64,000 nucleotides of DNA from Euglena gracilis (lineage: Eukaryota), in NCBI GenBank assembly GCA_039621445.1, contig CP154954.1, positions 29,521,411 to 29,585,410 of the forward strand, in the 5' to 3' direction. Numbering within the stretch: the first letter of the stretch is position 1; every line of letters starts with the position of its first letter. The position numbers were made by a program, and so were the translations under genes. A model generated the notes under the pieces. It saw nothing but the letters and a program-made list of their open reading frames with translations, was not told the origin of the DNA and ran no database searches. Of this stretch, positions 1-64,000 are shown piece after piece.

Positions 1-393
1 GAATGGCATGGCAATTTGAGGGATTTCGGTTTTAAGCTTTCAGTTCCAAATTTTGGCGGAAAAATTCCAACCCACTGGATTCGGGCCCCGGGCGGATATT
101 GGCCATGCTTGCTCTGGAGGTTGGGCCGACCTAGGTCGGCACGGCCCAACCATGCTGTTATCGACCTCTGGAGGTCGACAGAAATGGCCACTGCACCGCA
201 TTACCCCCCCCCTTTTCAAAGAACTGGTCGGCCCGACCTGTTGCAGTTGCCGACCATATGGTCGGCCTGACCAATTGGAGGTCGGGCCGACCATATGGTC
301 GGTAGAAATGACCTCAATGGTTTTCCTTTTCAAAAGCATCCATCCAAACCCTTGGCCAAACCCCGGAACATAAGAAGGCCATTTTCGCATATA

Positions 394-779
394 CCCTCAC
401 CCCCCCTAATTGCCCCCCCCCCCCAATTGGCTAATTGAGGGTCCCGTTGGACGGTCCATTAGCCAATTTGGGGGGGGGTCGGGCTTATTGCCCATTGGCC
501 GGGGTTATCCCCCCCTAATTGTCCCCCCCCTAATTGGCTACCACTCCCCCCCTTATTTGACCCCCCCCCTTAATTGAGCATTTGGGTCCGGGGAGGAAAT
601 TTTTTTAGGCGCCGAAGGCGCCGAAAAAATTTTTTGCCCTCTCGCAAAGCCAAATTTTCGACCCCCCCCCTTATTTGAGCATTTGGGGGGTCCCTTAGCC
701 CGTGGGTGTGCTCAAATAAGGGGGGGGTAATTGGGGGTCCGAAGGAGCCCGGCCATTAGCCAAATAGGGGGGGTGAGGG
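394..779. mobile_element. MITE with TA target duplication (Tc1/mariner-like)
   Basis: TA-CCCTCACCCCCC...GGGGGGTGAGGG-TA. Its interior resembles the TA-flanked element at 19142-19349. Confidence 0.6.
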
Positions 780-1475
780 TACCCATAAGCTAGGGGGCAT
801 TGCAAAACAATTCCTGGTGGCGTTAACCCGTGGCCAAAAAGAATTTCTGACGTTATTTGAAGGGTTATATGAGTTGGGTTAGGGTTATGATTCTTATGCA
901 AACAGCAGAACATTTCCTGCTCAACGTTGTTAGATTGGTCTCTACAAGGTTCCCAGCAATCCCAAAGAGCCGCCCAACTTGGGTTAAAAACATGGGGGGA
1001 CCTGAGCGAGGCGCCAGCAAGGGTCCCCCCATGTGCATTAACCCCAGTTGGGCGGCTCTTTGGGGTAGCTGGTACCGTGTAGGAGCCAATTTATCCCGTT
1101 TCTGAACAGCCGGCTGCAGCCCTCAAAAAATTTTCAGGCTTCAAAAAGAGGCACTTGCCAATGGAGCCCTGGATTCGGGCTTTCTTGCCTGTTTTCGAGG
1201 TGCCAGCCCGGTTCAGCTGCCAGTAGACCCCTTTTCCAGCCAGCACCTTTTTTCCCCTAGCGGTAACCCCCCCAGGGTCTTTAAGGAAACCCCTGGACTG
1301 AACCATTATTTCCAGAGTGGAAGTGTTGATTTTTGAGTCATTTTGGTCCCGGTGGCCAGAGACCGACCCTGGAGGGGTTGGGGAGTTGGGTGATTGGTTT
1401 TCCAGATCCCCCCCCCCGGGGGGGTGTTGCTGAGCAACGGTATAATTCTGATTAAGGATGTCAAGAATAAAACAA

Positions 1476-1951
1476 CCTGTTTGTACCCGCCCCCCCCCCC
1501 TTGTCCCCTTGTCCACCGACCACCCCTACATACCGACCACCCCCCGGTCGGGGGTTGCAGGTTGGGGGGGGGGTGTACGACCACCCCCGGTCGGGGGTTG
1601 CAGGTGACCACCAAAATGTTTTTACCTCTCATGTGCTTGTCGACCAGCTTTTTTCCCGTGTTTCCTGTCCATTGAGTGTTCCTCGTGTTCCCTCCGGGGA
1701 GTCCTGTTTTGTTTGAGCATAGCACCTCTGTTGTTGCTATGGTTATTGGTCCCTTACCTCATGGGGAGAAATATTACCGTTATGAAATTGCACCTTTTTT
1801 TGGCTTTTGGTTTTGTTTTGGCCCTAGTGGTACGACCACCCCCGGTCGGGGGTTGCAGGTTGGGGGGGGGTGTACGACCCCCCCCCCCCGGTCGGGGGTC
1901 GTAGGAACCCGGTCGTTGGACAAGGGGGGGGGGGGGGCGGGTACAACAAGG
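1476..1951. mobile_element. MITE with ~30-bp TIRs and possible 3-bp TSD (CAA)
   Basis: CCTGTTTGTACCCGCCCCCCCCCCCTTGTCC ... GGACAAGGGGGGGGGGGGGCGGGTACAACAAGG, with caa on both sides. Confidence 0.55.
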
Positions 1952-2921
1952 CAATGGTTTTGCCAAATAAAAGTTTCATGCATGCTTTTTTGTTGGTTTT
2001 GGGGGGTTAAACATGTTTCTCAGTCTGAAGTGTTTGTTTTGAACAACATCTTTGGCCCTGACCCCCAAGGGTGCATGGAGAGAGCCAGGGTGGTCTATAC
2101 GGGACGGGATTTTTCTTTTTTTTTCCTGTTCAGGACGGCCCTGAAGCCCTCAGGCCTAAGAGTCTGTCTGCCAAGGGCAGAACTGGGGGGCGTGAACCGG
2201 GTCGGGAGGAGCCCAGGTAACCGCGGTGTAACCGCAGTGAGAACAAGAGCAAAGGTATCAGTATCAGTCCAATGCTTCATGACAAGGGGGTTGGAGGGGG
2301 GGGAAGCCCCCCCCCCCCAAATGAGACCCGGGATTTTTTGGGTCCGTTACTTGAAAACTGCAGGGGTTCTTATTTTTGGGGGATCTTATTTTTGGATTTT
2401 TTTTTGACCAACCTGGACCCAAAGACATCATTTTCCAGGTTCCCAAAAAAAACCAAAAGTATTTCTTCGACGCTTCGCGATACGCGTAAATTGGTTCAAT
2501 TCATCTTTTAGCCTGTTTTTGGAACTCAAATATCCCAAATTGTTGACAGGTGGAATCCAAACCAAGATCATCGTGTGAATTGAAAGAGAATTTTGACCTC
2601 CATTACCTTGCGGTTACACCGCGGTGTGACCGCGGTGCAACCGCGGTGATAACCGCGGTGTGGGCTCCTCCTCAAAAACAAAAAGGTCGAAACATGCATT
2701 TTTCGACCTTTTGGGTGGATGGGCGATGGTCCAAGGATGCCGGAAATCACATTTTCTGCCGAATTCGAGCCGCTTTTGCCAAAATTTGGCTCTTTTTTGC
2801 CCATTCTTCCTCTGGGGTTTCATTGAATGTGCTGGGACAGCAGATTTATTTTATTCTTTTTATCTTCCCCCTGGCGAGAGCACAGGAGGTAACAGTTCCT
2901 CTCATCGGAAGCCCTGTGACA

Positions 2922-5900
2922 GATGTCAAGGTGACCATCCATGATATCAATCAGGCGCGGATTGATGCCTGGAACTCAGACCAACTTCCAATCTATGAAC
3001 CGGGACTGGAGGAGATTGTAAAGCAGCAGCGTGGCAAGAACCTTTTCTTCACCACCAGCTTCGATGAGGAACTCCAAGAAGCGGATATTGTGTTTATGTC
3101 TGTGAACACATTCAGGGAGTGGCATTAATGGGAGAAGAATGCTGGAATGATTGTGAAAGAAGTGTGACTAAACCCCCCCCCCCCGATGGTGGAGGGTGAT
3201 GTGGGCTTTTTGGGAATCCCCCCACAAGTCACACGGAGAGTCGGCAGGGGGGGTTGGGGTGGTGTACATGCCACTGGGACGGTGTTGCCAACAGGTAAAT
3301 GCCGCTGTGTAAACCCTGTCAGGTGCATGTGCATGATGGTGTGTGTGGCAAACCCCGAACTGCCCCAAGAGAACGCTGGAACAAAGAACAACTGAACAGT
3401 GTTTTTTCCAGTCTGGCCGAATACAGACAAGCTGTGGGCAACCACATTTTGGTGAAAAGACTCCGATGGGTGGTGGTGGTATTGCAATTTTCTCTCTCGG
3501 TAGGGTCAAGGGTAAGCTTCTGTAAAGGCCCCAAAAATTAAAAAAAATTGCAAAAAAATTGTAAAGAAAATGGTGGCCTGGATGAGATAATGATTCAAAA
3601 AAGAACCTGGATTCTGGGATGGAAAGCCGCAAAATATTATGGTGTGGGACAGTGGGATCTGCCTACAAGCCTCAGGTAACCAAAAGTCAGGATTACATTT
3701 TCTGGGACCGAAGAAATCACATACCCCCTTCCCCCCCTTGTCCAAGACACAGCGTGTCGTTGACACCCCCCCCCTGTCAACGACTCTTTTCTGGAGCACA
3801 TTTTTTCTCTTGTATTTTTTTTAAAGGATATTCAGCCAAGTCATTTGAAAATTGTGTCACATCTCCTTGCCATTTCTTTATTTGTTTTCCCCTATGAATT
3901 TGGTGATTTGGTGCAATATGAGGGGTCAAATGGTGCAATTTGTGGAGGACATGGTCATTGGGCCATCAAAAAGTTCGTTGTCATTGTCCGCGCTGTTGAC
4001 AGAGCTTGTCGTTGACATCCCCCCATGTCAACAGCACTTTCCTGGTGCGTGCCTTGGCCAAGGGGAGGGGAGGTGGGTACCTTGTGAAAATGGCCGAAGG
4101 CCATGCCGCAGGCAACAGCCCTTCATTGAAGAGAGCACCATCAGAGACCATGGCAGATTAACGGTCCCCCACTAGGGCGCCAATTTTTGCAATGGGTCGA
4201 AAATTAAGCAGCAGTCAAAAAACGCATTTTCTCAGACCACAATCTCAGAACACAAGAGAAAGTTGGTCGATTTTGGGGAGCAATTTCAGGCATACTTGGA
4301 CCCCCATCCAAGTCTGGTAATTCTTCATTCAATTCAACCTTGCATTTGGGGGGGGTTGCGATATTTTGCGAGATATTGCACCGTCTTGCGATATTGGCGA
4401 TATTTTCGATATTTGCGATGTTATTGCTGATACCGCGATATATTGCGGTTATTTTTTTAAGCCCCCCCCCCCCCCGGGAAAATGTTAGTCACAACCTTGG
4501 CCAGCGGAATTCAGCCTTTCGCCATTCACCCTAATAGAGAACCCTCCAAAACAGTAAGTGCCCTCGGTTACTAGAATTTCCAGTGCCTCATTGGTGACAC
4601 CCCAAGATTCCTCTTCAATGGGATCCACCACAATGTCATCTTCATCGTCAGAGTCAACTAAAATCTGTTGACAGTACAAAAAGAACGGTGCAAAATTTGT
4701 CAAATACCCTGCGGGGGGGGGGGTCTGAGGGCAACCGCGCGGGCGGTGTTCGGCCCAAAGGGGGGGATGGGGGTGCGGGGAGAGGGGGGGGGGAGGGGGG
4801 TCGGGTGAGGAACGGGGTTTGCGTCATGCGTGACTTGTGTGACGTCATTCTTTCCTCTAATTTTAAAACCCAATCAGGAATTTGCGTGCCATTTGGGTCC
4901 AAAAATAGGTCCAATTGGGAATTTGGGACAAATTATTCATACTTTTGATTCCTAACTGAGTGGCAAATTCCTAGTTAATCCGAATTTTTTGTACTTTTTT
5001 TGAATCCAGAATTGGGTTCAGAGTGGGGTCGGGGGGGGGTCGCGGAGGAAACGCCCAAAATAGGGCCTTGCCCCATCCACCCATCCAGGTGCGCCGACCC
5101 CGCCCCCGACATTTTGAGGAGAGGGTGAGGAGGAGACACATGGGTGCAACCTCATGGAAACCTCTGGACTGATTATGCATATTATGCACTGAACAAACAC
5201 TGTTATGCACTGTTTTCTTCAAATTTAAGGTTTAATTTCTTTAAATTAAGGTTCACCTTTTTTTCATTTTAAATTGTAGCTTTGGTACAAACATTGAAAT
5301 TTCATTTCACACCGCTCATGGAGGTGGTCACCCCTGCATGTTCCTCCAACAACTGTGGGCAAACCAAATCCCAAAAAAAAATGAAAAAAATGGCATATGA
5401 ACCAGAGAAAAGAAAAAGCACAAAACCGAAAAAAAAATCAAAAATTAAAATCAATATTCATGCATACAATCTTGGGCATTGGTGAAATTTGTGCAGCAGA
5501 AAGTTGGTGGATTCCTGCCAGGCTTCTTTTTGTTTCGGAAAGTTGCACCCCCCGGGGGGTTGTGGGCCGGCAGGAGGGTAGGGCACCTTCAACCCCCCCC
5601 CCCCCCGGGAGCCGGTTTCGGGGTGGGTAGTGCTAAAATGGCCGTTTTCAAGGGAAATTTGCCTGTGTCAGCAGGCACCACATGCCGAAACCGACCCCCC
5701 CCCTGGGGTGGGGGGGGTGCTGCTGTGGACAGCAGGCACCATAGCACACGGCACCCCCCCCCCCGGGGTTGGTAGAAAGAAGCCTGATCCCTGCTCACAC
5801 CCACCAAGTTGCATGGGATTGGCAAAGGGCGAGCAGCAGATCTGAAGTACATTGAAGGTGCTGCCCGTCGTATTGCAACGATCAAGGATGGTTCAGCCAC

Positions 5901-8900
5901 ACAGTGTGGCGACCTGGAATTGATCCTGGTCTGAAGTGGATCCATTTTTTAAACAAGCAAGTGACCAAATTTGCACACCCTCTTTGCATGAAACCCTGGG
6001 GGTCTACATTGTCCAAATATTTACTGGCCCCCAACGATTTTGTTGACCTTCCAGCTTTTCAAAAAAAACATGTTTTTTGAACCTTGAAAAAGAAAAGTGT
6101 AAAATGTCGTGGTTTGAAAATCTTCTTTTTGCTTCTTTTTTTTAAAGAAGAAGCCAAAATGTGGCACGCAGCTTCGCTTGTCCAACCTCCCCCCCCCCAG
6201 GGAAATTGCCCTCCCTGGGAAACTGTTATTTAAACCCCGTACTCGCCAAACTGTCACCGAATTTTTTCCCAGAAATTTTGACGCTTTCTCACGGAAGGTG
6301 AAAGATTGAGTGGACCTCATGCATAGAATTTGACCACGGAAATTTGAAGGGAAATCGCATCTTTTGGACTTCTGGGTCAGTGGGGGATTTAAAAAATTCT
6401 CCTTTTTACTTCTGACCTCCCCCGTGAAACTGTTACTTACCTCCGTATTTGCTGACAGTTTCCCGGGGGGATAGATGCCCAAGAGGTTATTATTGGGTTA
6501 TTTTTTTCCTCCAGTGCTTTGCAGAGAGTATTTTAGACATATTTTGCACAGCATTGCCCCAAGCCACACGTTTGACCAATTGGGGCAGGGGATTCTTTCC
6601 CCTGTTACGTACAGCGTGGTACGCTATATGCCTGACAAAATCAGTAACTCCTTTCAAGAGGGGAGGCAAGCTTGGAAGGACACCAGGGGTTTTTTTTAGT
6701 TGTGGACCCCCGGGGGGGGGGGGGGGGGGGGGGGCCCGGCCGAGCCCCCAGGGGGGGATATACTTTTTGGCGCCAAAGGCGCCAAACATATTTGAAAAGG
6801 TGCTATTTTTAGCACTTTTTGCGATTTTTGGCCATTTTTTGTGGGTCCCCCAGGACCCCCCAGGGGGGGTGGGGGGGGGGTGGGGGCGCCCCCCCCCCCC
6901 GGTCTTAAATAAATCCCCTGAAGGACACCCCTCTCTGCGGGAGGGGGTTGGGTGGGTGGGGGCCATACCATTGCCAAGGGTGTGCTCCCCCCCCACCGGC
7001 CGGGGGGTGACTGACTGGTTTTTTCGGAGTGACTGGCTAGTTTTTGGCTCCTGTGGGGGGAGGTCAGTGCAGAACGGAAATCGGCCGAACAGCCAGGGTG
7101 GTGGGTGGGTGGGGTCGACCACCCCCTCCCCCCACACCCTGCATGGTGGGTGAGGGGGGGGGGGGGGCGACCCCCCCCCACCACCTCTTCCCGTATTTCC
7201 GGGAGCACCAATTTTTGGACCGGAAAAAAATTTTTCGCCGCCGGGTGTTTTTTTTATCCATTTTGGGACCAATATAGGAGGTCCCCACCCAAAAACCACC
7301 CAAACCCCCATTTTTTCACACCTTCCAAAAATTCAACATTTTCTGAAAATGTTGATTTTGAGAGGTTTTTGAAGCAAAAAATGCCATTGAAAGGTCAAAA
7401 AATTTCAACGAGAAAAAATGTCAGTAAAATTTGACTGTGCCAAAATTTTGTCCACTTTTTTTGACCTTCGTTTTTTTCACCCCCCTCCTAAAAACTACCA
7501 ATTTTTAACCTTAAATTTTTGAGATTTTTTGTGAAAAAAAATGTGGTTTTCCATCATAAAAATCATATGTTTTGGGTTCATTTTTCAAAAAAAAATCAAA
7601 AATCTTCCCGTCCAATATCCCCGTTTTCCTGAAATCGGTGAAAATGCTGTGGTGGGTGGGGGGGTCGACCCCCCCCCCCCCCACCAGGCCTTCCCATTCT
7701 GCCCTGCGGTGGTTGGCCAGGATTGGCCGACGTGGCCACCTGGCGCCAAAGGCGCCGGAAATTTCTTTTTTGACCAAAAATGTTTTGATTTTTGGCCAAT
7801 TTTGGCCGAGTAGCCAAAGTGACCAACCCCCTTCCCCAGGAAGGAGGTGGGAAGTGGGTGACTGGTTTTTGAAAAGTGACAGATTGGTTTTTTGAAAGTG
7901 GACCAGGGCGGGGGGTCGGTAAACAATGGTATGGTCCGGTCCCTTTTGTGGGGGGGGTGTCCCTGCGGAAGCTTGGGCATAGGTTCCAGAGAGAAGCACC
8001 AGAAAAATGTGGGCAAGGCGGTCCCCTGCTGGGCTGGGTGGGGGGTCTTTAAAAGAAGCCGGGAGAGCAGTGCAAGTGGTCAGCAATCCATGGCCCCTCC
8101 GAAGGGAGGATTTTTATGCAGAAAAAATCCTCCTTGCAAGGACTGTGAAGTCTGGCAACAAGGTGGTTGTGGAGAAGTCCACGGTGCCTGTTCGCTGCAG
8201 CGTTGCCATTGAGCGAGTCTTGAAGGCATGCAGTGCTGATCAGGGTTTGACGTAAGGAGGTCGACCGCGCACCGTTTTGAACAATAGCCTTTTGTAACGA
8301 TCCCCCCACTTTGCGCCTATTGCATGCAAGAAGCTCTGGGAGTGTGGAAGCTGAGTCACATGAAAATGAAATGCGAGCGGATGGACTGCTTCTAAGCAGA
8401 GGAGGGCACCATAAGGAACCTCCATGACTTTTCTTTTGATGATTGCCTCAAAAAACCCCTATCTGCGATCCACATAGGTGCGTGCTCCACTCTGGCAACG
8501 ACCCTCTCTGATTCAACCCCCCCCCCATTCCTGACGACCCACAACGACCCATTGTTGTAATCATTGGTTATACTCTTTTCACATGTTTTGGGCATTAGAA
8601 ATGCTCTCCACTTTCCTTGATCGCCCCTCTTTCCCAAATCATGTGTCAAGTCCAACAAAAATCACGAATATTGAGAACCAAACCTGGATTTTGAAAGCAG
8701 GTTGGCAAATTTAGCAGCACATCACTCCAGAATTAGGATTATGAAAATTATGGCAAAGAAGCATCTGGAAATTTTCTGGGTGTTTTACCAAAACACCCAG
8801 AAAATTTGTTTGTTGTAATTTGTTGCCCTACACCCAGGGAGTTGAGTTACCCCATCCATTGGCCATGGGTTTGCTCCATTGTGTCACTGTTGTGTGCCGC

Positions 8901-11900
8901 TGATGGGGTGTTTGACTCCCAAATTATGTTCTTGTCGATCCCTGGTGCTGACACCTCTGCCACATTTGAAGTACTGTCAAACCCAGAACACACCAGTACT
9001 CCCATTTTTTTTCGCCACCATTTTTCACCGGTCATCCGTTTCTCAAAAGTTGGTTCATGACAATACTGGTCCATTTTTTATCCCACCGAGGGATGCCTTG
9101 TCAGAGTCAACACACCACATCGGTGTCATCAGTCTGAGTGCTGACGTGCTGGCGAGTTTCTTGCCGAGGGGACAGCCATTGAGGATCTTCTGAAACCCGA
9201 CCGTGTGTTGATCAGGCATTATTTTGCATATATCTTTTACGTATGCTATATAATATACATATATATATATATATCATGTATTATATATGCTTATTTTAGG
9301 GTCAAATTTTTTCCAACACTTTTAGGCATTCTAAGGAATTTTAAGGCACAATTTTCCAGGGTGGTCCATGGGCGATCCGGGCATCGAACCAACGTTTTTG
9401 ATTTCGCACGTGGTCCAAAATCAAGGAAAGTCGAAAAACGCAGTTTTTGAGTTTTGGTTGGATAGACAATGTTTCAGCGATGCCAGAGATCATTTTTCAT
9501 CCCGAAGTCGGCCTGTTTTTGCCGAGATTTTGCGTTTCATTTTTGCTTGGTCGGAGAAGATTCTGCTGGTCTCATTTCTTAAGGCGTTTTAACGCATTTT
9601 AAGGCATTCTGGCCAAAATTTAAGGTGTATATTTAAAGTATTTTAAGGTTTTTTTTCAAGGCACCTTTAATGATGATAATAATTATAATAATGCCTGGCG
9701 CTGATCGGTGGGTCTCAAACACCCAGCGGGCAGAAGGCCTGTGAGCTTCTCTGCTCTGTCTATGCACGATGGGTGCCGCACAGCTGATTTTGGTTGCACA
9801 TAGTTTCATTTCAACTTCCATTTCCATCCATTGATGGTTTCCAGTTTGTGTGTTTCTTTGAGCCCAGGTCCCCTTTTTTGTGTTGGTTTTTGGACAGCTC
9901 ATTGTGAATCCTTGTTTATTTTTGCCTTTTTAACAGCTCCCAAAAATCCTAAAAAACCAAATATATATATATTTTTCCTGGACACCCAACATGTTTAAAC
10001 AAAAAAAAAATCTTGTGATGGATGTTTGCACTGCTCAAAAAACGAAAGGTTTTTTTTTGAGAAATTGCATGAACATATTTTCTGCATTTCAACACGTTTT
10101 CAACAAAAATCCTCCAAGGCGGATGATAATTGGGTAAAGGTTTTCAAAAAGTTAACTCCAAATGTTGAATGGTTCTGTTTTTTAATTCTTTTTTCTGTTA
10201 ATCTTTTTGTCAACCTTGTTTTGCTCAATTTTGGAGAAGATTGGAACAAAATGAGTATGATTTTTGAAGAAAAAAAGACAATTCTCAGAGACATTTTAAA
10301 TGGACACAAGAGGACAACTTTTTGCAAGGATGCTTTTGCTGTCTGCAGTGTAATTACGCGGGAAAAATTTCTGCCCGGTGCTTCGTGCTCTTGCTGGAAA
10401 GGCGGTAATTCGGACCCTCCACAAAAACAGTGGGGGCAATGCCTGGAGGGGGGGGGGGTTCCCCCCAGTGCCTGCCATTATATCAAACCCGGGAGGGGAG
10501 CTCCGTTCGTGGTGGCACACCCTGCTGCAGCCCTGCCCAGGGATAGTTGGGAAGCCCTTTGGTTTTGAGGTAGGTGGTTGGGGGGTTTGGACCCCCCCCC
10601 GTTGTTGGAGGGGTGTGCAGCAGGTTCCAAAAAATAGCTGTTTTCCTTCCGGCACTGCACTGGAAAGTGAATAATTTTCACCTTCTTCCTCACTTTTGAG
10701 CATATTGCCCACCCATTTTGGGATGTTTTGATGTCTTCCACATAAAAAAACGGTCAAAAAGTATTTTTTGGGGGTTTGGTCTATTTTCAAATGGAATCAG
10801 GGATTTTCCAACAATTTTGGACTGGTATCCGGACGTGGACCCGGCCACAAACTGAAAAAAAAATTGGTCCTATTTCAGTGACGAGGTTGGAGGGAGGGAG
10901 TCCGACCCCCCCCCCCGCCCCTCAAGGCCTCCCATGTCCCTGGCCCTGCCCCTGACAATCTGATGATGATGGCCGGGATTTTTCATTTTGCAATTCTGGT
11001 CCTGAGTGGGCGCGCCAGTCCCCCTCCCCCCAAGGTCAGCTGCCTCTGCGGGAGCGGATCCTGACCACCAACCAGTGGTCCAGCGAGCTCAGCAAGCTCA
11101 CCGCCAACGCGTTTCTGGCGCAGCGCATCTCCTCCATCAACTCCATCTCCGCCGTCTGCGAGGCCACTGGGGCGGACATCGACGAGGTCGCGTTCGCCAT
11201 CGGCCGGGACTCTCGCATTGGCCCCAACCGGGCCGATACTGTCGATACAACACAACACAACACAAGGCAACTCAACCCAAAACACCACACCACACCACAC
11301 CACACCACATTACAACACAGCACAGCACAGCACACACACCTGTCCAAGTGGGTTGAAGCCAATTTCCCTGGTAGGTAGGGCCATTCGTTGGGGATTGCCA
11401 AGGTTGCCAGCGTTGCCCAGGTTGGGGCAATGCTGGCCTTTGTATCGGGCAGTGGTGGCCCTATGGGAGTTGGTGAAAAAACACCTCTCCCTCCAGCGGT
11501 GTGCAGGTTTTTTTTGTTCAAACCGCGCCGTCGTTTTGTTGGTTTGTGTTGCACAAAAAAGGGCGTTCACACCAGAGTTGCAACACATTTGCCACAGGAG
11601 ACAGGATTACCCAACAAATTAAAATTTTAAAAGCTCCGGGGTTTACTTCTTAAAAAAGTGACGGGCCCACCCCAAAATCCCAGTGACTGCTGTCTGAAAC
11701 GTTGTCATGGACAGGCACCCAGAAGCCAGAAACCCCGGATCTTAACACAGGACCTGCCTGGCCGGAAGTTTCTCAAGGCGTCCGTTGGATTCGGTGGCTC
11801 CTGCTTTCAGAAGGACATCCTGAACCTGGTCTACCTATCCAATTCTTTGGGGCTGCACGAGGTGGGGGATTATTGGTACAGCGTGGTGACCACCCCTTCG

Positions 11901-14900
11901 CTGAGACATTTTTTCACTGCACTGGCAATTGCCAGGAATTCCTTCGCCAGCCAGATCCTCCAACAACATGGCCGTCAACAATTCTAGAAAATTGAATTTT
12001 CTTCTTCCCATCAGGCTTTTCTTTTTAAGTGAGGTGCCGACCCCACGGGGGGGGTGGGGGATGGGGGGGGGTTGCTGGTGCAGGCACCAGGCTTGTGCTT
12101 AGTCGGGTGCCTACCCCACGGGGGGGGGTGCTAGGGGCAGGCACCCCATAGCACCCGAGCCGACCCCCCCCGGGGGGGGGGGTAGGGTTTTGGGGGGTGC
12201 CTGCCCCTAGCAGGCACCCCCCTCCGACCCCGGCGCCTTCGGTGCCGGGGGCCCGGAAAAGGCCATTTTCAATGAAAATTTTCTGGGTCCCCCGGACCCC
12301 TACCCCCCCCGGGGGGGGGGGCCTGCTAGGGGCAGGAACGCTAAACCCCCCCCCCCCCCCCCCCCCGGTTGGTAAGCACAAGCATGGCAGGCACCAAATA
12401 GCACCCATAGGGGGGTCCCCCCTCCGACCCCAGCGCCGAAGGCATCGGGGGCCCGGAAAAGGCCATTTTCAATGAAAATTTTCTGGGTCCCCCCCCCGCA
12501 CCCCACCCTATAGCACCCCCCCCTCCCTCTGGTCGGTAAGAAATAGTCTGCTTCCCATTTTTCAACCTTTTTCCCCACAGCACAAAGTTGTCCAGGAGTT
12601 TTGAGCCTTTTTGAAACGGATCGAAAGTGCACCGAGTTCCACTTCCTGTTTCAGCGCAGGAGTGGAAGCAGCGATGAATGACTATCAACGCCGGCGCTTT
12701 GTGGAGATGATCGTGCGGACCATGTTTGACACAGTGACCAACAAGAAGATTGCAGTGTTGGGCTTTGCCTTCAAGAAGGACACGGGCGATACGCGGGAGA
12801 GCTCCGCCATTCCAGTGTGCAGCTCGCTCCTGGATGACGGAGCACTGGTCCACTGCTACGCCCAGGGACACGGTGCCAAGTTGTGTCACCACCTGTTTTT
12901 TTTGTTATTCCGAAGATGCTTTTTAAACCCCCCCCCTGCCCACCAACCCCCCTGTATACTGACCACCCCTGGTCGGGATTGCAGGTCAGGGGGTGCGTGC
13001 GACACCCACCCCCTGGCCAGGGGTTTGGGTTACCTAAAAAAAAAAAGCTTTACAGAAGCAGGGGTTTTGGCACTTTGGTTGTATGACCATCCCCCAGCAG
13101 GAGATTGCAGATATGGGGGTGTGTGTGACCACGGTCGGTCGGTAAGGGGCTGGTGGCAGGTTGCAAATTCTGCAAAAATTCGGCACCTTCGCTGACAGGT
13201 CGTTTCCTCTGGGGGATATTCTTTGTCATTGGACCTGTCAGTGGACCCGGGGGGGGGGGGGGCTCCAGTTGGCCAGCACCCTTTTCCCAGACCATCTCAT
13301 CAACAAGTTTTATTTGTTTTCCAGGGACTTCGATTTTTTGATTCCACCCCAGCCGAACCCAGTTCCAACCGGGGGACCCCAAGGGGGTCAACCGGTAGCC
13401 TTTTCCAACCGGCGTGGGAACTCTTTTGCTCATTGGAAGCAAAAACACGAGGACAAAAAAAATCTGGCTCCGGCGATTCTCTGACTCACTTTTGTATATT
13501 TTGGCCCATTTTGCACCTCCAAAAGCAAAAAAAACTACGTTCCGAGAGGAAAAATTTTATTGGGGGTTGGGGCAAAAAAAAAGAATCTTTTTTTGGGGGA
13601 CTGGGGGAGGGCAGAGACTGCCAAAATTGTTTTTCCCTGTTGTTTCCTTTTCTTGTTGGAGGTGTGGGGATGAAAAAAATAAAATGAAATTCTTCCTCTT
13701 TTTGGGCATTGGTGTAGGGGTGGGGAGGAGTGTGGGGAGTGCAGGGGGGGGGGTGTTGGCGGTCAACCTGCCAAAGAATTTTTTTTCTTTTTCAGATGTA
13801 GCTCGCATTCAATATTGGTTACCTGTGAGGAGGCTCTGCAGAGCCTCCGCGGAGGCACCCAGGCAACCAGCCTCTGCTGAGGCTCAGGTAACCAGCCTCA
13901 GAGATTTGGGTAACCAAAAGTCAGGATTCCACACAGGGGTTTTTTTAGTCGTGGACCCCCGGGGGGGGAGGGGGGGTAGGGTGGGTGGGTCCAGCCCCGG
14001 GGGGGGGGGGCCCCCTGGAGGGGGGGGGGGTTTCCTTTTCGGCTCCGAAGGTGCAGAAATTTTTTGAAAAGGTGCTATTTTAGCACTTCTCGCGATTTTT
14101 CGGCCATTTTTTTGTGGGTCCCCCCCCCCCGACCCCCCCCCCCCCCCCCGGGGGCCCCCCCCAGGGGGGTGGGGACCCCGCCCTCGGTCTTAAAAATCCC
14201 CTGATTCCACACTTGCACGGGCCCCTGCTGGCCTCCCCCTCTTTGGCTGAATTGACGCCCTAATTGCAATAGAGTCCCTGACCCTATTCCTTCAATTAAC
14301 CACAAATACATTTGATTTTGGGACTTTTTGTTCATACAATCACAATTTTGATGCAATACAAACTTTGGCCAAAGGTGGTTCTGAAACCTAAACATAGAGG
14401 TCGCATGGGCCCACCAAAGGGTCGGGCCGACCTCTGGATGAAAATCTTTTAAAGGGGGGGGTGATGCAATGGCTTGGCCATGGTTGACCATGGCAGGAAG
14501 CCCCCCCCCCCCCCGATAGAAGCGCGGGGCTGCTACAAGCGCAGGGTAAATAAAGGACAATCCAAATCCAAATACACTCACCGCTGCCGAAGGTGGCGGT
14601 CCACTACAAACACACCCCCATTTGATGAGATTTTGAAAGGAGATCAACAAAAATTGCAGCCAGGGTCCAAATAGAAGCGCACCTAGGCTTCCATTGGGGG
14701 ATGGGTTTATCCTAGTTGAGTGACTCTTGGACCCTGTTGGCCAATCAAACAACGCTTCAACTGCTGCATTGGAATCAGGGCGTCGCTTGATGACCCCCTC
14801 CCCCCCGGAGTCCAGCTCAGAGGCTGGAAAACTTGGACTGGCTGGAAATAGGCTGCTGGCTGACCTCTAAGGGTACTGGAATTGGGTCCATCCTGGGGTC

Positions 14901-17500
14901 GAACCAGGTGCAAGAAAAAATCGAAACTGCAAAAAAGCCCCAGAAGCTGCTAATTACGCAAACAATTGATCTTTTCGACCCCAAAAATTTGCCCTGGCCC
15001 CAGGTAACCCCTGGGTTCCCCCGGAGGTGAGCCGGCCCAAAGCCAACCCATTTTTTTGCCAATTTTTGGCCCACTTTTGAACCAGAATTTTTTTTTAAGT
15101 CAGAAGATCCGGGTGGGTGGGTGGGTGGGTCCTGGACCCCCCCCCCCCCCCCCGGTCCCGGGCAGGAGACAAGGGTATGGGTTTCAGCGCAAAGCGCCGA
15201 AAGTTTTTTTCTTTGGGAAATGGCCTCAGACGCGTCTGGGGTCCCCCCCCCCGCGTCCCACGCCAAGCGGGGTCTTAAAAAGAAGCCTGCCCACCCTGGT
15301 GCAAGGCATTCTAAGACTTTCAAGGCATTTTGGCCCAAAAATTTAAGGCACATTTTAAGGCATTTTAACGTTTTTAAAGACACCTCAAAAAATGATGATG
15401 CCTGGTTATGGGCAGGGCAGGCAACCATAGCACAATGCACCCCCCCAGGTTGGTGAAAATAAAAGCTGCCCCAAGGTTTCCCATACGACCACAAGCCAGG
15501 TAAGGCGGTTACCCTTGACGTTCCCAACTGGAGTCCTTACCTCTGGGCTACACGAGCCTTGGCACCTATCCCTGCCATGACCCTAAGGTCACTGAGGAGC
15601 AAATGCTTCAAGACCTGAACGAGGTGGCAGAGGGCAACCAGCACCTGCTGAACCAAATAAAGTCTAATTACCGGATTGAGAAGTCGGCCGTGGAGGCGTG
15701 TAAGAATGCCCACGCCATTGTGGTGTTGGCGAGGGAAGTGCAAATCGCCACCTCACCACCACTGATCAGTTGTTTTTTTGTGTCAGATTTGTTGGGCTTG
15801 GGGGCCATGATGTCGGCCCAAACAAACAGCTCCCACGGTTGATTGTGACCCCGATTGAAGATTGTCCCTGGAAATTTGACTCTCTCTCTGTTCAGCTTTC
15901 GCAGAGTCCGCACCAGGACGGCGCTGAACCCTCTCACCCGGACGGTTGAACTTCCCTACCGAAGACCGAATGGGACGAGTTCAAGACGCTGGATTACCAG
16001 CAGATCTTCAAGGAGATGACGAAGCCCGCCTTCCTGTTTGATGGGCGTGGGTACCTGGACCTGAAGGTCAGGCCATTGCTCCGGGTGGGGGATACGATGA
16101 ACGTCCCTTCTGTGTCCAGACCGCATGGTAATACCTCCCCGGCGGCAACTGTCACCCCCTCAACTTTTGGCAACTTGCCAATGGCAAAAAAAAATGCACC
16201 AAAGATGGAGTCTTTGGAAGTTTTTGTTGTTGATCAATCTCTGGATGTACGCATGAACTCGGGATTTGAATGCTCAAGAATGTGCTTGAAGGGATCAAAA
16301 GTGTTTTCAAGAGATCGGAAATTTACAGAGATCGGAAAGTTACTGATTATTCGTCTACCCCAGCGGGCAAATGTCACCCCCTCTGCCCTTTTTGCCGTCC
16401 CCCAATTTTTCAGCCCCCCCCCCCACATCTGCTGGCTAAATTGTTGTGTGACAATTGCTGGGGGGGGGCAAGGTTCAATATACGGAGGGTGTGCGGGGTT
16501 TAGGTGGGGTGGGGTGCCTCCCCTCCTGGAACAGGGGGGTCGGACCATGCCATTGCTTAACACCTGTCCAACTCCCCCCCCCCCCCCCCCGGGTGACTGA
16601 TTGGTTTTTTCAGAGGGAACTGACTGGTTTTCTGGCCAAGACCCCCCGGGGGGGGGGCAGGCCTGAAAATGAAAAGTGGCTGGCCTGGCACCAAATTTTT
16701 TTGGATTTTTTGAGATTTCTTGGCAAATGTTCATTGCATATTCAAGAGTGCCCCCCCCCCCCCCCCCGGGGGGTAAAGTGACTGACTGGTTTTTCGGAAA
16801 AAGTGACTGACTGGTTTTTTCAGAGTGGAAAGTGACCCCCCGGGTCGCCAAGTAATGGTATGGGTCGGACACCCTCCCCCTGCCAAGGGAGGGGTTCCAG
16901 ACCAACCCTCCCCCCAAAAAATCAAAAAACATAGTTTAATTTTCCTTCTGACACTTTTCACTTTGCGCTGGAAAATTTTGACAAATTTCGCCCCAAAAAG
17001 TGTCCAAAATGACATGTTTGCCATTTGGGGTTAATTTTTTTTGGGCCGCCGCTTCGCGCTGGCCGAAAACAGTCAGCCGGACTGCGCCACTGTTTAGGTC
17101 GGGGGGCAATTCCCTGCCACCCTTCTACACCAGATGGGAGGTCCGCCCCCCCCCCCCGCCTTTATATCAAACCCTGGGGGGGGGGGGGCAGCCCTCTCCA
17201 GAAGTTTCCCGCACGGCTGCGTGGAGAAGCCGCGGCCTGGAGCCGGCCCTGCGGGAAATCGGCTTTGATGTCTTTTCCATCGGCCGGACAAAGGCCCCCA
17301 AGCGGTACACAATTGGTATTACAATTGAGCCACTTGATCTTTATCCATCTGCCCCTGATGGTGTCCGCTCATTCCGACGTCCCCTCTCACCGGACTGCCC
17401 CTCTCAGATGGGGAAGGCTGCATGTGTGGGTGTGGGTGGGTGGGTGTGTGTGTGTGTGTGTGTGTGTGTTTGTGTCACAACAGAAATGTACTGCTCCTGA
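2922..17500 (+). CDS. UGDH: UDP-glucose 6-dehydrogenase, copy 1 (exon 1 lies upstream of the window; altered last exon)
   Basis: Exons 2922-3109, 5799-5879, 8141-8237, 8950-8988, 9157-9209, 9703-9777, 11048-11225, 11766-11887, 12670-12859, 15579-15727, 15964-16065, and 17245 onward. Exons 2-12 have the same lengths as in copy 2. Small insertions near 17295-17340 put the copy-2 stop out of frame, so the frame runs to 17500. Confidence 0.9.
5519..5786. mobile_element. CAG...CTG MITE (hAT-like) at the 3' end of UGDH intron 2
   Basis: TIR CAGGCTTCTTT/AAAGAAGCCTG; TSD attcctgc/atccctgc (7/8 match). Also present in copy 2. Confidence 0.8.
6684..6920. mobile_element. CAG...CTG MITE (hAT-like), perfect 8-bp TSD
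   Basis: TIR CAGGGGTTTTTTT/AATAAATCCCCTG; TSD aaggacac on both sides. Copy 2 at 29379-29610. Confidence 0.88.
11246..11340 (+). repeat. Pentanucleotide microsatellite (CAACA/CACCA/CAGCA)n; copy at ~33931-34025
   Basis: Read directly from the sequence. Confidence 0.9.
12012..12550. mobile_element. CAG...CTG MITE (hAT-like), perfect 8-bp TSD
   Basis: CAGGCTTTTCTT...AAGAAATAGTCTG; TSD cttcccat on both sides; internal duplication. Confidence 0.85.
13934..14203. mobile_element. CAG...CTG MITE (same family as 6684-6920), perfect 8-bp TSD
   Basis: CAGGGGTTTTT...AAAAATCCCCTG; TSD attccaca on both sides. Confidence 0.88.
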
Positions 17501-17539
17501 GAATTCCCCCTCCCCAGGCACCAAGTGGGGCTGGTTTTG

Positions 17540-17995
17540 CAGGAGGGGGAAATTGATATCCGCAATTTTTCTGCAATTTCCGCAATTTTTCCGCAATTTG
17601 TCCCCAATTTTTTTTTTATTTTTTTCGCAGAATTTTTTTCCCACCACCGAAGATGGAAGATGCAATGAGTTCAAGCCATTCTTCAAATGGATCAACAGGT
17701 GTGCTATTGTGTTTTGTTCCCCCCCCCAGTTTACCAATTTTTCTCACAGGTGCACCACTGGTCACAGGATTGGGTGCGTCCTACCTGTGCAAGAACTTCA
17801 AGCGTGTTGATTTGTGCTCGCCCACATCGACGTGGGTGTTGTGGTGTTCTGAACCTCACAATTGAAAAATTTCTAGTCCCCTCAAGCAGAAATGTGTATA
17901 TTCCAGATATCAATTTTCCGCAAGTTTTCCGCAATTTTCCACAGTTTTTCCGCAATTTTTCCCGAAGGCCTCCGATATCAATTCCCCCCCCCCTG
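17540..17995. mobile_element. CAG...CTG MITE with 7-bp TSD
   Basis: CAGGAGGGGGAAATTGATATC...GATATCAATTCCCCCCCCCCTG; TSD ggttttg on both sides; subterminal ccgcaatttt repeats. Confidence 0.78.
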
Positions 17996-18986
17996 GGTTT
18001 TGGACGGAAGGTCCCTACACTGCGGTTCCAATTGCGATTACACTGTGATTTCCTTTGGACGTCCTTTTTTTGCATTTTCTTTCCAGAGGCTTGCAAATGC
18101 AATTAACCCCCCCCCCCAAATAATAACCCCCCCCCCCCCGGTTTATTATTTGGGCACCCAAAGTCGGGGTCCAGGGGGGTTTATTATTTGGGCAAAAAAT
18201 TCGAAGACAAAATTGACCCGAAAACCCCTCCACAGGCTCCAATGGTCACTTTTTTTGGCATTTTGGGGCTTTTTTTTGAAAATTGGGTGCTTTTTTGGCA
18301 GGGCTCCATCAAATTTTTTTCCAAAAGCGTTCAGAAAATTGGGGCATTTCTAGAGGAATTTTGCAGAATGCGTATACCAGAACTAACAAAAGAGCAATAG
18401 TCCGACATGTTAGGGATATGGTGACCAAACACTTCCCAACACCGCGGGATGGGTCTGGGTGGGGGGGAAGTGTTTGCCAGACAGGGCACTCCAGGGCACC
18501 GCGAGCCTGAAAGTGGTCCCCCAAATAAGACCTGACCCAAAATTTGGGCCAGGCCCCAAAAAGCGTCACTTTCCAGGTTTCCAAAAACACCCAAAATTTT
18601 TCATCTGTGCTCCACGCCATGTGTCAACATGTGTCATGTGTGTTATAAATTGAATTCACCCAGTGTTGTTGTGCTTCAAAAGTGTCAAATAATTGTTATC
18701 CAGGAAAAATTTTCATCTCCAGCGCTTTGCACCGTCAGTGGGAGTCTGGAATTGGCGGGGGGTTTTTTTTAGATTTTTTCTTTGTCGGCCCAGTGGGGGG
18801 GGGACTTCCTTTTGGGGAGGTCTTACAGTAATAATAGTGGGCATAATAGGACGCCTGAAAATTGGTGGGTCGAATCTAGGGCAGAACGGGAATCGGCCAA
18901 ACCGCCAGGGTGGTGGTGTGGGGGGGTGACTACCCCCCCCCCTGCATTGGCGGTGGGAGAAAGATCATACTGGGCGTGTATTTTTT

Positions 18987-20134
18987 CAGGGTTTCCCACT
19001 GATTCGTACACGAATAAGTACGAATACGTACAAATAAGTACGAATTGCCGAGGTCTGCCAAAATACGAATTAGTACGAATAAGTGCGAATGAAGAATTCC
19101 CCAGTTACGAATAAGTACGAATTGCCAAGTAGAAAAAGGTACCCCCCCCCCCTTTATTTGACCCCCCCCCCCTTAATTGAGCATTTGGGTCCGGGAAAAA
19201 AAATTTTTCATGCGCCGAAGGCGCCGAAAATTTTTTTTTGCCCTATTTCTAAAGGAATTTTTGACCCCCCCTTATTTGACCCCCCCCTTATTTGAGCATT
19301 TGGGGGGTCCGTTGGCCCGTGGGTGTGCTCAAATAAAGGGGGGGGGGGGTACATTTTTTTACACCATTGCACTGAGTTGAAGGTCCCCTCACACTTCTCT
19401 GTATGTGATGCACATCTTACGCTGCAGCATATCTTACGCTGCAGGACGCCTCATGTCCTCTTTTCCCTCAGAAAATGATTTTTAGGTTTGCCCATCAACA
19501 AGTTAGACCATCCATCCGTCAGGGGACTCATCCGAAAGTACACATCTGTACATGGCAGTGTGAAAGAGGGGAATAGTTTGCACCGGTCAGTGGTCAGAGT
19601 GTATACCACACACATTGCGAGCATAAGGAAATCTTTGAGCGGGAAGAAAGTGTGGCTCACAAAATTGAATTGCCCTGGTCTGAATGGTCTTTCAGTTTGG
19701 CAGGACTGATTGATGTCAAAACCGCCAACACATGTCATCTAACCTTCGGCAAGCAGCTGTTGGCATGTTTTGCAATGGTGACTGCGAAGAACGCTTTGCA
19801 CACCGTTAATCAATCCGCTCGTTTCATTTTGAGTATTTGTTCGTGCATGGCATGCTGGACAACATCAGTCGCAAAGAAGGAATGTGTTTTTCCTGTAATG
19901 TTTTGTATTTTTTTCTCACAGCGCGATTTTTTTTCACTTAGATAGTTTCTCAAGTGAATGACTTGTTTTCCTTGTTTTTCCCGGTTTCAGAACGTTGAAG
20001 ATGTGCCCAAGGAATATACATGGCCCTTTTTTGAAGTACGAATAAGTGCGAATAAGTACAAATAAGTACGAATAAGCACGAATAAGTACGAATGGGCAAG
20101 GGAGTCCCCAAGTACGAATCAGTGGGAAACCCTG
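18987..20134. mobile_element. Non-autonomous DNA transposon, 23-bp perfect TIRs, 7-bp TSD, with a nested TA-MITE (19142-19349)
   Basis: CAGGGTTTCCCACTGATTCGTAC / GTACGAATCAGTGGGAAACCCTG; atttttt on both sides; subterminal tacgaataag repeats; possible hAT remnant (LTDGWSN) on the minus strand. Confidence 0.82.
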
Positions 20135-21400
20135 ATTTTTTGAGGTTGCTTTTTGTGTTTTTTTTTGAATTTATAACAATCTTTTTTTCAAAAAAAAAGT
20201 CCACGAGGGTTTGGAGGGAAGGAAGAATTACTGACCGCCCTTGTTGGTCAATCACCTCTTGGGCAACAGGCCAAAACAAAGAGAATCCTCTGGCCCAGGG
20301 AATGAGTGTACCATCTTTTGTGTCTAGTGCCTTTGTTTGCAACCTGACCTTGAAAAATTTTATGTTACACCTAACACCTGAGTTTTTAACACTTCACACC
20401 TCTAATTTTGTTCTTTCGGTCATTTTTTTTGCATTTTATCTCAAGAATGTTTGCACATGCCAACAATTTGTCTGCACTTTATCTCAAAAATGTTTGCACT
20501 GAATCCCGAAAATTTTTGCGCTCGGATCGGATGTTTTGCACAGTTGCCCTTTGAAACTCCAATCGAAATGGATCTTTTTCCATAAAGTGACGGAGGGCAA
20601 TTTTTTCCGAAACAAGTGCAAACATTTTTGGGATGCAGTGCAAAAAATTTTGAGGCTTTTGGGCAATTTTTTGAGGGCGCTGGGCAAAATTTTGACAGGT
20701 CGTGGGCAAACATTTCAGACGCTAGGTGTAGTGATCTTTGTTTGAAGGCCCCCCCCCGAATGTTCCGTGTGTTCGTTCGAAGGTCCGCAATGGAATATTC
20801 GAGGCAGCCTCACCACTGGGGGGTCGGCACACCCCTCCCCCCCCCCCCTCACCGACCCCCTCGCCACGCCATTTCCCCCCCCCCCCCCTTTTCAGACCCC
20901 CTCGCCACGCCATGTCAGCCGCGCCAAAGAAAATTTTCTTGGAAAACCCCCGCGCACCCCTCCCCCCCCCATCCGGGACCCCCTCGCCACGCCAAACCCC
21001 CCCCCCCTAGCCGGACGGCTCGCCACGGCGTGCCGACCCCCCACTGGACCCCCCCTTTTTCCTTACCCTCACCACCCCCCCCCATTTGGCTGATGGCCGG
21101 GCTCCCCTTTGGACCCACCTAGCCAATTAGGAGGGGGCATTTTGGCTCGTGCAAGCAACGACATCGGGGGGCGCTTGGGAGCTTGGAAAATGGAAAAGGT
21201 GCTGGCTGGACCGGGGGGGGGGGGTAGAGGTGTGGTACTGGTGGCTGGCCCAAGTGATATGCAAAACCTGGCAGCCCATGTTTTGACGAGGCACATTTTT
21301 CGTTGGCCAAAAAAATACAGACAAATTTGAATGATGTCAAAGAAAACGTGTGCCCCCCCCCCCCCGCTTCCTGAACCACCACATGGTCAAATGTCATTTT

Positions 21401-22097
21401 GGTACTTGTCTGTTATCGCACGACATACCCCCCCCCCTTTCGGTTAATACCGTGCCCCCCCCCCCCCCCCGAGCTATTCCCCCCCCCCCCGAGCTATTCC
21501 CATTGGGGGTACGGGAATACCTCACTGTCATAGCACTTTTTATAAAGAACTTCCAAGAAAGTGGTCAAAAATCGACGTTTTGGACCATTTTCAAAAATCA
21601 CCTTTTGGCAAATGTGCACAAAATTGACCATTTTTTAAAAACAACACAAAAAGTTGCAAAAAATGCCCCCTTTTGGGTTGCCCGAGGGTCGGGTATGGGA
21701 ATAGCTCGGGGGGGGGGGACCTAGGCCCCCCCCCCCGAGCTGTTCCCCCCCCCGTACTGTTCCCATTGGGCCGTAAAGGGTCCCGGGGGCGGAAATATCT
21801 TGGGGGGGGGGGGGGCACGGTATAAAAATAAGGCACGACGCCTTATTTTTAGGTTTTATAGGGTTATTTGAAGGAGTAGGGTTAGGTGCGCACATGCCAT
21901 GTTGCGCTACATGGCCACGTTGCACTACATGGCCACGTTGCGCCACATGGCCATGTAGCGCAACGTGGCCATGTAGCGCAACGTGGCATGTGCGCACCTA
22001 ACCCTATTCCTTTAAATAACCCTAAATAACCCAAAAAAAGGGTGTCGTGCGATAACCGAAAGGGGGGGGGGATGTCGTGCGATAACAGACAAGTACC
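21401..22097. mobile_element. Merlin-like MITE (GGTAC TIR, 8-bp TSD) with a nested TA-flanked MITE at 21450-21820
   Basis: 26-bp perfect TIR GGTACTTGTCTGTTATCGCACGACAT; TSD gtcatttt on both sides. Inner element TA-CCGTGCCCCC...GGGGGCACGG-TA. 18-bp repeats form a hairpin at ~21883-22000. Confidence 0.78.
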
Positions 22098-22430
22098 GTC
22101 ATTTTTGCATGGTTGGCCCCCATGTATGGTTGGCCAACACCCCCTCCCAAATTGATGGACCTTCCCTACAACATTGTAATTGAAAGTACCCCCAGGTTCC
22201 TTTTTAAGGCTCCAGGTCGCCCAAAGTCGGGACGCATTAGGGTATTTCAAAAAAAAATTCTTCACAGCTTCGCCCCAAAATTGAAACCGCCTCATATTAC
22301 CCTCACCCCCTGGGCGATTCCCTTATTCTGGTTCTCATCGTGTTTCACCGCAGTTACAGGTATCTGGGCTCCTCCAAGTGGTATTTAAAACAGTTATTTC
22401 TTTGTTTGGCGTAGAATGGCAGGACTCTCA

Positions 22431-22449
22431 CAATAATTTTGTTTTTCAG
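22431..22449 (+). promoter_or_regulatory. Probable spliced-leader trans-splice acceptor (pyrimidine tract + AG)
   Basis: caataattttgtttttcAG lies 8 nt upstream of the UGDH ATG. Euglenozoan mRNAs receive an SL at such sites. This is inference; it could instead be a 5'UTR cis-acceptor. Confidence 0.55.
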
Positions 22450-22457
22450 GGCACAAA

Positions 22458-25400
22458 ATGGCTGACTTCAAAGTGAAGATTTTGTGCATTGGCGCTGGGT
22501 ACGTTGGTGGTCCAACGATGGCAGTCATCGCTTTCAAATGTCCCTGACAGGGTTTCACATCCCAGCAAAGACAGGAGGAGACCGTGACTTGGGGGTTGGG
22601 TGAAGAAACCCCTGGTTTTGGTCTCGAGATGGGACCACTGCAAGTTCAGCCTCCCCGGATGGCCTGGCGAAGCTGGATTGAATATTTTTTGAAAAAAAGA
22701 GTGAGAATGGCATGGCAATTTGAGGGATTTCGGTTTTAAGCTTTCAGTTCCAAATTTTGGCGGAAAAATTCCAACCCACTGGATTCGGGCCCCGGGCGGA
22801 TATTGGCCATGCTTGCTCTGGAGGTTGGGCCGACCTAGGTCGGCACGGCCCAACCATGCTGTTATCGACCTCTGGAGGTCGACAGAAATGGCCACTGCAC
22901 CGCATTACCCCCCCCCCTTTTCAAAGAACTGGTCGGCCCGACCTGTTGCAGTTGCCGACCATATGGTCGGCCTGACCAATTGGAGGTCGGGCCGACCATA
23001 TGGTCGGTAGAAATGACCTCAATGGTTTTCCTTTTCAAAAGCATCCATCCAAACCCTTGGCCAAACCCCGGAACATAAGAAGGCCATTTTCGCATATACC
23101 CTCACCCCCCCTAATTGCCCCCCCCCCCCCCAATTGGCTAATTGAGGGTCCCGTTGGACGGTCCATTAGCCAATTTGGGGGGGGGTCGGGCTTATTGCCC
23201 ATTGGCCGGGGTTATCCCCCCCTAATTGTCCCCCCCCTAATTGGCTACCACTCCCCCCCTTATTTGACCCCCCCCCTTAATTGAGCATTTGGGTCCGGGG
23301 AGGAAATTTTTTTAGGCGCCGAAGGCGCCGAAAAAATTTTTTGCCCTCTCGCAAAGCCAAATTTTTGACCCCCCCCCTTATTTGAGCATTTGGGGGGTCC
23401 CTTAGCCCGTGGGTGTGCTCAAATAAGGGGGGGGTAATTGGGGGTCCGAAGGAGCCCGGCCATTAGCCAAATAGGGGGGGTGAGGGTACCCATAAGCTAG
23501 GGGGCATTGCAAAACAATTCCTGGTGGCGTTAACCCGTGGCCAAAAAGAATTTCTGACGTTATTTGAAGGGTTATATGAGTTGGGTTAGGGTTATGATTC
23601 TTATGCAAACAGCAGAACATTTCCTGCTCAACGTTGTTAGATTGGTCTCTACAAGGTTCCCAGCAATCCCAAAGAGCCGCCCAACTTGGGTTAAAAACAT
23701 GGGGGGACCTGAGCGAGGCGCCAGCAAGGGTCCCCCCATGTGCATTAACCCCAGTTGGGCGGCTCTTTGGGGTAGCTGGTACCGTGTAGGAGCCAATTTA
23801 TCCCGTTTCTGAACAGCCGGCTGCAGCCCTCAAAAATTTTCAGGCTTCAACAAGATGCACTTGCCAATCGAGCCCTGGATTCGGGCTTTCTTGCCTGTTT
23901 TCGAGGTGCCAGCCCGGTTCAGCTGCCAGTAGACCCCTTTTCCAGCCAGCACCTTTTTTCCCCTAGCGGTAACCCCCCCAGGGTCTTTAAGGAAACCCCT
24001 GGACTGAACCATTATTTCCAGAGTGGAAGTGTTGATTTTTGAGTCATTTTGGTCCCGGTGGCCAGAGACCGACCCTGGAGGGGTTGGGGAGTTGGGTGAT
24101 TGGTTTTCCAGATCCCCCCCCCCGGGGGGGTGTTGCTGAGCAACGGTATAATTCTGATTAAGGATGTCAAGAATAAACAACCTGTTTGTACCCGCCCCCC
24201 CCCCTTGTCCCCTTGTCCACCGACCACCCCTACATACCGACCACCCCCGGGCCGGGGGTTGCAGGTTGGGGGGGGGTGTACGACCACCCCCCGGTCGGGG
24301 GTTGCAGGTGACCACCAAAATGTTTTTACCTCTCATGTGCTTGTCGACCAGCTTTTTTCCCGTGTTTCCTGTCCATTGAGTGTTCCTCGTGTTCCCTCCG
24401 GGGAGTCCTGTTTTGTTTGAGCATAGCACCTCTGTTGTTGCTATGGTTATTGGTCCCTTACCTCATGGGGAGAAATATTACCGTTATGAAATTGCACCTT
24501 TTTTTGGCTTTTGGTTTTGTTTTGGCCCTAGTGGTACGACCACCCCCGGTCGGGGGTTGCAGGTTGGGGGGGGGTGTACGACCCCCCCCCCCCGGGGCGG
24601 GGGACGAAGGACCCCGGTCGTTGGACAAGGGGGGGGGGGGGGCGGGTACAACAAGGCAATGGTTTTGCCAAATAAAAGTTTCATGCATGCTTTTTTGTTG
24701 GTTTTGGGGGGTTAAACATGTTTCTCAGTCTGAAGTGTTTGTTTTGAACAACATCTTTGGCCCTGACCCCCAAGGGTGCATGGAGAGAGCCAGGGTGGTC
24801 TATACGGGACGGGATTTTTCTTTTTTTTCCTGTTCAGGACGGCCCTGAAGCCCTCAGGCCTAAGAGTCTGTCTGCCAAGGGCAGAACTGGGGGGCGTGAA
24901 CCGGGTCGGGAGGAGCCCAGGTAACCGCGGTGTAACCGCAGTGAGAACAAGAGCAAAGGTATCAGTATCAGTCCAATGCTTCATGACAAGGGGGTTGGAG
25001 GGGGGGGAAGCCCCCCCCCCCCAAATGAGACCCGGGATTTTTTGGGTCCGTTACTTGAAAACTGCAGGGGTTCTTATTTTTGGGGGATCTTATTTTTGGA
25101 TTTTTTTTTGACCAACCTGGACCCAAAGACATCATTTTCCAGGTTCCCAAAAAAACCAAAAGTATTCCTTCGACGCTTCGCGATACGCGTAAATTGGTTC
25201 AATTCATCTTTTAGCCTGTTTTTGGAACTCAAATATCCCAAATTGTTGACAGGTGGAATCCAAACCAAGATCATCGTGTGAATTGAAAGAGAATTTTGAC
25301 CTCCATTACCTTGCGGTTACACCGCGGTGTGACCGCGGTGCAACCGCGGTGATAACCGCGGTGTGGGCTCCTCCTCAAAAACAAAAAGGTCGAAACATGC

Positions 25401-28400
25401 ATTTTTCGACCTTTTGGGTGGATGGGCGATGGTCCAAGGATGCCGGAAATCACATTTTCTGCCGAATTCGAGCCGCTTTTGCCAAAATTTGGCTCTTTTT
25501 TGCCCATTCTTCCTCTGGGGTTTCATTGAATGTGCTGGGACAGCAGATTTATTTTATTCTTTTTATCTTCCCCCTGGCGAGAGCACAGGAGGTAACAGTT
25601 CCTCTCATCGGAAGCCCTGTGACAGATGTCAAGGTGACCATCCATGATATCAATCAGGCGCGGATTGATGCCTGGAACTCAGACCAACTTCCAATCTATG
25701 AACCGGGACTGGAGGAGATTGTAAAGCAGCAGCGTGGCAAGAACCTTTTCTTCACCACCAGCTTCGATGAGGAACTCCAAGAAGCGGATATTGTGTTTAT
25801 GTCTGTGAACACATTCAGGGAGTGGCATTAATGGGAGAAGAATGCTGGAATGATTGTGAAAGAAGTGTGACTAAACCCCCCCCCCCCGATGGTGGAGGGT
25901 GATGTGGGCTTTTTGGGAATCCCCCCACAAGTCACACGGAGAGTCGGCAGGGGGGGTTGGGGTGGTGTACATGCCACTGGGACGGTGTTGCCAACAGGTA
26001 AATGCCGCTGTGTAAACCCTGTCAGGTGCATGTGCATGATGGTGTGTGTGGCAAACCCCGAACTGCCCCAAGAGAACGCTGGAACAAAGAACAACTGAAC
26101 AGTGTTTTTTCCAGTCTGGCCGAATACAGACAAGCTGTGGGCAACCACATTTTGGTGAAAAGACTCCGATGGGTGGTGGTGGTATTGCAATTTTCTCTCT
26201 CGGTAGGGTCAAGGGTAAGCTTCTGTAAAGGCCCCAAAAATTAAAAAAAATTGCAAAAAAATTGTAAAGAAAATGGTGGCCTGGATGAGATAATGATTCA
26301 AAAAAGAACCTGGATTCTGGGATGGAAAGCCGCAAAATATTATGGTGTGGGACAGTGGGATCTGCCTACAAGCCTCAGGTAACCAAAAGTCAGGATTACA
26401 TTTTCTGGGACCGAAGAAATCACATACCCCCTTCCCCCCCTTGTCCAAGACACAGCGTGTCGTTGACACCCCCCCCCTGTCAACGACTCTTTTCTGGAGC
26501 ACATTTTTTCTCTTGTATTTTTTTTAAAGGATATTCAGCCAAGTCATTTGAAAATTGTGTCACATCTCCTTGCCATTTCTTTATTTGTTTTCCCCTATGA
26601 ATTTGGTGATTTGGTGCAATATGAGGGGTCAAATGGTGCAATTTGTGGAGGACATGGTCATTGGGCCATCAAAAAGTTCGTTGTCATTGTCCGCGCTGTT
26701 GACAGAGCTTGTCGTTGACATCCCCCCATGTCAACAGCACTTTCCTGGTGCGTGCCTTGGCCAAGGGGAGGGGAGGTGGGTACCTTGTGAAAATGGCCGA
26801 AGGCCATGCCGCAGGCAACAGCCCTTCATTGAAGAGAGCACCATCAGAGACCATGGCAGATTAACGGTCCCCCACTAGGGCGCCAATTTTTGCAATGGGT
26901 CGAAAATTAAGCAGCAGTCAAAAAACGCATTTTCTCAGACCACAATCTCAGAACACAAGAGAAAGTTGGTCGATTTTGGGGAGCAATTTCAGGCATACTT
27001 GGACCCCCATCCAAGTCTGGTAATTCTTCATTCAATTCAACCTTGCATTTGGGGGGGGTTGCGATATTTTGCGAGATATTGCACCGTCTTGCGATATTGG
27101 CGATATTTTCGATATTTGCGATGTTATTGCTGATACCGCGATATATTGCGGTTATTTTTTTAAGCCCCCCCCCCCCCCGGGAAAATGTTAGTCACAACCT
27201 TGGCCAGCGGAATTCAGCCTTTCGCCATTCACCCTAATAGAGAACCCTCCAAAACAGTAAGTGCCCTCGGTTACTAGAATTTCCAGTGCCTCATTGGTGA
27301 CACCCCAAGATTCCTCTTCAATGGGATCCACCACAATGTCATCTTCATCGTCAGAGTCAACTAAAATCTGTTGACAGTACAAAAAGAACGGTGCAAAATT
27401 TGTCAAATACCCTGCGGGGGGGGGGGTCTGAGGGCAACCGCGCGGGCGGTGTTCGGCCCAAAGGGGGGGTTGGGGTTGCGGGGGGGGGGGGGGGCGGGTG
27501 AGGAACGGGGTTTGCGTCATGCGTGACTTGTGTGACGTCATTCTTTCCTCTAATTTTAAAACCCAATCAGGAATTTGCGTGCCATTTGGGTCCAAAAATA
27601 GGTCCAATTGGGAATTTGGGACAAATTATTCATACTTTTGATTCCTAACTGAGTGGCAAATTCCTAGTTAATCCGAATTTTTTGTACTTTTTTTGAATCC
27701 AGAATTGGGTTCAGAGTGGGGTCGGGGGGGGGGTCGCGGAGGAAACGCCCAAAATAGGGCCTTGCCCCATCCACCCATCCAGGTGCGCCGACCCCGCCCC
27801 CGACATTTTGAGGAGAGGGTGAGGAGGAGACACATGGGTGCAACCTCATGGAAACCTCTGGACTGATTATGCATATTATGCACTGAACAAACACTGTTAT
27901 GCACTGTTTTCTTCAAATTTAAGGTTTAATTTCTTTAAATTAAGGTTCACCTTTTTTTCATTTTAAATTGTAGCTTTGGTACAAACATTGAAATTTCATT
28001 TCACACCGCTCATGGAGGTGGTCACCCCTGCATGTTCCTCCAACAACTGTGGGCAAACCAAATCCCAAAAAAAAATGAAAAAAATGGCATATGAACCAGA
28101 GAAAAGAAAAAGCACAAAAACCGAAAAAAAATCAAAAATTAAAATCAATATTCATGCATACAATCTTGGGCATTGGTGAAATTTGTGCAGCAGAAAGTTG
28201 GTGGATTCCTGCCAGGCTTCTTTTTGTTTCGGAAAGTTGCACCCCCCGGGGGGTTGTGGGCCGGCAGGAGGGTAGGGCACCTTCAACCCCCCCCCCCCCG
28301 GGAGCCGGTTTCGGGGTGGGTAGTGCTAAAATGGCCGTTTTCAAGGGAAATTTGCCTGTGTCAGCAGGCACCACATGCCGAAACCGACCCCCCCCCTGGG

Positions 28401-31400
28401 GTGGGGGGGGTGCTGCTGTGGACAGCAGGCACCATAGCACACGGCACCCCCCCCCCCCGGGGTTGGTAGAAAGAAGCCTGATCCCTGCTCACACCCACCA
28501 AGTTGCATGGGATTGGCAAAGGGCGAGCAGCAGATCTGAAGTACATTGAAGGTGCTGCCCGTCGTATTGCAACGATCAAGGATGGTTCAGCCACACAGTG
28601 TGGCGACCTGGAATTGATCCTGGTCTGAAGTGGATCCATTTTTTAAACAAGCAAGTGACCAAATTTGCACACCCTCTTTGCATGAAACCCTGGGGGTCTA
28701 CATTGTCCAAATATTTACTGGCCCCCAACGATTTTGTTGACCTTCCAGCTTTTCAAAAAAAACATGTTTTTTGAACCTTGAAAAAGAAAAGTGTAAAATG
28801 TCGTGTTTTTGAAAAACTTCTTTTTGCTTTTTTTTTTTAAAGAAGAAGCCAAAATGTGGCACGCAGCTTCGCTTGTCCAACCTCCCCCCCCCCAGGGAAA
28901 TTGCCCTCCCTGGGAAACTGTTATTTAAACCCCGTACTCGCCAAACTGTCACCGAATTTTTTCCCAGAAATTTTGACGCTTTCTCACGGAAGGTGAAAGA
29001 TTGAGTGGACCTCATGCATAGAATTTGACCACGGAAATTTGAAGGGAAATCGCATCTTTTGGACTTCTGGGTCAGTGGGGGATTTAAAAAATTCTCCTTT
29101 TTACTTCTGACCTCCCCCGTGAAACTGTTACTTACCTCCGTATTTGCTGACAGTTTCCCGGGGGGATAGATGCCCAAGAGGTTATTATTGGGTTATTTTT
29201 TTCCTCCAGTGCTTTGCAGAGAGTATTTTAGACATATTTTGCACAGCATTGCCCCAAGCCACACGTTTGACCAATTGGGGCAGGGGATTCTTTCCCCTGT
29301 TACGTACAGCGTGGTACGCTATATGCCTGACAAAATCAGTAACTCCTTTCAAGAGGGGAGGCAAGCTTGGAAGGACACCAGGGGTTTTTTTTAGTTGTGG
29401 ACCCCCGGGGGGGGGGGGGGGGGGGGTGTCCGGCCGAGCCCCCAGGGGGGGATATACTTTTTGGCGCCAAAGGCGCCAAACATATTTGAAAAGGTGCTAT
29501 TTTTAGCACTTTTTGCGATTTTTGGCCATTTTTTGTGGGTCCCCCAGGACCCCCCAGGGGGTGGGTGGGTGGGGGGGGACCCCCCCCCCCGGTCTTAAAT
29601 AAATCCCCTGAAGGACACCCCTCTCTGCGGGAGGGGGTTGGGTGGGTGGGGGCCATACCATTGCCAAGGGTGTGCTCCCCCCCCACCGGCCGGGGGGTGA
29701 CTGACTGGTTTTTTCGGAGTGACTGGCTAGTTTTTGGCTCCTGTGGGGGGAGGTCTGTGCATAACGGAAATCGGCCGAACAGCAAGGGTGGTGGGTGGGT
29801 GGGGTCGACCACCCCCACCCCCGACAACCTGCATGGCGGGTGAGGGGGGGGGGGGCGCCCCCCCCCCACCACCTCTTCCCGTATTTCCGGGAGCACCAAT
29901 TTTTGGACCGGAAAAAAATTTTCCGGCGCCGGGTGTTTTTTTTTTATCCATTTTGGGACCCATATAGGAGGTCCCCACCCAAAAACCACCCAAACCCCCA
30001 TTTTTTCACACCTTCCAAAAATTCAACATTTTCTGAAAATGTTGATTTTGAGAGGTTTTTGAAGCAAAAAATGCCATTGAAAGGTCAAAAAATTTCAACG
30101 AGAAAAAATGTCAGTAAAATTTGACTGTGCCAAAATTTTGTCCACTTTTTTTGACCTTCGTTTTTTTCACCCCCCTCCTAAAAACTACCAATTTTTAACC
30201 TTAAATTTTTGAGATTTTTTGTGAAAAAAAATGTGGTTTTCCATCATAAAAATCATATGTTTTGGGTTCATTTTTCAAAAAAAAATCAAAAATCTTCCCG
30301 TCCAATATCCCCGTTTTCCTGAAATCGGTGAAAATGCTGTGGTGGGTGGGGGGGTCGACCCCCCCCCCCACCAGGCCTTCCCATTCTGCCCTGCGGTGGT
30401 TGGCCAGGATTGGCCGACGTGGCCACCTGGCGCCAAAGGCGCCGGAAATTTCTTTTTTGACCAAAAATGTTTTGATTTTTGGCCAATTTTGGCCGAGTAG
30501 CCAAAGTGACCAACCCCCTTCCCCAGGAAGGAGGTGGGAAGTGGGTGACTGGTTTTTGAAAAGTGACAGATTGGTTTTTTGAAAGTGGACCAGGGCGGGG
30601 GGTCGGTAAACAATGGTATGGTCCGGTCCCTTTTGTGGGGGGGGTGTCCCTGCGGAAGCTTGGGCATAGGTTCCAGAGAGAAGCACCAGAAAAATGTGGG
30701 CAAGGCGGTCCCCTGCTGGGCTGGGTGGGGGGTCTTTAAAAGAAGCCGGGAGAGCAGTGCAAGTGGTCAGCAATCCATGGCCCCTCCGAAGGGAGGATTT
30801 TTATGCAGAAAAAATCCTCCTTGCAAGGACTGTGAAGTCTGGCAACAAGGTGGTTGTGGAGAAGTCCACGGTGCCTGTTCGCTGCAGCGTTGCCATTGAG
30901 CGAGTCTTGAAGGCATGCAGTGCTGATCAGGGTTTGACGTAAGGAGGTCGACCGCGCACCGTTTTGAACAATAGCCTTTTGTAACGATCCCCCCACTTTG
31001 CGCCTATTGCATGCAAGAAGCTCTGGGAGTGTGGAAGCTGAGTCACATGAAAATGAAATGCGAGCGGATGGACTGCTTCTAAGCAGAGGAGGGCACCATA
31101 AGGAACCTCCATGACTTTTCTTTTGATGATTGCCTCAAAAAACCCCTATCTGCGATCCACATAGGTGCGTGCTCCACTCTGGCAACGACCCTCTCTGATT
31201 CAACCCCCCCCCCATTCCTGACGACCCACAACGACCCATTGTTGTAATCATTGGTTATACTCTTTTCACATGTTTTGGGCATTAGAAATGCTCTCCACTT
31301 TCCTTGATCGCCCCTCTTTCCCAAATCATGTGTCAAGTCCAACAAAAATCACGAATATTGAGAACCAAACCTGGATTTTGAAAGCAGGTTGGCAAATTTA

Positions 31401-34400
31401 GCAGCACATCACTCCAGAATTAGGATTATGAAAATTATGGCAAAGAAGCATCTGGAAATTTTCTGGGTGTTTTACCAAAACACCCAGAAAATTTGTTTGT
31501 TGTAATTTGTTGCCCTACACCCAGGGAGTTGAGTTACCCCCATCCATTGGCCATGGGTTTGCTCCATTGTGTCACTGTTGTGTGCCGCTGATGGGGTGTT
31601 TGACTCCCAAATTATGTTCTTGTCGATCCCTGGTGCTGACACCTCTGCCACATTTGAAGTACTGTCAAACCCAGAACACACCAGTACTCCCATTTTTTTT
31701 CGCCACCATTTTTCACCGGTCATCCGTTTCTCAAAAGTTGGTTCATGACAATACTGGTCCATTTTTTATCCCACCGAGGGATGCCTTGTCAGAGTCAACA
31801 CACCACATCGGTGTCATCAGTCTGAGTGCTGACGTGCTGGCGAGTTTCTTGCCGAGGGGACAGCCATTGAGGATCTTCTGAAACCCGACCGTGTGTTGAT
31901 CAGGCATTATTTTGCATATATCTTTTACGTATGCTATATAATATACATATATATATATATATCATGTATTATATATGCTTATTTTAGGGTCAAATTTTTT
32001 CCAACACTTTTAGGCATTCTAAGGAATTTTAAGGCACAATTTTCCAGGGTGGTCCATGGGCGATCCGGGCATCGAACCAACGTTTTTGATTTCGCACGTG
32101 GTCCAAAATCAAGGAAAGTCGAAAAACGCAGTTTTTGAGTTTTGGTTGGATAGACAATGTTTCAGCGATGCCAGAGATCATTTTTCATCCCGAAGTCGGC
32201 CTGTTTTTGCCGAGATTTTGCGTTTCATTTTTGCTTGGTCGGAGAAGATTCTGCTGGTCTCATTTCTTAAGGCGTTTTAACGCATTTTAAGGCATTCTGG
32301 CCAAAATTTAAGGTGTATATTTAAAGTATTTTAAGGTTTTTTTTCAAGGCACCTTTAATGATGATAATAATTATAATAATGCCTGGCGCTGATCGGTGGG
32401 TCTCAAACACCCAGCGGGCAGAAGGCCTGTGAGCTTCTCTGCTCTGTCTATGCACGATGGGTGCCGCACAGCTGATTTTGGTTGCACATAGTTTCATTTC
32501 AACTTCCATTTCCATCCATTGATGGTTTCCAGTTTGTGTGTTTCTTTGAGCCCAGGTCCCCTTTTTTGTGTTGGTTTTTGGACAGCTCATTGTGAATCCT
32601 TGTTTATTTTTGCCTTTTTAACAGCTCCCAAAAATCCTAAAAAACCAAATATATATATTTTTCCTGGACACCCAACATGTTTAAACAAAAAAAAAATCTT
32701 GTGATGGATGTTTGCACTGCTCAAAAAACGAAAGGTTTTTTTTTGAGAAATTGCATGAACATATTTTCTGCATTTCAACACGTTTTCAACAAAAATCCTC
32801 CAAGGCGGATGATAATTGGGTAAAGGTTTTCAAAAAGTTAACTCCAAATGTTGAATGGTTCTGTTTTTTAATTCTTTTTTCTGTTAATCTTTTTGTCAAC
32901 CTTGTTTTGCTCAATTTTGGAGAAGATTGGAACAAAATGAGTATGATTTTTGAAGAAAAAAAGACAATTCTCAGAGACATTTTAAATGGACACAAGAGGA
33001 CAACTTTTTGCAAGGATGCTTTTGCTGTCTGCAGTGTAATTACGCGGGAAAAATTTCTGCCCGGTGCTTCGTGCTCTTGCTGGAAAGGCGGTAATTCGGA
33101 CCCTCCACAAAAACAGTGGGGGCAATGCCTGGAGGGGGGGGGGGTTCCCCCCAGTGCCTGCCATTATATCAAACCCGGGAGGGGAGCTCCGTTCGTGGTG
33201 GCACACCCTGCTGCAGCCCTGCCCAGGGATAGTTGGGAAGCCCTTTGGTTTTGAGGTAGGTGGTTGGGGGGTTTGGACCCCCCCCGTTGTTGGAGGGGTG
33301 TTCAGCATGGTTCAAAAAATAGCTGTTTTCCTTCCGGCACTGCACTGGAAAGTGAATAATTTTCACCTTCTTCCTCACTTTTGAGCATATTGCCCACCCA
33401 TTTTGGGATGTTTTGATGTCTTCCACATAAAAAAACGGTCAAAAAGTATTTTTTGGGGGTTTGGTCTATTTTCAAATGGAATCAGGGATTTTCCAACAAT
33501 TTTGGACTGGTATCCGTACTTTTGCCCGTCCACAAACTGAAAAAAAAATTGGTCCTATTTCAGTGACGAGGTTGGAGGGAGGGAGTCCGACCCCCCCCCC
33601 CGCCCCTCAAGGCCTCCCATGTCCCTGGCCCTGCCCCTGACAATCTGATGATGATGGCCGGGATTTTTCATTTTGCAATTCTGGTCCTGAGTGGGCGCGC
33701 CAGTCCCCCTCCCCCCAAGGTCAGCTGCCTCTGCGGGAGCGGATCCTGACCACCAACCAGTGGTCCAGCGAGCTCAGCAAGCTCACCGCCAACGCGTTTC
33801 TGGCGCAGCGCATCTCCTCCATCAACTCCATCTCCGCCGTCTGCGAGGCCACTGGGGCGGACATCGACGAGGTCGCGTTCGCCATCGGCCGGGACTCTCG
33901 CATTGGCCCCAACCGGGCCGATACTGTCGATACAACACAACACAACACAAGGCAACTCAACCCAAAACACCACACCACACCACACCACACCACATTACAA
34001 CACAGCACAGCACAGCACACACACCTGTCCAAGTGGGTTGAAGCCAATTTCCCTGGTAGGTAGGGCCATTCGTTGGGGATTGCCAAGGTTGCCAGCGTTG
34101 CCCAGGTTGGGGCAATGCTGGCCTTTGTATCGGGCAGTGGTGGCCCTATGGGAGTTGGTGAAAAAACACCTCTCCCTCCAGCGGTGTGCAGGTTTTTTTT
34201 GTTCAAACCGCGCCGTCGTTTTGTTGGTTTGTGTTGCACAAAAAAGGGCGTTCACACCAGAGTTGCAACACATTTGCCACAGGAGACAGGATTACCCAAC
34301 AAATTAAAATTTTAAAAGCTCCGGGGTTTACTTCTTAAAAAAGTGACGGGCCCACCCCAAAATCCCAGTGACTGCTGTCTGAAACGTTGTCATGGACAGG

Positions 34401-37400
34401 CACCCAGAAGCCAGAAACCCCGGATCTTAACACAGGACCTGCCTGGCCGGAAGTTTCTCAAGGCGTCCGTTGGATTCGGTGGCTCCTGCTTTCAGAAGGA
34501 CATCCTGAACCTGGTCTACCTATCCAATTCTTTGGGGCTGCACGAGGTGGGGGATTATTGGTACAGCGTGGTGACCACCCCTTCGCTGAGACATTTTTTT
34601 CACTGCACTGGCAATTGCCAGGAATTCCTTCGCCAGCCAGATCCTCCAACAACATGGCCGTCAACAATTCTAGAAAATTGAATTTTCTTCTTCCCATCAG
34701 GCTTTTCTTTTTAAGTGAGGTGCCGACCCCACGGGGGGGGGGGGGGGTGCTGGGGCAGGCACCAGGCTTGTGCTTAGTCGGGTGCCAACCCCACGGGGGG
34801 GGGGGCGGGGGGCAGGCACCCCATAGCCCCCGAGCCCCCCCCCCCGGGGGGGGGGGGTAGGGTTTTGGGGGGTGCCTGCCCCTAGCAGGCACCCCCCTCC
34901 GACCCCGGCGCCTTCGGTGCCGGGGGCCCGGAAAAGGCCATTTTCAATGAAAATTTTCTGGGTCCCCCCCCCCTGGACCCCTCTCCCCCCCGGGCGGGGG
35001 CCGCCTGCTAGGGGCAGGCACGCTATAGCACCCCCCCTCCCCCCCCCCGGTTGGTAAGCACAAGCATGGCAGGCACCAAATAGCACCCATAGGGGGGTCC
35101 CCCCTCCGACCCCAGCGCCGAAGGCATCGGGGGCCCGGAAAAGGCCATTTTCAATGAAAATTTTCTGGGTCCCCCCCCCGCACCCCACCCTATAGCACCC
35201 CCCCCCTCCCTCTGGTCGGTAAGAAATAGTCTGCTTCCCATTTTTCAACCTTTTTCCCCACAGCACAAAGTTGTCCAGGAGTTTTGAGCCTTTTTGAAAC
35301 GGATCGAAAGTGCACCGAGTTCCACTTCCTGTTTCAGCGCAGGAGTGGAAGCAGCGATGAATGACTATCAACGCCGGCGCTTTGTGGAGATGATCGTGCG
35401 GACCATGTTTGACACAGTGACCAACAAGAAGATTGCAGTGTTGGGCTTTGCCTTCAAGAAGGACACGGGCGATACGCGGGAGAGCTCCGCCATTCCAGTG
35501 TGCAGCTCGCTCCTGGATGACGGAGCACTGGTCCACTGCTACGCCCAGGGACACGGTGCCAAGTTGTGTCACCACCTGTTTTTTTTGTTATTCCGAAGAT
35601 GCTTTTTAAACCCCCCCCCTGCCCACCAACCCCCCTGTATACTGACCACCCCTGGTCGGGATTGCAGGTCAGGGGGTGCGTGCGACACCCACCCCCTGGC
35701 CAGGGGTTTGGGTTACCTAAAAAAAAAAAGCTTTACAGAAGCAGGGGTTTTGGCACTTTGGTTGTATGACCATCCCCCAGCAGGAGATTGCAGATATGGG
35801 GGTGTGCCACGGTCGGTCGGTAAGGGGCTGGTGGCAGGTTGCAAATTCTGCAAAAATTCGGCACCTTCGCTGACAGGTCGTTTCCTCTGGGGGATATTCT
35901 TTGTCATTGGACCTGTCAGTGGACCCGGGGGGGGGGGGGGCTCCAGTTGGCCAGCACCCTTTTCCCAGACCATCTCATCAACAAGTTTTATTTGTTTTCC
36001 AGGGACTTCGATTTTTTGATTCCACCCCAGCCGAACCCAGTTCCAACCGGGGGACCCCAAGGGGGTCAACCGGTAGCCTTTTCCAACCGGCGTGGGAACT
36101 CTTTTGCTCATTGGAAGCAAAAACACGAGGACAAAAAAAATCTGGCTCCGGCGATTCTCTGACTCACTTTTGTATATTTTGGCCCATTTTGCACCTCCAA
36201 AAGCAAAAAAAACTACGTTCCGAGAGGAAAAATTTTATTGGGGGTTGGGGCAAAAAAAAAGAATCTTTTTTTGGGGGACTGGGGGAGGGCAGAGACTGCC
36301 AAAATTGTTTTTCCCTGTTGTTTCCTTTTCTTGTTGGAGGTGTGGGGATGAAAAAAATAAAATGAAATTCTTCCTCTTTTTGGGCATTGGTGTAGGGGTG
36401 GGGAGGAGTGTGGGGAGTGCAGGGGGGGGGGTGTTGGCGGTCAACCTGCCAAAGAATTTTTTTTCTTTTTCAGATGTAGCTCGCATTCAATATTGGTTAC
36501 CTGTGAGGAGGCTCTGCAGAGCCTCCGCGGAGGCACCCAGGCAACCAGCCTCTGCTGAGGCTCAGGTAACCAGCCTCAGAGATTTGGGTAACCAAAAGTC
36601 AGGATTCCACACAGGGGTTTTTTTAGTCGTGGACCCCCGGGGGGGGAGGGGGGGTAGGGTGGGTGGGTCCAGCCCCGGGGGGGGGGGGTCCCCCTGGAGG
36701 GGGGTGGGATTTCCTTTTCGGCGCCGAAGGTGCCGAAATTTTTTGAAAAGGTGCTATTTTTAGCACTTCTCGCGATTTTTCGGCCATTTTTTTGTGGGTC
36801 CCCCGGGACCCCCCCCCCCCCCCCCGGCCCGGGGGGCGCCCCCAGGGGGGTGGGGACCCCGCCCTCGGTCTTAAAAATCCCCTGATTCCACACTTGCACG
36901 GGCCCCTGCTGGCCCCCCCCTCTTTGGCTGAATTGACGCCCTAATTGCAATAGAGTCCCTGACCCTATTCCTTCAATTAACCACAAATACATTTGATTTT
37001 GGGACTTTTTGTTCATACAATCACAATTTTGATGCAATACAAACTTTGGCCAAAGGTGGTTCTGAAACCTAAACATAGAGGTCGCATGGGCCCACCAAAG
37101 GGTCGGGCCGACCTCTGGATGAAAATCTTTTAAAGGGGGGGGTGATGCAATGGCTTGGCCATGGTTGACCATGGCAGGAAGCCCCCCCCCCCCCGATAGA
37201 AGCGCGGGGCTGCTACAAGCGCAGGGTAAATAAAGGACAATCCAAATCCAAATACACTCACCGCTGCCGAAGGTGGCGGTCCACTACAAACACACCCCCA
37301 TTTGATGAGATTTTGAAAGGAGATCAACAAAAATTGCAGCCAGGGTCCAAATAGAAGCGCACCTAGGCTTCCATTGGGGGATGGGTTTATCCTAGTTGAG

Positions 37401-39993
37401 TGACTCTTGGACCCTGTTGGCCAATCAAACAACGCTTCAACTGCTGCATTGGAATCAGGGCGTCGCTTGATGACCCCCTCCCCCCCGGAGTCCAGCTCAG
37501 AGGCTGGAAAACTTGGACTGGCTGGAAATAGGCTGCTGGCTGACCTCTAAGGGTACTGGAATTGGGTCCATCCTGGGGTCGAACCAGGTGCAAGAAAAAA
37601 TCGAAACTGCAAAAAAGCCCCAGAAGCTGCTAATTACGCAAACAATTGATCTTTTCGACCCCAAAAATTTGCCCTGGCCCCAGGTAACCCCTGGGTTCCC
37701 CCGGAGGTGAGCCGGCCCAAAGCCAACCCATTTTTTTGCCAATTTTTGGCCCACTTTTGAATCAGGATTTTTTTTAAGTCAGAAGATCCGGGTGGGTGGG
37801 TGGGTGGGTCCTGGACCCCCCCCCCCCACCCGGGTCCCGGGCAGGAGACATGGGTATGGGTTTCAGCGCAAAGCGCCGAAAGTTTTTTTCTTAGGGAAAT
37901 GGCCTCAGACGTGTCTGGGGTCCCCCCCCCCCCGCGTCCCACGCCAAGCGGGGTCTTAAAAAGAAGCCTGCCCACCCTGGTTCAAGGCATTTTAAGACTT
38001 TCAAGGCATTTTGGCCCAAAAATTTAAGGCACATTTTAAGGCATTTTAACGTTTTTAAAGACACCTCAAAAAATGATGATGCCTGGTTATGGGCAGGGCA
38101 GGCAACCATAGCACAATGCACCCCCCCAGGTTGGTGAAAATAAAAGCTGCCCCAAGGTTTCCCATACGACCACAAGCCAGGTAAGGCGGTTACCCTTGAC
38201 GTTCCCAACTGGAGTCCTTACCTCTGGGCTACACGAGCCTTGGCACCTATCCCTGCCATGACCCTAAGGTCACTGAGGAGCAAATGCTTCAAGACCTGAA
38301 CGAGGTGGCAGAGGGCAACCAGCACCTGCTGAACCAAATAAAGTCTAATTACCGGATTGAGAAGTCGGCCGTGGAGGCGTGTAAGAATGCCCACGCCATT
38401 GTGGTGTTGGCGAGGGAAGTGCAAATCGCCACCTCACCACCACTGATCAGTTGTTTTTTTGTGTCAGATTTGTTGGGCTTGGGGGCCATGATGTCGGCCC
38501 AAACAAACAGCTCCCACGGTTGATTGTGACCCCGATTGAAGATTGTCCCTGGAAATTTGACTCTCTCTCTGTTCAGCTTTCGCAGAGTCCGCACCAGGAC
38601 GGCGCTGAACCCTCTCACCCGGACGGTTGAACTTCCCTACCGAAGACCGAATGGGACGAGTTCAAGACGCTGGATTACCAGCAGATCTTCAAGGAGATGA
38701 CGAAGCCCGCCTTCCTGTTTGATGGGCGTGGGTACCTGGACCTGAAGGTCAGGCCATTGCTCCGGGTGGGGGATACGATGAACGTCCCTTCTGTGTCCAG
38801 ACCGCATGGTAATACCTCCCCGGCGGCAACTGTCACCCCCTCAACTTTTGGCAACTTGCCAATGGCAAAAAAAAATGCACCAAAGATGGAGTCTTTGGAA
38901 GTTTTTGTTGTTGATCAATCTCTGGATGTACGCATGAACTCGGGATTTGAATGCTCAAGAATGTGCTTGAAGGGATCAAAAGTGTTTTCAAGAGATCGGA
39001 AATTTACAGAGATCGGAAAGTTACTGATTATTCGTCTACCCCAGCGGGCAAATGTCACCCCCTCTGCCCGCCTTTTTGCCGTCCCCCAATTTTTCAGCCC
39101 CCCCCCCCACATCTGCTGGCTAAATTGTTGTGTGACAATTGCTGGGGGGGGGCAAGGTTCAATATACGGAGGGTGTGCGGGGTTTAGGTGGGGTGGGGTG
39201 CCTCCCCTCCTGGAACAGGGGGCCGGACCATGCCATTGCTTAACACCTGTCCAACTACCCCCCCCCCCCCCCCCGGGTGACTGATTGGTTTTTTCAGAGG
39301 GAACTGACTGGTTTTCTGGCCAAGACCCCCCGGGGGGGGGGCAGGCCTGAAAATGAAAAGTGGCTGGCCTGGCACCAAATTTTTTTGGATTTTTTGAGAT
39401 TTCTTGGCAAATGTTCATTGCATATTCAAGAGTGCCCCCCCCCCCCGCCCGGGGGGTAAAGTGACTGACTGGTTTTTCGGAAAAAGTGACTGACTGGTTT
39501 TTTCAGAGTGGAAAGTGACCCCCCGGGTCGCCAAGTAATGGTATGGGTCGGACACCCTCCCCCTGCCAAGGGAGGGGTTCCAGACCAACCCTCCCCCCAA
39601 AAAATCAAAAAACATAGTTTAATTTTCCTTCTGACACTTTTCACTTTGCGCTGGAAAATTTTGACAAATTTCGCCCCAAAAAGTGTCCAAAATGACATGT
39701 TTGCCATTTGGGGTTAATTTTTTTTGGGCCGCCGCTTCGCGCTGGCCGAAAACAGTCAGCCGGACTGCGCCACTGTTTAGGTGGGGGGGCACCCCACCTC
39801 CCCCCTCCTGCACCGGAGGGGAGGTCCGACCCCCCCCCCCGCCTTTATATCAAACCCTGGGGGGGGGGGGCAGCCCTCTCCAGAAGTTTCCCGCACGGCT
39901 GCGTGGAGAAGCCGCGGCCTGGAGCCGGCCCTGCGGGAAATCGGCTTTGATGTCTTTTCCATCGGCCGGACAAAGGCCCAGCGGTACAATTGA
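22458..39993 (+). CDS. UGDH: UDP-glucose 6-dehydrogenase, complete copy 2 (13 exons, 475 aa)
   Basis: Manual join: 22458-22544, 25625-25812, 28493-28573, 30828-30924, 31638-31676, 31845-31897, 32391-32465, 33733-33910, 34451-34572, 35353-35542, 38260-38408, 38645-38746, 39927-39993 = 1428 nt, open throughout. The translation has the UGDH hallmarks [11 protein letters not shown] (Rossmann), [86 protein letters not shown] (catalytic Cys), [30 protein letters not shown] and KPAFLFDGR. Confidence 0.96.
22545..25624 (+). other. Nonconventional intron 1 of UGDH copy 2
   Basis: tgaCAGGGTTTC...GAAGCCCTGtgaca. CAG at +4, CTG at -8, 9-bp terminal stem with one G-U pair. Removal joins FKCP to DVKV. Confidence 0.88.
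28574..30827 (+). other. Nonconventional intron 3 of UGDH copy 2 (copy 1: 5880-8140)
   Basis: gatCAAGGA...TCCTTGcaag; 7 nt outside the stem; joins ARRIA-T-TVKSG. Junction ambiguous by 1 nt. Confidence 0.82.
30925..31637 (+). other. Nonconventional intron 4 of UGDH copy 2 (copy 1: 8238-8949)
   Basis: gatCAGGGTTTGAC...GTCGATCCCTGgtgct; the stem is flanked by gtgctgat and gtgctgac. Confidence 0.88.
31898..32390 (+). other. Nonconventional intron 6 of UGDH copy 2 (copy 1: 9210-9702)
   Basis: gatCAGGCATTAT...ATAATGCCTGgcgct; perfect 10-bp stem; joins DRVL to IGGSQ. Confidence 0.9.
34573..35352 (+). other. Nonconventional intron 9 of UGDH copy 2 (copy 1: 11888-12669)
   Basis: gacCACCCCTTCGCTGAGACA...TGTTTCAGCGCAGGAGTGgaagc; 18-nt imperfect stem with CAC/GTG in place of CAG/CTG. 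Confidence 0.88.
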
Positions 39994-40105
39994 GCACTAT
40001 CTTTATCCATCTGCCCCTGATGGTGTCCGCTCATTCCGACGTCCCCTCTCACCGGACTGCCCCTCTCAGATGGGGAAGGCTGCATGTGTGTGGGTGTGGG
40101 TGGGT

Positions 40106-40140
<35 letters not shown>

Positions 40141-43100
40141 TGTCACAACAGAAATGTACTGCTCCTGAGAATTCCCCCTCCCCAGGCACCAAGTGGGGCT
40201 GGTTTTGCAGGAGGGGGAAATTGATATCCGCAATTTTTCTGCAATTTCCGCAATTTTTCCGCAATTTGTCCCCAATTTTTTTTGCATTTTTTTCGCAGAA
40301 TTTTTTTCCCACCACCGAAGATGGAAGATGCAATGAGTTCAAGCCATTCTTCAAATGGATCAACAGGTGTGCTATTGTGTTTTGTTCCCCCCCCCAGTTT
40401 ACCAATTTTTCTCACAGGTGCACCACTGGTCACAGGATTGGGTGCGTCCTACCTGTGCAAGAACTTCAAGCGTGTTGATTTGTGCTCGCCCACATCGACG
40501 TGGGTGTTGTGGTGTTCTGAACCTCACAATTGAAAAATTTCTAGTCCCCTCAAGCAGAAATGTGTATATTCCAGATATCAATTTTCCGCAAGTTTTCCGC
40601 AATTTTCCACAGTTTTTCCGCAATTTTTCCCGAAGGCCTCCGATATCAATTCCCCCCCCCCTGGGTTTTGGACGGAAGGTCCCTACACTGCGGTTCCAAT
40701 TGCGATTACACTGTGATTTCCTTTGGACGTCCTTTTTTTGCATTTTCTTTCCAGAGGCTTGCAAATGCAATTAACCCCCCCCCCAAATAATAACCCCCCC
40801 GGTTTATTATTTGGGCACCCAAAGTCGGGGTCCAGGGGGGTTTATTATTTGGGCAAAAAATTCGAAGACAAAATTGACCCGAAAACCCCTCCACAGGCTC
40901 CAATGGTCACTTTTTTTGGCATTTTGGGGCTTTTTTTTGAAAATTGGGTGCTTTTTTGGCAGGGCTCCATCAAATTTTTTTCCAAAAGCGTTCAGAAAAT
41001 TGGGGCATTTCTAGAGGAATTTTGCAGAATGCGTATACCAGAACTAACAAAAGAGCAATAGTCCGACATGTTAGGGATATGGTGACCAAACACTTCCCAA
41101 CACCGCGGGATGGGTCTGGGTGGGGGGGAAGTGTTTGCCAGACAGGGCACTCCAGGGCACCGCGAGCCTGAAAGTGGTCCCCCAAATAAGACCTGACCCA
41201 AAATTTGGGCCAGGCCCCAAAAAGCGTCACTTTCCAGGTTTCCAAAAACACCCAAAATTTTTCATCTGTGCTCCACGCCATGTGTCAACATGTGTCATGT
41301 GTGTTATAAATTGAATTCACCCAGTGTTGTTGTGCTTCAAAAGTGTCAAATAATTGTTATCCAGGAAAAATTTTCATCTCCAGCGCTTTGCACCGTCAGT
41401 GGGAGTCTGGAATTGGCGGGGGGTTTTTTTTAGATTTTTTCTTTGTCGGCCCAGTGGGGGGGGGACTTCCTTTTGGGGAGGTCTTACAGTAATAATAGTG
41501 GGCATAATAGGACGCCTGAAAATTGGTGGGTCGAATCTAGGGCAGAACGGGAATCGGCCAAACCGCCAGGGTGGTGGTGTGGGGGGGGGTCGACTACCCC
41601 CCCCCCCCTGCATTGGCGGTGGTGATGGTGTGCACACACCATCAGGGGGACCCTGGACCCCCCCCCCCCCGGGCTGGTGGCCAGGCCGGACGAAGGGGTA
41701 AAGGGCACCAAAAAGGCAGCCACAGTGCACACAGGGGGCTGGCTGGTGGCTGTTTTCCCGTGTCCAGCAAAATGGCTAGCCAGTGGACCCCTGCCTCCCG
41801 GGGCTTAAGCAATGGCCTGACCAGATGGTCGCCCCCGGCCGGGGGCTTAAGCAATGGTCGGCATATAGGGGTGGTCGGTGGACAAGAGGACAGGGTGGGT
41901 ACCTCCCCTTTGCCCCCTAACCCCCAGTTGGGGGTTGTAGATCAGGGGGTGTGTATGACCGCCCCCCGTGGTCGGGGTTGTAGGTGACCTTTGGAAAACA
42001 GGGGTTTTTTCAGGTCAGGGGGTGTGGTATCCCCCCCCCCCGTCGGGGGTTTTGGGAACCCAGTCGATGAGCAAAAGCACCTCGAGACTGACATTGACCC
42101 GGAAATTTTTGGTTTTGAGGACGGGCAAACACTCAGAACGCTGGTTCAGGTTGCCGCCCGAACCGGCGTTCTGGACACAGTGTTTGCATCGAAGTCAGGG
42201 TCAAGATAAAATCTTTACCCTGACCCTACTCCTGAAATAGCCCAAATTTTTGTCTGTTATCTCACGGCAGACTCTCCCCCCAAACCCCTTGGGCCCGGAA
42301 GGGAATAGCCCCTTCTGAGGGCTTTGAGCGGATTCTGGGGTGACCATCCTGGGGGGTCGGGCTGACTTTGGGATGGGACACAGACCTCTGGGGGTCGCTT
42401 CAAAAATGCCTGATTTTGCTTTAAAAATGAAACAGAATGCTCATTTTTTGAATTTTTTTGAACGCTCCTCATGCGGAAAACACCAAACCATTAAAAAAAT
42501 GGGCAATATGCTCAAAAATGAGGGAGGAAGTTGTTTTTTTTTGTTCATTTTCCGGCGCTGCGGGAAAAAATTGCCATTTTTGAAACCTGCCGAGGAGGGT
42601 CCGGATACACCCCAACATCCAGGGGGGGGGAGGGTCGGCAACCCCCCACCGCCTGATTCGATACCGACGGGCTTCCCATCAATCCCTGTGGAGGTTTGGT
42701 TCTACATAAGGAGGGTATCACCCCTTCCTGACTGCCAGACCCCGCTGTGGCCGGACCCCACCCCAAGGTCAAGTTTTATTTGGGCGACTTGCACCGAAAT
42801 AATTTTGGAAATTTTCGGAAGTTTGCCCAAGGTGCCCAAAACGGCATCTGGGTTGATTTTGGGGTTTCGGAAAAATTTTTGGCCAAAAGTTGGTCATCTT
42901 GGATGCATGTCTGTTTGTTTGAACCAGGGCAGGGCTGTGCGGGAATACCCGCAACCCTATGGGTGGTGGGTGGGGGGGGGTCGACCAGTCCCCCTTCCTG
43001 GTGGTTGGGGAGGGGCCGACCCCCCCCCCCACCAGGCTTTCCTGTATATCCAGGGGCGCTGATTTTTTGGTTGAAATTGTCCTTCGGCGCCGAAGGCATA

Positions 43101-45902
43101 CATCTCTCTAAGGTTTTGCGAACCCCCCCCCCGGGGGGGGGGGGGGGCGGCTGCAGCCAGCCCCGATTTGGGCCCAGCCCAGCCGCAGCAGCACCCCCCC
43201 GGGGGGGGTGCTGCTAGCCCAGCTAGCCAGCCCCTTTTTTGGGGGTCCAGCCTAAAAATTTTTCGGCGCAAAGCGCCGAAATTTTTTGAAAAACTGTGTT
43301 CAAAAGTGGCCAAAAATGGGGTTTGGGGGACGTTTGGGGCATTTTTGGGGGGTTTCAGATGCATCATTTTTTCAAAACTGTGTTTTGCAGGTCATTTTGG
43401 GCATTTTTCCGATTTCAGTCCAGCTCGCCCCGGTTCGGGTCCAGCCGGGGTCCAGCCCCCCCCCCCCCCCCCCGGGGCGGGCTAGCCAGCCCAAATTTCT
43501 AGCCAGCCCAAATTTCTAGCCCTAGCCCAGCACCCCCCCCCGGGGTCCTTAGAGAGAGATGTATGGCCGAAGGAGTTTTTCCCTGCGCGGGTGCTGTGGT
43601 GGTTGGGGGGGGCGACCCCCCCCAGGCTTTCCTGTACAACCGTAGACCAGGGGATATATTTTTAAGGCGTAAATTTTCAAAATTTAAGGCGTTTTTCAGG
43701 GGTTTTTAAAGGCATTGTTCCTGCTTGCCTTTTTTGGGGGCGATTATTGGACCTGTTGGAACCTGAAGCTCAATATCCTCCCCCAATGGCTCTTTCCCAT
43801 GCTTCCCAGGTCCAAGCCTTCCCCGTTCCATGCCCGCCTGTTGCTCCTCCGGGAACAACCTCACCTCCCTAGAACGATCTCCCAAGGTATCTCAGGTATC
43901 TCTGGTGATCAATCATTGGGGGTGGGTGGGAGAGGTCCTTGTGAAATTCCCATTCAGAGAATTCTTCAGGCATCTTCATCAGCAGGATTCCATTTTGTCG
44001 TGGACCCTTATGCTCCCCAATCCAAATGTCGGCCGAAATGGATCTGAGGATTTGACAAACCAGAGATCCAGACAAAGTTCTTTGGGGGTGCTGCAACGTC
44101 AGTCAGGTTGTTTTCTCCAAATGCCACATGATGCCTTGTGGCCGGGCAAGAAGATGTGTTTTGTACCAGGCTGCAATTTTTACTGTGTGTCAGCCGAAGA
44201 CTGCCAAGCTGTGTCCGAACCGGTCACCGTAGTTGGCAGGCTGCTTCCGATCGACCGGCTGTTGCAGACAGGCGGCCCTCTCATTGGTATTTGTTCGATG
44301 GTGGGTTTGAGAGAACCGTTTGAATGCTGTGTCACAGGTCGTTTTGAGGACCAGAGACCCATCTTTTCCTCTTCCCTTAAAATTGTCAAATTTGAGATTC
44401 TCAAATTGAGAATTTATCTGAGAAAGGTCTCAAAAATTGAAGAGTTAGAGGGGGAAAAAGCTGGAGGTTGGTTGGCAAGTTCTGGCTGGCAAGTTCTGGC
44501 TGACAAGTTCTGGCTGGTGGACACTTTGGATTACACTCTGACTCCAACCCACCTGTGTCCCAGGGAGGTGGGGAGAGCATGGTCACCCGGACAGAGTTCA
44601 TTTTCTCTCCACATGCCAATTTGTCTTCAATTACATTTGGTCTGAACAGAGTGACCCGCCTCAGGTCCAGCCAGGGTCCAGCCCCCCTCGGGGGGGGAAA
44701 CCAGTCCAAATTTCTAGTCGAGCCCACCCCCCATCCAGCAACCTAAATTTTCTGGCTCTGAGCCTGCTTTGTCGTCGAAGGGTGGGGCCCCGCCAGCTTT
44801 TTTTCAAGCCAGCCAGCTTGTGGACCTCCCCCAATGTTGGGTCCGACCTGCGATGCCGGGCTGGCCTGAAATACCCACCAGCCCCTACCCCCAACCCCCC
44901 GGGGGAGGGGGTCCAAGGGACCCCCCCCCCCCCGGGAGGGGGTCCAAGACTGAAAAAACCCCTGTGGGCGTCTGCAGCACAATTGCCCTGAAAAATGACC
45001 TGCAAGACAGCTTTGAACGTCTGAAATTTTGCGCCTAAAATTTTGAGCTGGACCTTGCAAAAAGGGGCTGGCTGGCAGGGCCAGCACCCCCCTTGGGGTG
45101 CTGCAGCAGCTGGGCTGGGCCAAAATCGGGGCTGGCAGCAGCAGCAGCCCCCTCCCCCCCCCCCCGGGGGGGTCTTAAAGAGATGCATGCTGCTGGCTGG
45201 TGGACCCCCCCCCCCAAAGGGGTCCCCCATCTGCTGTTGAGCCAAGCTTGAACCAGGCTGAAATTGACCAACCCTGGGGGGGGGGAGGGGGTCTTGGAAT
45301 GCCCTGGAGTGCCTGGTGGTGGGCCAAATGCCCAAAGATGGCCTTTTCTGGGCATACGGCGCTGGAAGTGCTCTGGCCAAGTGCCCAGGCACTTTTGGCT
45401 ATGCCCCCCCCGGGCAAGCACCTCTGATGATGCAGGGCGATGCTGGGCGATGCTGGGCGATGCTGGATTTTTGGAGACCAGAGGTGGGGTTCCGATGCTG
45501 GGCGATGCAGGGCGATGCTGGGCGATGCTAGCATTTTTTTGTATATTTTGGAGAATTGAACTTTTTTCGGGATAATTTTCCCACAAAGCTCCAGTTTTAC
45601 ACCCATTTTGGCCATAGTGGGTCAATTTTTGCTAATTTGGGGGCTATTTATCACTGATTTGGCAAATATTGGGCTAATTGGGGCCTTTTTGAGCAGATTT
45701 TATGGCATTTTTGGCCATTTTGCGCCTTCTTGGTGATTTTGGGTCATTTTTCACAATCTTTTGTGGACATTGTTGGCGTTTTTGGGTAAATTTTGGTATT
45801 TTGGTTGCTTTTGGGGGCTTTTTGTGGTCAATTTGGGCTTTTTGTGGCCATTTTTTGGGCTTTTGTGGTTATTTTGGCTTGGTCAGGAGCCAACGGATGA
45901 AT

Positions 45903-46395
45903 ACTGGACAGATAATGGACAAGATGCAGATGCTACAAGATGCCGATGCTGGACAAGATGCAGATGCTGGACAAGATGCAGACACTGGACAAGATGCCGA
46001 TGCTGGACAAACTGGATGCAGTTGCTGGACAAGATGCCAATGCTGGACAAGATGCAGATGTTAGACAAGATGCAGATACTGGACAAGATGCTGATGTTGG
46101 ACAAGATGAACTGGATGCAGACACTGGACAGCATGCAGATGGTGGGACAAGATGCAGTTGCTGGACAAGAAGCAGATGCTAGACAAGATGCCGATGCTGG
46201 ACAAGATGAATTGGATGCAGACACTGGACAACATGCAGATGGTGGGACAAGATGCAGTTGCTGGACAAGAAGTGGATGGTGGACAAGATGCAGTTGCTGG
46301 ACAAGAAGCAGATGCTGGACAAGATGCAGATGCTAGACAACTTGCAGATACTGGACAAGATGCAGATACTGAACAAGATGCAGATGGACAAGATG
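45903..46395 (+). repeat. 18-bp minisatellite (gatgctggacaagatgca)n
   Basis: Roughly 25 degenerate copies; they account for the QDADAG/MLDKMQ pseudo-ORFs. Confidence 0.9.
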
Positions 46396-46519
46396 GGGTG
46401 CCACCCTCCACCCTCCAGCACAACAACTGTTTTGGATTTTGTTTGTCTGACCGGCAAGAGGCTTGCAACTTGCAGTCGATGTTGCCATCTCACAGGCCTG
46501 CACCACATCCACACACCAC

Positions 46520-46835
46520 GGCAAAAGCAGCAAACGTGGTCAAGAAGCAGTCAAAATTGGTCAAAAGGCAGCAAATGTGGGCAACAGTGGTCAAAAAGCA
46601 GTCAAAAGTGGTCAAAAAGCAGGCAAAAGGGGCCAAAAGTGGTCAAAAAGCATCAAAAGTGATCAAAAAGCTGCAAAGGTGGTTGGAAATGGGCAAAGGT
46701 GGGCAAAAAGCAGCAAAAGTGGTCAAGAAGCAGTCAAAATTGGTCAAAAGGCAGCAAATGTGGGCAACGGTGGTCAATGTGGGGAAAAAGCGTCAAAAAG
46801 CAACCAAAGATGGCCAAAAGTAACCAAAAGTGGGC
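46520..46835 (+). repeat. Degenerate ~21-bp repeat (gtggtcaaaaagcagtcaaaa)
   Basis: Read directly. The region is bracketed by 10-bp gggcgatgct arrays at ~45430-45530 and ~46887-46915. Confidence 0.75.
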
Positions 46836-49099
46836 TAGAGCGGCAGAAGCAGCAGGCATCATAGGTACACCTTCAAGGGCTCCAAAGGCGATGCTGGGCG
46901 ATGCTGGGCGATGCTGCGCCCAAGGGCATGGGTGACCAGAGGTGCTTGCCCCCGGGAGGTCGGATCTGCGTGCCTTGGAGTGCCTGCCCAGGCAGCCCCC
47001 CCCCCCCCCCAGGGTGGGGTCGGCACTGCCTTTAATCAGCCTCATACCAAAAAGTCGAAGGCAGCCTGCCTTCTACTCGGCCCCCAGGGGAAGGCAAGGG
47101 GGGGGTCGTATGAGGAACCCCGGTCCGACGTCGGGGGAAAGTCTGGGTTATTTCCGGGGGATAGTTCCGACCGGATTCTTGGAGGATCACCATTTTTAGG
47201 AAATTCAGAATTTACGGTGAATTTTTGGTAAAATTCCGAAAAAGCGCGACCTAAAAATTTCTTCTGGGACGGGGACCAAACTGAGCCAGCTTCCCCCCCC
47301 CCCGGGTCTTTGAGAAAACCCCAAGTGCAATAATTTTCTAGCTGAAGTAGAACTGCACAAATTTTTCTCTTTTGACCGAAACACCCACGCACTCCTGGCA
47401 GATTGGGACCTCCTTTTGTAAGCCGAAAAACTGACCATAAACATCTAAAGTGAAATTCCTTCTGCGTTGAAAGAGATCTTCCACCCAAAGAAAATGCTTC
47501 GGGGTACCTGATGGAATAACGGAAACAAATGAAAGCCCTGCAACCCAAAGCTCTGCATCCCGCCATTGTTTTGTCTGTGCTTTGCTTACCATTAAATGCG
47601 ATTGAACTGAACGATGTTTGCGAATTCAATTCCTGGATCACAGCATGTCCACAACACCCAATTTTGATGGGCACATCTCTGGGCCTCCAAGTTTCACATC
47701 TTCATCAGCAGAGATGGGAGGAAGGCTTTGCTTTAAGGCGTACCCCCCTATGTCCAACGACCCCCCTATGTCCAATGACCACCCCCACGGCCAGAGGACA
47801 CTTTTTCGGAGGTTTGACCAAATCTTTGGTCCCGGCGCTTCGCGCCGGGACGAAAAATTTTGCCCAAAAATTGGCCAAAATGCCATTTTTGACACTTTTT
47901 GGGCAAAAATTTGTCAAAATTGCCCAAAATTTTCGGCGCAAAGCGCTGGAAGGGAAAATCTGCGGGTACCCACCAATTTTCTTTTGACACCATGTCCAAC
48001 GACCACCCCCCCCCCGGTCAGAGGACACCTTTTTGGTCACTACCCTATGTCCAACGACCACCCCCCGGGTCAGAGGACAGAGGTTACCGGTCATTGCACA
48101 TAGGGGGGGGGGTAATTTCCACAAAGCAAGATTTCTTTAAAAGCATTCTGTAATTTTTTTCAGTGTTTTAATGATTTTTTTTCAAATTGCATTTCAAAGA
48201 AAAGTTGAAAACCCCCCGAACTCTCTCTGCCCCGGTACCCTTGGCACGGGGGTAGGACATGCACCTTGGGCTCCGCACCTTTCCCTTTGTGAGGCCATGG
48301 CTTTTCGCCAGCGGTGTTGTTTTGTATCGCATTCGTGCATTTTTCGCCGGAGGAGGCATATTCCGAATTAACCTTTGGACACCCAGAAGACAGGAACAGA
48401 CACCTCAATCTGCGCACGACACCTCGGTACAGGTTTCCCCTTGCGAGGCCATGCCTTGCTCGCCGGCGGTGCTGCTTGGACTGTTCGTTGCGCTAGGTTA
48501 GGAGGTCCCGCTTAGTGCCTTTTTTCGCCGGAGTTGGCTGATTCCGATTTTGCCCTTCGACACCCAGAAGAAAGGAACTTCAAAGACCTCACCAATTGAG
48601 AAAAGGCGAAGACAATCAGTTGATGGCCATGGCGCCCAACATCCAAAAGAGGTCAATGGGGACTGTCAAAGTTTCAAGAGTGGAGCCAACATCAAGAGGG
48701 CCAGTGGGTCCAGATTTACCATCAATAACATCAACAATTTCAAGGCCATTGGGACCATCAAATATCAGAAGGCGGAAAACCCCAGAAGCTAACAGGCTGT
48801 ACCCCAGCAGGGGGTTTCAATGTACAGTGGCAGCCCCAGGGGGATGCCCCCAAAGGGGCGGTAGAGGACAAGGGGGCAACCCCCCCTCAACATTCTTTGT
48901 CGGTGCCCACGGCAGGGGCAAACCAAAACCAGGGGAAAGGGGCCCCTATGGTATGTCAATCGACAACACCAATGACAAAGTGGAGGATCAGAGAGACTGT
49001 GAGCAGAGCATGCACACCCCCCCAGCCACTTTTAGAGAATGCTCAATCCCCAGGGGCACCAGGGGTGCAATGTCCAACACCCCCCACCCAGCACCCAGA

Positions 49100-49620
49100 A
49101 AATCATCTAGTTGGGAAAATACATTCCATGGAGGAAAAATGGGGAGACACCCCCCTGTACCAGAGACTTCGGAAAAGTCTAAAATGGTGGACAAAAAATG
49201 CCCCCCCAGCAACATGTCAATAAAAAAAATGGAATTCAACTCCCCTGGGTGAATCCCCAAAATTGTCCACCCACCTAAAACCCAGGGCCAACCTGGACCT
49301 GAACCAGGCAGAAAAAACTCTGCTGGATTACGAAAAAACTGGGTCAGTGAAACGAGTTTGGGATTCAGAAACCCAGCATTTGATCCCCTGGTTTTTAATT
49401 TTAAAACCAGAAGGGAGAACAACCAAATGGAGAATGATCAGCGACTGCAGAGACATAAATCAGCAGTTTCAAGTAAAACCCTTTAAGTTGGATCATATCC
49501 AACACATTTTCCCAGTTTTGGAAAAAGGCCACTGGGCAGCAAAAATAGACCTAAAGGATGCCTATTTTCATATTCCATTAATTCCAAGCCTAAGGCCATT
49601 TTTAAGGCATCAGGTGGGGG
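49100..49620 (+). pseudogene. DIRS/Ngaro-like (or LTR-type) reverse transcriptase fragment, 3'-truncated
   Basis: ORF 49263-49652 reads WFLILKPEG..KWRMISDCRDINQ..FKLD..W..KIDLKDAYFHIP. A frameshifted upstream part reads RLRKSLKWW...NGIQLPW. It ends before the YxDD motif. Confidence 0.75.
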
Positions 49621-50384
49621 GGGTCGCTGAGCTCTTATCCCTTTATGGGTGAGAGCGAAGCTTACCCCTGGCGAAACCCCCCCTCGACCCCCCCCTCCCC
49701 CCCGCCCCCCCCCCCCGGGCCCCCCCCCGGGTCGGGGCCACCTCGGGAACCGACGGATTATCACCATGATCTTGGCCCGGTACCCGGAATTTTTTTTTTC
49801 AGATGCGAGCGACTGGATTTCTAGTTTCCGAATCACCTGGGTTTGACCCCCAACTCCCCGCCAGGCCCCAGTTATTCACGCGCGAAGGGGTCCAAACTGG
49901 GTAGGATCGGCCCGCCCCCCTGGATAAGCCCCCCCCCCTTTGGACTTTGCCATTTCGGCCAAAAAAATGTCAATTTTCAAAATATCTCCAAAATGAAGCC
50001 AAATCGAAGGAAATGTCCGGAGACCAAATTTGAAGCCATTGGAACGCCCCATCTGCCGGTATTTTGATTTCCCCGCAACTCCCCGCCTAGCCCTAGATAC
50101 GGCCGTTTTCTTCCCGGATGGCCGTGTTGTGCACTTTTCCCACTGTCCGACTTGGCCGTTTTCGGCCGAAATTCAGCCAAAAATGAATATTTTCAAAATA
50201 TCTCGAAAATGATGCGAAATCAAAGGAAATGTCCGGAGACCTAAATTGAAGCCCTTGGAACGCTCTATTTACTGGGATTTTGTTTTCCCCGCAGCACACC
50301 GCCTAGACCGAGATACGGCCGTTTTTCGGCCAATTTTGGCCATTTTGCACACTTTTCCCACTGTTCGACTCGGCCATTTTCGGT

Positions 50385-52100
50385 CAAAAAGTCAAAAAAA
50401 AGTGGAAAAATTTTTTTTTGCTCGAAACGATGTTTTTTGGCCTCCCGGACCCGGAAAAACTGTTTTTGGGCCGAAAACGACGTTTTTCGACCCGCCAACG
50501 CCCCGTTTTGGGCCGCCGACCCATTGACTTTGGGTCAAAACCGGGTCGAAAAAGTCGAAAAAAATCGAAAAAAATTTTTGCCCGAAACGATGTTTTTTGG
50601 CCTCCCGTACCCGGAAAAACTGTTTTTGAGCTGAAACCGTGTTTGGGCCGATTTCGAGACTTTAAAAGTCTTAAATCTTCGCCCAAAACACGGTTTCAAA
50701 CAAGAACAGTGTTTTGGGCCAAGGTTTTAGGGGGGCCCAGGGGCGACCACGGCGCCTTCGGCGCCGCGGTCCCCGCCCCTGGGCTCCCCCTAACTCTTGG
50801 CCCAAACACAGTTCTTGACACAGAAAACGAGCGTTTTTCGACCCGCCAACGCCCCGTTTTGGGCCGCCGACCCATTGACTTAGGGTCAAAACCGGGTCGA
50901 AAAAGTGGAAAAAATCGAAAAAAAATTTTGCCCGAAACAATTTTTTTTGGCCTCCCGGACCCGGAAAAACTGTTTTTGGGCCGAAAACGACGTTTTTCGA
51001 CCCGCCAACGCCCCGTTTTGGGCCGCCGACCCATTGACTTTGGGTCAAAACCGGGTCGAAAAAGTCGAAAAAAATGGAAAAAAATTTTTTGCCCGAAACG
51101 ATTTTTTTTGGCCTCCCGTACCCAGAAAAACTGTTTTTGAGCCGAAAACGAGCGTTCTTCGACCCGCCAACGCCCCGTTTTGGACCGCCGACCCATTAAC
51201 TTTGGGTCAAAACCGGGTCGAAAAAGTCGAAAAAAATCGAAAATTTTTTTTGCCCGAAACGATGTGTTTTGGCCTCCCCATTGACTTTGGGTCAAAACCG
51301 GGTCGAAAAAGTCGAAAAAAATCGAAAAATTTTTTTGCCCGAAACGATGTTTTTTGGCCTCCCGGACCCGGAAAAACTGTTTTTGAGCTGAAAACGAGCG
51401 TTTTTCGACCCGCCAACGCCCCGTTTTGTGCCGCCGACCCATTGACTTAGGGTCAAAAACGGGTCGAAAAAGTGGAAAAAAGCGAAAAAAAGTTTTTTTT
51501 TTTGCCCGAAACAATGTTTTTTTGGCCTCTCGGACCCAGAATAACTGTTTTTGAGCTGAAAACGAGCGTTTTTCGACCCGCCAACGCCCCGTTTTGGGCC
51601 GCCGACCCATTGACTTAGGGTCAAAACCGGGTCGAAAAAGTGGAAAAAATCGAAAAAAAATTTTTTGCCCGAAACAATGTTTTTTGGCCTCCCGGACCCG
51701 GAAAAACTGTTTTTGAGCTGAAAACGAGCGTTGTTCGACCCGCCAGCGCCCCGTTTTGGGCTGCCGACCCATTGACTTTGGATCAAAACCGGGTCGAAAA
51801 AGTGGAAAAAGATCGAAAAAAATTTTTGCCCGAAAAGATGTTTTTTGGCCTCCCGGACCCGAAAAAAACTGTTTTTTGGCCTCCCGGACCCGAAAAAAAC
51901 TGTTTTTGAGCCGAAAACGAGCGTTTTTCGACCCGCCAGCGCCCCGTTTTGAGCTGCCGACCCATTGACTTTGGGTCAAAACCGGGTCCAAAAAGTGGAA
52001 AAAAATCGAAAAATTTTTTTTGGGCAAAACAATGTTTTTGGGCCTCCCGGACCCAGAAAAACTGCTTTCGAGCCAAAAATGAAGGTTTTTCGACTCACCG
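50385..52100 (+). repeat. ~160-bp tandem satellite, about 9-10 units
   Basis: The marker ccattgact (or ccattaact) recurs at ~50521, 50872, 51032, 51193, 51278, 51439, 51607, 51769 and 51962. A/T tracts throughout. Confidence 0.9.
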
Positions 52101-53610
52101 GCGCCTTGTTTCTTGCACAAAACCCATGGATTTCAGGCAAAAGAGCTCCATGGAGTGGGCCGGTATGTATGGAGGGGTCAATGAAGGGGTGGTTGCGCGC
52201 TTATTAAGAGCTCAGCACTATTCAAAACCTGGTCACACCCTACCCCCGGGGGGGTCCAGCCAGCCAGCAGCTGGGAGCACCCCCCGGGGGTCGAGTGAAA
52301 ATAAAGTCGGGTCCAGGCTGGCCGGACCATTCGGGCTCCGCACTGCGAGATGGTGAGGCCCTGCTTTCCTTCCGGCTGCTCTGCTCTCGTGTGTTTGTGT
52401 GTGCGTGGGGGGTGCTTCTTACTGCTTTTTATTGCCGGAGTTGGCTGACTCCTAATTTTTGCCCTTCGACCTCAAGGAGAAAGAATTTCAACTCAACGAG
52501 TTCAACAACGTTCAACGGAACGACAAATCAATACAGAGGAGCAAAAGCAATTCAGACGATAAGGAAAAGCAGATGAAGAAAAGTTTGATTTCCATGAATG
52601 ATGCAACATACCTGGTGTCCAGCGTCCCAGCGGAGCGAGAAAGAACCCCAGCAAAGGCAGCAGAAGCTGGAGGAGAAGGAGTTCCAGCAGGCGCGGAGCA
52701 ACCAACATGGAACCAAACTGTTAAGCGGCATTACAAGGAATTTCAAGGAAGAAACCTGAAGTGAAGAAGAGTGGAGGAGCAGCAGGCGCTGGAGACGATG
52801 ACGGGGCAGGAGCAGAGCGCCAGTCCGTGGCTGTCGCATCCCCTCCCACCTTCCATTTTCCCCAAAAAATTTCAATTCCAACAATTGAACGACGGGGACA
52901 GTAGTGGCCGGAAAGTCGAGAAGACAAAGACACCAGTAGCCCACCGCCCAGAGGGAATGAAATGGGAAGACAGGACCGGGAGACCACCCCCCCCCCCGTT
53001 TTCACATCCCCACCCCCCACCAAGGAGGAATATTCCAAGGGAAAATGGACGGCATCAAGGGCATGGAGACCCTTTTCAAAAAGGCTATGGCAGCCATCAT
53101 CACCATCAAGGGCATGGAGCCCAGCTGCAAGGCTATGGAAGCGAGAAGCTCATGCTGCAAAACTGCCAATGTGGAAAGGTATGTCCAGCTTACCCCACAG
53201 CTCTTTCAAATGAACCCCTCAGGAGCTGCACATCAATGCAGCAAGCAGCCTCCCCTTCAAAAGACAGAAGGCCAATGGAGGCCATTGTATTCAAAATAAA
53301 GAGGCCAATGGAGGCCAGGGGAGGCATCAAGACCTCAAGGACAGTGGAGGCCATTTTGTAGGGGGTGTGGGCTTCACCACTCCCACAACCCCCTGGCGGC
53401 TGGCCCCTGGCGCCTGCAGGCCCTGCCACTGGCTGGGATCCATCAATTCACCCAGGGGGCCTGGCACCCACCTGGGACTTTCCTTGTCACTTTTCATTGT
53501 AATCCCACTTCCCAATTCCCAGCGCTGGCACAAATCACAATGCTTCCCAGAACTGAACAACCAAAGTCAAACTGAACATGCTGCTTGCCACTGTAAACAC
53601 AAACACAGAC

Positions 53611-56600
53611 TTTTTTTTTTGAAGGAATCCACTGAATCCGCTGTTTCCACGGTGGGTAGCACAGCTTCACCCAAACCGTGCCCCGGGCCCAGGGTAACGT
53701 CTCTTTTGGCCCTCGCCACAAGAGGAACCCCCTTGTGACTCCCTGTGCCGCCACAGGTCGCGGGTAGCTTATACTCTGGGTGTAATGTACAAAAGAGTGC
53801 TGAGGGATACTTGTTCAGGGTGCGGAGGTCAGCGGTTAGCGGAAGATGAGCAAAGGTCACCTTCAATATATATCGGGCGGGGTGGGCGGGGTGGGGGGGC
53901 GTTTGTTCCTCTTTGCCACCGGATGGCGTGTCTGTGCCGGGTTTTGGCTTTATTTGTTTCTCTGTTTTGTTTCTCTGCGTGTGCGTCTGTCTGACCCATT
54001 GATTTGCCTTTGGCTTGGCGTGTGGCTCTGCTCAGGGGGCTCAAGGCCTACAGACAGAATATGGTGAGTTTGAGTTTGCCTTTGGCTTGGCATGTGGCCC
54101 TGCTCAGGGGGCTCGAGGCCTTCAGACAGAATATGGTGAGTGGGCAGAAGACAAGGTGATCTCATCCTTGGAAGAATACAAGCTCCAAACGAGCTGTCTG
54201 CTGATTTCTCTGATCAGTGTGAAGGACAGGCCTTGCCAAATATCTGCTTCTGCGGCCCGCCGTTGCCACCCTTCCCGCTGCCCCAGAAGGGCTTTGAGGA
54301 GGGTGGCCATCAAGGAGCGCGCTTCTTGTCCCATGCCCCCGTAGCAATCCATGACGAATGGCATCAACCGCCAGCCCAGTCGTCGGCATGTTGCATCATA
54401 TTTGGCATGCTTTTCAGCTTCCTGGCGTGTTTGCCATTGTGACAGGCTCTCTGCACTTCGCAGCGGATGACTTTGCGCAAGGGTGTGGCGGACTGTCACA
54501 TCCACTGCAACGGGTCCATCACTGTCCAAGCGAGGAATGAAGATATCCCCAGGGCGGGAACGGTCATCGGCTCGTTGTTCTTTACGGGCTGTAAATCCTG
54601 CCTTCTGTGTTGTGGTTGTCAGAAAATCTTGGACAGCCCCGTGCCGCCGGGTAATGAAGTTTGATTTGCAGCAAACGAGGTGATGTCCGAGAAAATCTGA
54701 TTGTCCAAAGCATTTGGGACAGAGGTTGGATCGGATTCCGTTGGTGTGAGAGTCATTCCGAGGGACCAACGAAGTGTGCAGCGGAATTCAGCCGTGGGTA
54801 ACAGGGTGCGGAGTCCTTGAGATGGTGTCAAAGCGGCCCATGCCATAGCGTGTGGTTGGCATTGGCTTGCAAAGCGTACAGCATCAGGTCCATTCAATGT
54901 GTCCCGAAGTGTTTTCTGGCGGGCAAGCATGCTTTGCTGATTCCACCAACGTTGTGAATTGTGTGGAGACTGTGCCTGCGGGATCAAGTTTTTGTCACTG
55001 GCCCATTGTGGCAGTGGGGCCATTTGACCGAGTTCATTGAGGGCTGTCCGTAAACAATCGTCAACGTCTTTGGGAAGGATGTCCATGGCAGCGGGCAGGC
55101 CCAAGACAGAGGGAGCTCTTCGACAGAAGTCCACCACTTGAGACAATCTGGCGGGCGCACGTTGAAATAGTGGATCGGAGATTCCCAGTCCACCGCATCT
55201 GATGGCCAGGGAAACTTGCAACCATTCTTCTGGGGTGCAAGGGGAGCCGACCATGCTGCTGAATGTTTCCCGAATAATTCCCGACAATGTCTTGCATGCC
55301 GCTGTTGCAGAGGCGATTTTGCAGGCGCGCAAGAGGTCATTCACTTTGCAAGCGGATAAACAAAAACGAAGCAAGGTGAATTGCACATGCGATTGAGGTA
55401 GGTGCTGAAGTACTGTGCAGGAACGTCGGATGTCTTCAATGCGCTTATTCCATACTTCTTCACAGAAGCGGTCATCTTGGGGGTGGTGGACAGGGACCCC
55501 CAAAACTTTCAAACCTGAACCGGCAACAAAGGCGGTCAGTGGTATTTGATGCAAGGGGCTGTCCTGTGGCGTTCCCGGAGGAATGCAAGGGACACCTTCT
55601 GTTGATGTGAACGCTGGTCCCCACAAGCGACATTTTGCGGGGTTCACGGCCAACCCAAGCGCTGCTGCCTCGCGAATCAGAAATACAAGGGCATTGTGTA
55701 GTTGGGCTGGTGATCCCAGCAGATGGGCGTCATCCAAATACCATCCCTGCCATTCGACCAAGGGGGAGAGGCCCTCACACAGGTCTTGTACGCCCCAGGC
55801 GAAAGCTGCTGGTCCACATGGGTCGCCTTGCTGAGCCCCCCTCTGGGAAGGCAGACAATGGTTTCCACAATACAGCTTGCTGTGTTGGGCGTAGCACGAA
55901 TCCAGCCAAGGGCACACTTCTGGGCATCGTCTGCGGATGGATTGCAGGATTTTTTCTCGTGACAAAAAGTTGAAGGCATTCCTGAAATCCACTTGAAGCA
56001 GCCCCCAGCGATTGTCTCTGTCCGAGTGCAGAGTGTCCACTATTTGTTGGATTCCCATTGCGATCAGTGGACAAGCGTTCGGCACACCAACGCCACATTG
56101 TGGAGGACTCAGTTCTTTCAAAGCGTTTACCACTGTGGGATGACGCATGAGACATTTGCCAACCAATCGGCGGAGGGTTTCACCTGCTGCGATTGGGCGA
56201 GTGTCTTCATCACACACCTTTGTTTCCACAAGGTTTCCAAAAGCATCCTCTTCCATTGCTCTTTGTTTGTTCTGTTTTCGCAGAGGTGTCAGCCTGGCGG
56301 AGGAAAGAATTGGGGCCATGCTGGGGTGAACACCGTTTGTAATTGCCCGACAGATGAAGGTATCCAGCACCTCGAGGAGGTCTTCTCCACAAGCCCCTGG
56401 GTAGTCTCCAACCATGGCCTTGAGGTGGTCAGGTCTCAGGCCGGAAGGACCCGGCGCGGATTCCTTTGGGAACCCGAAGATGGCTTTGCGCAGATTTTGT
56501 AATCGCTCTTTTGTGCTTTCCGGGTCTGAAGGAAAGGTAATCGTTTGGGAAGAGTCGGACACTGGGATGTGCGGTGGAGGCTCTGGTGGGTGAAGGTCAC

Positions 56601-57627
56601 GTAGCCTTTGGATCACTTTTGGGTCACTGCTGTTTTGGACCCCCTCAGAGGTGAGCTCTCGGCAGGCTTTTGAAATAGCCCCGCGGCCAACAAGGCTTTC
56701 AATGCGGGAGAGGAACCGTTCTTCAGTTGCCTTGGCTGCCAGAGCTGTTTTTTGCCTTGTCTGTCTGCCTTGTTGCTTTTGTGGGAGACTGGAGTCCAGC
56801 CATGAATCAAACACAGGGCGGGTGAGATACAGGCGAGCGCGTTCTGCAATTTTTCTCCCCACCATCGCCCAGTTTGAACGCCCGCCACGCTGCAAAGGAC
56901 AAAGCACCGCTTTGGGGAAGGCCCACAAGGCGTGCAGGGTTTCCCAGCCAGGGTCCCTGTTGAAATGCTTCATCAGTTGCAGGTAGGTTTGATTGACATT
57001 CAGGAGGGCTCCACGTGGCAGGTATACAAGGGTGCCTCGATCGTCAAAAGAAATTTCCTCAAAAGAGGGATGAAGGGATGTTGGGCATGGAGCAAAGAAT
57101 GGCGTAACCCCAGCAATGTGATTTTGGCCAATGGGGCTTGGTGGGGGTCTAGCTGGGGCTGGTGACGATGCTGCTGCGGTTGTTGCCACTGAGGATGAAG
57201 AGCTGGCACCCAAAGGGGGGTTGGAGAAGTTGGAGAAGTTCAGGAAAGGCGTCGCTTGATTTGCTTGCATCCACATGGCTCCAACATCTGACGGGGGGAA
57301 GGATCCTGGTCCTTGGATGCCAATTGGGTTCGCCATGATGACCGTGGAGCACATTGAAGGGAGGCCCTGTTGGCCAAAGAACAACGGACCCGGCAGATTT
57401 GGGAACCAAGATCCCCTTTCCAAGGGTGACGCTGCGGGTGGTGTTGGTGCGGTCGGGGTGATGGAAATTTGTGATGCTGGCGCCATGTCAACGTCCTCAA
57501 TCGACACCAATGGGGGCTCTGCGGGTGGTGGTGCAGTAGGAGGGATGGAGATTTGTGATGCTGGCGCCATGTCAATATCCTCACCCGAAACAAATGGTGG
57601 GTCCGTAGCTGGCCCGGGGTTGCTTTC
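53611..57627 (-). mobile_element. CRE-clade non-LTR retrotransposon (RT + restriction-like endonuclease), probably 5'-truncated, with polyA tail and 9-bp TSD
   Basis: RT motifs APGPSGLRPDHL, RPIAAGETLRRLVGKCL, QCGVG, VDFRNAFN, GAQQGDP, WYLDD. C-terminal CPKC..HLVCC, RH, RPGD..VDVTV..EKHAKY. T10 at 53611-53620 is the polyA on the minus strand. TSD aacacagac at 53602-53610 and 57628-57636. Confidence 0.9.
54122..57627 (-). pseudogene. RT-RLE polyprotein of the CRE-like element, one frameshift near 54730
   Basis: ORF 54619-58443 (RT part) overlaps ORF 54122-54769 (Zn knuckle plus endonuclease) in another frame. Confidence 0.85.
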
Positions 57628-60600
57628 AACACAGACAGAATTTTGTGTAATTCCTAATTCCTCTGCTGTAATCTTAATCTCTTTCCCAGCGCCCACACTC
57701 CCCTCCTTAAAAAGCTGCCCCGGGCTAAACATGCCTTCGGCAAAAAGGCGCTGGGCGTTTTTTTCCCCGTTGACGAACACAATCTTGTATCTTTCTTTCT
57801 GTCTGTCTGTTTCATTTCTTTTTTTTCTCTGTGGGTGGGGCGGGGGTCGAAGGCCGGCCCTTAGGGGGGTCGGTCTCCTACAGCAGCAGGGGGGAGCAGC
57901 AGGCACCCGCACCGCCTTGGGCCGTTCTGGCGGGGGTTCCCCCCCAGAACAGCCCAAAGATACCCCTTGGGCCGTCATTTCTGGAATTTTTTTTTCTTCT
58001 CGTTTTCTCCCTCTTTTTTGCCCTTTTTTGCCTGTCCAGAGATGGGGGTCCAGGGGCTTGTGGGGGTCCTGGGGAGGGGGCTCGCAGGTGCAGCGGGAGG
58101 GGGTTACCACGGGAGGGCTTCGGCCACAGGCCTGGGAGGGGGGCCCAGCCCACGCCGTCCCGGCGGGCTTCGGCCACAACGCCTGAGGGCTTCGGCCCAG
58201 GCATACGGGAGGGGGACCCAGCCCACACCATCCGGGCGGGCTTCGGCCACAGCTGGTGAGGGCTTCGGCCCAGGGCATGCGGGAGGGGGACCCAGCCCAC
58301 ACCATCCCAGGCAGGGATTCGGCCTTAGCCCCTCGGGGCCTCCTTCGCCTTCTGTCGGCGCTCCTTCCTTCTCCTTCCTCTTGACTTCTCTGGCGAGCCT
58401 CCGCACTCGCCATGCCCCATGCCCCACTGGGGCCCAATGCCAACTTCCGTCATCACCATCTCCCGAATGTCCATCTCGACCATCTCCATGTCTGGAATGT
58501 CCATCCAGCCCATCCACATGTCTGAAATGTCCATCTCTGGCATTTCCATCCTTGGCATTCCCGTCTCTGGCATTTCCATCCTTGGCATTCACATCTCTGG
58601 CATTTTCATCCTTGGCATTCCCGTCTCTGACACGTCCTTCCACAGCATCCACCAGCCTGGCATCAGAGGCCACCCTGCCATGGGCCCTGAGCCTGCCACT
58701 AGCAGCTGCTGCTGAACGACTGGCACACCACGAACAGCCACAATCCATCAAAACTTGAATAATACTCCATCAGGTTGATGTTCACTCCTTCAGTCCACGC
58801 CTTCTTGATGATCTCCTGCATGCACATGCCATGCCTGATCCCGGCATGGCGGACAGCCGCCACGTGGCTGGTAGGCATGTTGTTTGACTGGAGTGTTCAG
58901 TTTGTGTAGGGGGTGTGGGCCTCACCACTCCCACAACCCCCTGGCGGCTGGCCCCTGGCGCCTGCAGGCCACTGGCTGGGATCCATCAATTCACCCAGAG
59001 GGCCTGGCACCCACCTGGGACTTTCCTTGTCACTTTTCATTGTAATCCCACTTCCCAATTCCCAGCGCTGGCACAAATCACAATACTTCCCAGAACTGAA
59101 CAACCAAAGTCAAACTGAATATGCTGCTTGCCACTGTAAACACAAACACAGACAGAATTTACTTCACCAAAATTATACGGTGGTGGGGCGAACCGAGTCC
59201 ACCGACCATTGGCACAGCCTACTGGATTTGAGTGTTCAGGGGAGAGGGAAGCTATGTACAGATGGGGCGACCCCATGGATAGTCAGAAGCGGTTAAGCGG
59301 AGGCAGAGGCCGCGGGGGCTTTAGTGGCCGGGGTACGAGGGTGACCGGGAGGCTGGGTGTGGGGAGTGATGCCGTTGCCCTGGTTTGTCGACGATGCGGT
59401 GGTGAGCGTGCTTCGGCTGGTTGATGGCCGAAGCGGCTGGGCCAGGCTGGTAGTGGAGCCGCTGGTAGACACTGGGACAGTTGCGGTTCGTCTCTTGTTG
59501 TTGTTCTGGGCTGTGCTGCTCTTTGTCTGCAGCGTGGCTTGGGTGTGGTGCGTGCTTTTGGCTGCTTGTTGTCCTTGTAGACGTCGTCTGTGTTAGCTAG
59601 TGCCACAGCGCGGTGGATGTGGTGGAGGTCAACGTAGGACGTGTTTGGGGCGCAGGAGCTGGATTATCTGACGAAACAAGGCCAGGGATAGGAGTTGGTA
59701 GCTCTCTGCCTGGCGATTGGAGTGGACGTCCCCTTGGTCCCAAGTTGTTGTTCGCTTGATCATGCGAGCGAGCAGCTTCGCACTCTCAGGTCCCAACCCC
59801 CCCCACGTTCCCAGGGCCAGGGTTGCGAAGGACCATCCGCCATTCCGGCATGCAACATCGTATTTAGTGTGCTTAGCTGCCTCCCGGCGCTTGAGGAAAG
59901 ACCTCCATCGCTCCCTGCTAACTCCACGTTCTGCCGACTGCCACCCGTGCGCCACGGTGATGTCGACCGCCGTGGGTTTACCATCCTGCCAGGATGCGAG
60001 CAGGAGGTCTGCAGGGCGTAGTGAAGCGTCTGGTTGGTTTGGGACCGGGACCTCTCGCTGGACACCTTGGCCGTTTGCGGACAGGAGGTTGAATAATGCG
60101 TCCTGAACGGCGTTGTGCCGGTTGGCGAAGTTGTTGCGTATGCAACACATGTCGTGGCCCCCGTGGATATCTGTGGGGGCTTGGCAACCCGCGCACACAC
60201 CGGGGGTGTCTGCCAGTGGGAGGCCTAGCCACCACTTCAGCCCAAGGCAATAATCAACAGGGTCGATCACCGTGTGTAGGGCACTGTTGGGCGTAGCAGC
60301 CATCCAGCCGTGTCCGACGCCGTTGGACTGCTCCAGGAGTCGTGCCTGATCTCGAGGTGCAATTCTGTCGATCAGCCCGTCAACTGTTGCGCGCGACAGC
60401 TGTGTTTGCCGCCACTTCTGGGAGGTGTCGTTGCTTGAGGCGGTTGCGAAGCTGGCGGAGTTCAGCAGGCGTCTGCTCTCAGGGTGATTAGGTCCCAGAG
60501 ATGAGCACAAGTCATTGGCAGCCTGTTGGCACATCCTGTCGTCAGGCTTTGCTGCGTAGTCGGGACACGCAACTTTCTTGTGTCCATGTGTGTGAAAGTT

Positions 60601-60875
60601 TGCCAAGGCTGCTGTCCGCGCGGCTCCTTGGCATGCGGCGGGATCTTTAACCCGCATCCGCCTTGTGCCAATGGCAGGGCTGCTTGCTGCCTTTGGTCTG
60701 CGCAAGGATGAGTCTTGGTCTTGTATTCTTGGGGGGGTACCAAGAGTGACCCAAGATTCTTGCCCCCCCACCCAAGACCCAAGATCTTGGGTGCAGGCAA
60801 TGCGAATGTGAAGAAACAAGATGCTCAACACCAAGTCTTGGCCCTTGCCATCACATGCATGGTGCTTCACAAGGA

Positions 60876-62790
60876 TCAAGATTTGCGTCGTTTTGCTAGG
60901 ATCTCATCTAGCAACGCCTCCTGTTTAGCACGATGCTTTTCACGCAAAGCAGAGTTGCGCTCAGGCTGTTTTTTTTTACCAACCCCGGGGGGGAGGGGGG
61001 TCAGAAGTGCCTTTGAGTGCCTGCCCAGGCAGGCACTACCCCCCCGGGGGGGGTTGGGTTTCGGCCTGTGCCCAGGCACTTTCCTTGGAAAATCGGCCAT
61101 TTTAGGCCATTTTTTTTTGCCTTCCGGCGCCTTCGGCGCCAGGGTGCCTTGCCAGGCACTTTTGGCCAAGTTTGTTGGAGCGCCTTGGGGTGCCTGCCCA
61201 CTAAAAAACAGCCTGGTTGCGCTTGGTCCTTTCTTCGGCCAGCTTTGGACATAGTTCATGGCAAGCCAGAGCTGTGACTCGCAGTGCGAAGCGGTTAGGC
61301 GAGCCCGCAACTTCGTGAACATCTTGCCCTGGATCGAGAAGCTCCTTTCAACGGCCGCTTCCGTCACTGCAGCCTCTCCAAGCGCCAGCGCGAACTGGGG
61401 TAGCTCAAATGCCGAAGTTGCTTTGATGGCAGGGTTGTAAAGCTATTTCAAAGATTCAGGGACACACAAACGGGTTGGCCAAATAACATTGTTCGCATGC
61501 CCAAAAGGTCGACATCGTTGGCTCACACAAGAAAGAAAACTTTAGTTTTGCGACGAGGTGCCTACCAACGAATGAAAATGTCACCGAAAACAACACTGGT
61601 CACATGCCCAGTACTCAGCGTAGGAGTCCGACGTTGATATCGTCCTCACCAGAAACCGACCGAGTTGTCCTGAAAAAGAAAAATAACCATTTCAGGTTAC
61701 ACGAACAGAGGCACACCAGCAAAGCACATGTCATTGAATCTCTCACCGCGTCTTGTGGCGTTGGCTTTGGCAGCTGCCGTGACGAGTGCAACCAGATCTT
61801 GCCGCTCAGCCTCGCTGTAGACGGCTTGTTGATCAACAGCCGGATCCAAAAACCTGAGGCCGAAAAATCAGTGAGGCAATTTTTTTTGATGAATGAGAAT
61901 ACCTGAAGCATTGGAACATGCCAAATCCAAAGTTCTTCGACAGACGTTGCTTGAATAACCGAAGAGCTTGTTCAGCCGCTGAAAAGAAATCGCGGTGGGA
62001 GGAGGCAGAAACGAATGTCACCTGCTGCATTTTGAAATGCTTTTGCATTATCAGCAACAATACAGAAGACAAACACCTCCTTGGAATCCAAATCTTGGAT
62101 GATTATTTCCAATTGCTTCAATATTTCAAGGGTGTTCAGGCATGGCACACGGAGGCTCCTCCAAAAATAAGATTTGCCCTCACAACCAATGGATACGTTC
62201 AATAATCTCATCCGGTTCAAGGTCCCCCCATCCACCAGGAGGAAAACGTTCTTACTGCGCAACCTGAAAAAATATTTTTGCATGCACGGTAAAAATGAAA
62301 AAAATACCTTTGCAAAAGAACATTCTCTGCATTACTCTTGAGCGTTTCGGTTGCGGATGCTAATTCATTTCGATCCATCTTCCGTGGGATTTGAACGCCG
62401 AAGGCGTCACGGAAGGACTCATCATCCACCAATTGGTAAGGAAGCCCATTTTGTGCAAACGCAAGGACAACTTTTTCCCTTTGTTGGCGATCAACTTCGT
62501 CCTTCATTCCGAAAGCACGAATGTCCATTTGACCTGAACCCTGTTCTTCTGCAGATCCCTCAACCGAGGCAAACTCCTTGCGGTGCACATCACGGATGTG
62601 AATACGCAATCCATTTGTGGAGAAATTGGTTGCCTTGATAATCTGATTACAAGGAACTTTGGTGAGGGCACCATCAACATTTGCATCAATTTCCAATGTA
62701 CACTTGTACAACTGGCCTTTCCAAGTCGCAGGTAAATCAGGCAAGGTCGTCTTATCAACGGCTTTGTAGAACTTCTTGAACACAGCCATG
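60876..62790 (-). pseudogene. hAT transposase remnant split by short GT-AG introns
   Basis: Starts MAVFKKFYKA. Removing GT-AG introns 62264-62307, 61979-62021 and 61854-61902 keeps the frame open (LLQR|LRSKN, QNAA|AAEQ, QCFR|FLDP). The CxxH motif and insertion domain are missing. Confidence 0.8.
60962..61215. mobile_element. CAG...CTG MITE inserted in the 3' end of the hAT transposase, perfect 8-bp TSD
   Basis: TIR CAGGCTGTTTTTT/AAAAAACAGCCTG; TSD gttgcgct on both sides. Confidence 0.9.
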
Positions 62791-64000
62791 ATAATGAGAA
62801 ACCTTCTGTGACGAAAAAATTTTTCGGCCGGGGTCCCAAGACCCAAGAATCTTGTCATTCTTGGGTACCCCCCCAAGAAGCAAGATCTTGGGGGGGTAAC
62901 CCAAGACCCAAGACTCATCCTTGGTCTGCGGTGAGTGCCTGCCCCAAAACGTCTTCGAAGGCCGCGAAGATGGTTTCCCCACATCGAGTGACCTCCGTTT
63001 GTGCCTGGTAGGAATCTGAAGCGCGCAAAAGGTGGTTAACGCGGCATCCGTCTAGGCAGGACCGTAGCAGGTGGTGGGCTAGTTGAGCATCGGCCACGGA
63101 GGTCACCAGGTCAGCTGCCTCTTCCAGTTTGGAGGTGGCGTCGGTCCAGGCTCGGATTGTCTGTTCAGCGGTTGTGGGGAAGTCCACCGGGCAGCCCAGG
63201 ATGGTGATCCCGGATCCAGGTTCCCAGGGGACAACTTGGATGTGCTCGCGGGACGGCAAGGATGAGGCGGCAGGGCCCCACGCCACACACTTGGCCAGAT
63301 TCAGCTGCACTCCTGTGCGTCCGGCTTCGTGCTGAAGGAAGTCCAGGCATTTCTGCAAGCCCTTCGGCTCCCCCACGAGTAGGCCGTCGTCCAGGTACCA
63401 GACAGACCATGACAGTTCGGCCTCTTTGCTGATGGTCTCCACGATAGGCTGCAGCCCAACGGCGAACCCGATTGGGCCCAGGGGGCAGCCTTGGTGTGTC
63501 CCCCGTGTAGAGGCGAGTGTGCGGCCTTCACTGAAGAGTGGTGCAGGCTGGCCATATGCGAACCGCATATAGTTGAAGAGGGCTGGTGTGCGCGTTTGGG
63601 CCTCTTGTAGGATGACGGTCCGGTCGAGGCAGTTGAACGCATTTTTCAGATCCACCTGTAGTACTGCCCAATTTCCGCCCACATATAGCCGCCTGATGAG
63701 GTTCTGCGCCCCCAACGCAATGGACTCGGCAGCGTTGGGTATGCCCACCCCTGCTTGCACAGGTGCCAAGCGGCCGACTTGATCCTTGGCAACCCCGGTA
63801 CGAAGGAGGGCCTTGCCCACCAATCTGCGCAATGTGTCCCCCACCGCGATGGGCCGCACACCATCGTCTTTTTTGCGCAATGGAGTCAGATTTGCTGCAC
63901 ACCACCAAGGTGCGTGGTCCGTGGGCAAGGCGCCATCCACCCACGCCGCAGTTAGCCCTGCAAGAGCCGTCAAGAGGCGAGCACCATGGCCAGGTCGCCG

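Follow-up and report, generated by a model that had tools for sequence, protein, structure and literature searches.

The question raised by the 64,000-nt stretch of Euglena gracilis DNA analysed here (the window) is whether a conserved gene, that for UDP-glucose 6-dehydrogenase (UGDH), contains any intron with conventional borders, and by which signals its introns are delimited. The preliminary description of the window held that 12 of 12 introns lack GT-AG ends and are defined by terminal stems. Judging from the sequence, we put at about 90% the probability that introns 1-10, at least, are euglenid nonconventional introns, with intron 12 probably another and intron 11 either a GC-AG or an 'intermediate' intron.

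The UGDH gene and its spliced product

The nuclear UGDH gene of E. gracilis lies at 22458-39993 (+). Its exons were placed by tblastn with the protein of EG_transcript_14324 from an E. gracilis transcriptome (P0003) and with P0006 (Table 1). Joining the 13 exons yields a single open frame from the ATG at 22458 to the TGA stop at 39991-39993, which encodes a product of 475 aa, compared with 454-474 aa in the euglenid relatives that their sources name UDP-glucose 6-dehydrogenase; the 12 introns measure 168-3080 nt, in agreement with the 0.17-3.1 kb given earlier. PF03721, PF00984 and PF03720 were found in this order on the exon-bearing open reading frames (best E-values 4.6e-18, 1e-15 and 6.8e-09), and the succession of NAD-binding, central and UDP-binding domains is the one that the family UDPG_MGDP_dh requires. 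The product has GGSCFQKD at residue 276, which we take to be the catalytic-Cys motif, and exon 1 encodes GAGYVGG, presumably the NAD-binding motif. The start codon, the stop, the 13 exons and the domain order thus bear out the gene as first described. A literature search found no paper on the Euglena UGDH gene by title or abstract, and an Rfam scan of the whole window gave nothing at gathering scores.

Table 1. Exons and introns of the UGDH gene. Intron types are our assignments from the intron ends; in the intron-end strings a slash marks the 3' junction, and 'code' is the strict code given in the text.
Feature	Position	Length (nt)	Strand	Remarks
Exon 1	22458-22544	87	+	start codon 22458; tblastn and sequence reading
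Intron 1	22545-25624	3080	+	nonconventional, TGA-CAG...CTG-TGACA/G; follows code; 9-bp anchored helix
Exon 2	25625-25812	188	+
Intron 2	25813-28492	2680	+	nonconventional, ATT-CAG...CTG-CTCAC/A; follows code; 5 slide positions, same mRNA
Exon 3	28493-28573	81	+
Intron 3	28574-30827	2254	+	nonconventional variant, GAT-CAA...TTG-CAAG/G; outside code; third motif pair A-T; spacers 3+4; 6-bp helix CAAGGA/TCCTTG
Exon 4	30828-30924	97	+
Intron 4	30925-31637	713	+	nonconventional, GAT-CAG...CTG-GTGCT/G; follows code; 8 slide positions
Exon 5	31638-31673	36	+
Intron 5	31674-31841	168	+	nonconventional variant, GAA-CAC...GTG-CTGGC/G; outside code; CAC/GTG, then internal loop and 8-bp helix; other reading: helix CCAGTAC/GTGCTGG with long 5' spacer
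Exon 6	31842-31897	56	+
Intron 6	31898-32390	493	+	nonconventional, GAT-CAG...CTG-GCGCT/G; follows code; 11-bp helix, kept in full-length fold
Exon 7	32391-32465	75	+
Intron 7	32466-33732	1267	+	nonconventional, GCA-CAG...CTG-CCTCT/G; follows code; 13-bp helix, 2 of its pairs G-U
Exon 8	33733-33910	178	+	central domain begins
Intron 8	33911-34450	540	+	nonconventional, AAC-CGG...CTG-GCCGG/A; follows code
Exon 9	34451-34572	122	+	contains GGSCFQKD
Intron 9	34573-35352	780	+	nonconventional variant, GAC-CAC...GTG-GAAGC/A; outside code; spacers 3+5; third motif pair flipped to C-G; long interrupted helix, -27.4 kcal/mol
Exon 10	35353-35542	190	+	UDP-binding domain begins
Intron 10	35543-38259	2717	+	nonconventional, GCC-CAG...CTG-CCAT/G; spacers 3+4; outside code by spacing alone; 6-bp and 9-bp helices, -31.8 kcal/mol
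Exon 11	38260-38408	149	+
Intron 11	38409-38644	236	+	type ambiguous, GGC-GAG...CTA-CCGAA/G
Exon 12	38645-38746	102	+	predicted 3' end
Intron 12	38747-39926	1180	+	predicted nonconventional, GGT-CAG...CTG-GAGCC/G; follows code
Exon 13	39927-39993	67	+	length includes TGA stop

P0003 spans junctions 1-11 and ends before junction 12; over this range it shares 419 of 420 residues with the spliced product. Of the 48 registers of introns 1-11 that P0003 allows, none is GT-AG, and among the 46 of introns 1-10 there is neither a GT-AG nor a GC-AG register. At the level of the protein sequence, ten introns (1-10) are nonconventional; intron 12 is predicted to be so, and intron 11 is ambiguous. The count of 12 of 12 was therefore overstated: it holds for introns 1-10, whereas intron 11 can be read equally well as GC-AG, with CTA near its 3' end. 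Likewise, the absence of GT-AG ends stands for introns 1-11, but intron 11 has the GC-AG register and intron 12 a GT-AG alternative.

When we looked for an E. gracilis protein that reaches junction 12, a query with exon 11, which is species-specific, matched P0003 alone of 11 candidates, and the exact 29-nt pattern of exon 13 had no match in metagenome contigs. A metagenome search with P0003 returned 80 related loci at 59-65% identity; in 79 of them the match had the span of a contiguous coding sequence, and in the sole exception, L053, it spans about 1.6 kb. Judged from the match table alone, these loci are of bacterial type and uninformative on euglenid introns. Of the sequencing runs found to contain gene sequence, none is recorded as RNA; eighteen, guessed to be RNA or of unrecorded kind, contained 0.23-0.29 of the words of 33734-35542, which approaches the exon share of this region (489/1809), but we do not count this as evidence.

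Signals at the intron ends

All 12 intron-end strings quoted in the preliminary description are present at the junctions. Seven of the introns have CAG/CTG or CGG/CTG exactly at +4..+6 / -8..-6; introns 5 and 9 have CAC/GTG at the same positions, and in introns 3 (CAA/TTG) and 10 (CAG/CTG) the motifs are 1 nt nearer the 3' end. The published Euglena code 5'-N3CDG-/-CH'GN5-6, followed by R in the downstream exon (PMC12501133), describes introns 1, 2, 4, 6, 7, 8 and 12 (7/12) and fails for introns 3, 5, 9, 10 and 11, three of which keep the pairing with other letters: CAA/TTG in intron 3 and CAC/GTG in introns 5 and 9. Random pseudo-introns conformed to this code in 1252 of 240000 cases (0.5%), which gives a binomial P of ~8e-14 for the observed 7/12. 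The CGG-CTG derivative, as found in intron 8, was spliceable when tested (PMC12501133).

Folding the 30-nt intron ends against each other, as had been recommended, gave a mean duplex energy of -20.4 kcal/mol for the 12 introns (range -10.9 to -31.8), compared with -11.9 kcal/mol for random pseudo-introns of the same lengths (n=2400), and among 100000 resamplings of 12 random energies only 2 had a mean as low as the observed one. Terminal pairing thus exceeds chance for the introns as a set. Taken singly, introns 2, 3, 5 and 8 are equalled in duplex energy by 21-51% of random pairs, in a window whose background is rich in G/C runs. The contiguous helix that starts from the motif has 5-13 bp and becomes longer if interruptions are allowed, so that the 6-18 nt of complementarity first claimed was roughly right. 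In introns 5, 6 and 11 the terminal helix is kept in both the MFE and the centroid folds of the full-length intron.

The junctions themselves share further features. The downstream exon begins with a purine at all 12 junctions and the intron does so in 11 of 12, while a pyrimidine ends the upstream exon in 10/12 and the intron in 8/12. Ten of the 12 junctions can slide without any change of the mRNA, and sliding junctions make up 84.4% in E. agilis (PMC12501133). The 8-mers at the two junctions of an intron match at 48 of 96 positions, compared with about 35 in non-cognate pairs, and 46 of 20000 permutations reached the 48; at intron 4 they form a direct repeat of 7/8 nt.

In all these respects the UGDH introns resemble the nonconventional introns of Euglena (Nomura et al. 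2025, PMC12501133; Gao et al. 2024, PMC11170887; Milanowski et al. 2014, 2016), namely in the CAG/CTG-type pairing at +4..+6 / -8..-6, the 3-/5-nt spacers, the downstream purine, the terminal helix, the sliding and the direct repeats. The strict code covers 7/12 UGDH introns and 61.2% of such introns genome-wide in E. agilis (PMC12501133); the five remaining UGDH introns fall within the ~39% outside it, and we see no difference in kind. The earlier assignment to the euglenid nonconventional class, based on the paired trinucleotides and terminal stems, is upheld, but the rarity that it implied is not. Nonconventional introns are the majority class in Euglena, with 16151 of 28337 introns (57%) in E. 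gracilis (PMC11170887) and 71.8% in E. agilis (PMC12501133), and their cis-acting code was defined genetically by genome editing in 2025 (PMC12501133). The UGDH introns are therefore not new but a clean, ordinary example of the commonest Euglena intron type, and because this type is the majority class and its cis code has already been dissected, the locus matters little as a discovery. Its practical consequence is that gene finders based on GT-AG will break genes like UGDH here; the caution that standard tools miss such introns is in line with the report that Exonerate is inadequate at default settings (PMC11170887).

Self-BLAST of 18957-64000 found one 114-nt repeat common to introns 3 and 10 and one repeat of ~200 nt common to the upstream spacer and intron 1. 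A mobile element common to the introns was rejected, the 114-nt repeat being the sole intron-intron repeat in this region. The introner or MITE-like introns of Micromonas, dinoflagellates and tunicates, as reviewed in PMC11282704, likewise have terminal inverted repeats and short direct repeats at the junctions; they are spliceosomal, with a splice site made in the target-site duplication. The UGDH introns differ in that no GT-AG is created, the helix is the signal and there is no common internal sequence. They probably originated either as insertions of inverted-repeat (MITE-like) elements or in double-strand-break repair, both of which the direct repeats would fit.

Splicing by a structure-guided endonuclease and a ligase is known for tRNA bulge-helix-bulge introns and for HAC1/XBP1. 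The likeness of the UGDH introns to these is one of working principle, in that the distance to a helix would determine where the cuts fall and the intron would come out as a circle, and we do not claim membership. The exon flanks form no second helix (cognate pairs -3.6 kcal/mol, non-cognate pairs -3.7 kcal/mol), so that a tRNA-like bulge-helix-bulge is not supported.

Borders of introns 11 and 12

The strongest competitor of a uniformly nonconventional gene is a mixed one, in which intron 11 is a spliceosomal GC-AG intron, intron 12 is possibly GT-AG, and both splicing systems are needed; the nonconventional count would then be 10 or 11 of 12. We give this slightly less than an even chance. 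A slide of 1 nt puts intron 11 in a GC-AG register (38410-38645) with the same mRNA, and in this register G falls at +5, which alone stands out among the 5' positions of the GC-AG introns of E. gracilis; such introns number 659 of 28337 (PMC11170887). The trinucleotides GAG/CTA of intron 11 have a mismatched outer pair, and the change of CTG to CTA blocked splicing in a knock-in assay (PMC12501133). On the other hand, the break of the outer motif pair leaves a perfect 8-bp terminal helix, AGGGAAGT/ACTTCCCT, which is spaced from the two junctions as usual and survives the full-length fold. The pyrimidines before the 3' end of intron 11 (12/20, of which 7 C) are no more numerous than in the other introns (7-14), which also speaks against a spliceosomal intron; as a discriminator the tract was discarded, since intron 11 is the same as the other 11 introns in this respect.

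For intron 12, the mixed reading draws on a pair of in-frame borders, GT at 38748 and an AG whose last base is 39924, with which the product would be one residue longer; junction 12 has an AA..AG reading as well. With the GT-AG borders, however, 11 residues would separate DGR from IGF, and this distance is 10 in all 108 motif-bearing homologues among the 120 examined. The 3' end of intron 12 is purine-rich (pyrimidines 7/20), and its ends fit the nonconventional code in full.

Introns 11 and 12 may also be compared with the intermediate introns of euglenids (Canaday 2001, as related in Milanowski 2016, PMC4770533). Intron 11 is like these in having GC-AG borders together with a stable end-joining helix, and intron 12 in that it can start with GT. 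Milanowski 2016 (PMC4770533) doubted that 'intermediate' is a real class.

Removal of the introns and the tandem copy

For the nonconventional introns, we propose that the trinucleotide at +4..+6 (CAG, CGG, CAC or CAA) is paired with a complement that lies 5 nt, or in two introns 4 nt, before the 3' end. The paired trinucleotides would open a helix of 5-13 bp and bring both junctions together, with the downstream exon beginning with a purine. By analogy with published introns, the machinery would use the helix as a ruler, so that the 5' cut falls 3 nt before it and the 3' cut 5 nt, or at times 4 or 6 nt, after it; the exons would then be joined, and the intron would leave as a full-length circle. 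Removal would follow the spliceosomal steps, that is, SL trans-splicing and the excision of any conventional intron. A strict 3-nt 5' spacer, a tolerated 3' spacer of 5-6 nt and the need for a helix were reported in PMC12501133. Full-length circles, with trans factors still to be found, are described there and in PMC11282704, which agrees with the earlier statement that the splicing machinery is still to be identified. Circular excision that follows the conventional introns and involves no U1 pairing is known from tubA and gapC (PMC12501133, PMC11282704, PMC6221363). Conventional introns are excised before nonconventional ones, according to PMC6221363.

A different account would have a spliceosome, modified or second, that tolerates non-GT-AG ends and removes all 12 introns, the helix merely approximating the sites; tolerance of such ends is reported for some tunicates. 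Spliceosome independence has been presumed, with experimental verification still needed (PMC11170887), and 'a nonconventional, additional spliceosome' is among the options named in PMC11282704; the purine start of 11/12 introns and the GT-starting registers of introns 4, 6 and 12 would also suit such an account. We nevertheless consider it unlikely. The strict 3-nt ruler from cut site to helix and the requirement for the helix (PMC12501133) argue against it, as does the lack of an evident pyrimidine tract in the UGDH introns. The reported circles are full-length and not lariats (PMC12501133, PMC11282704), nonconventional introns are excised later than conventional ones (PMC6221363), and hybrid introns are rare (0.8%; PMC12501133).

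Returning to removal guided by the helix, we tentatively suggest that what the machinery reads may be not the letters CAG/CTG but a helix that closes the intron and keeps a constant distance from the cuts, the code being the commonest spelling, because four code-failing introns, 3, 5, 9 and 10, are precisely absent from the product matched by P0003. Pairing at the third motif position is kept as C-G in introns 5 and 9 and as A-T in intron 3, and introns 3 and 10 would function with 3+4 spacers. If this suggestion is true, intron 11, with its GC-AG borders, its helix and the 'dead' CTA, could be a dual-pathway intron. The locus is thus of use as a compact natural test set of seven code-compliant introns, four transcript-supported exceptions with compensated third-position pairs or 3+4 spacers, and one GC-AG intron with a helix whose motif is the experimentally unspliceable variant, all in one gene with two near-identical tandem copies. 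These introns suit the published EgGSL2 knock-in assay, in which pairing could be set against base identity.

The second UGDH copy lies in tandem upstream within the window, at 98.85% identity. Such a pair, together with the one residue (R vs K) at which P0003 differs from both copies, might suggest that 22458-39993 is not the expressed gene but a silent duplicate or a tandem-repeat assembly artefact, with the transcript coming from another copy and its introns perhaps different, but we regard this as very improbable, given that this locus (copy B) has an intact frame of 475 aa with a normal C-terminus, that exons 2-12 are identical with diverged intron interiors, as expected if a working gene is under constraint or undergoes conversion, and that strains may well vary by a single conservative residue in 420. 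P0003 may derive from a different strain, allele or locus.

Both copies have identical intron ends. Between them, exons 2-12 show 0 differences in 1327 nt, and 89 substitutions fall in the 13680 nt of the intron interiors. Within 100 nt of either intron end the copies differ ~15 times less than in the interiors, and for this reason the functional intron ends may extend well past the 6-12 bp stems.

Gene model and intron class

The UDP-glucose 6-dehydrogenase gene (UGDH) was identified by exon-bearing ORFs that matched PF03721, PF00984 and PF03720 in that order in a domain search, and its 13 exons were mapped by tblastn with two euglenid proteins from a database search as queries. In the register (one donor/acceptor pair per junction) adopted for the analysis, the joined exons form a single open frame of 1428 nt encoding 475 amino acids, and the 12 introns are 168-3080 nt long. 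The closest protein, P0003, has the source name EG_transcript_14324, the style of name used in the transcriptome that Ebenezer et al. 2019 describe for E. gracilis (PMC6366073). Because product residues 21-440 are identical to P0003 at 419/420 positions, we take the window, by sequence, to be from E. gracilis, or else from a strain very close to it. A T-rich run with CAG at its end lies 8 nt 5' of the start codon (22440-22457); it looks like a putative spliced-leader trans-splice acceptor (outron 3' end), although the type reported for E. gracilis is C-rich.

Nonconventional introns are already well described and common in the genus Euglena. Nomura et al. 2025 (PMC12501133) assigned to this class 71.8% of 649158 introns of E. 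agilis and a similar proportion of those of E. gracilis. For E. gracilis, Gao et al. 2024 (PMC11170887) counted 16151 nonconventional introns beside 11527 of GT-AG and 659 of GC-AG type; both genome-wide papers place GT/GC-AG introns in the conventional class. The preliminary description held that all 12 UGDH introns lack GT-AG ends and are set by terminal stems, and the intron-end strings it quoted are all present at the junctions. When every donor/acceptor pair reproducing the P0003 sequence was enumerated at junctions 1-11, none of the 48 compatible registers was GT-AG, the usage that had been named as evidence to the contrary. The observation is real and the class, that of euglenid nonconventional introns, is right, but the count is 10 introns shown, one inferred (intron 12, which has an in-frame GT-AG reading) and one ambiguous (intron 11, which has a GC...AG register). 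If intron types are taken as independent, the probability of 12/12 nonconventional introns is 0.0012 at a share of 57% and 0.019 at 71.8%, and that of at least 11/12 is 0.012 and 0.11, respectively; given tens of thousands of genes, 12/12 is not remarkable.

Features of the window and readings of selected introns
Feature	Position	Strand	Description
UGDH start ATG	22458	+	UDP-glucose 6-dehydrogenase gene
UGDH stop TGA	39991-39993	+	gene end
Upstream copy, exons 2-13	2922-17296		introns as in downstream copy
Intron 12, code-compliant reading	38746|39927		gives DL-KA-LREIGF
Intron 12, AA..AG reading	38744|39925		10-letter product segment resembling relative P0008
Intron 12, GT-AG reading	38747|39925		11-letter product segment
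Intron 3			CAA/TTG, spacers 3+4
Intron 9			CAC/GTG, spacers 3+5
Intron 10			CAG/CTG, spacers 3+4
Intron 5, reading one			CAC/GTG, spacers 3+5, then internal loop and 8-bp helix
Intron 5, reading two			CCAGTAC/GTGCTGG helix, 4-nt shift; preferred by full-length fold
Tandem repeat array	45916-46386		18/100-nt period
Tandem repeat array	46523-46767		20-51-nt period
Tandem repeat array	50382-52105 (50.4-52.1 kb)		period ~161 nt
ORF with PF00078 match	54622-58449	-	1276 aa; E-value 3.8e-10
ORF with PF00078 match	62918-64000	-	361 aa, continues beyond window; E-value 4.4e-13

Terminal helices and the published code

Knock-in into EgGSL2 gave the signal 5'-N3CDG-/-CH'GN5-6|R, where R is the first base of the downstream exon (PMC12501133); its 5' spacer is strictly 3 nt, its 3' spacer tolerates +1, while -1 leaves about 20% of the transcript, and a helix after CAG is required for splicing. 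The nonconventional consensus of PMC11170887 places CCAGG at +3..+7, with CCTG at -9..-6. In an allowed register, 7 of the 12 UGDH introns (1, 2, 4, 6, 7, 8 and 12) follow the code, compared with 1252/240000 random pseudo-introns granted equal register numbers (binomial P ~8e-14). The figures also fit those published in PMC12501133, with the code in 58% of the 12 introns against 61.2% of nonconventional introns, and slidable junctions, which allow several registers giving the same mRNA, in 10/12 against 84.4% of introns. The first base of the downstream exon is a purine in all 12.

Runs of G and C abound in the window and let random pairs of ends fold reasonably well: 2400 pseudo-introns with 30-nt ends and lengths matched to the real introns had a mean duplex energy of -11.9 kcal/mol (sd 5.7). 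Folding of the 30-nt intron ends, a check proposed in the preliminary description, gave a mean of -20.4 kcal/mol for the 12 real introns, a value reached by 12-value random means in 2/100000 resamplings. Individually, introns 2, 3, 5 and 8 are unremarkable against random pairs, and introns 9, 10, 11 and 12 fall in the best 0.5-3%. Helix position is a sharper test than duplex energy: a contiguous helix beginning exactly at +4/-6 spans 5-13 bp in seven introns, and in introns 5 and 9 it spans 3 bp; the helix-closing position is +4/-6 in 10 introns and +4/-5 in two. The terminal helix was retained in the full-length MFE and centroid folds of introns 5, 6 and 11. Exon flanks, compared by duplex energy, do not pair (cognate -3.6 vs non-cognate -3.7 kcal/mol).

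Introns 11 and 12 and departures from the code

In the 3+5 register, intron 11 reads GGC-GAG ... CTA-CCGAA|G; the outer bases of the motif, G and A, are mismatched, and an 8-bp helix without mismatches comes next. It carries CTA, the change from CTG with which Nomura et al. made an intron that stayed in the transcript in their knock-in assay (PMC12501133). Moved by one base, it becomes GC...AG with G at +5 and an unchanged mRNA; pyrimidines before its 3' end number 12/20, which does not set it apart from the remaining introns. We take intron 11, with roughly equal chances, to be either conventional or 'intermediate' as Canaday and Milanowski use the term (PMC4770533).

P0003 ends 5' of junction 12, and no second E. 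gracilis protein came up when exon 11, which is species-specific, served as the query of a database search. Intron 12 has three in-frame readings (Table). Of 120 homologues examined, 108 had a motif that could be located, and in every one of these exactly 10 residues separate DGR from IGF; the code-compliant and AA..AG readings fit this spacing and the GT-AG reading does not. Because the 3-nt spacer rule is strict, the code-compliant reading is favoured and quite probable, while AA..AG is unlikely, GT-AG is still more so, and a small remainder falls to something else.

Introns 3, 5, 9 and 10 deviate from the code (Table) and were, at the protein level, precisely removed in the transcript behind P0003. 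The third motif pair is Watson-Crick with different letters in introns 3, 5 and 9. The Results text of PMC12501133 describes single CAG or CTG substitutions and second-position swaps and contains no compensated first- or third-position changes, of which the supplements may hold some. The UGDH locus has a modest use as a natural set of introns that obey and break the code. The 3' end of intron 5 (31824-31841) has a tandem 8-nt duplication, GTGCTGAC GTGCTGGC, so that the 5' end has two possible partners and the helix register is ambiguous.

Intron removal, origin and the second copy

We propose, with a probability of about 0.55-0.6, that splicing of nonconventional introns is spliceosome-independent: an activity that measures the helix, and is distinct from the spliceosome, would cut both strands at fixed distances and ligate the exons. 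Excised tubA introns were reportedly found by Gumińska in 2021 to be full-length circles (cited in PMC12501133 and PMC11282704). It is possible instead that a specialised spliceosome removes these introns (PMC11170887); according to PMC12501133 the trans-acting splicing factors are still unidentified. The removal of conventional introns precedes that of the nonconventional kind (PMC6221363).

The 8-mers at the junctions match at 48/96 positions, a value reached in 46/20000 permutations, against ~35 in non-cognate pairs, with 7/8 at intron 4. These matches fit the MITE-like or break-repair origin proposed earlier (PMC12501133, PMC11282704, PMC4770533). Among the dispersed repeats of the window, no family common to all UGDH introns was seen. 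Introns 3 and 10 share a 114-nt repeat (29445-29555 and 36701-36814, 87% identical), and the inter-copy spacer and intron 1 share one of ~200 nt (19140-19345 and 23246-23434, 82% identical).

The preliminary description covered the downstream copy only. A second UGDH copy lies upstream in tandem, its exon 1 off the window's left edge; 1-18956 aligned to 22705-41622 with 98.85% identity over 19000 columns (92 mismatches, 69 gap openings). Exons 2-12 have no differences in 1327 nt. In the introns (22705-39979), substitutions number 1/2268 nt in the first and last 100 nt vs 89/13680 in the interior (Fisher P = 2.6e-5), and are patchy, being absent from introns 4, 5, 6, 8 and 11 (a single indel occurs in intron 4). 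This gradient can in part be put down to gene conversion, or to assembly noise where the interiors are of low complexity, and constraint on the ends may also contribute. The upstream copy carries 7 additional bases near the end of exon 13, within its final ~20 nt (17290-17400 vs 39975-39993), so that its frame runs past the usual end, ...KAQRYN*, without a stop in the next ~30 codons; the copy may be decaying, its C-terminus may be a genuine variant, or the assembly may be in error here.

A (GT)n microsatellite lies ~115 nt 3' of the downstream-copy stop (40108-40137), with a matching site after the upstream copy (17444-17469); one copy has 13 repeats, the other 15. The two long ORFs matching reverse transcriptase (PF00078), which lie downstream of the gene pair, are probably retroelements.
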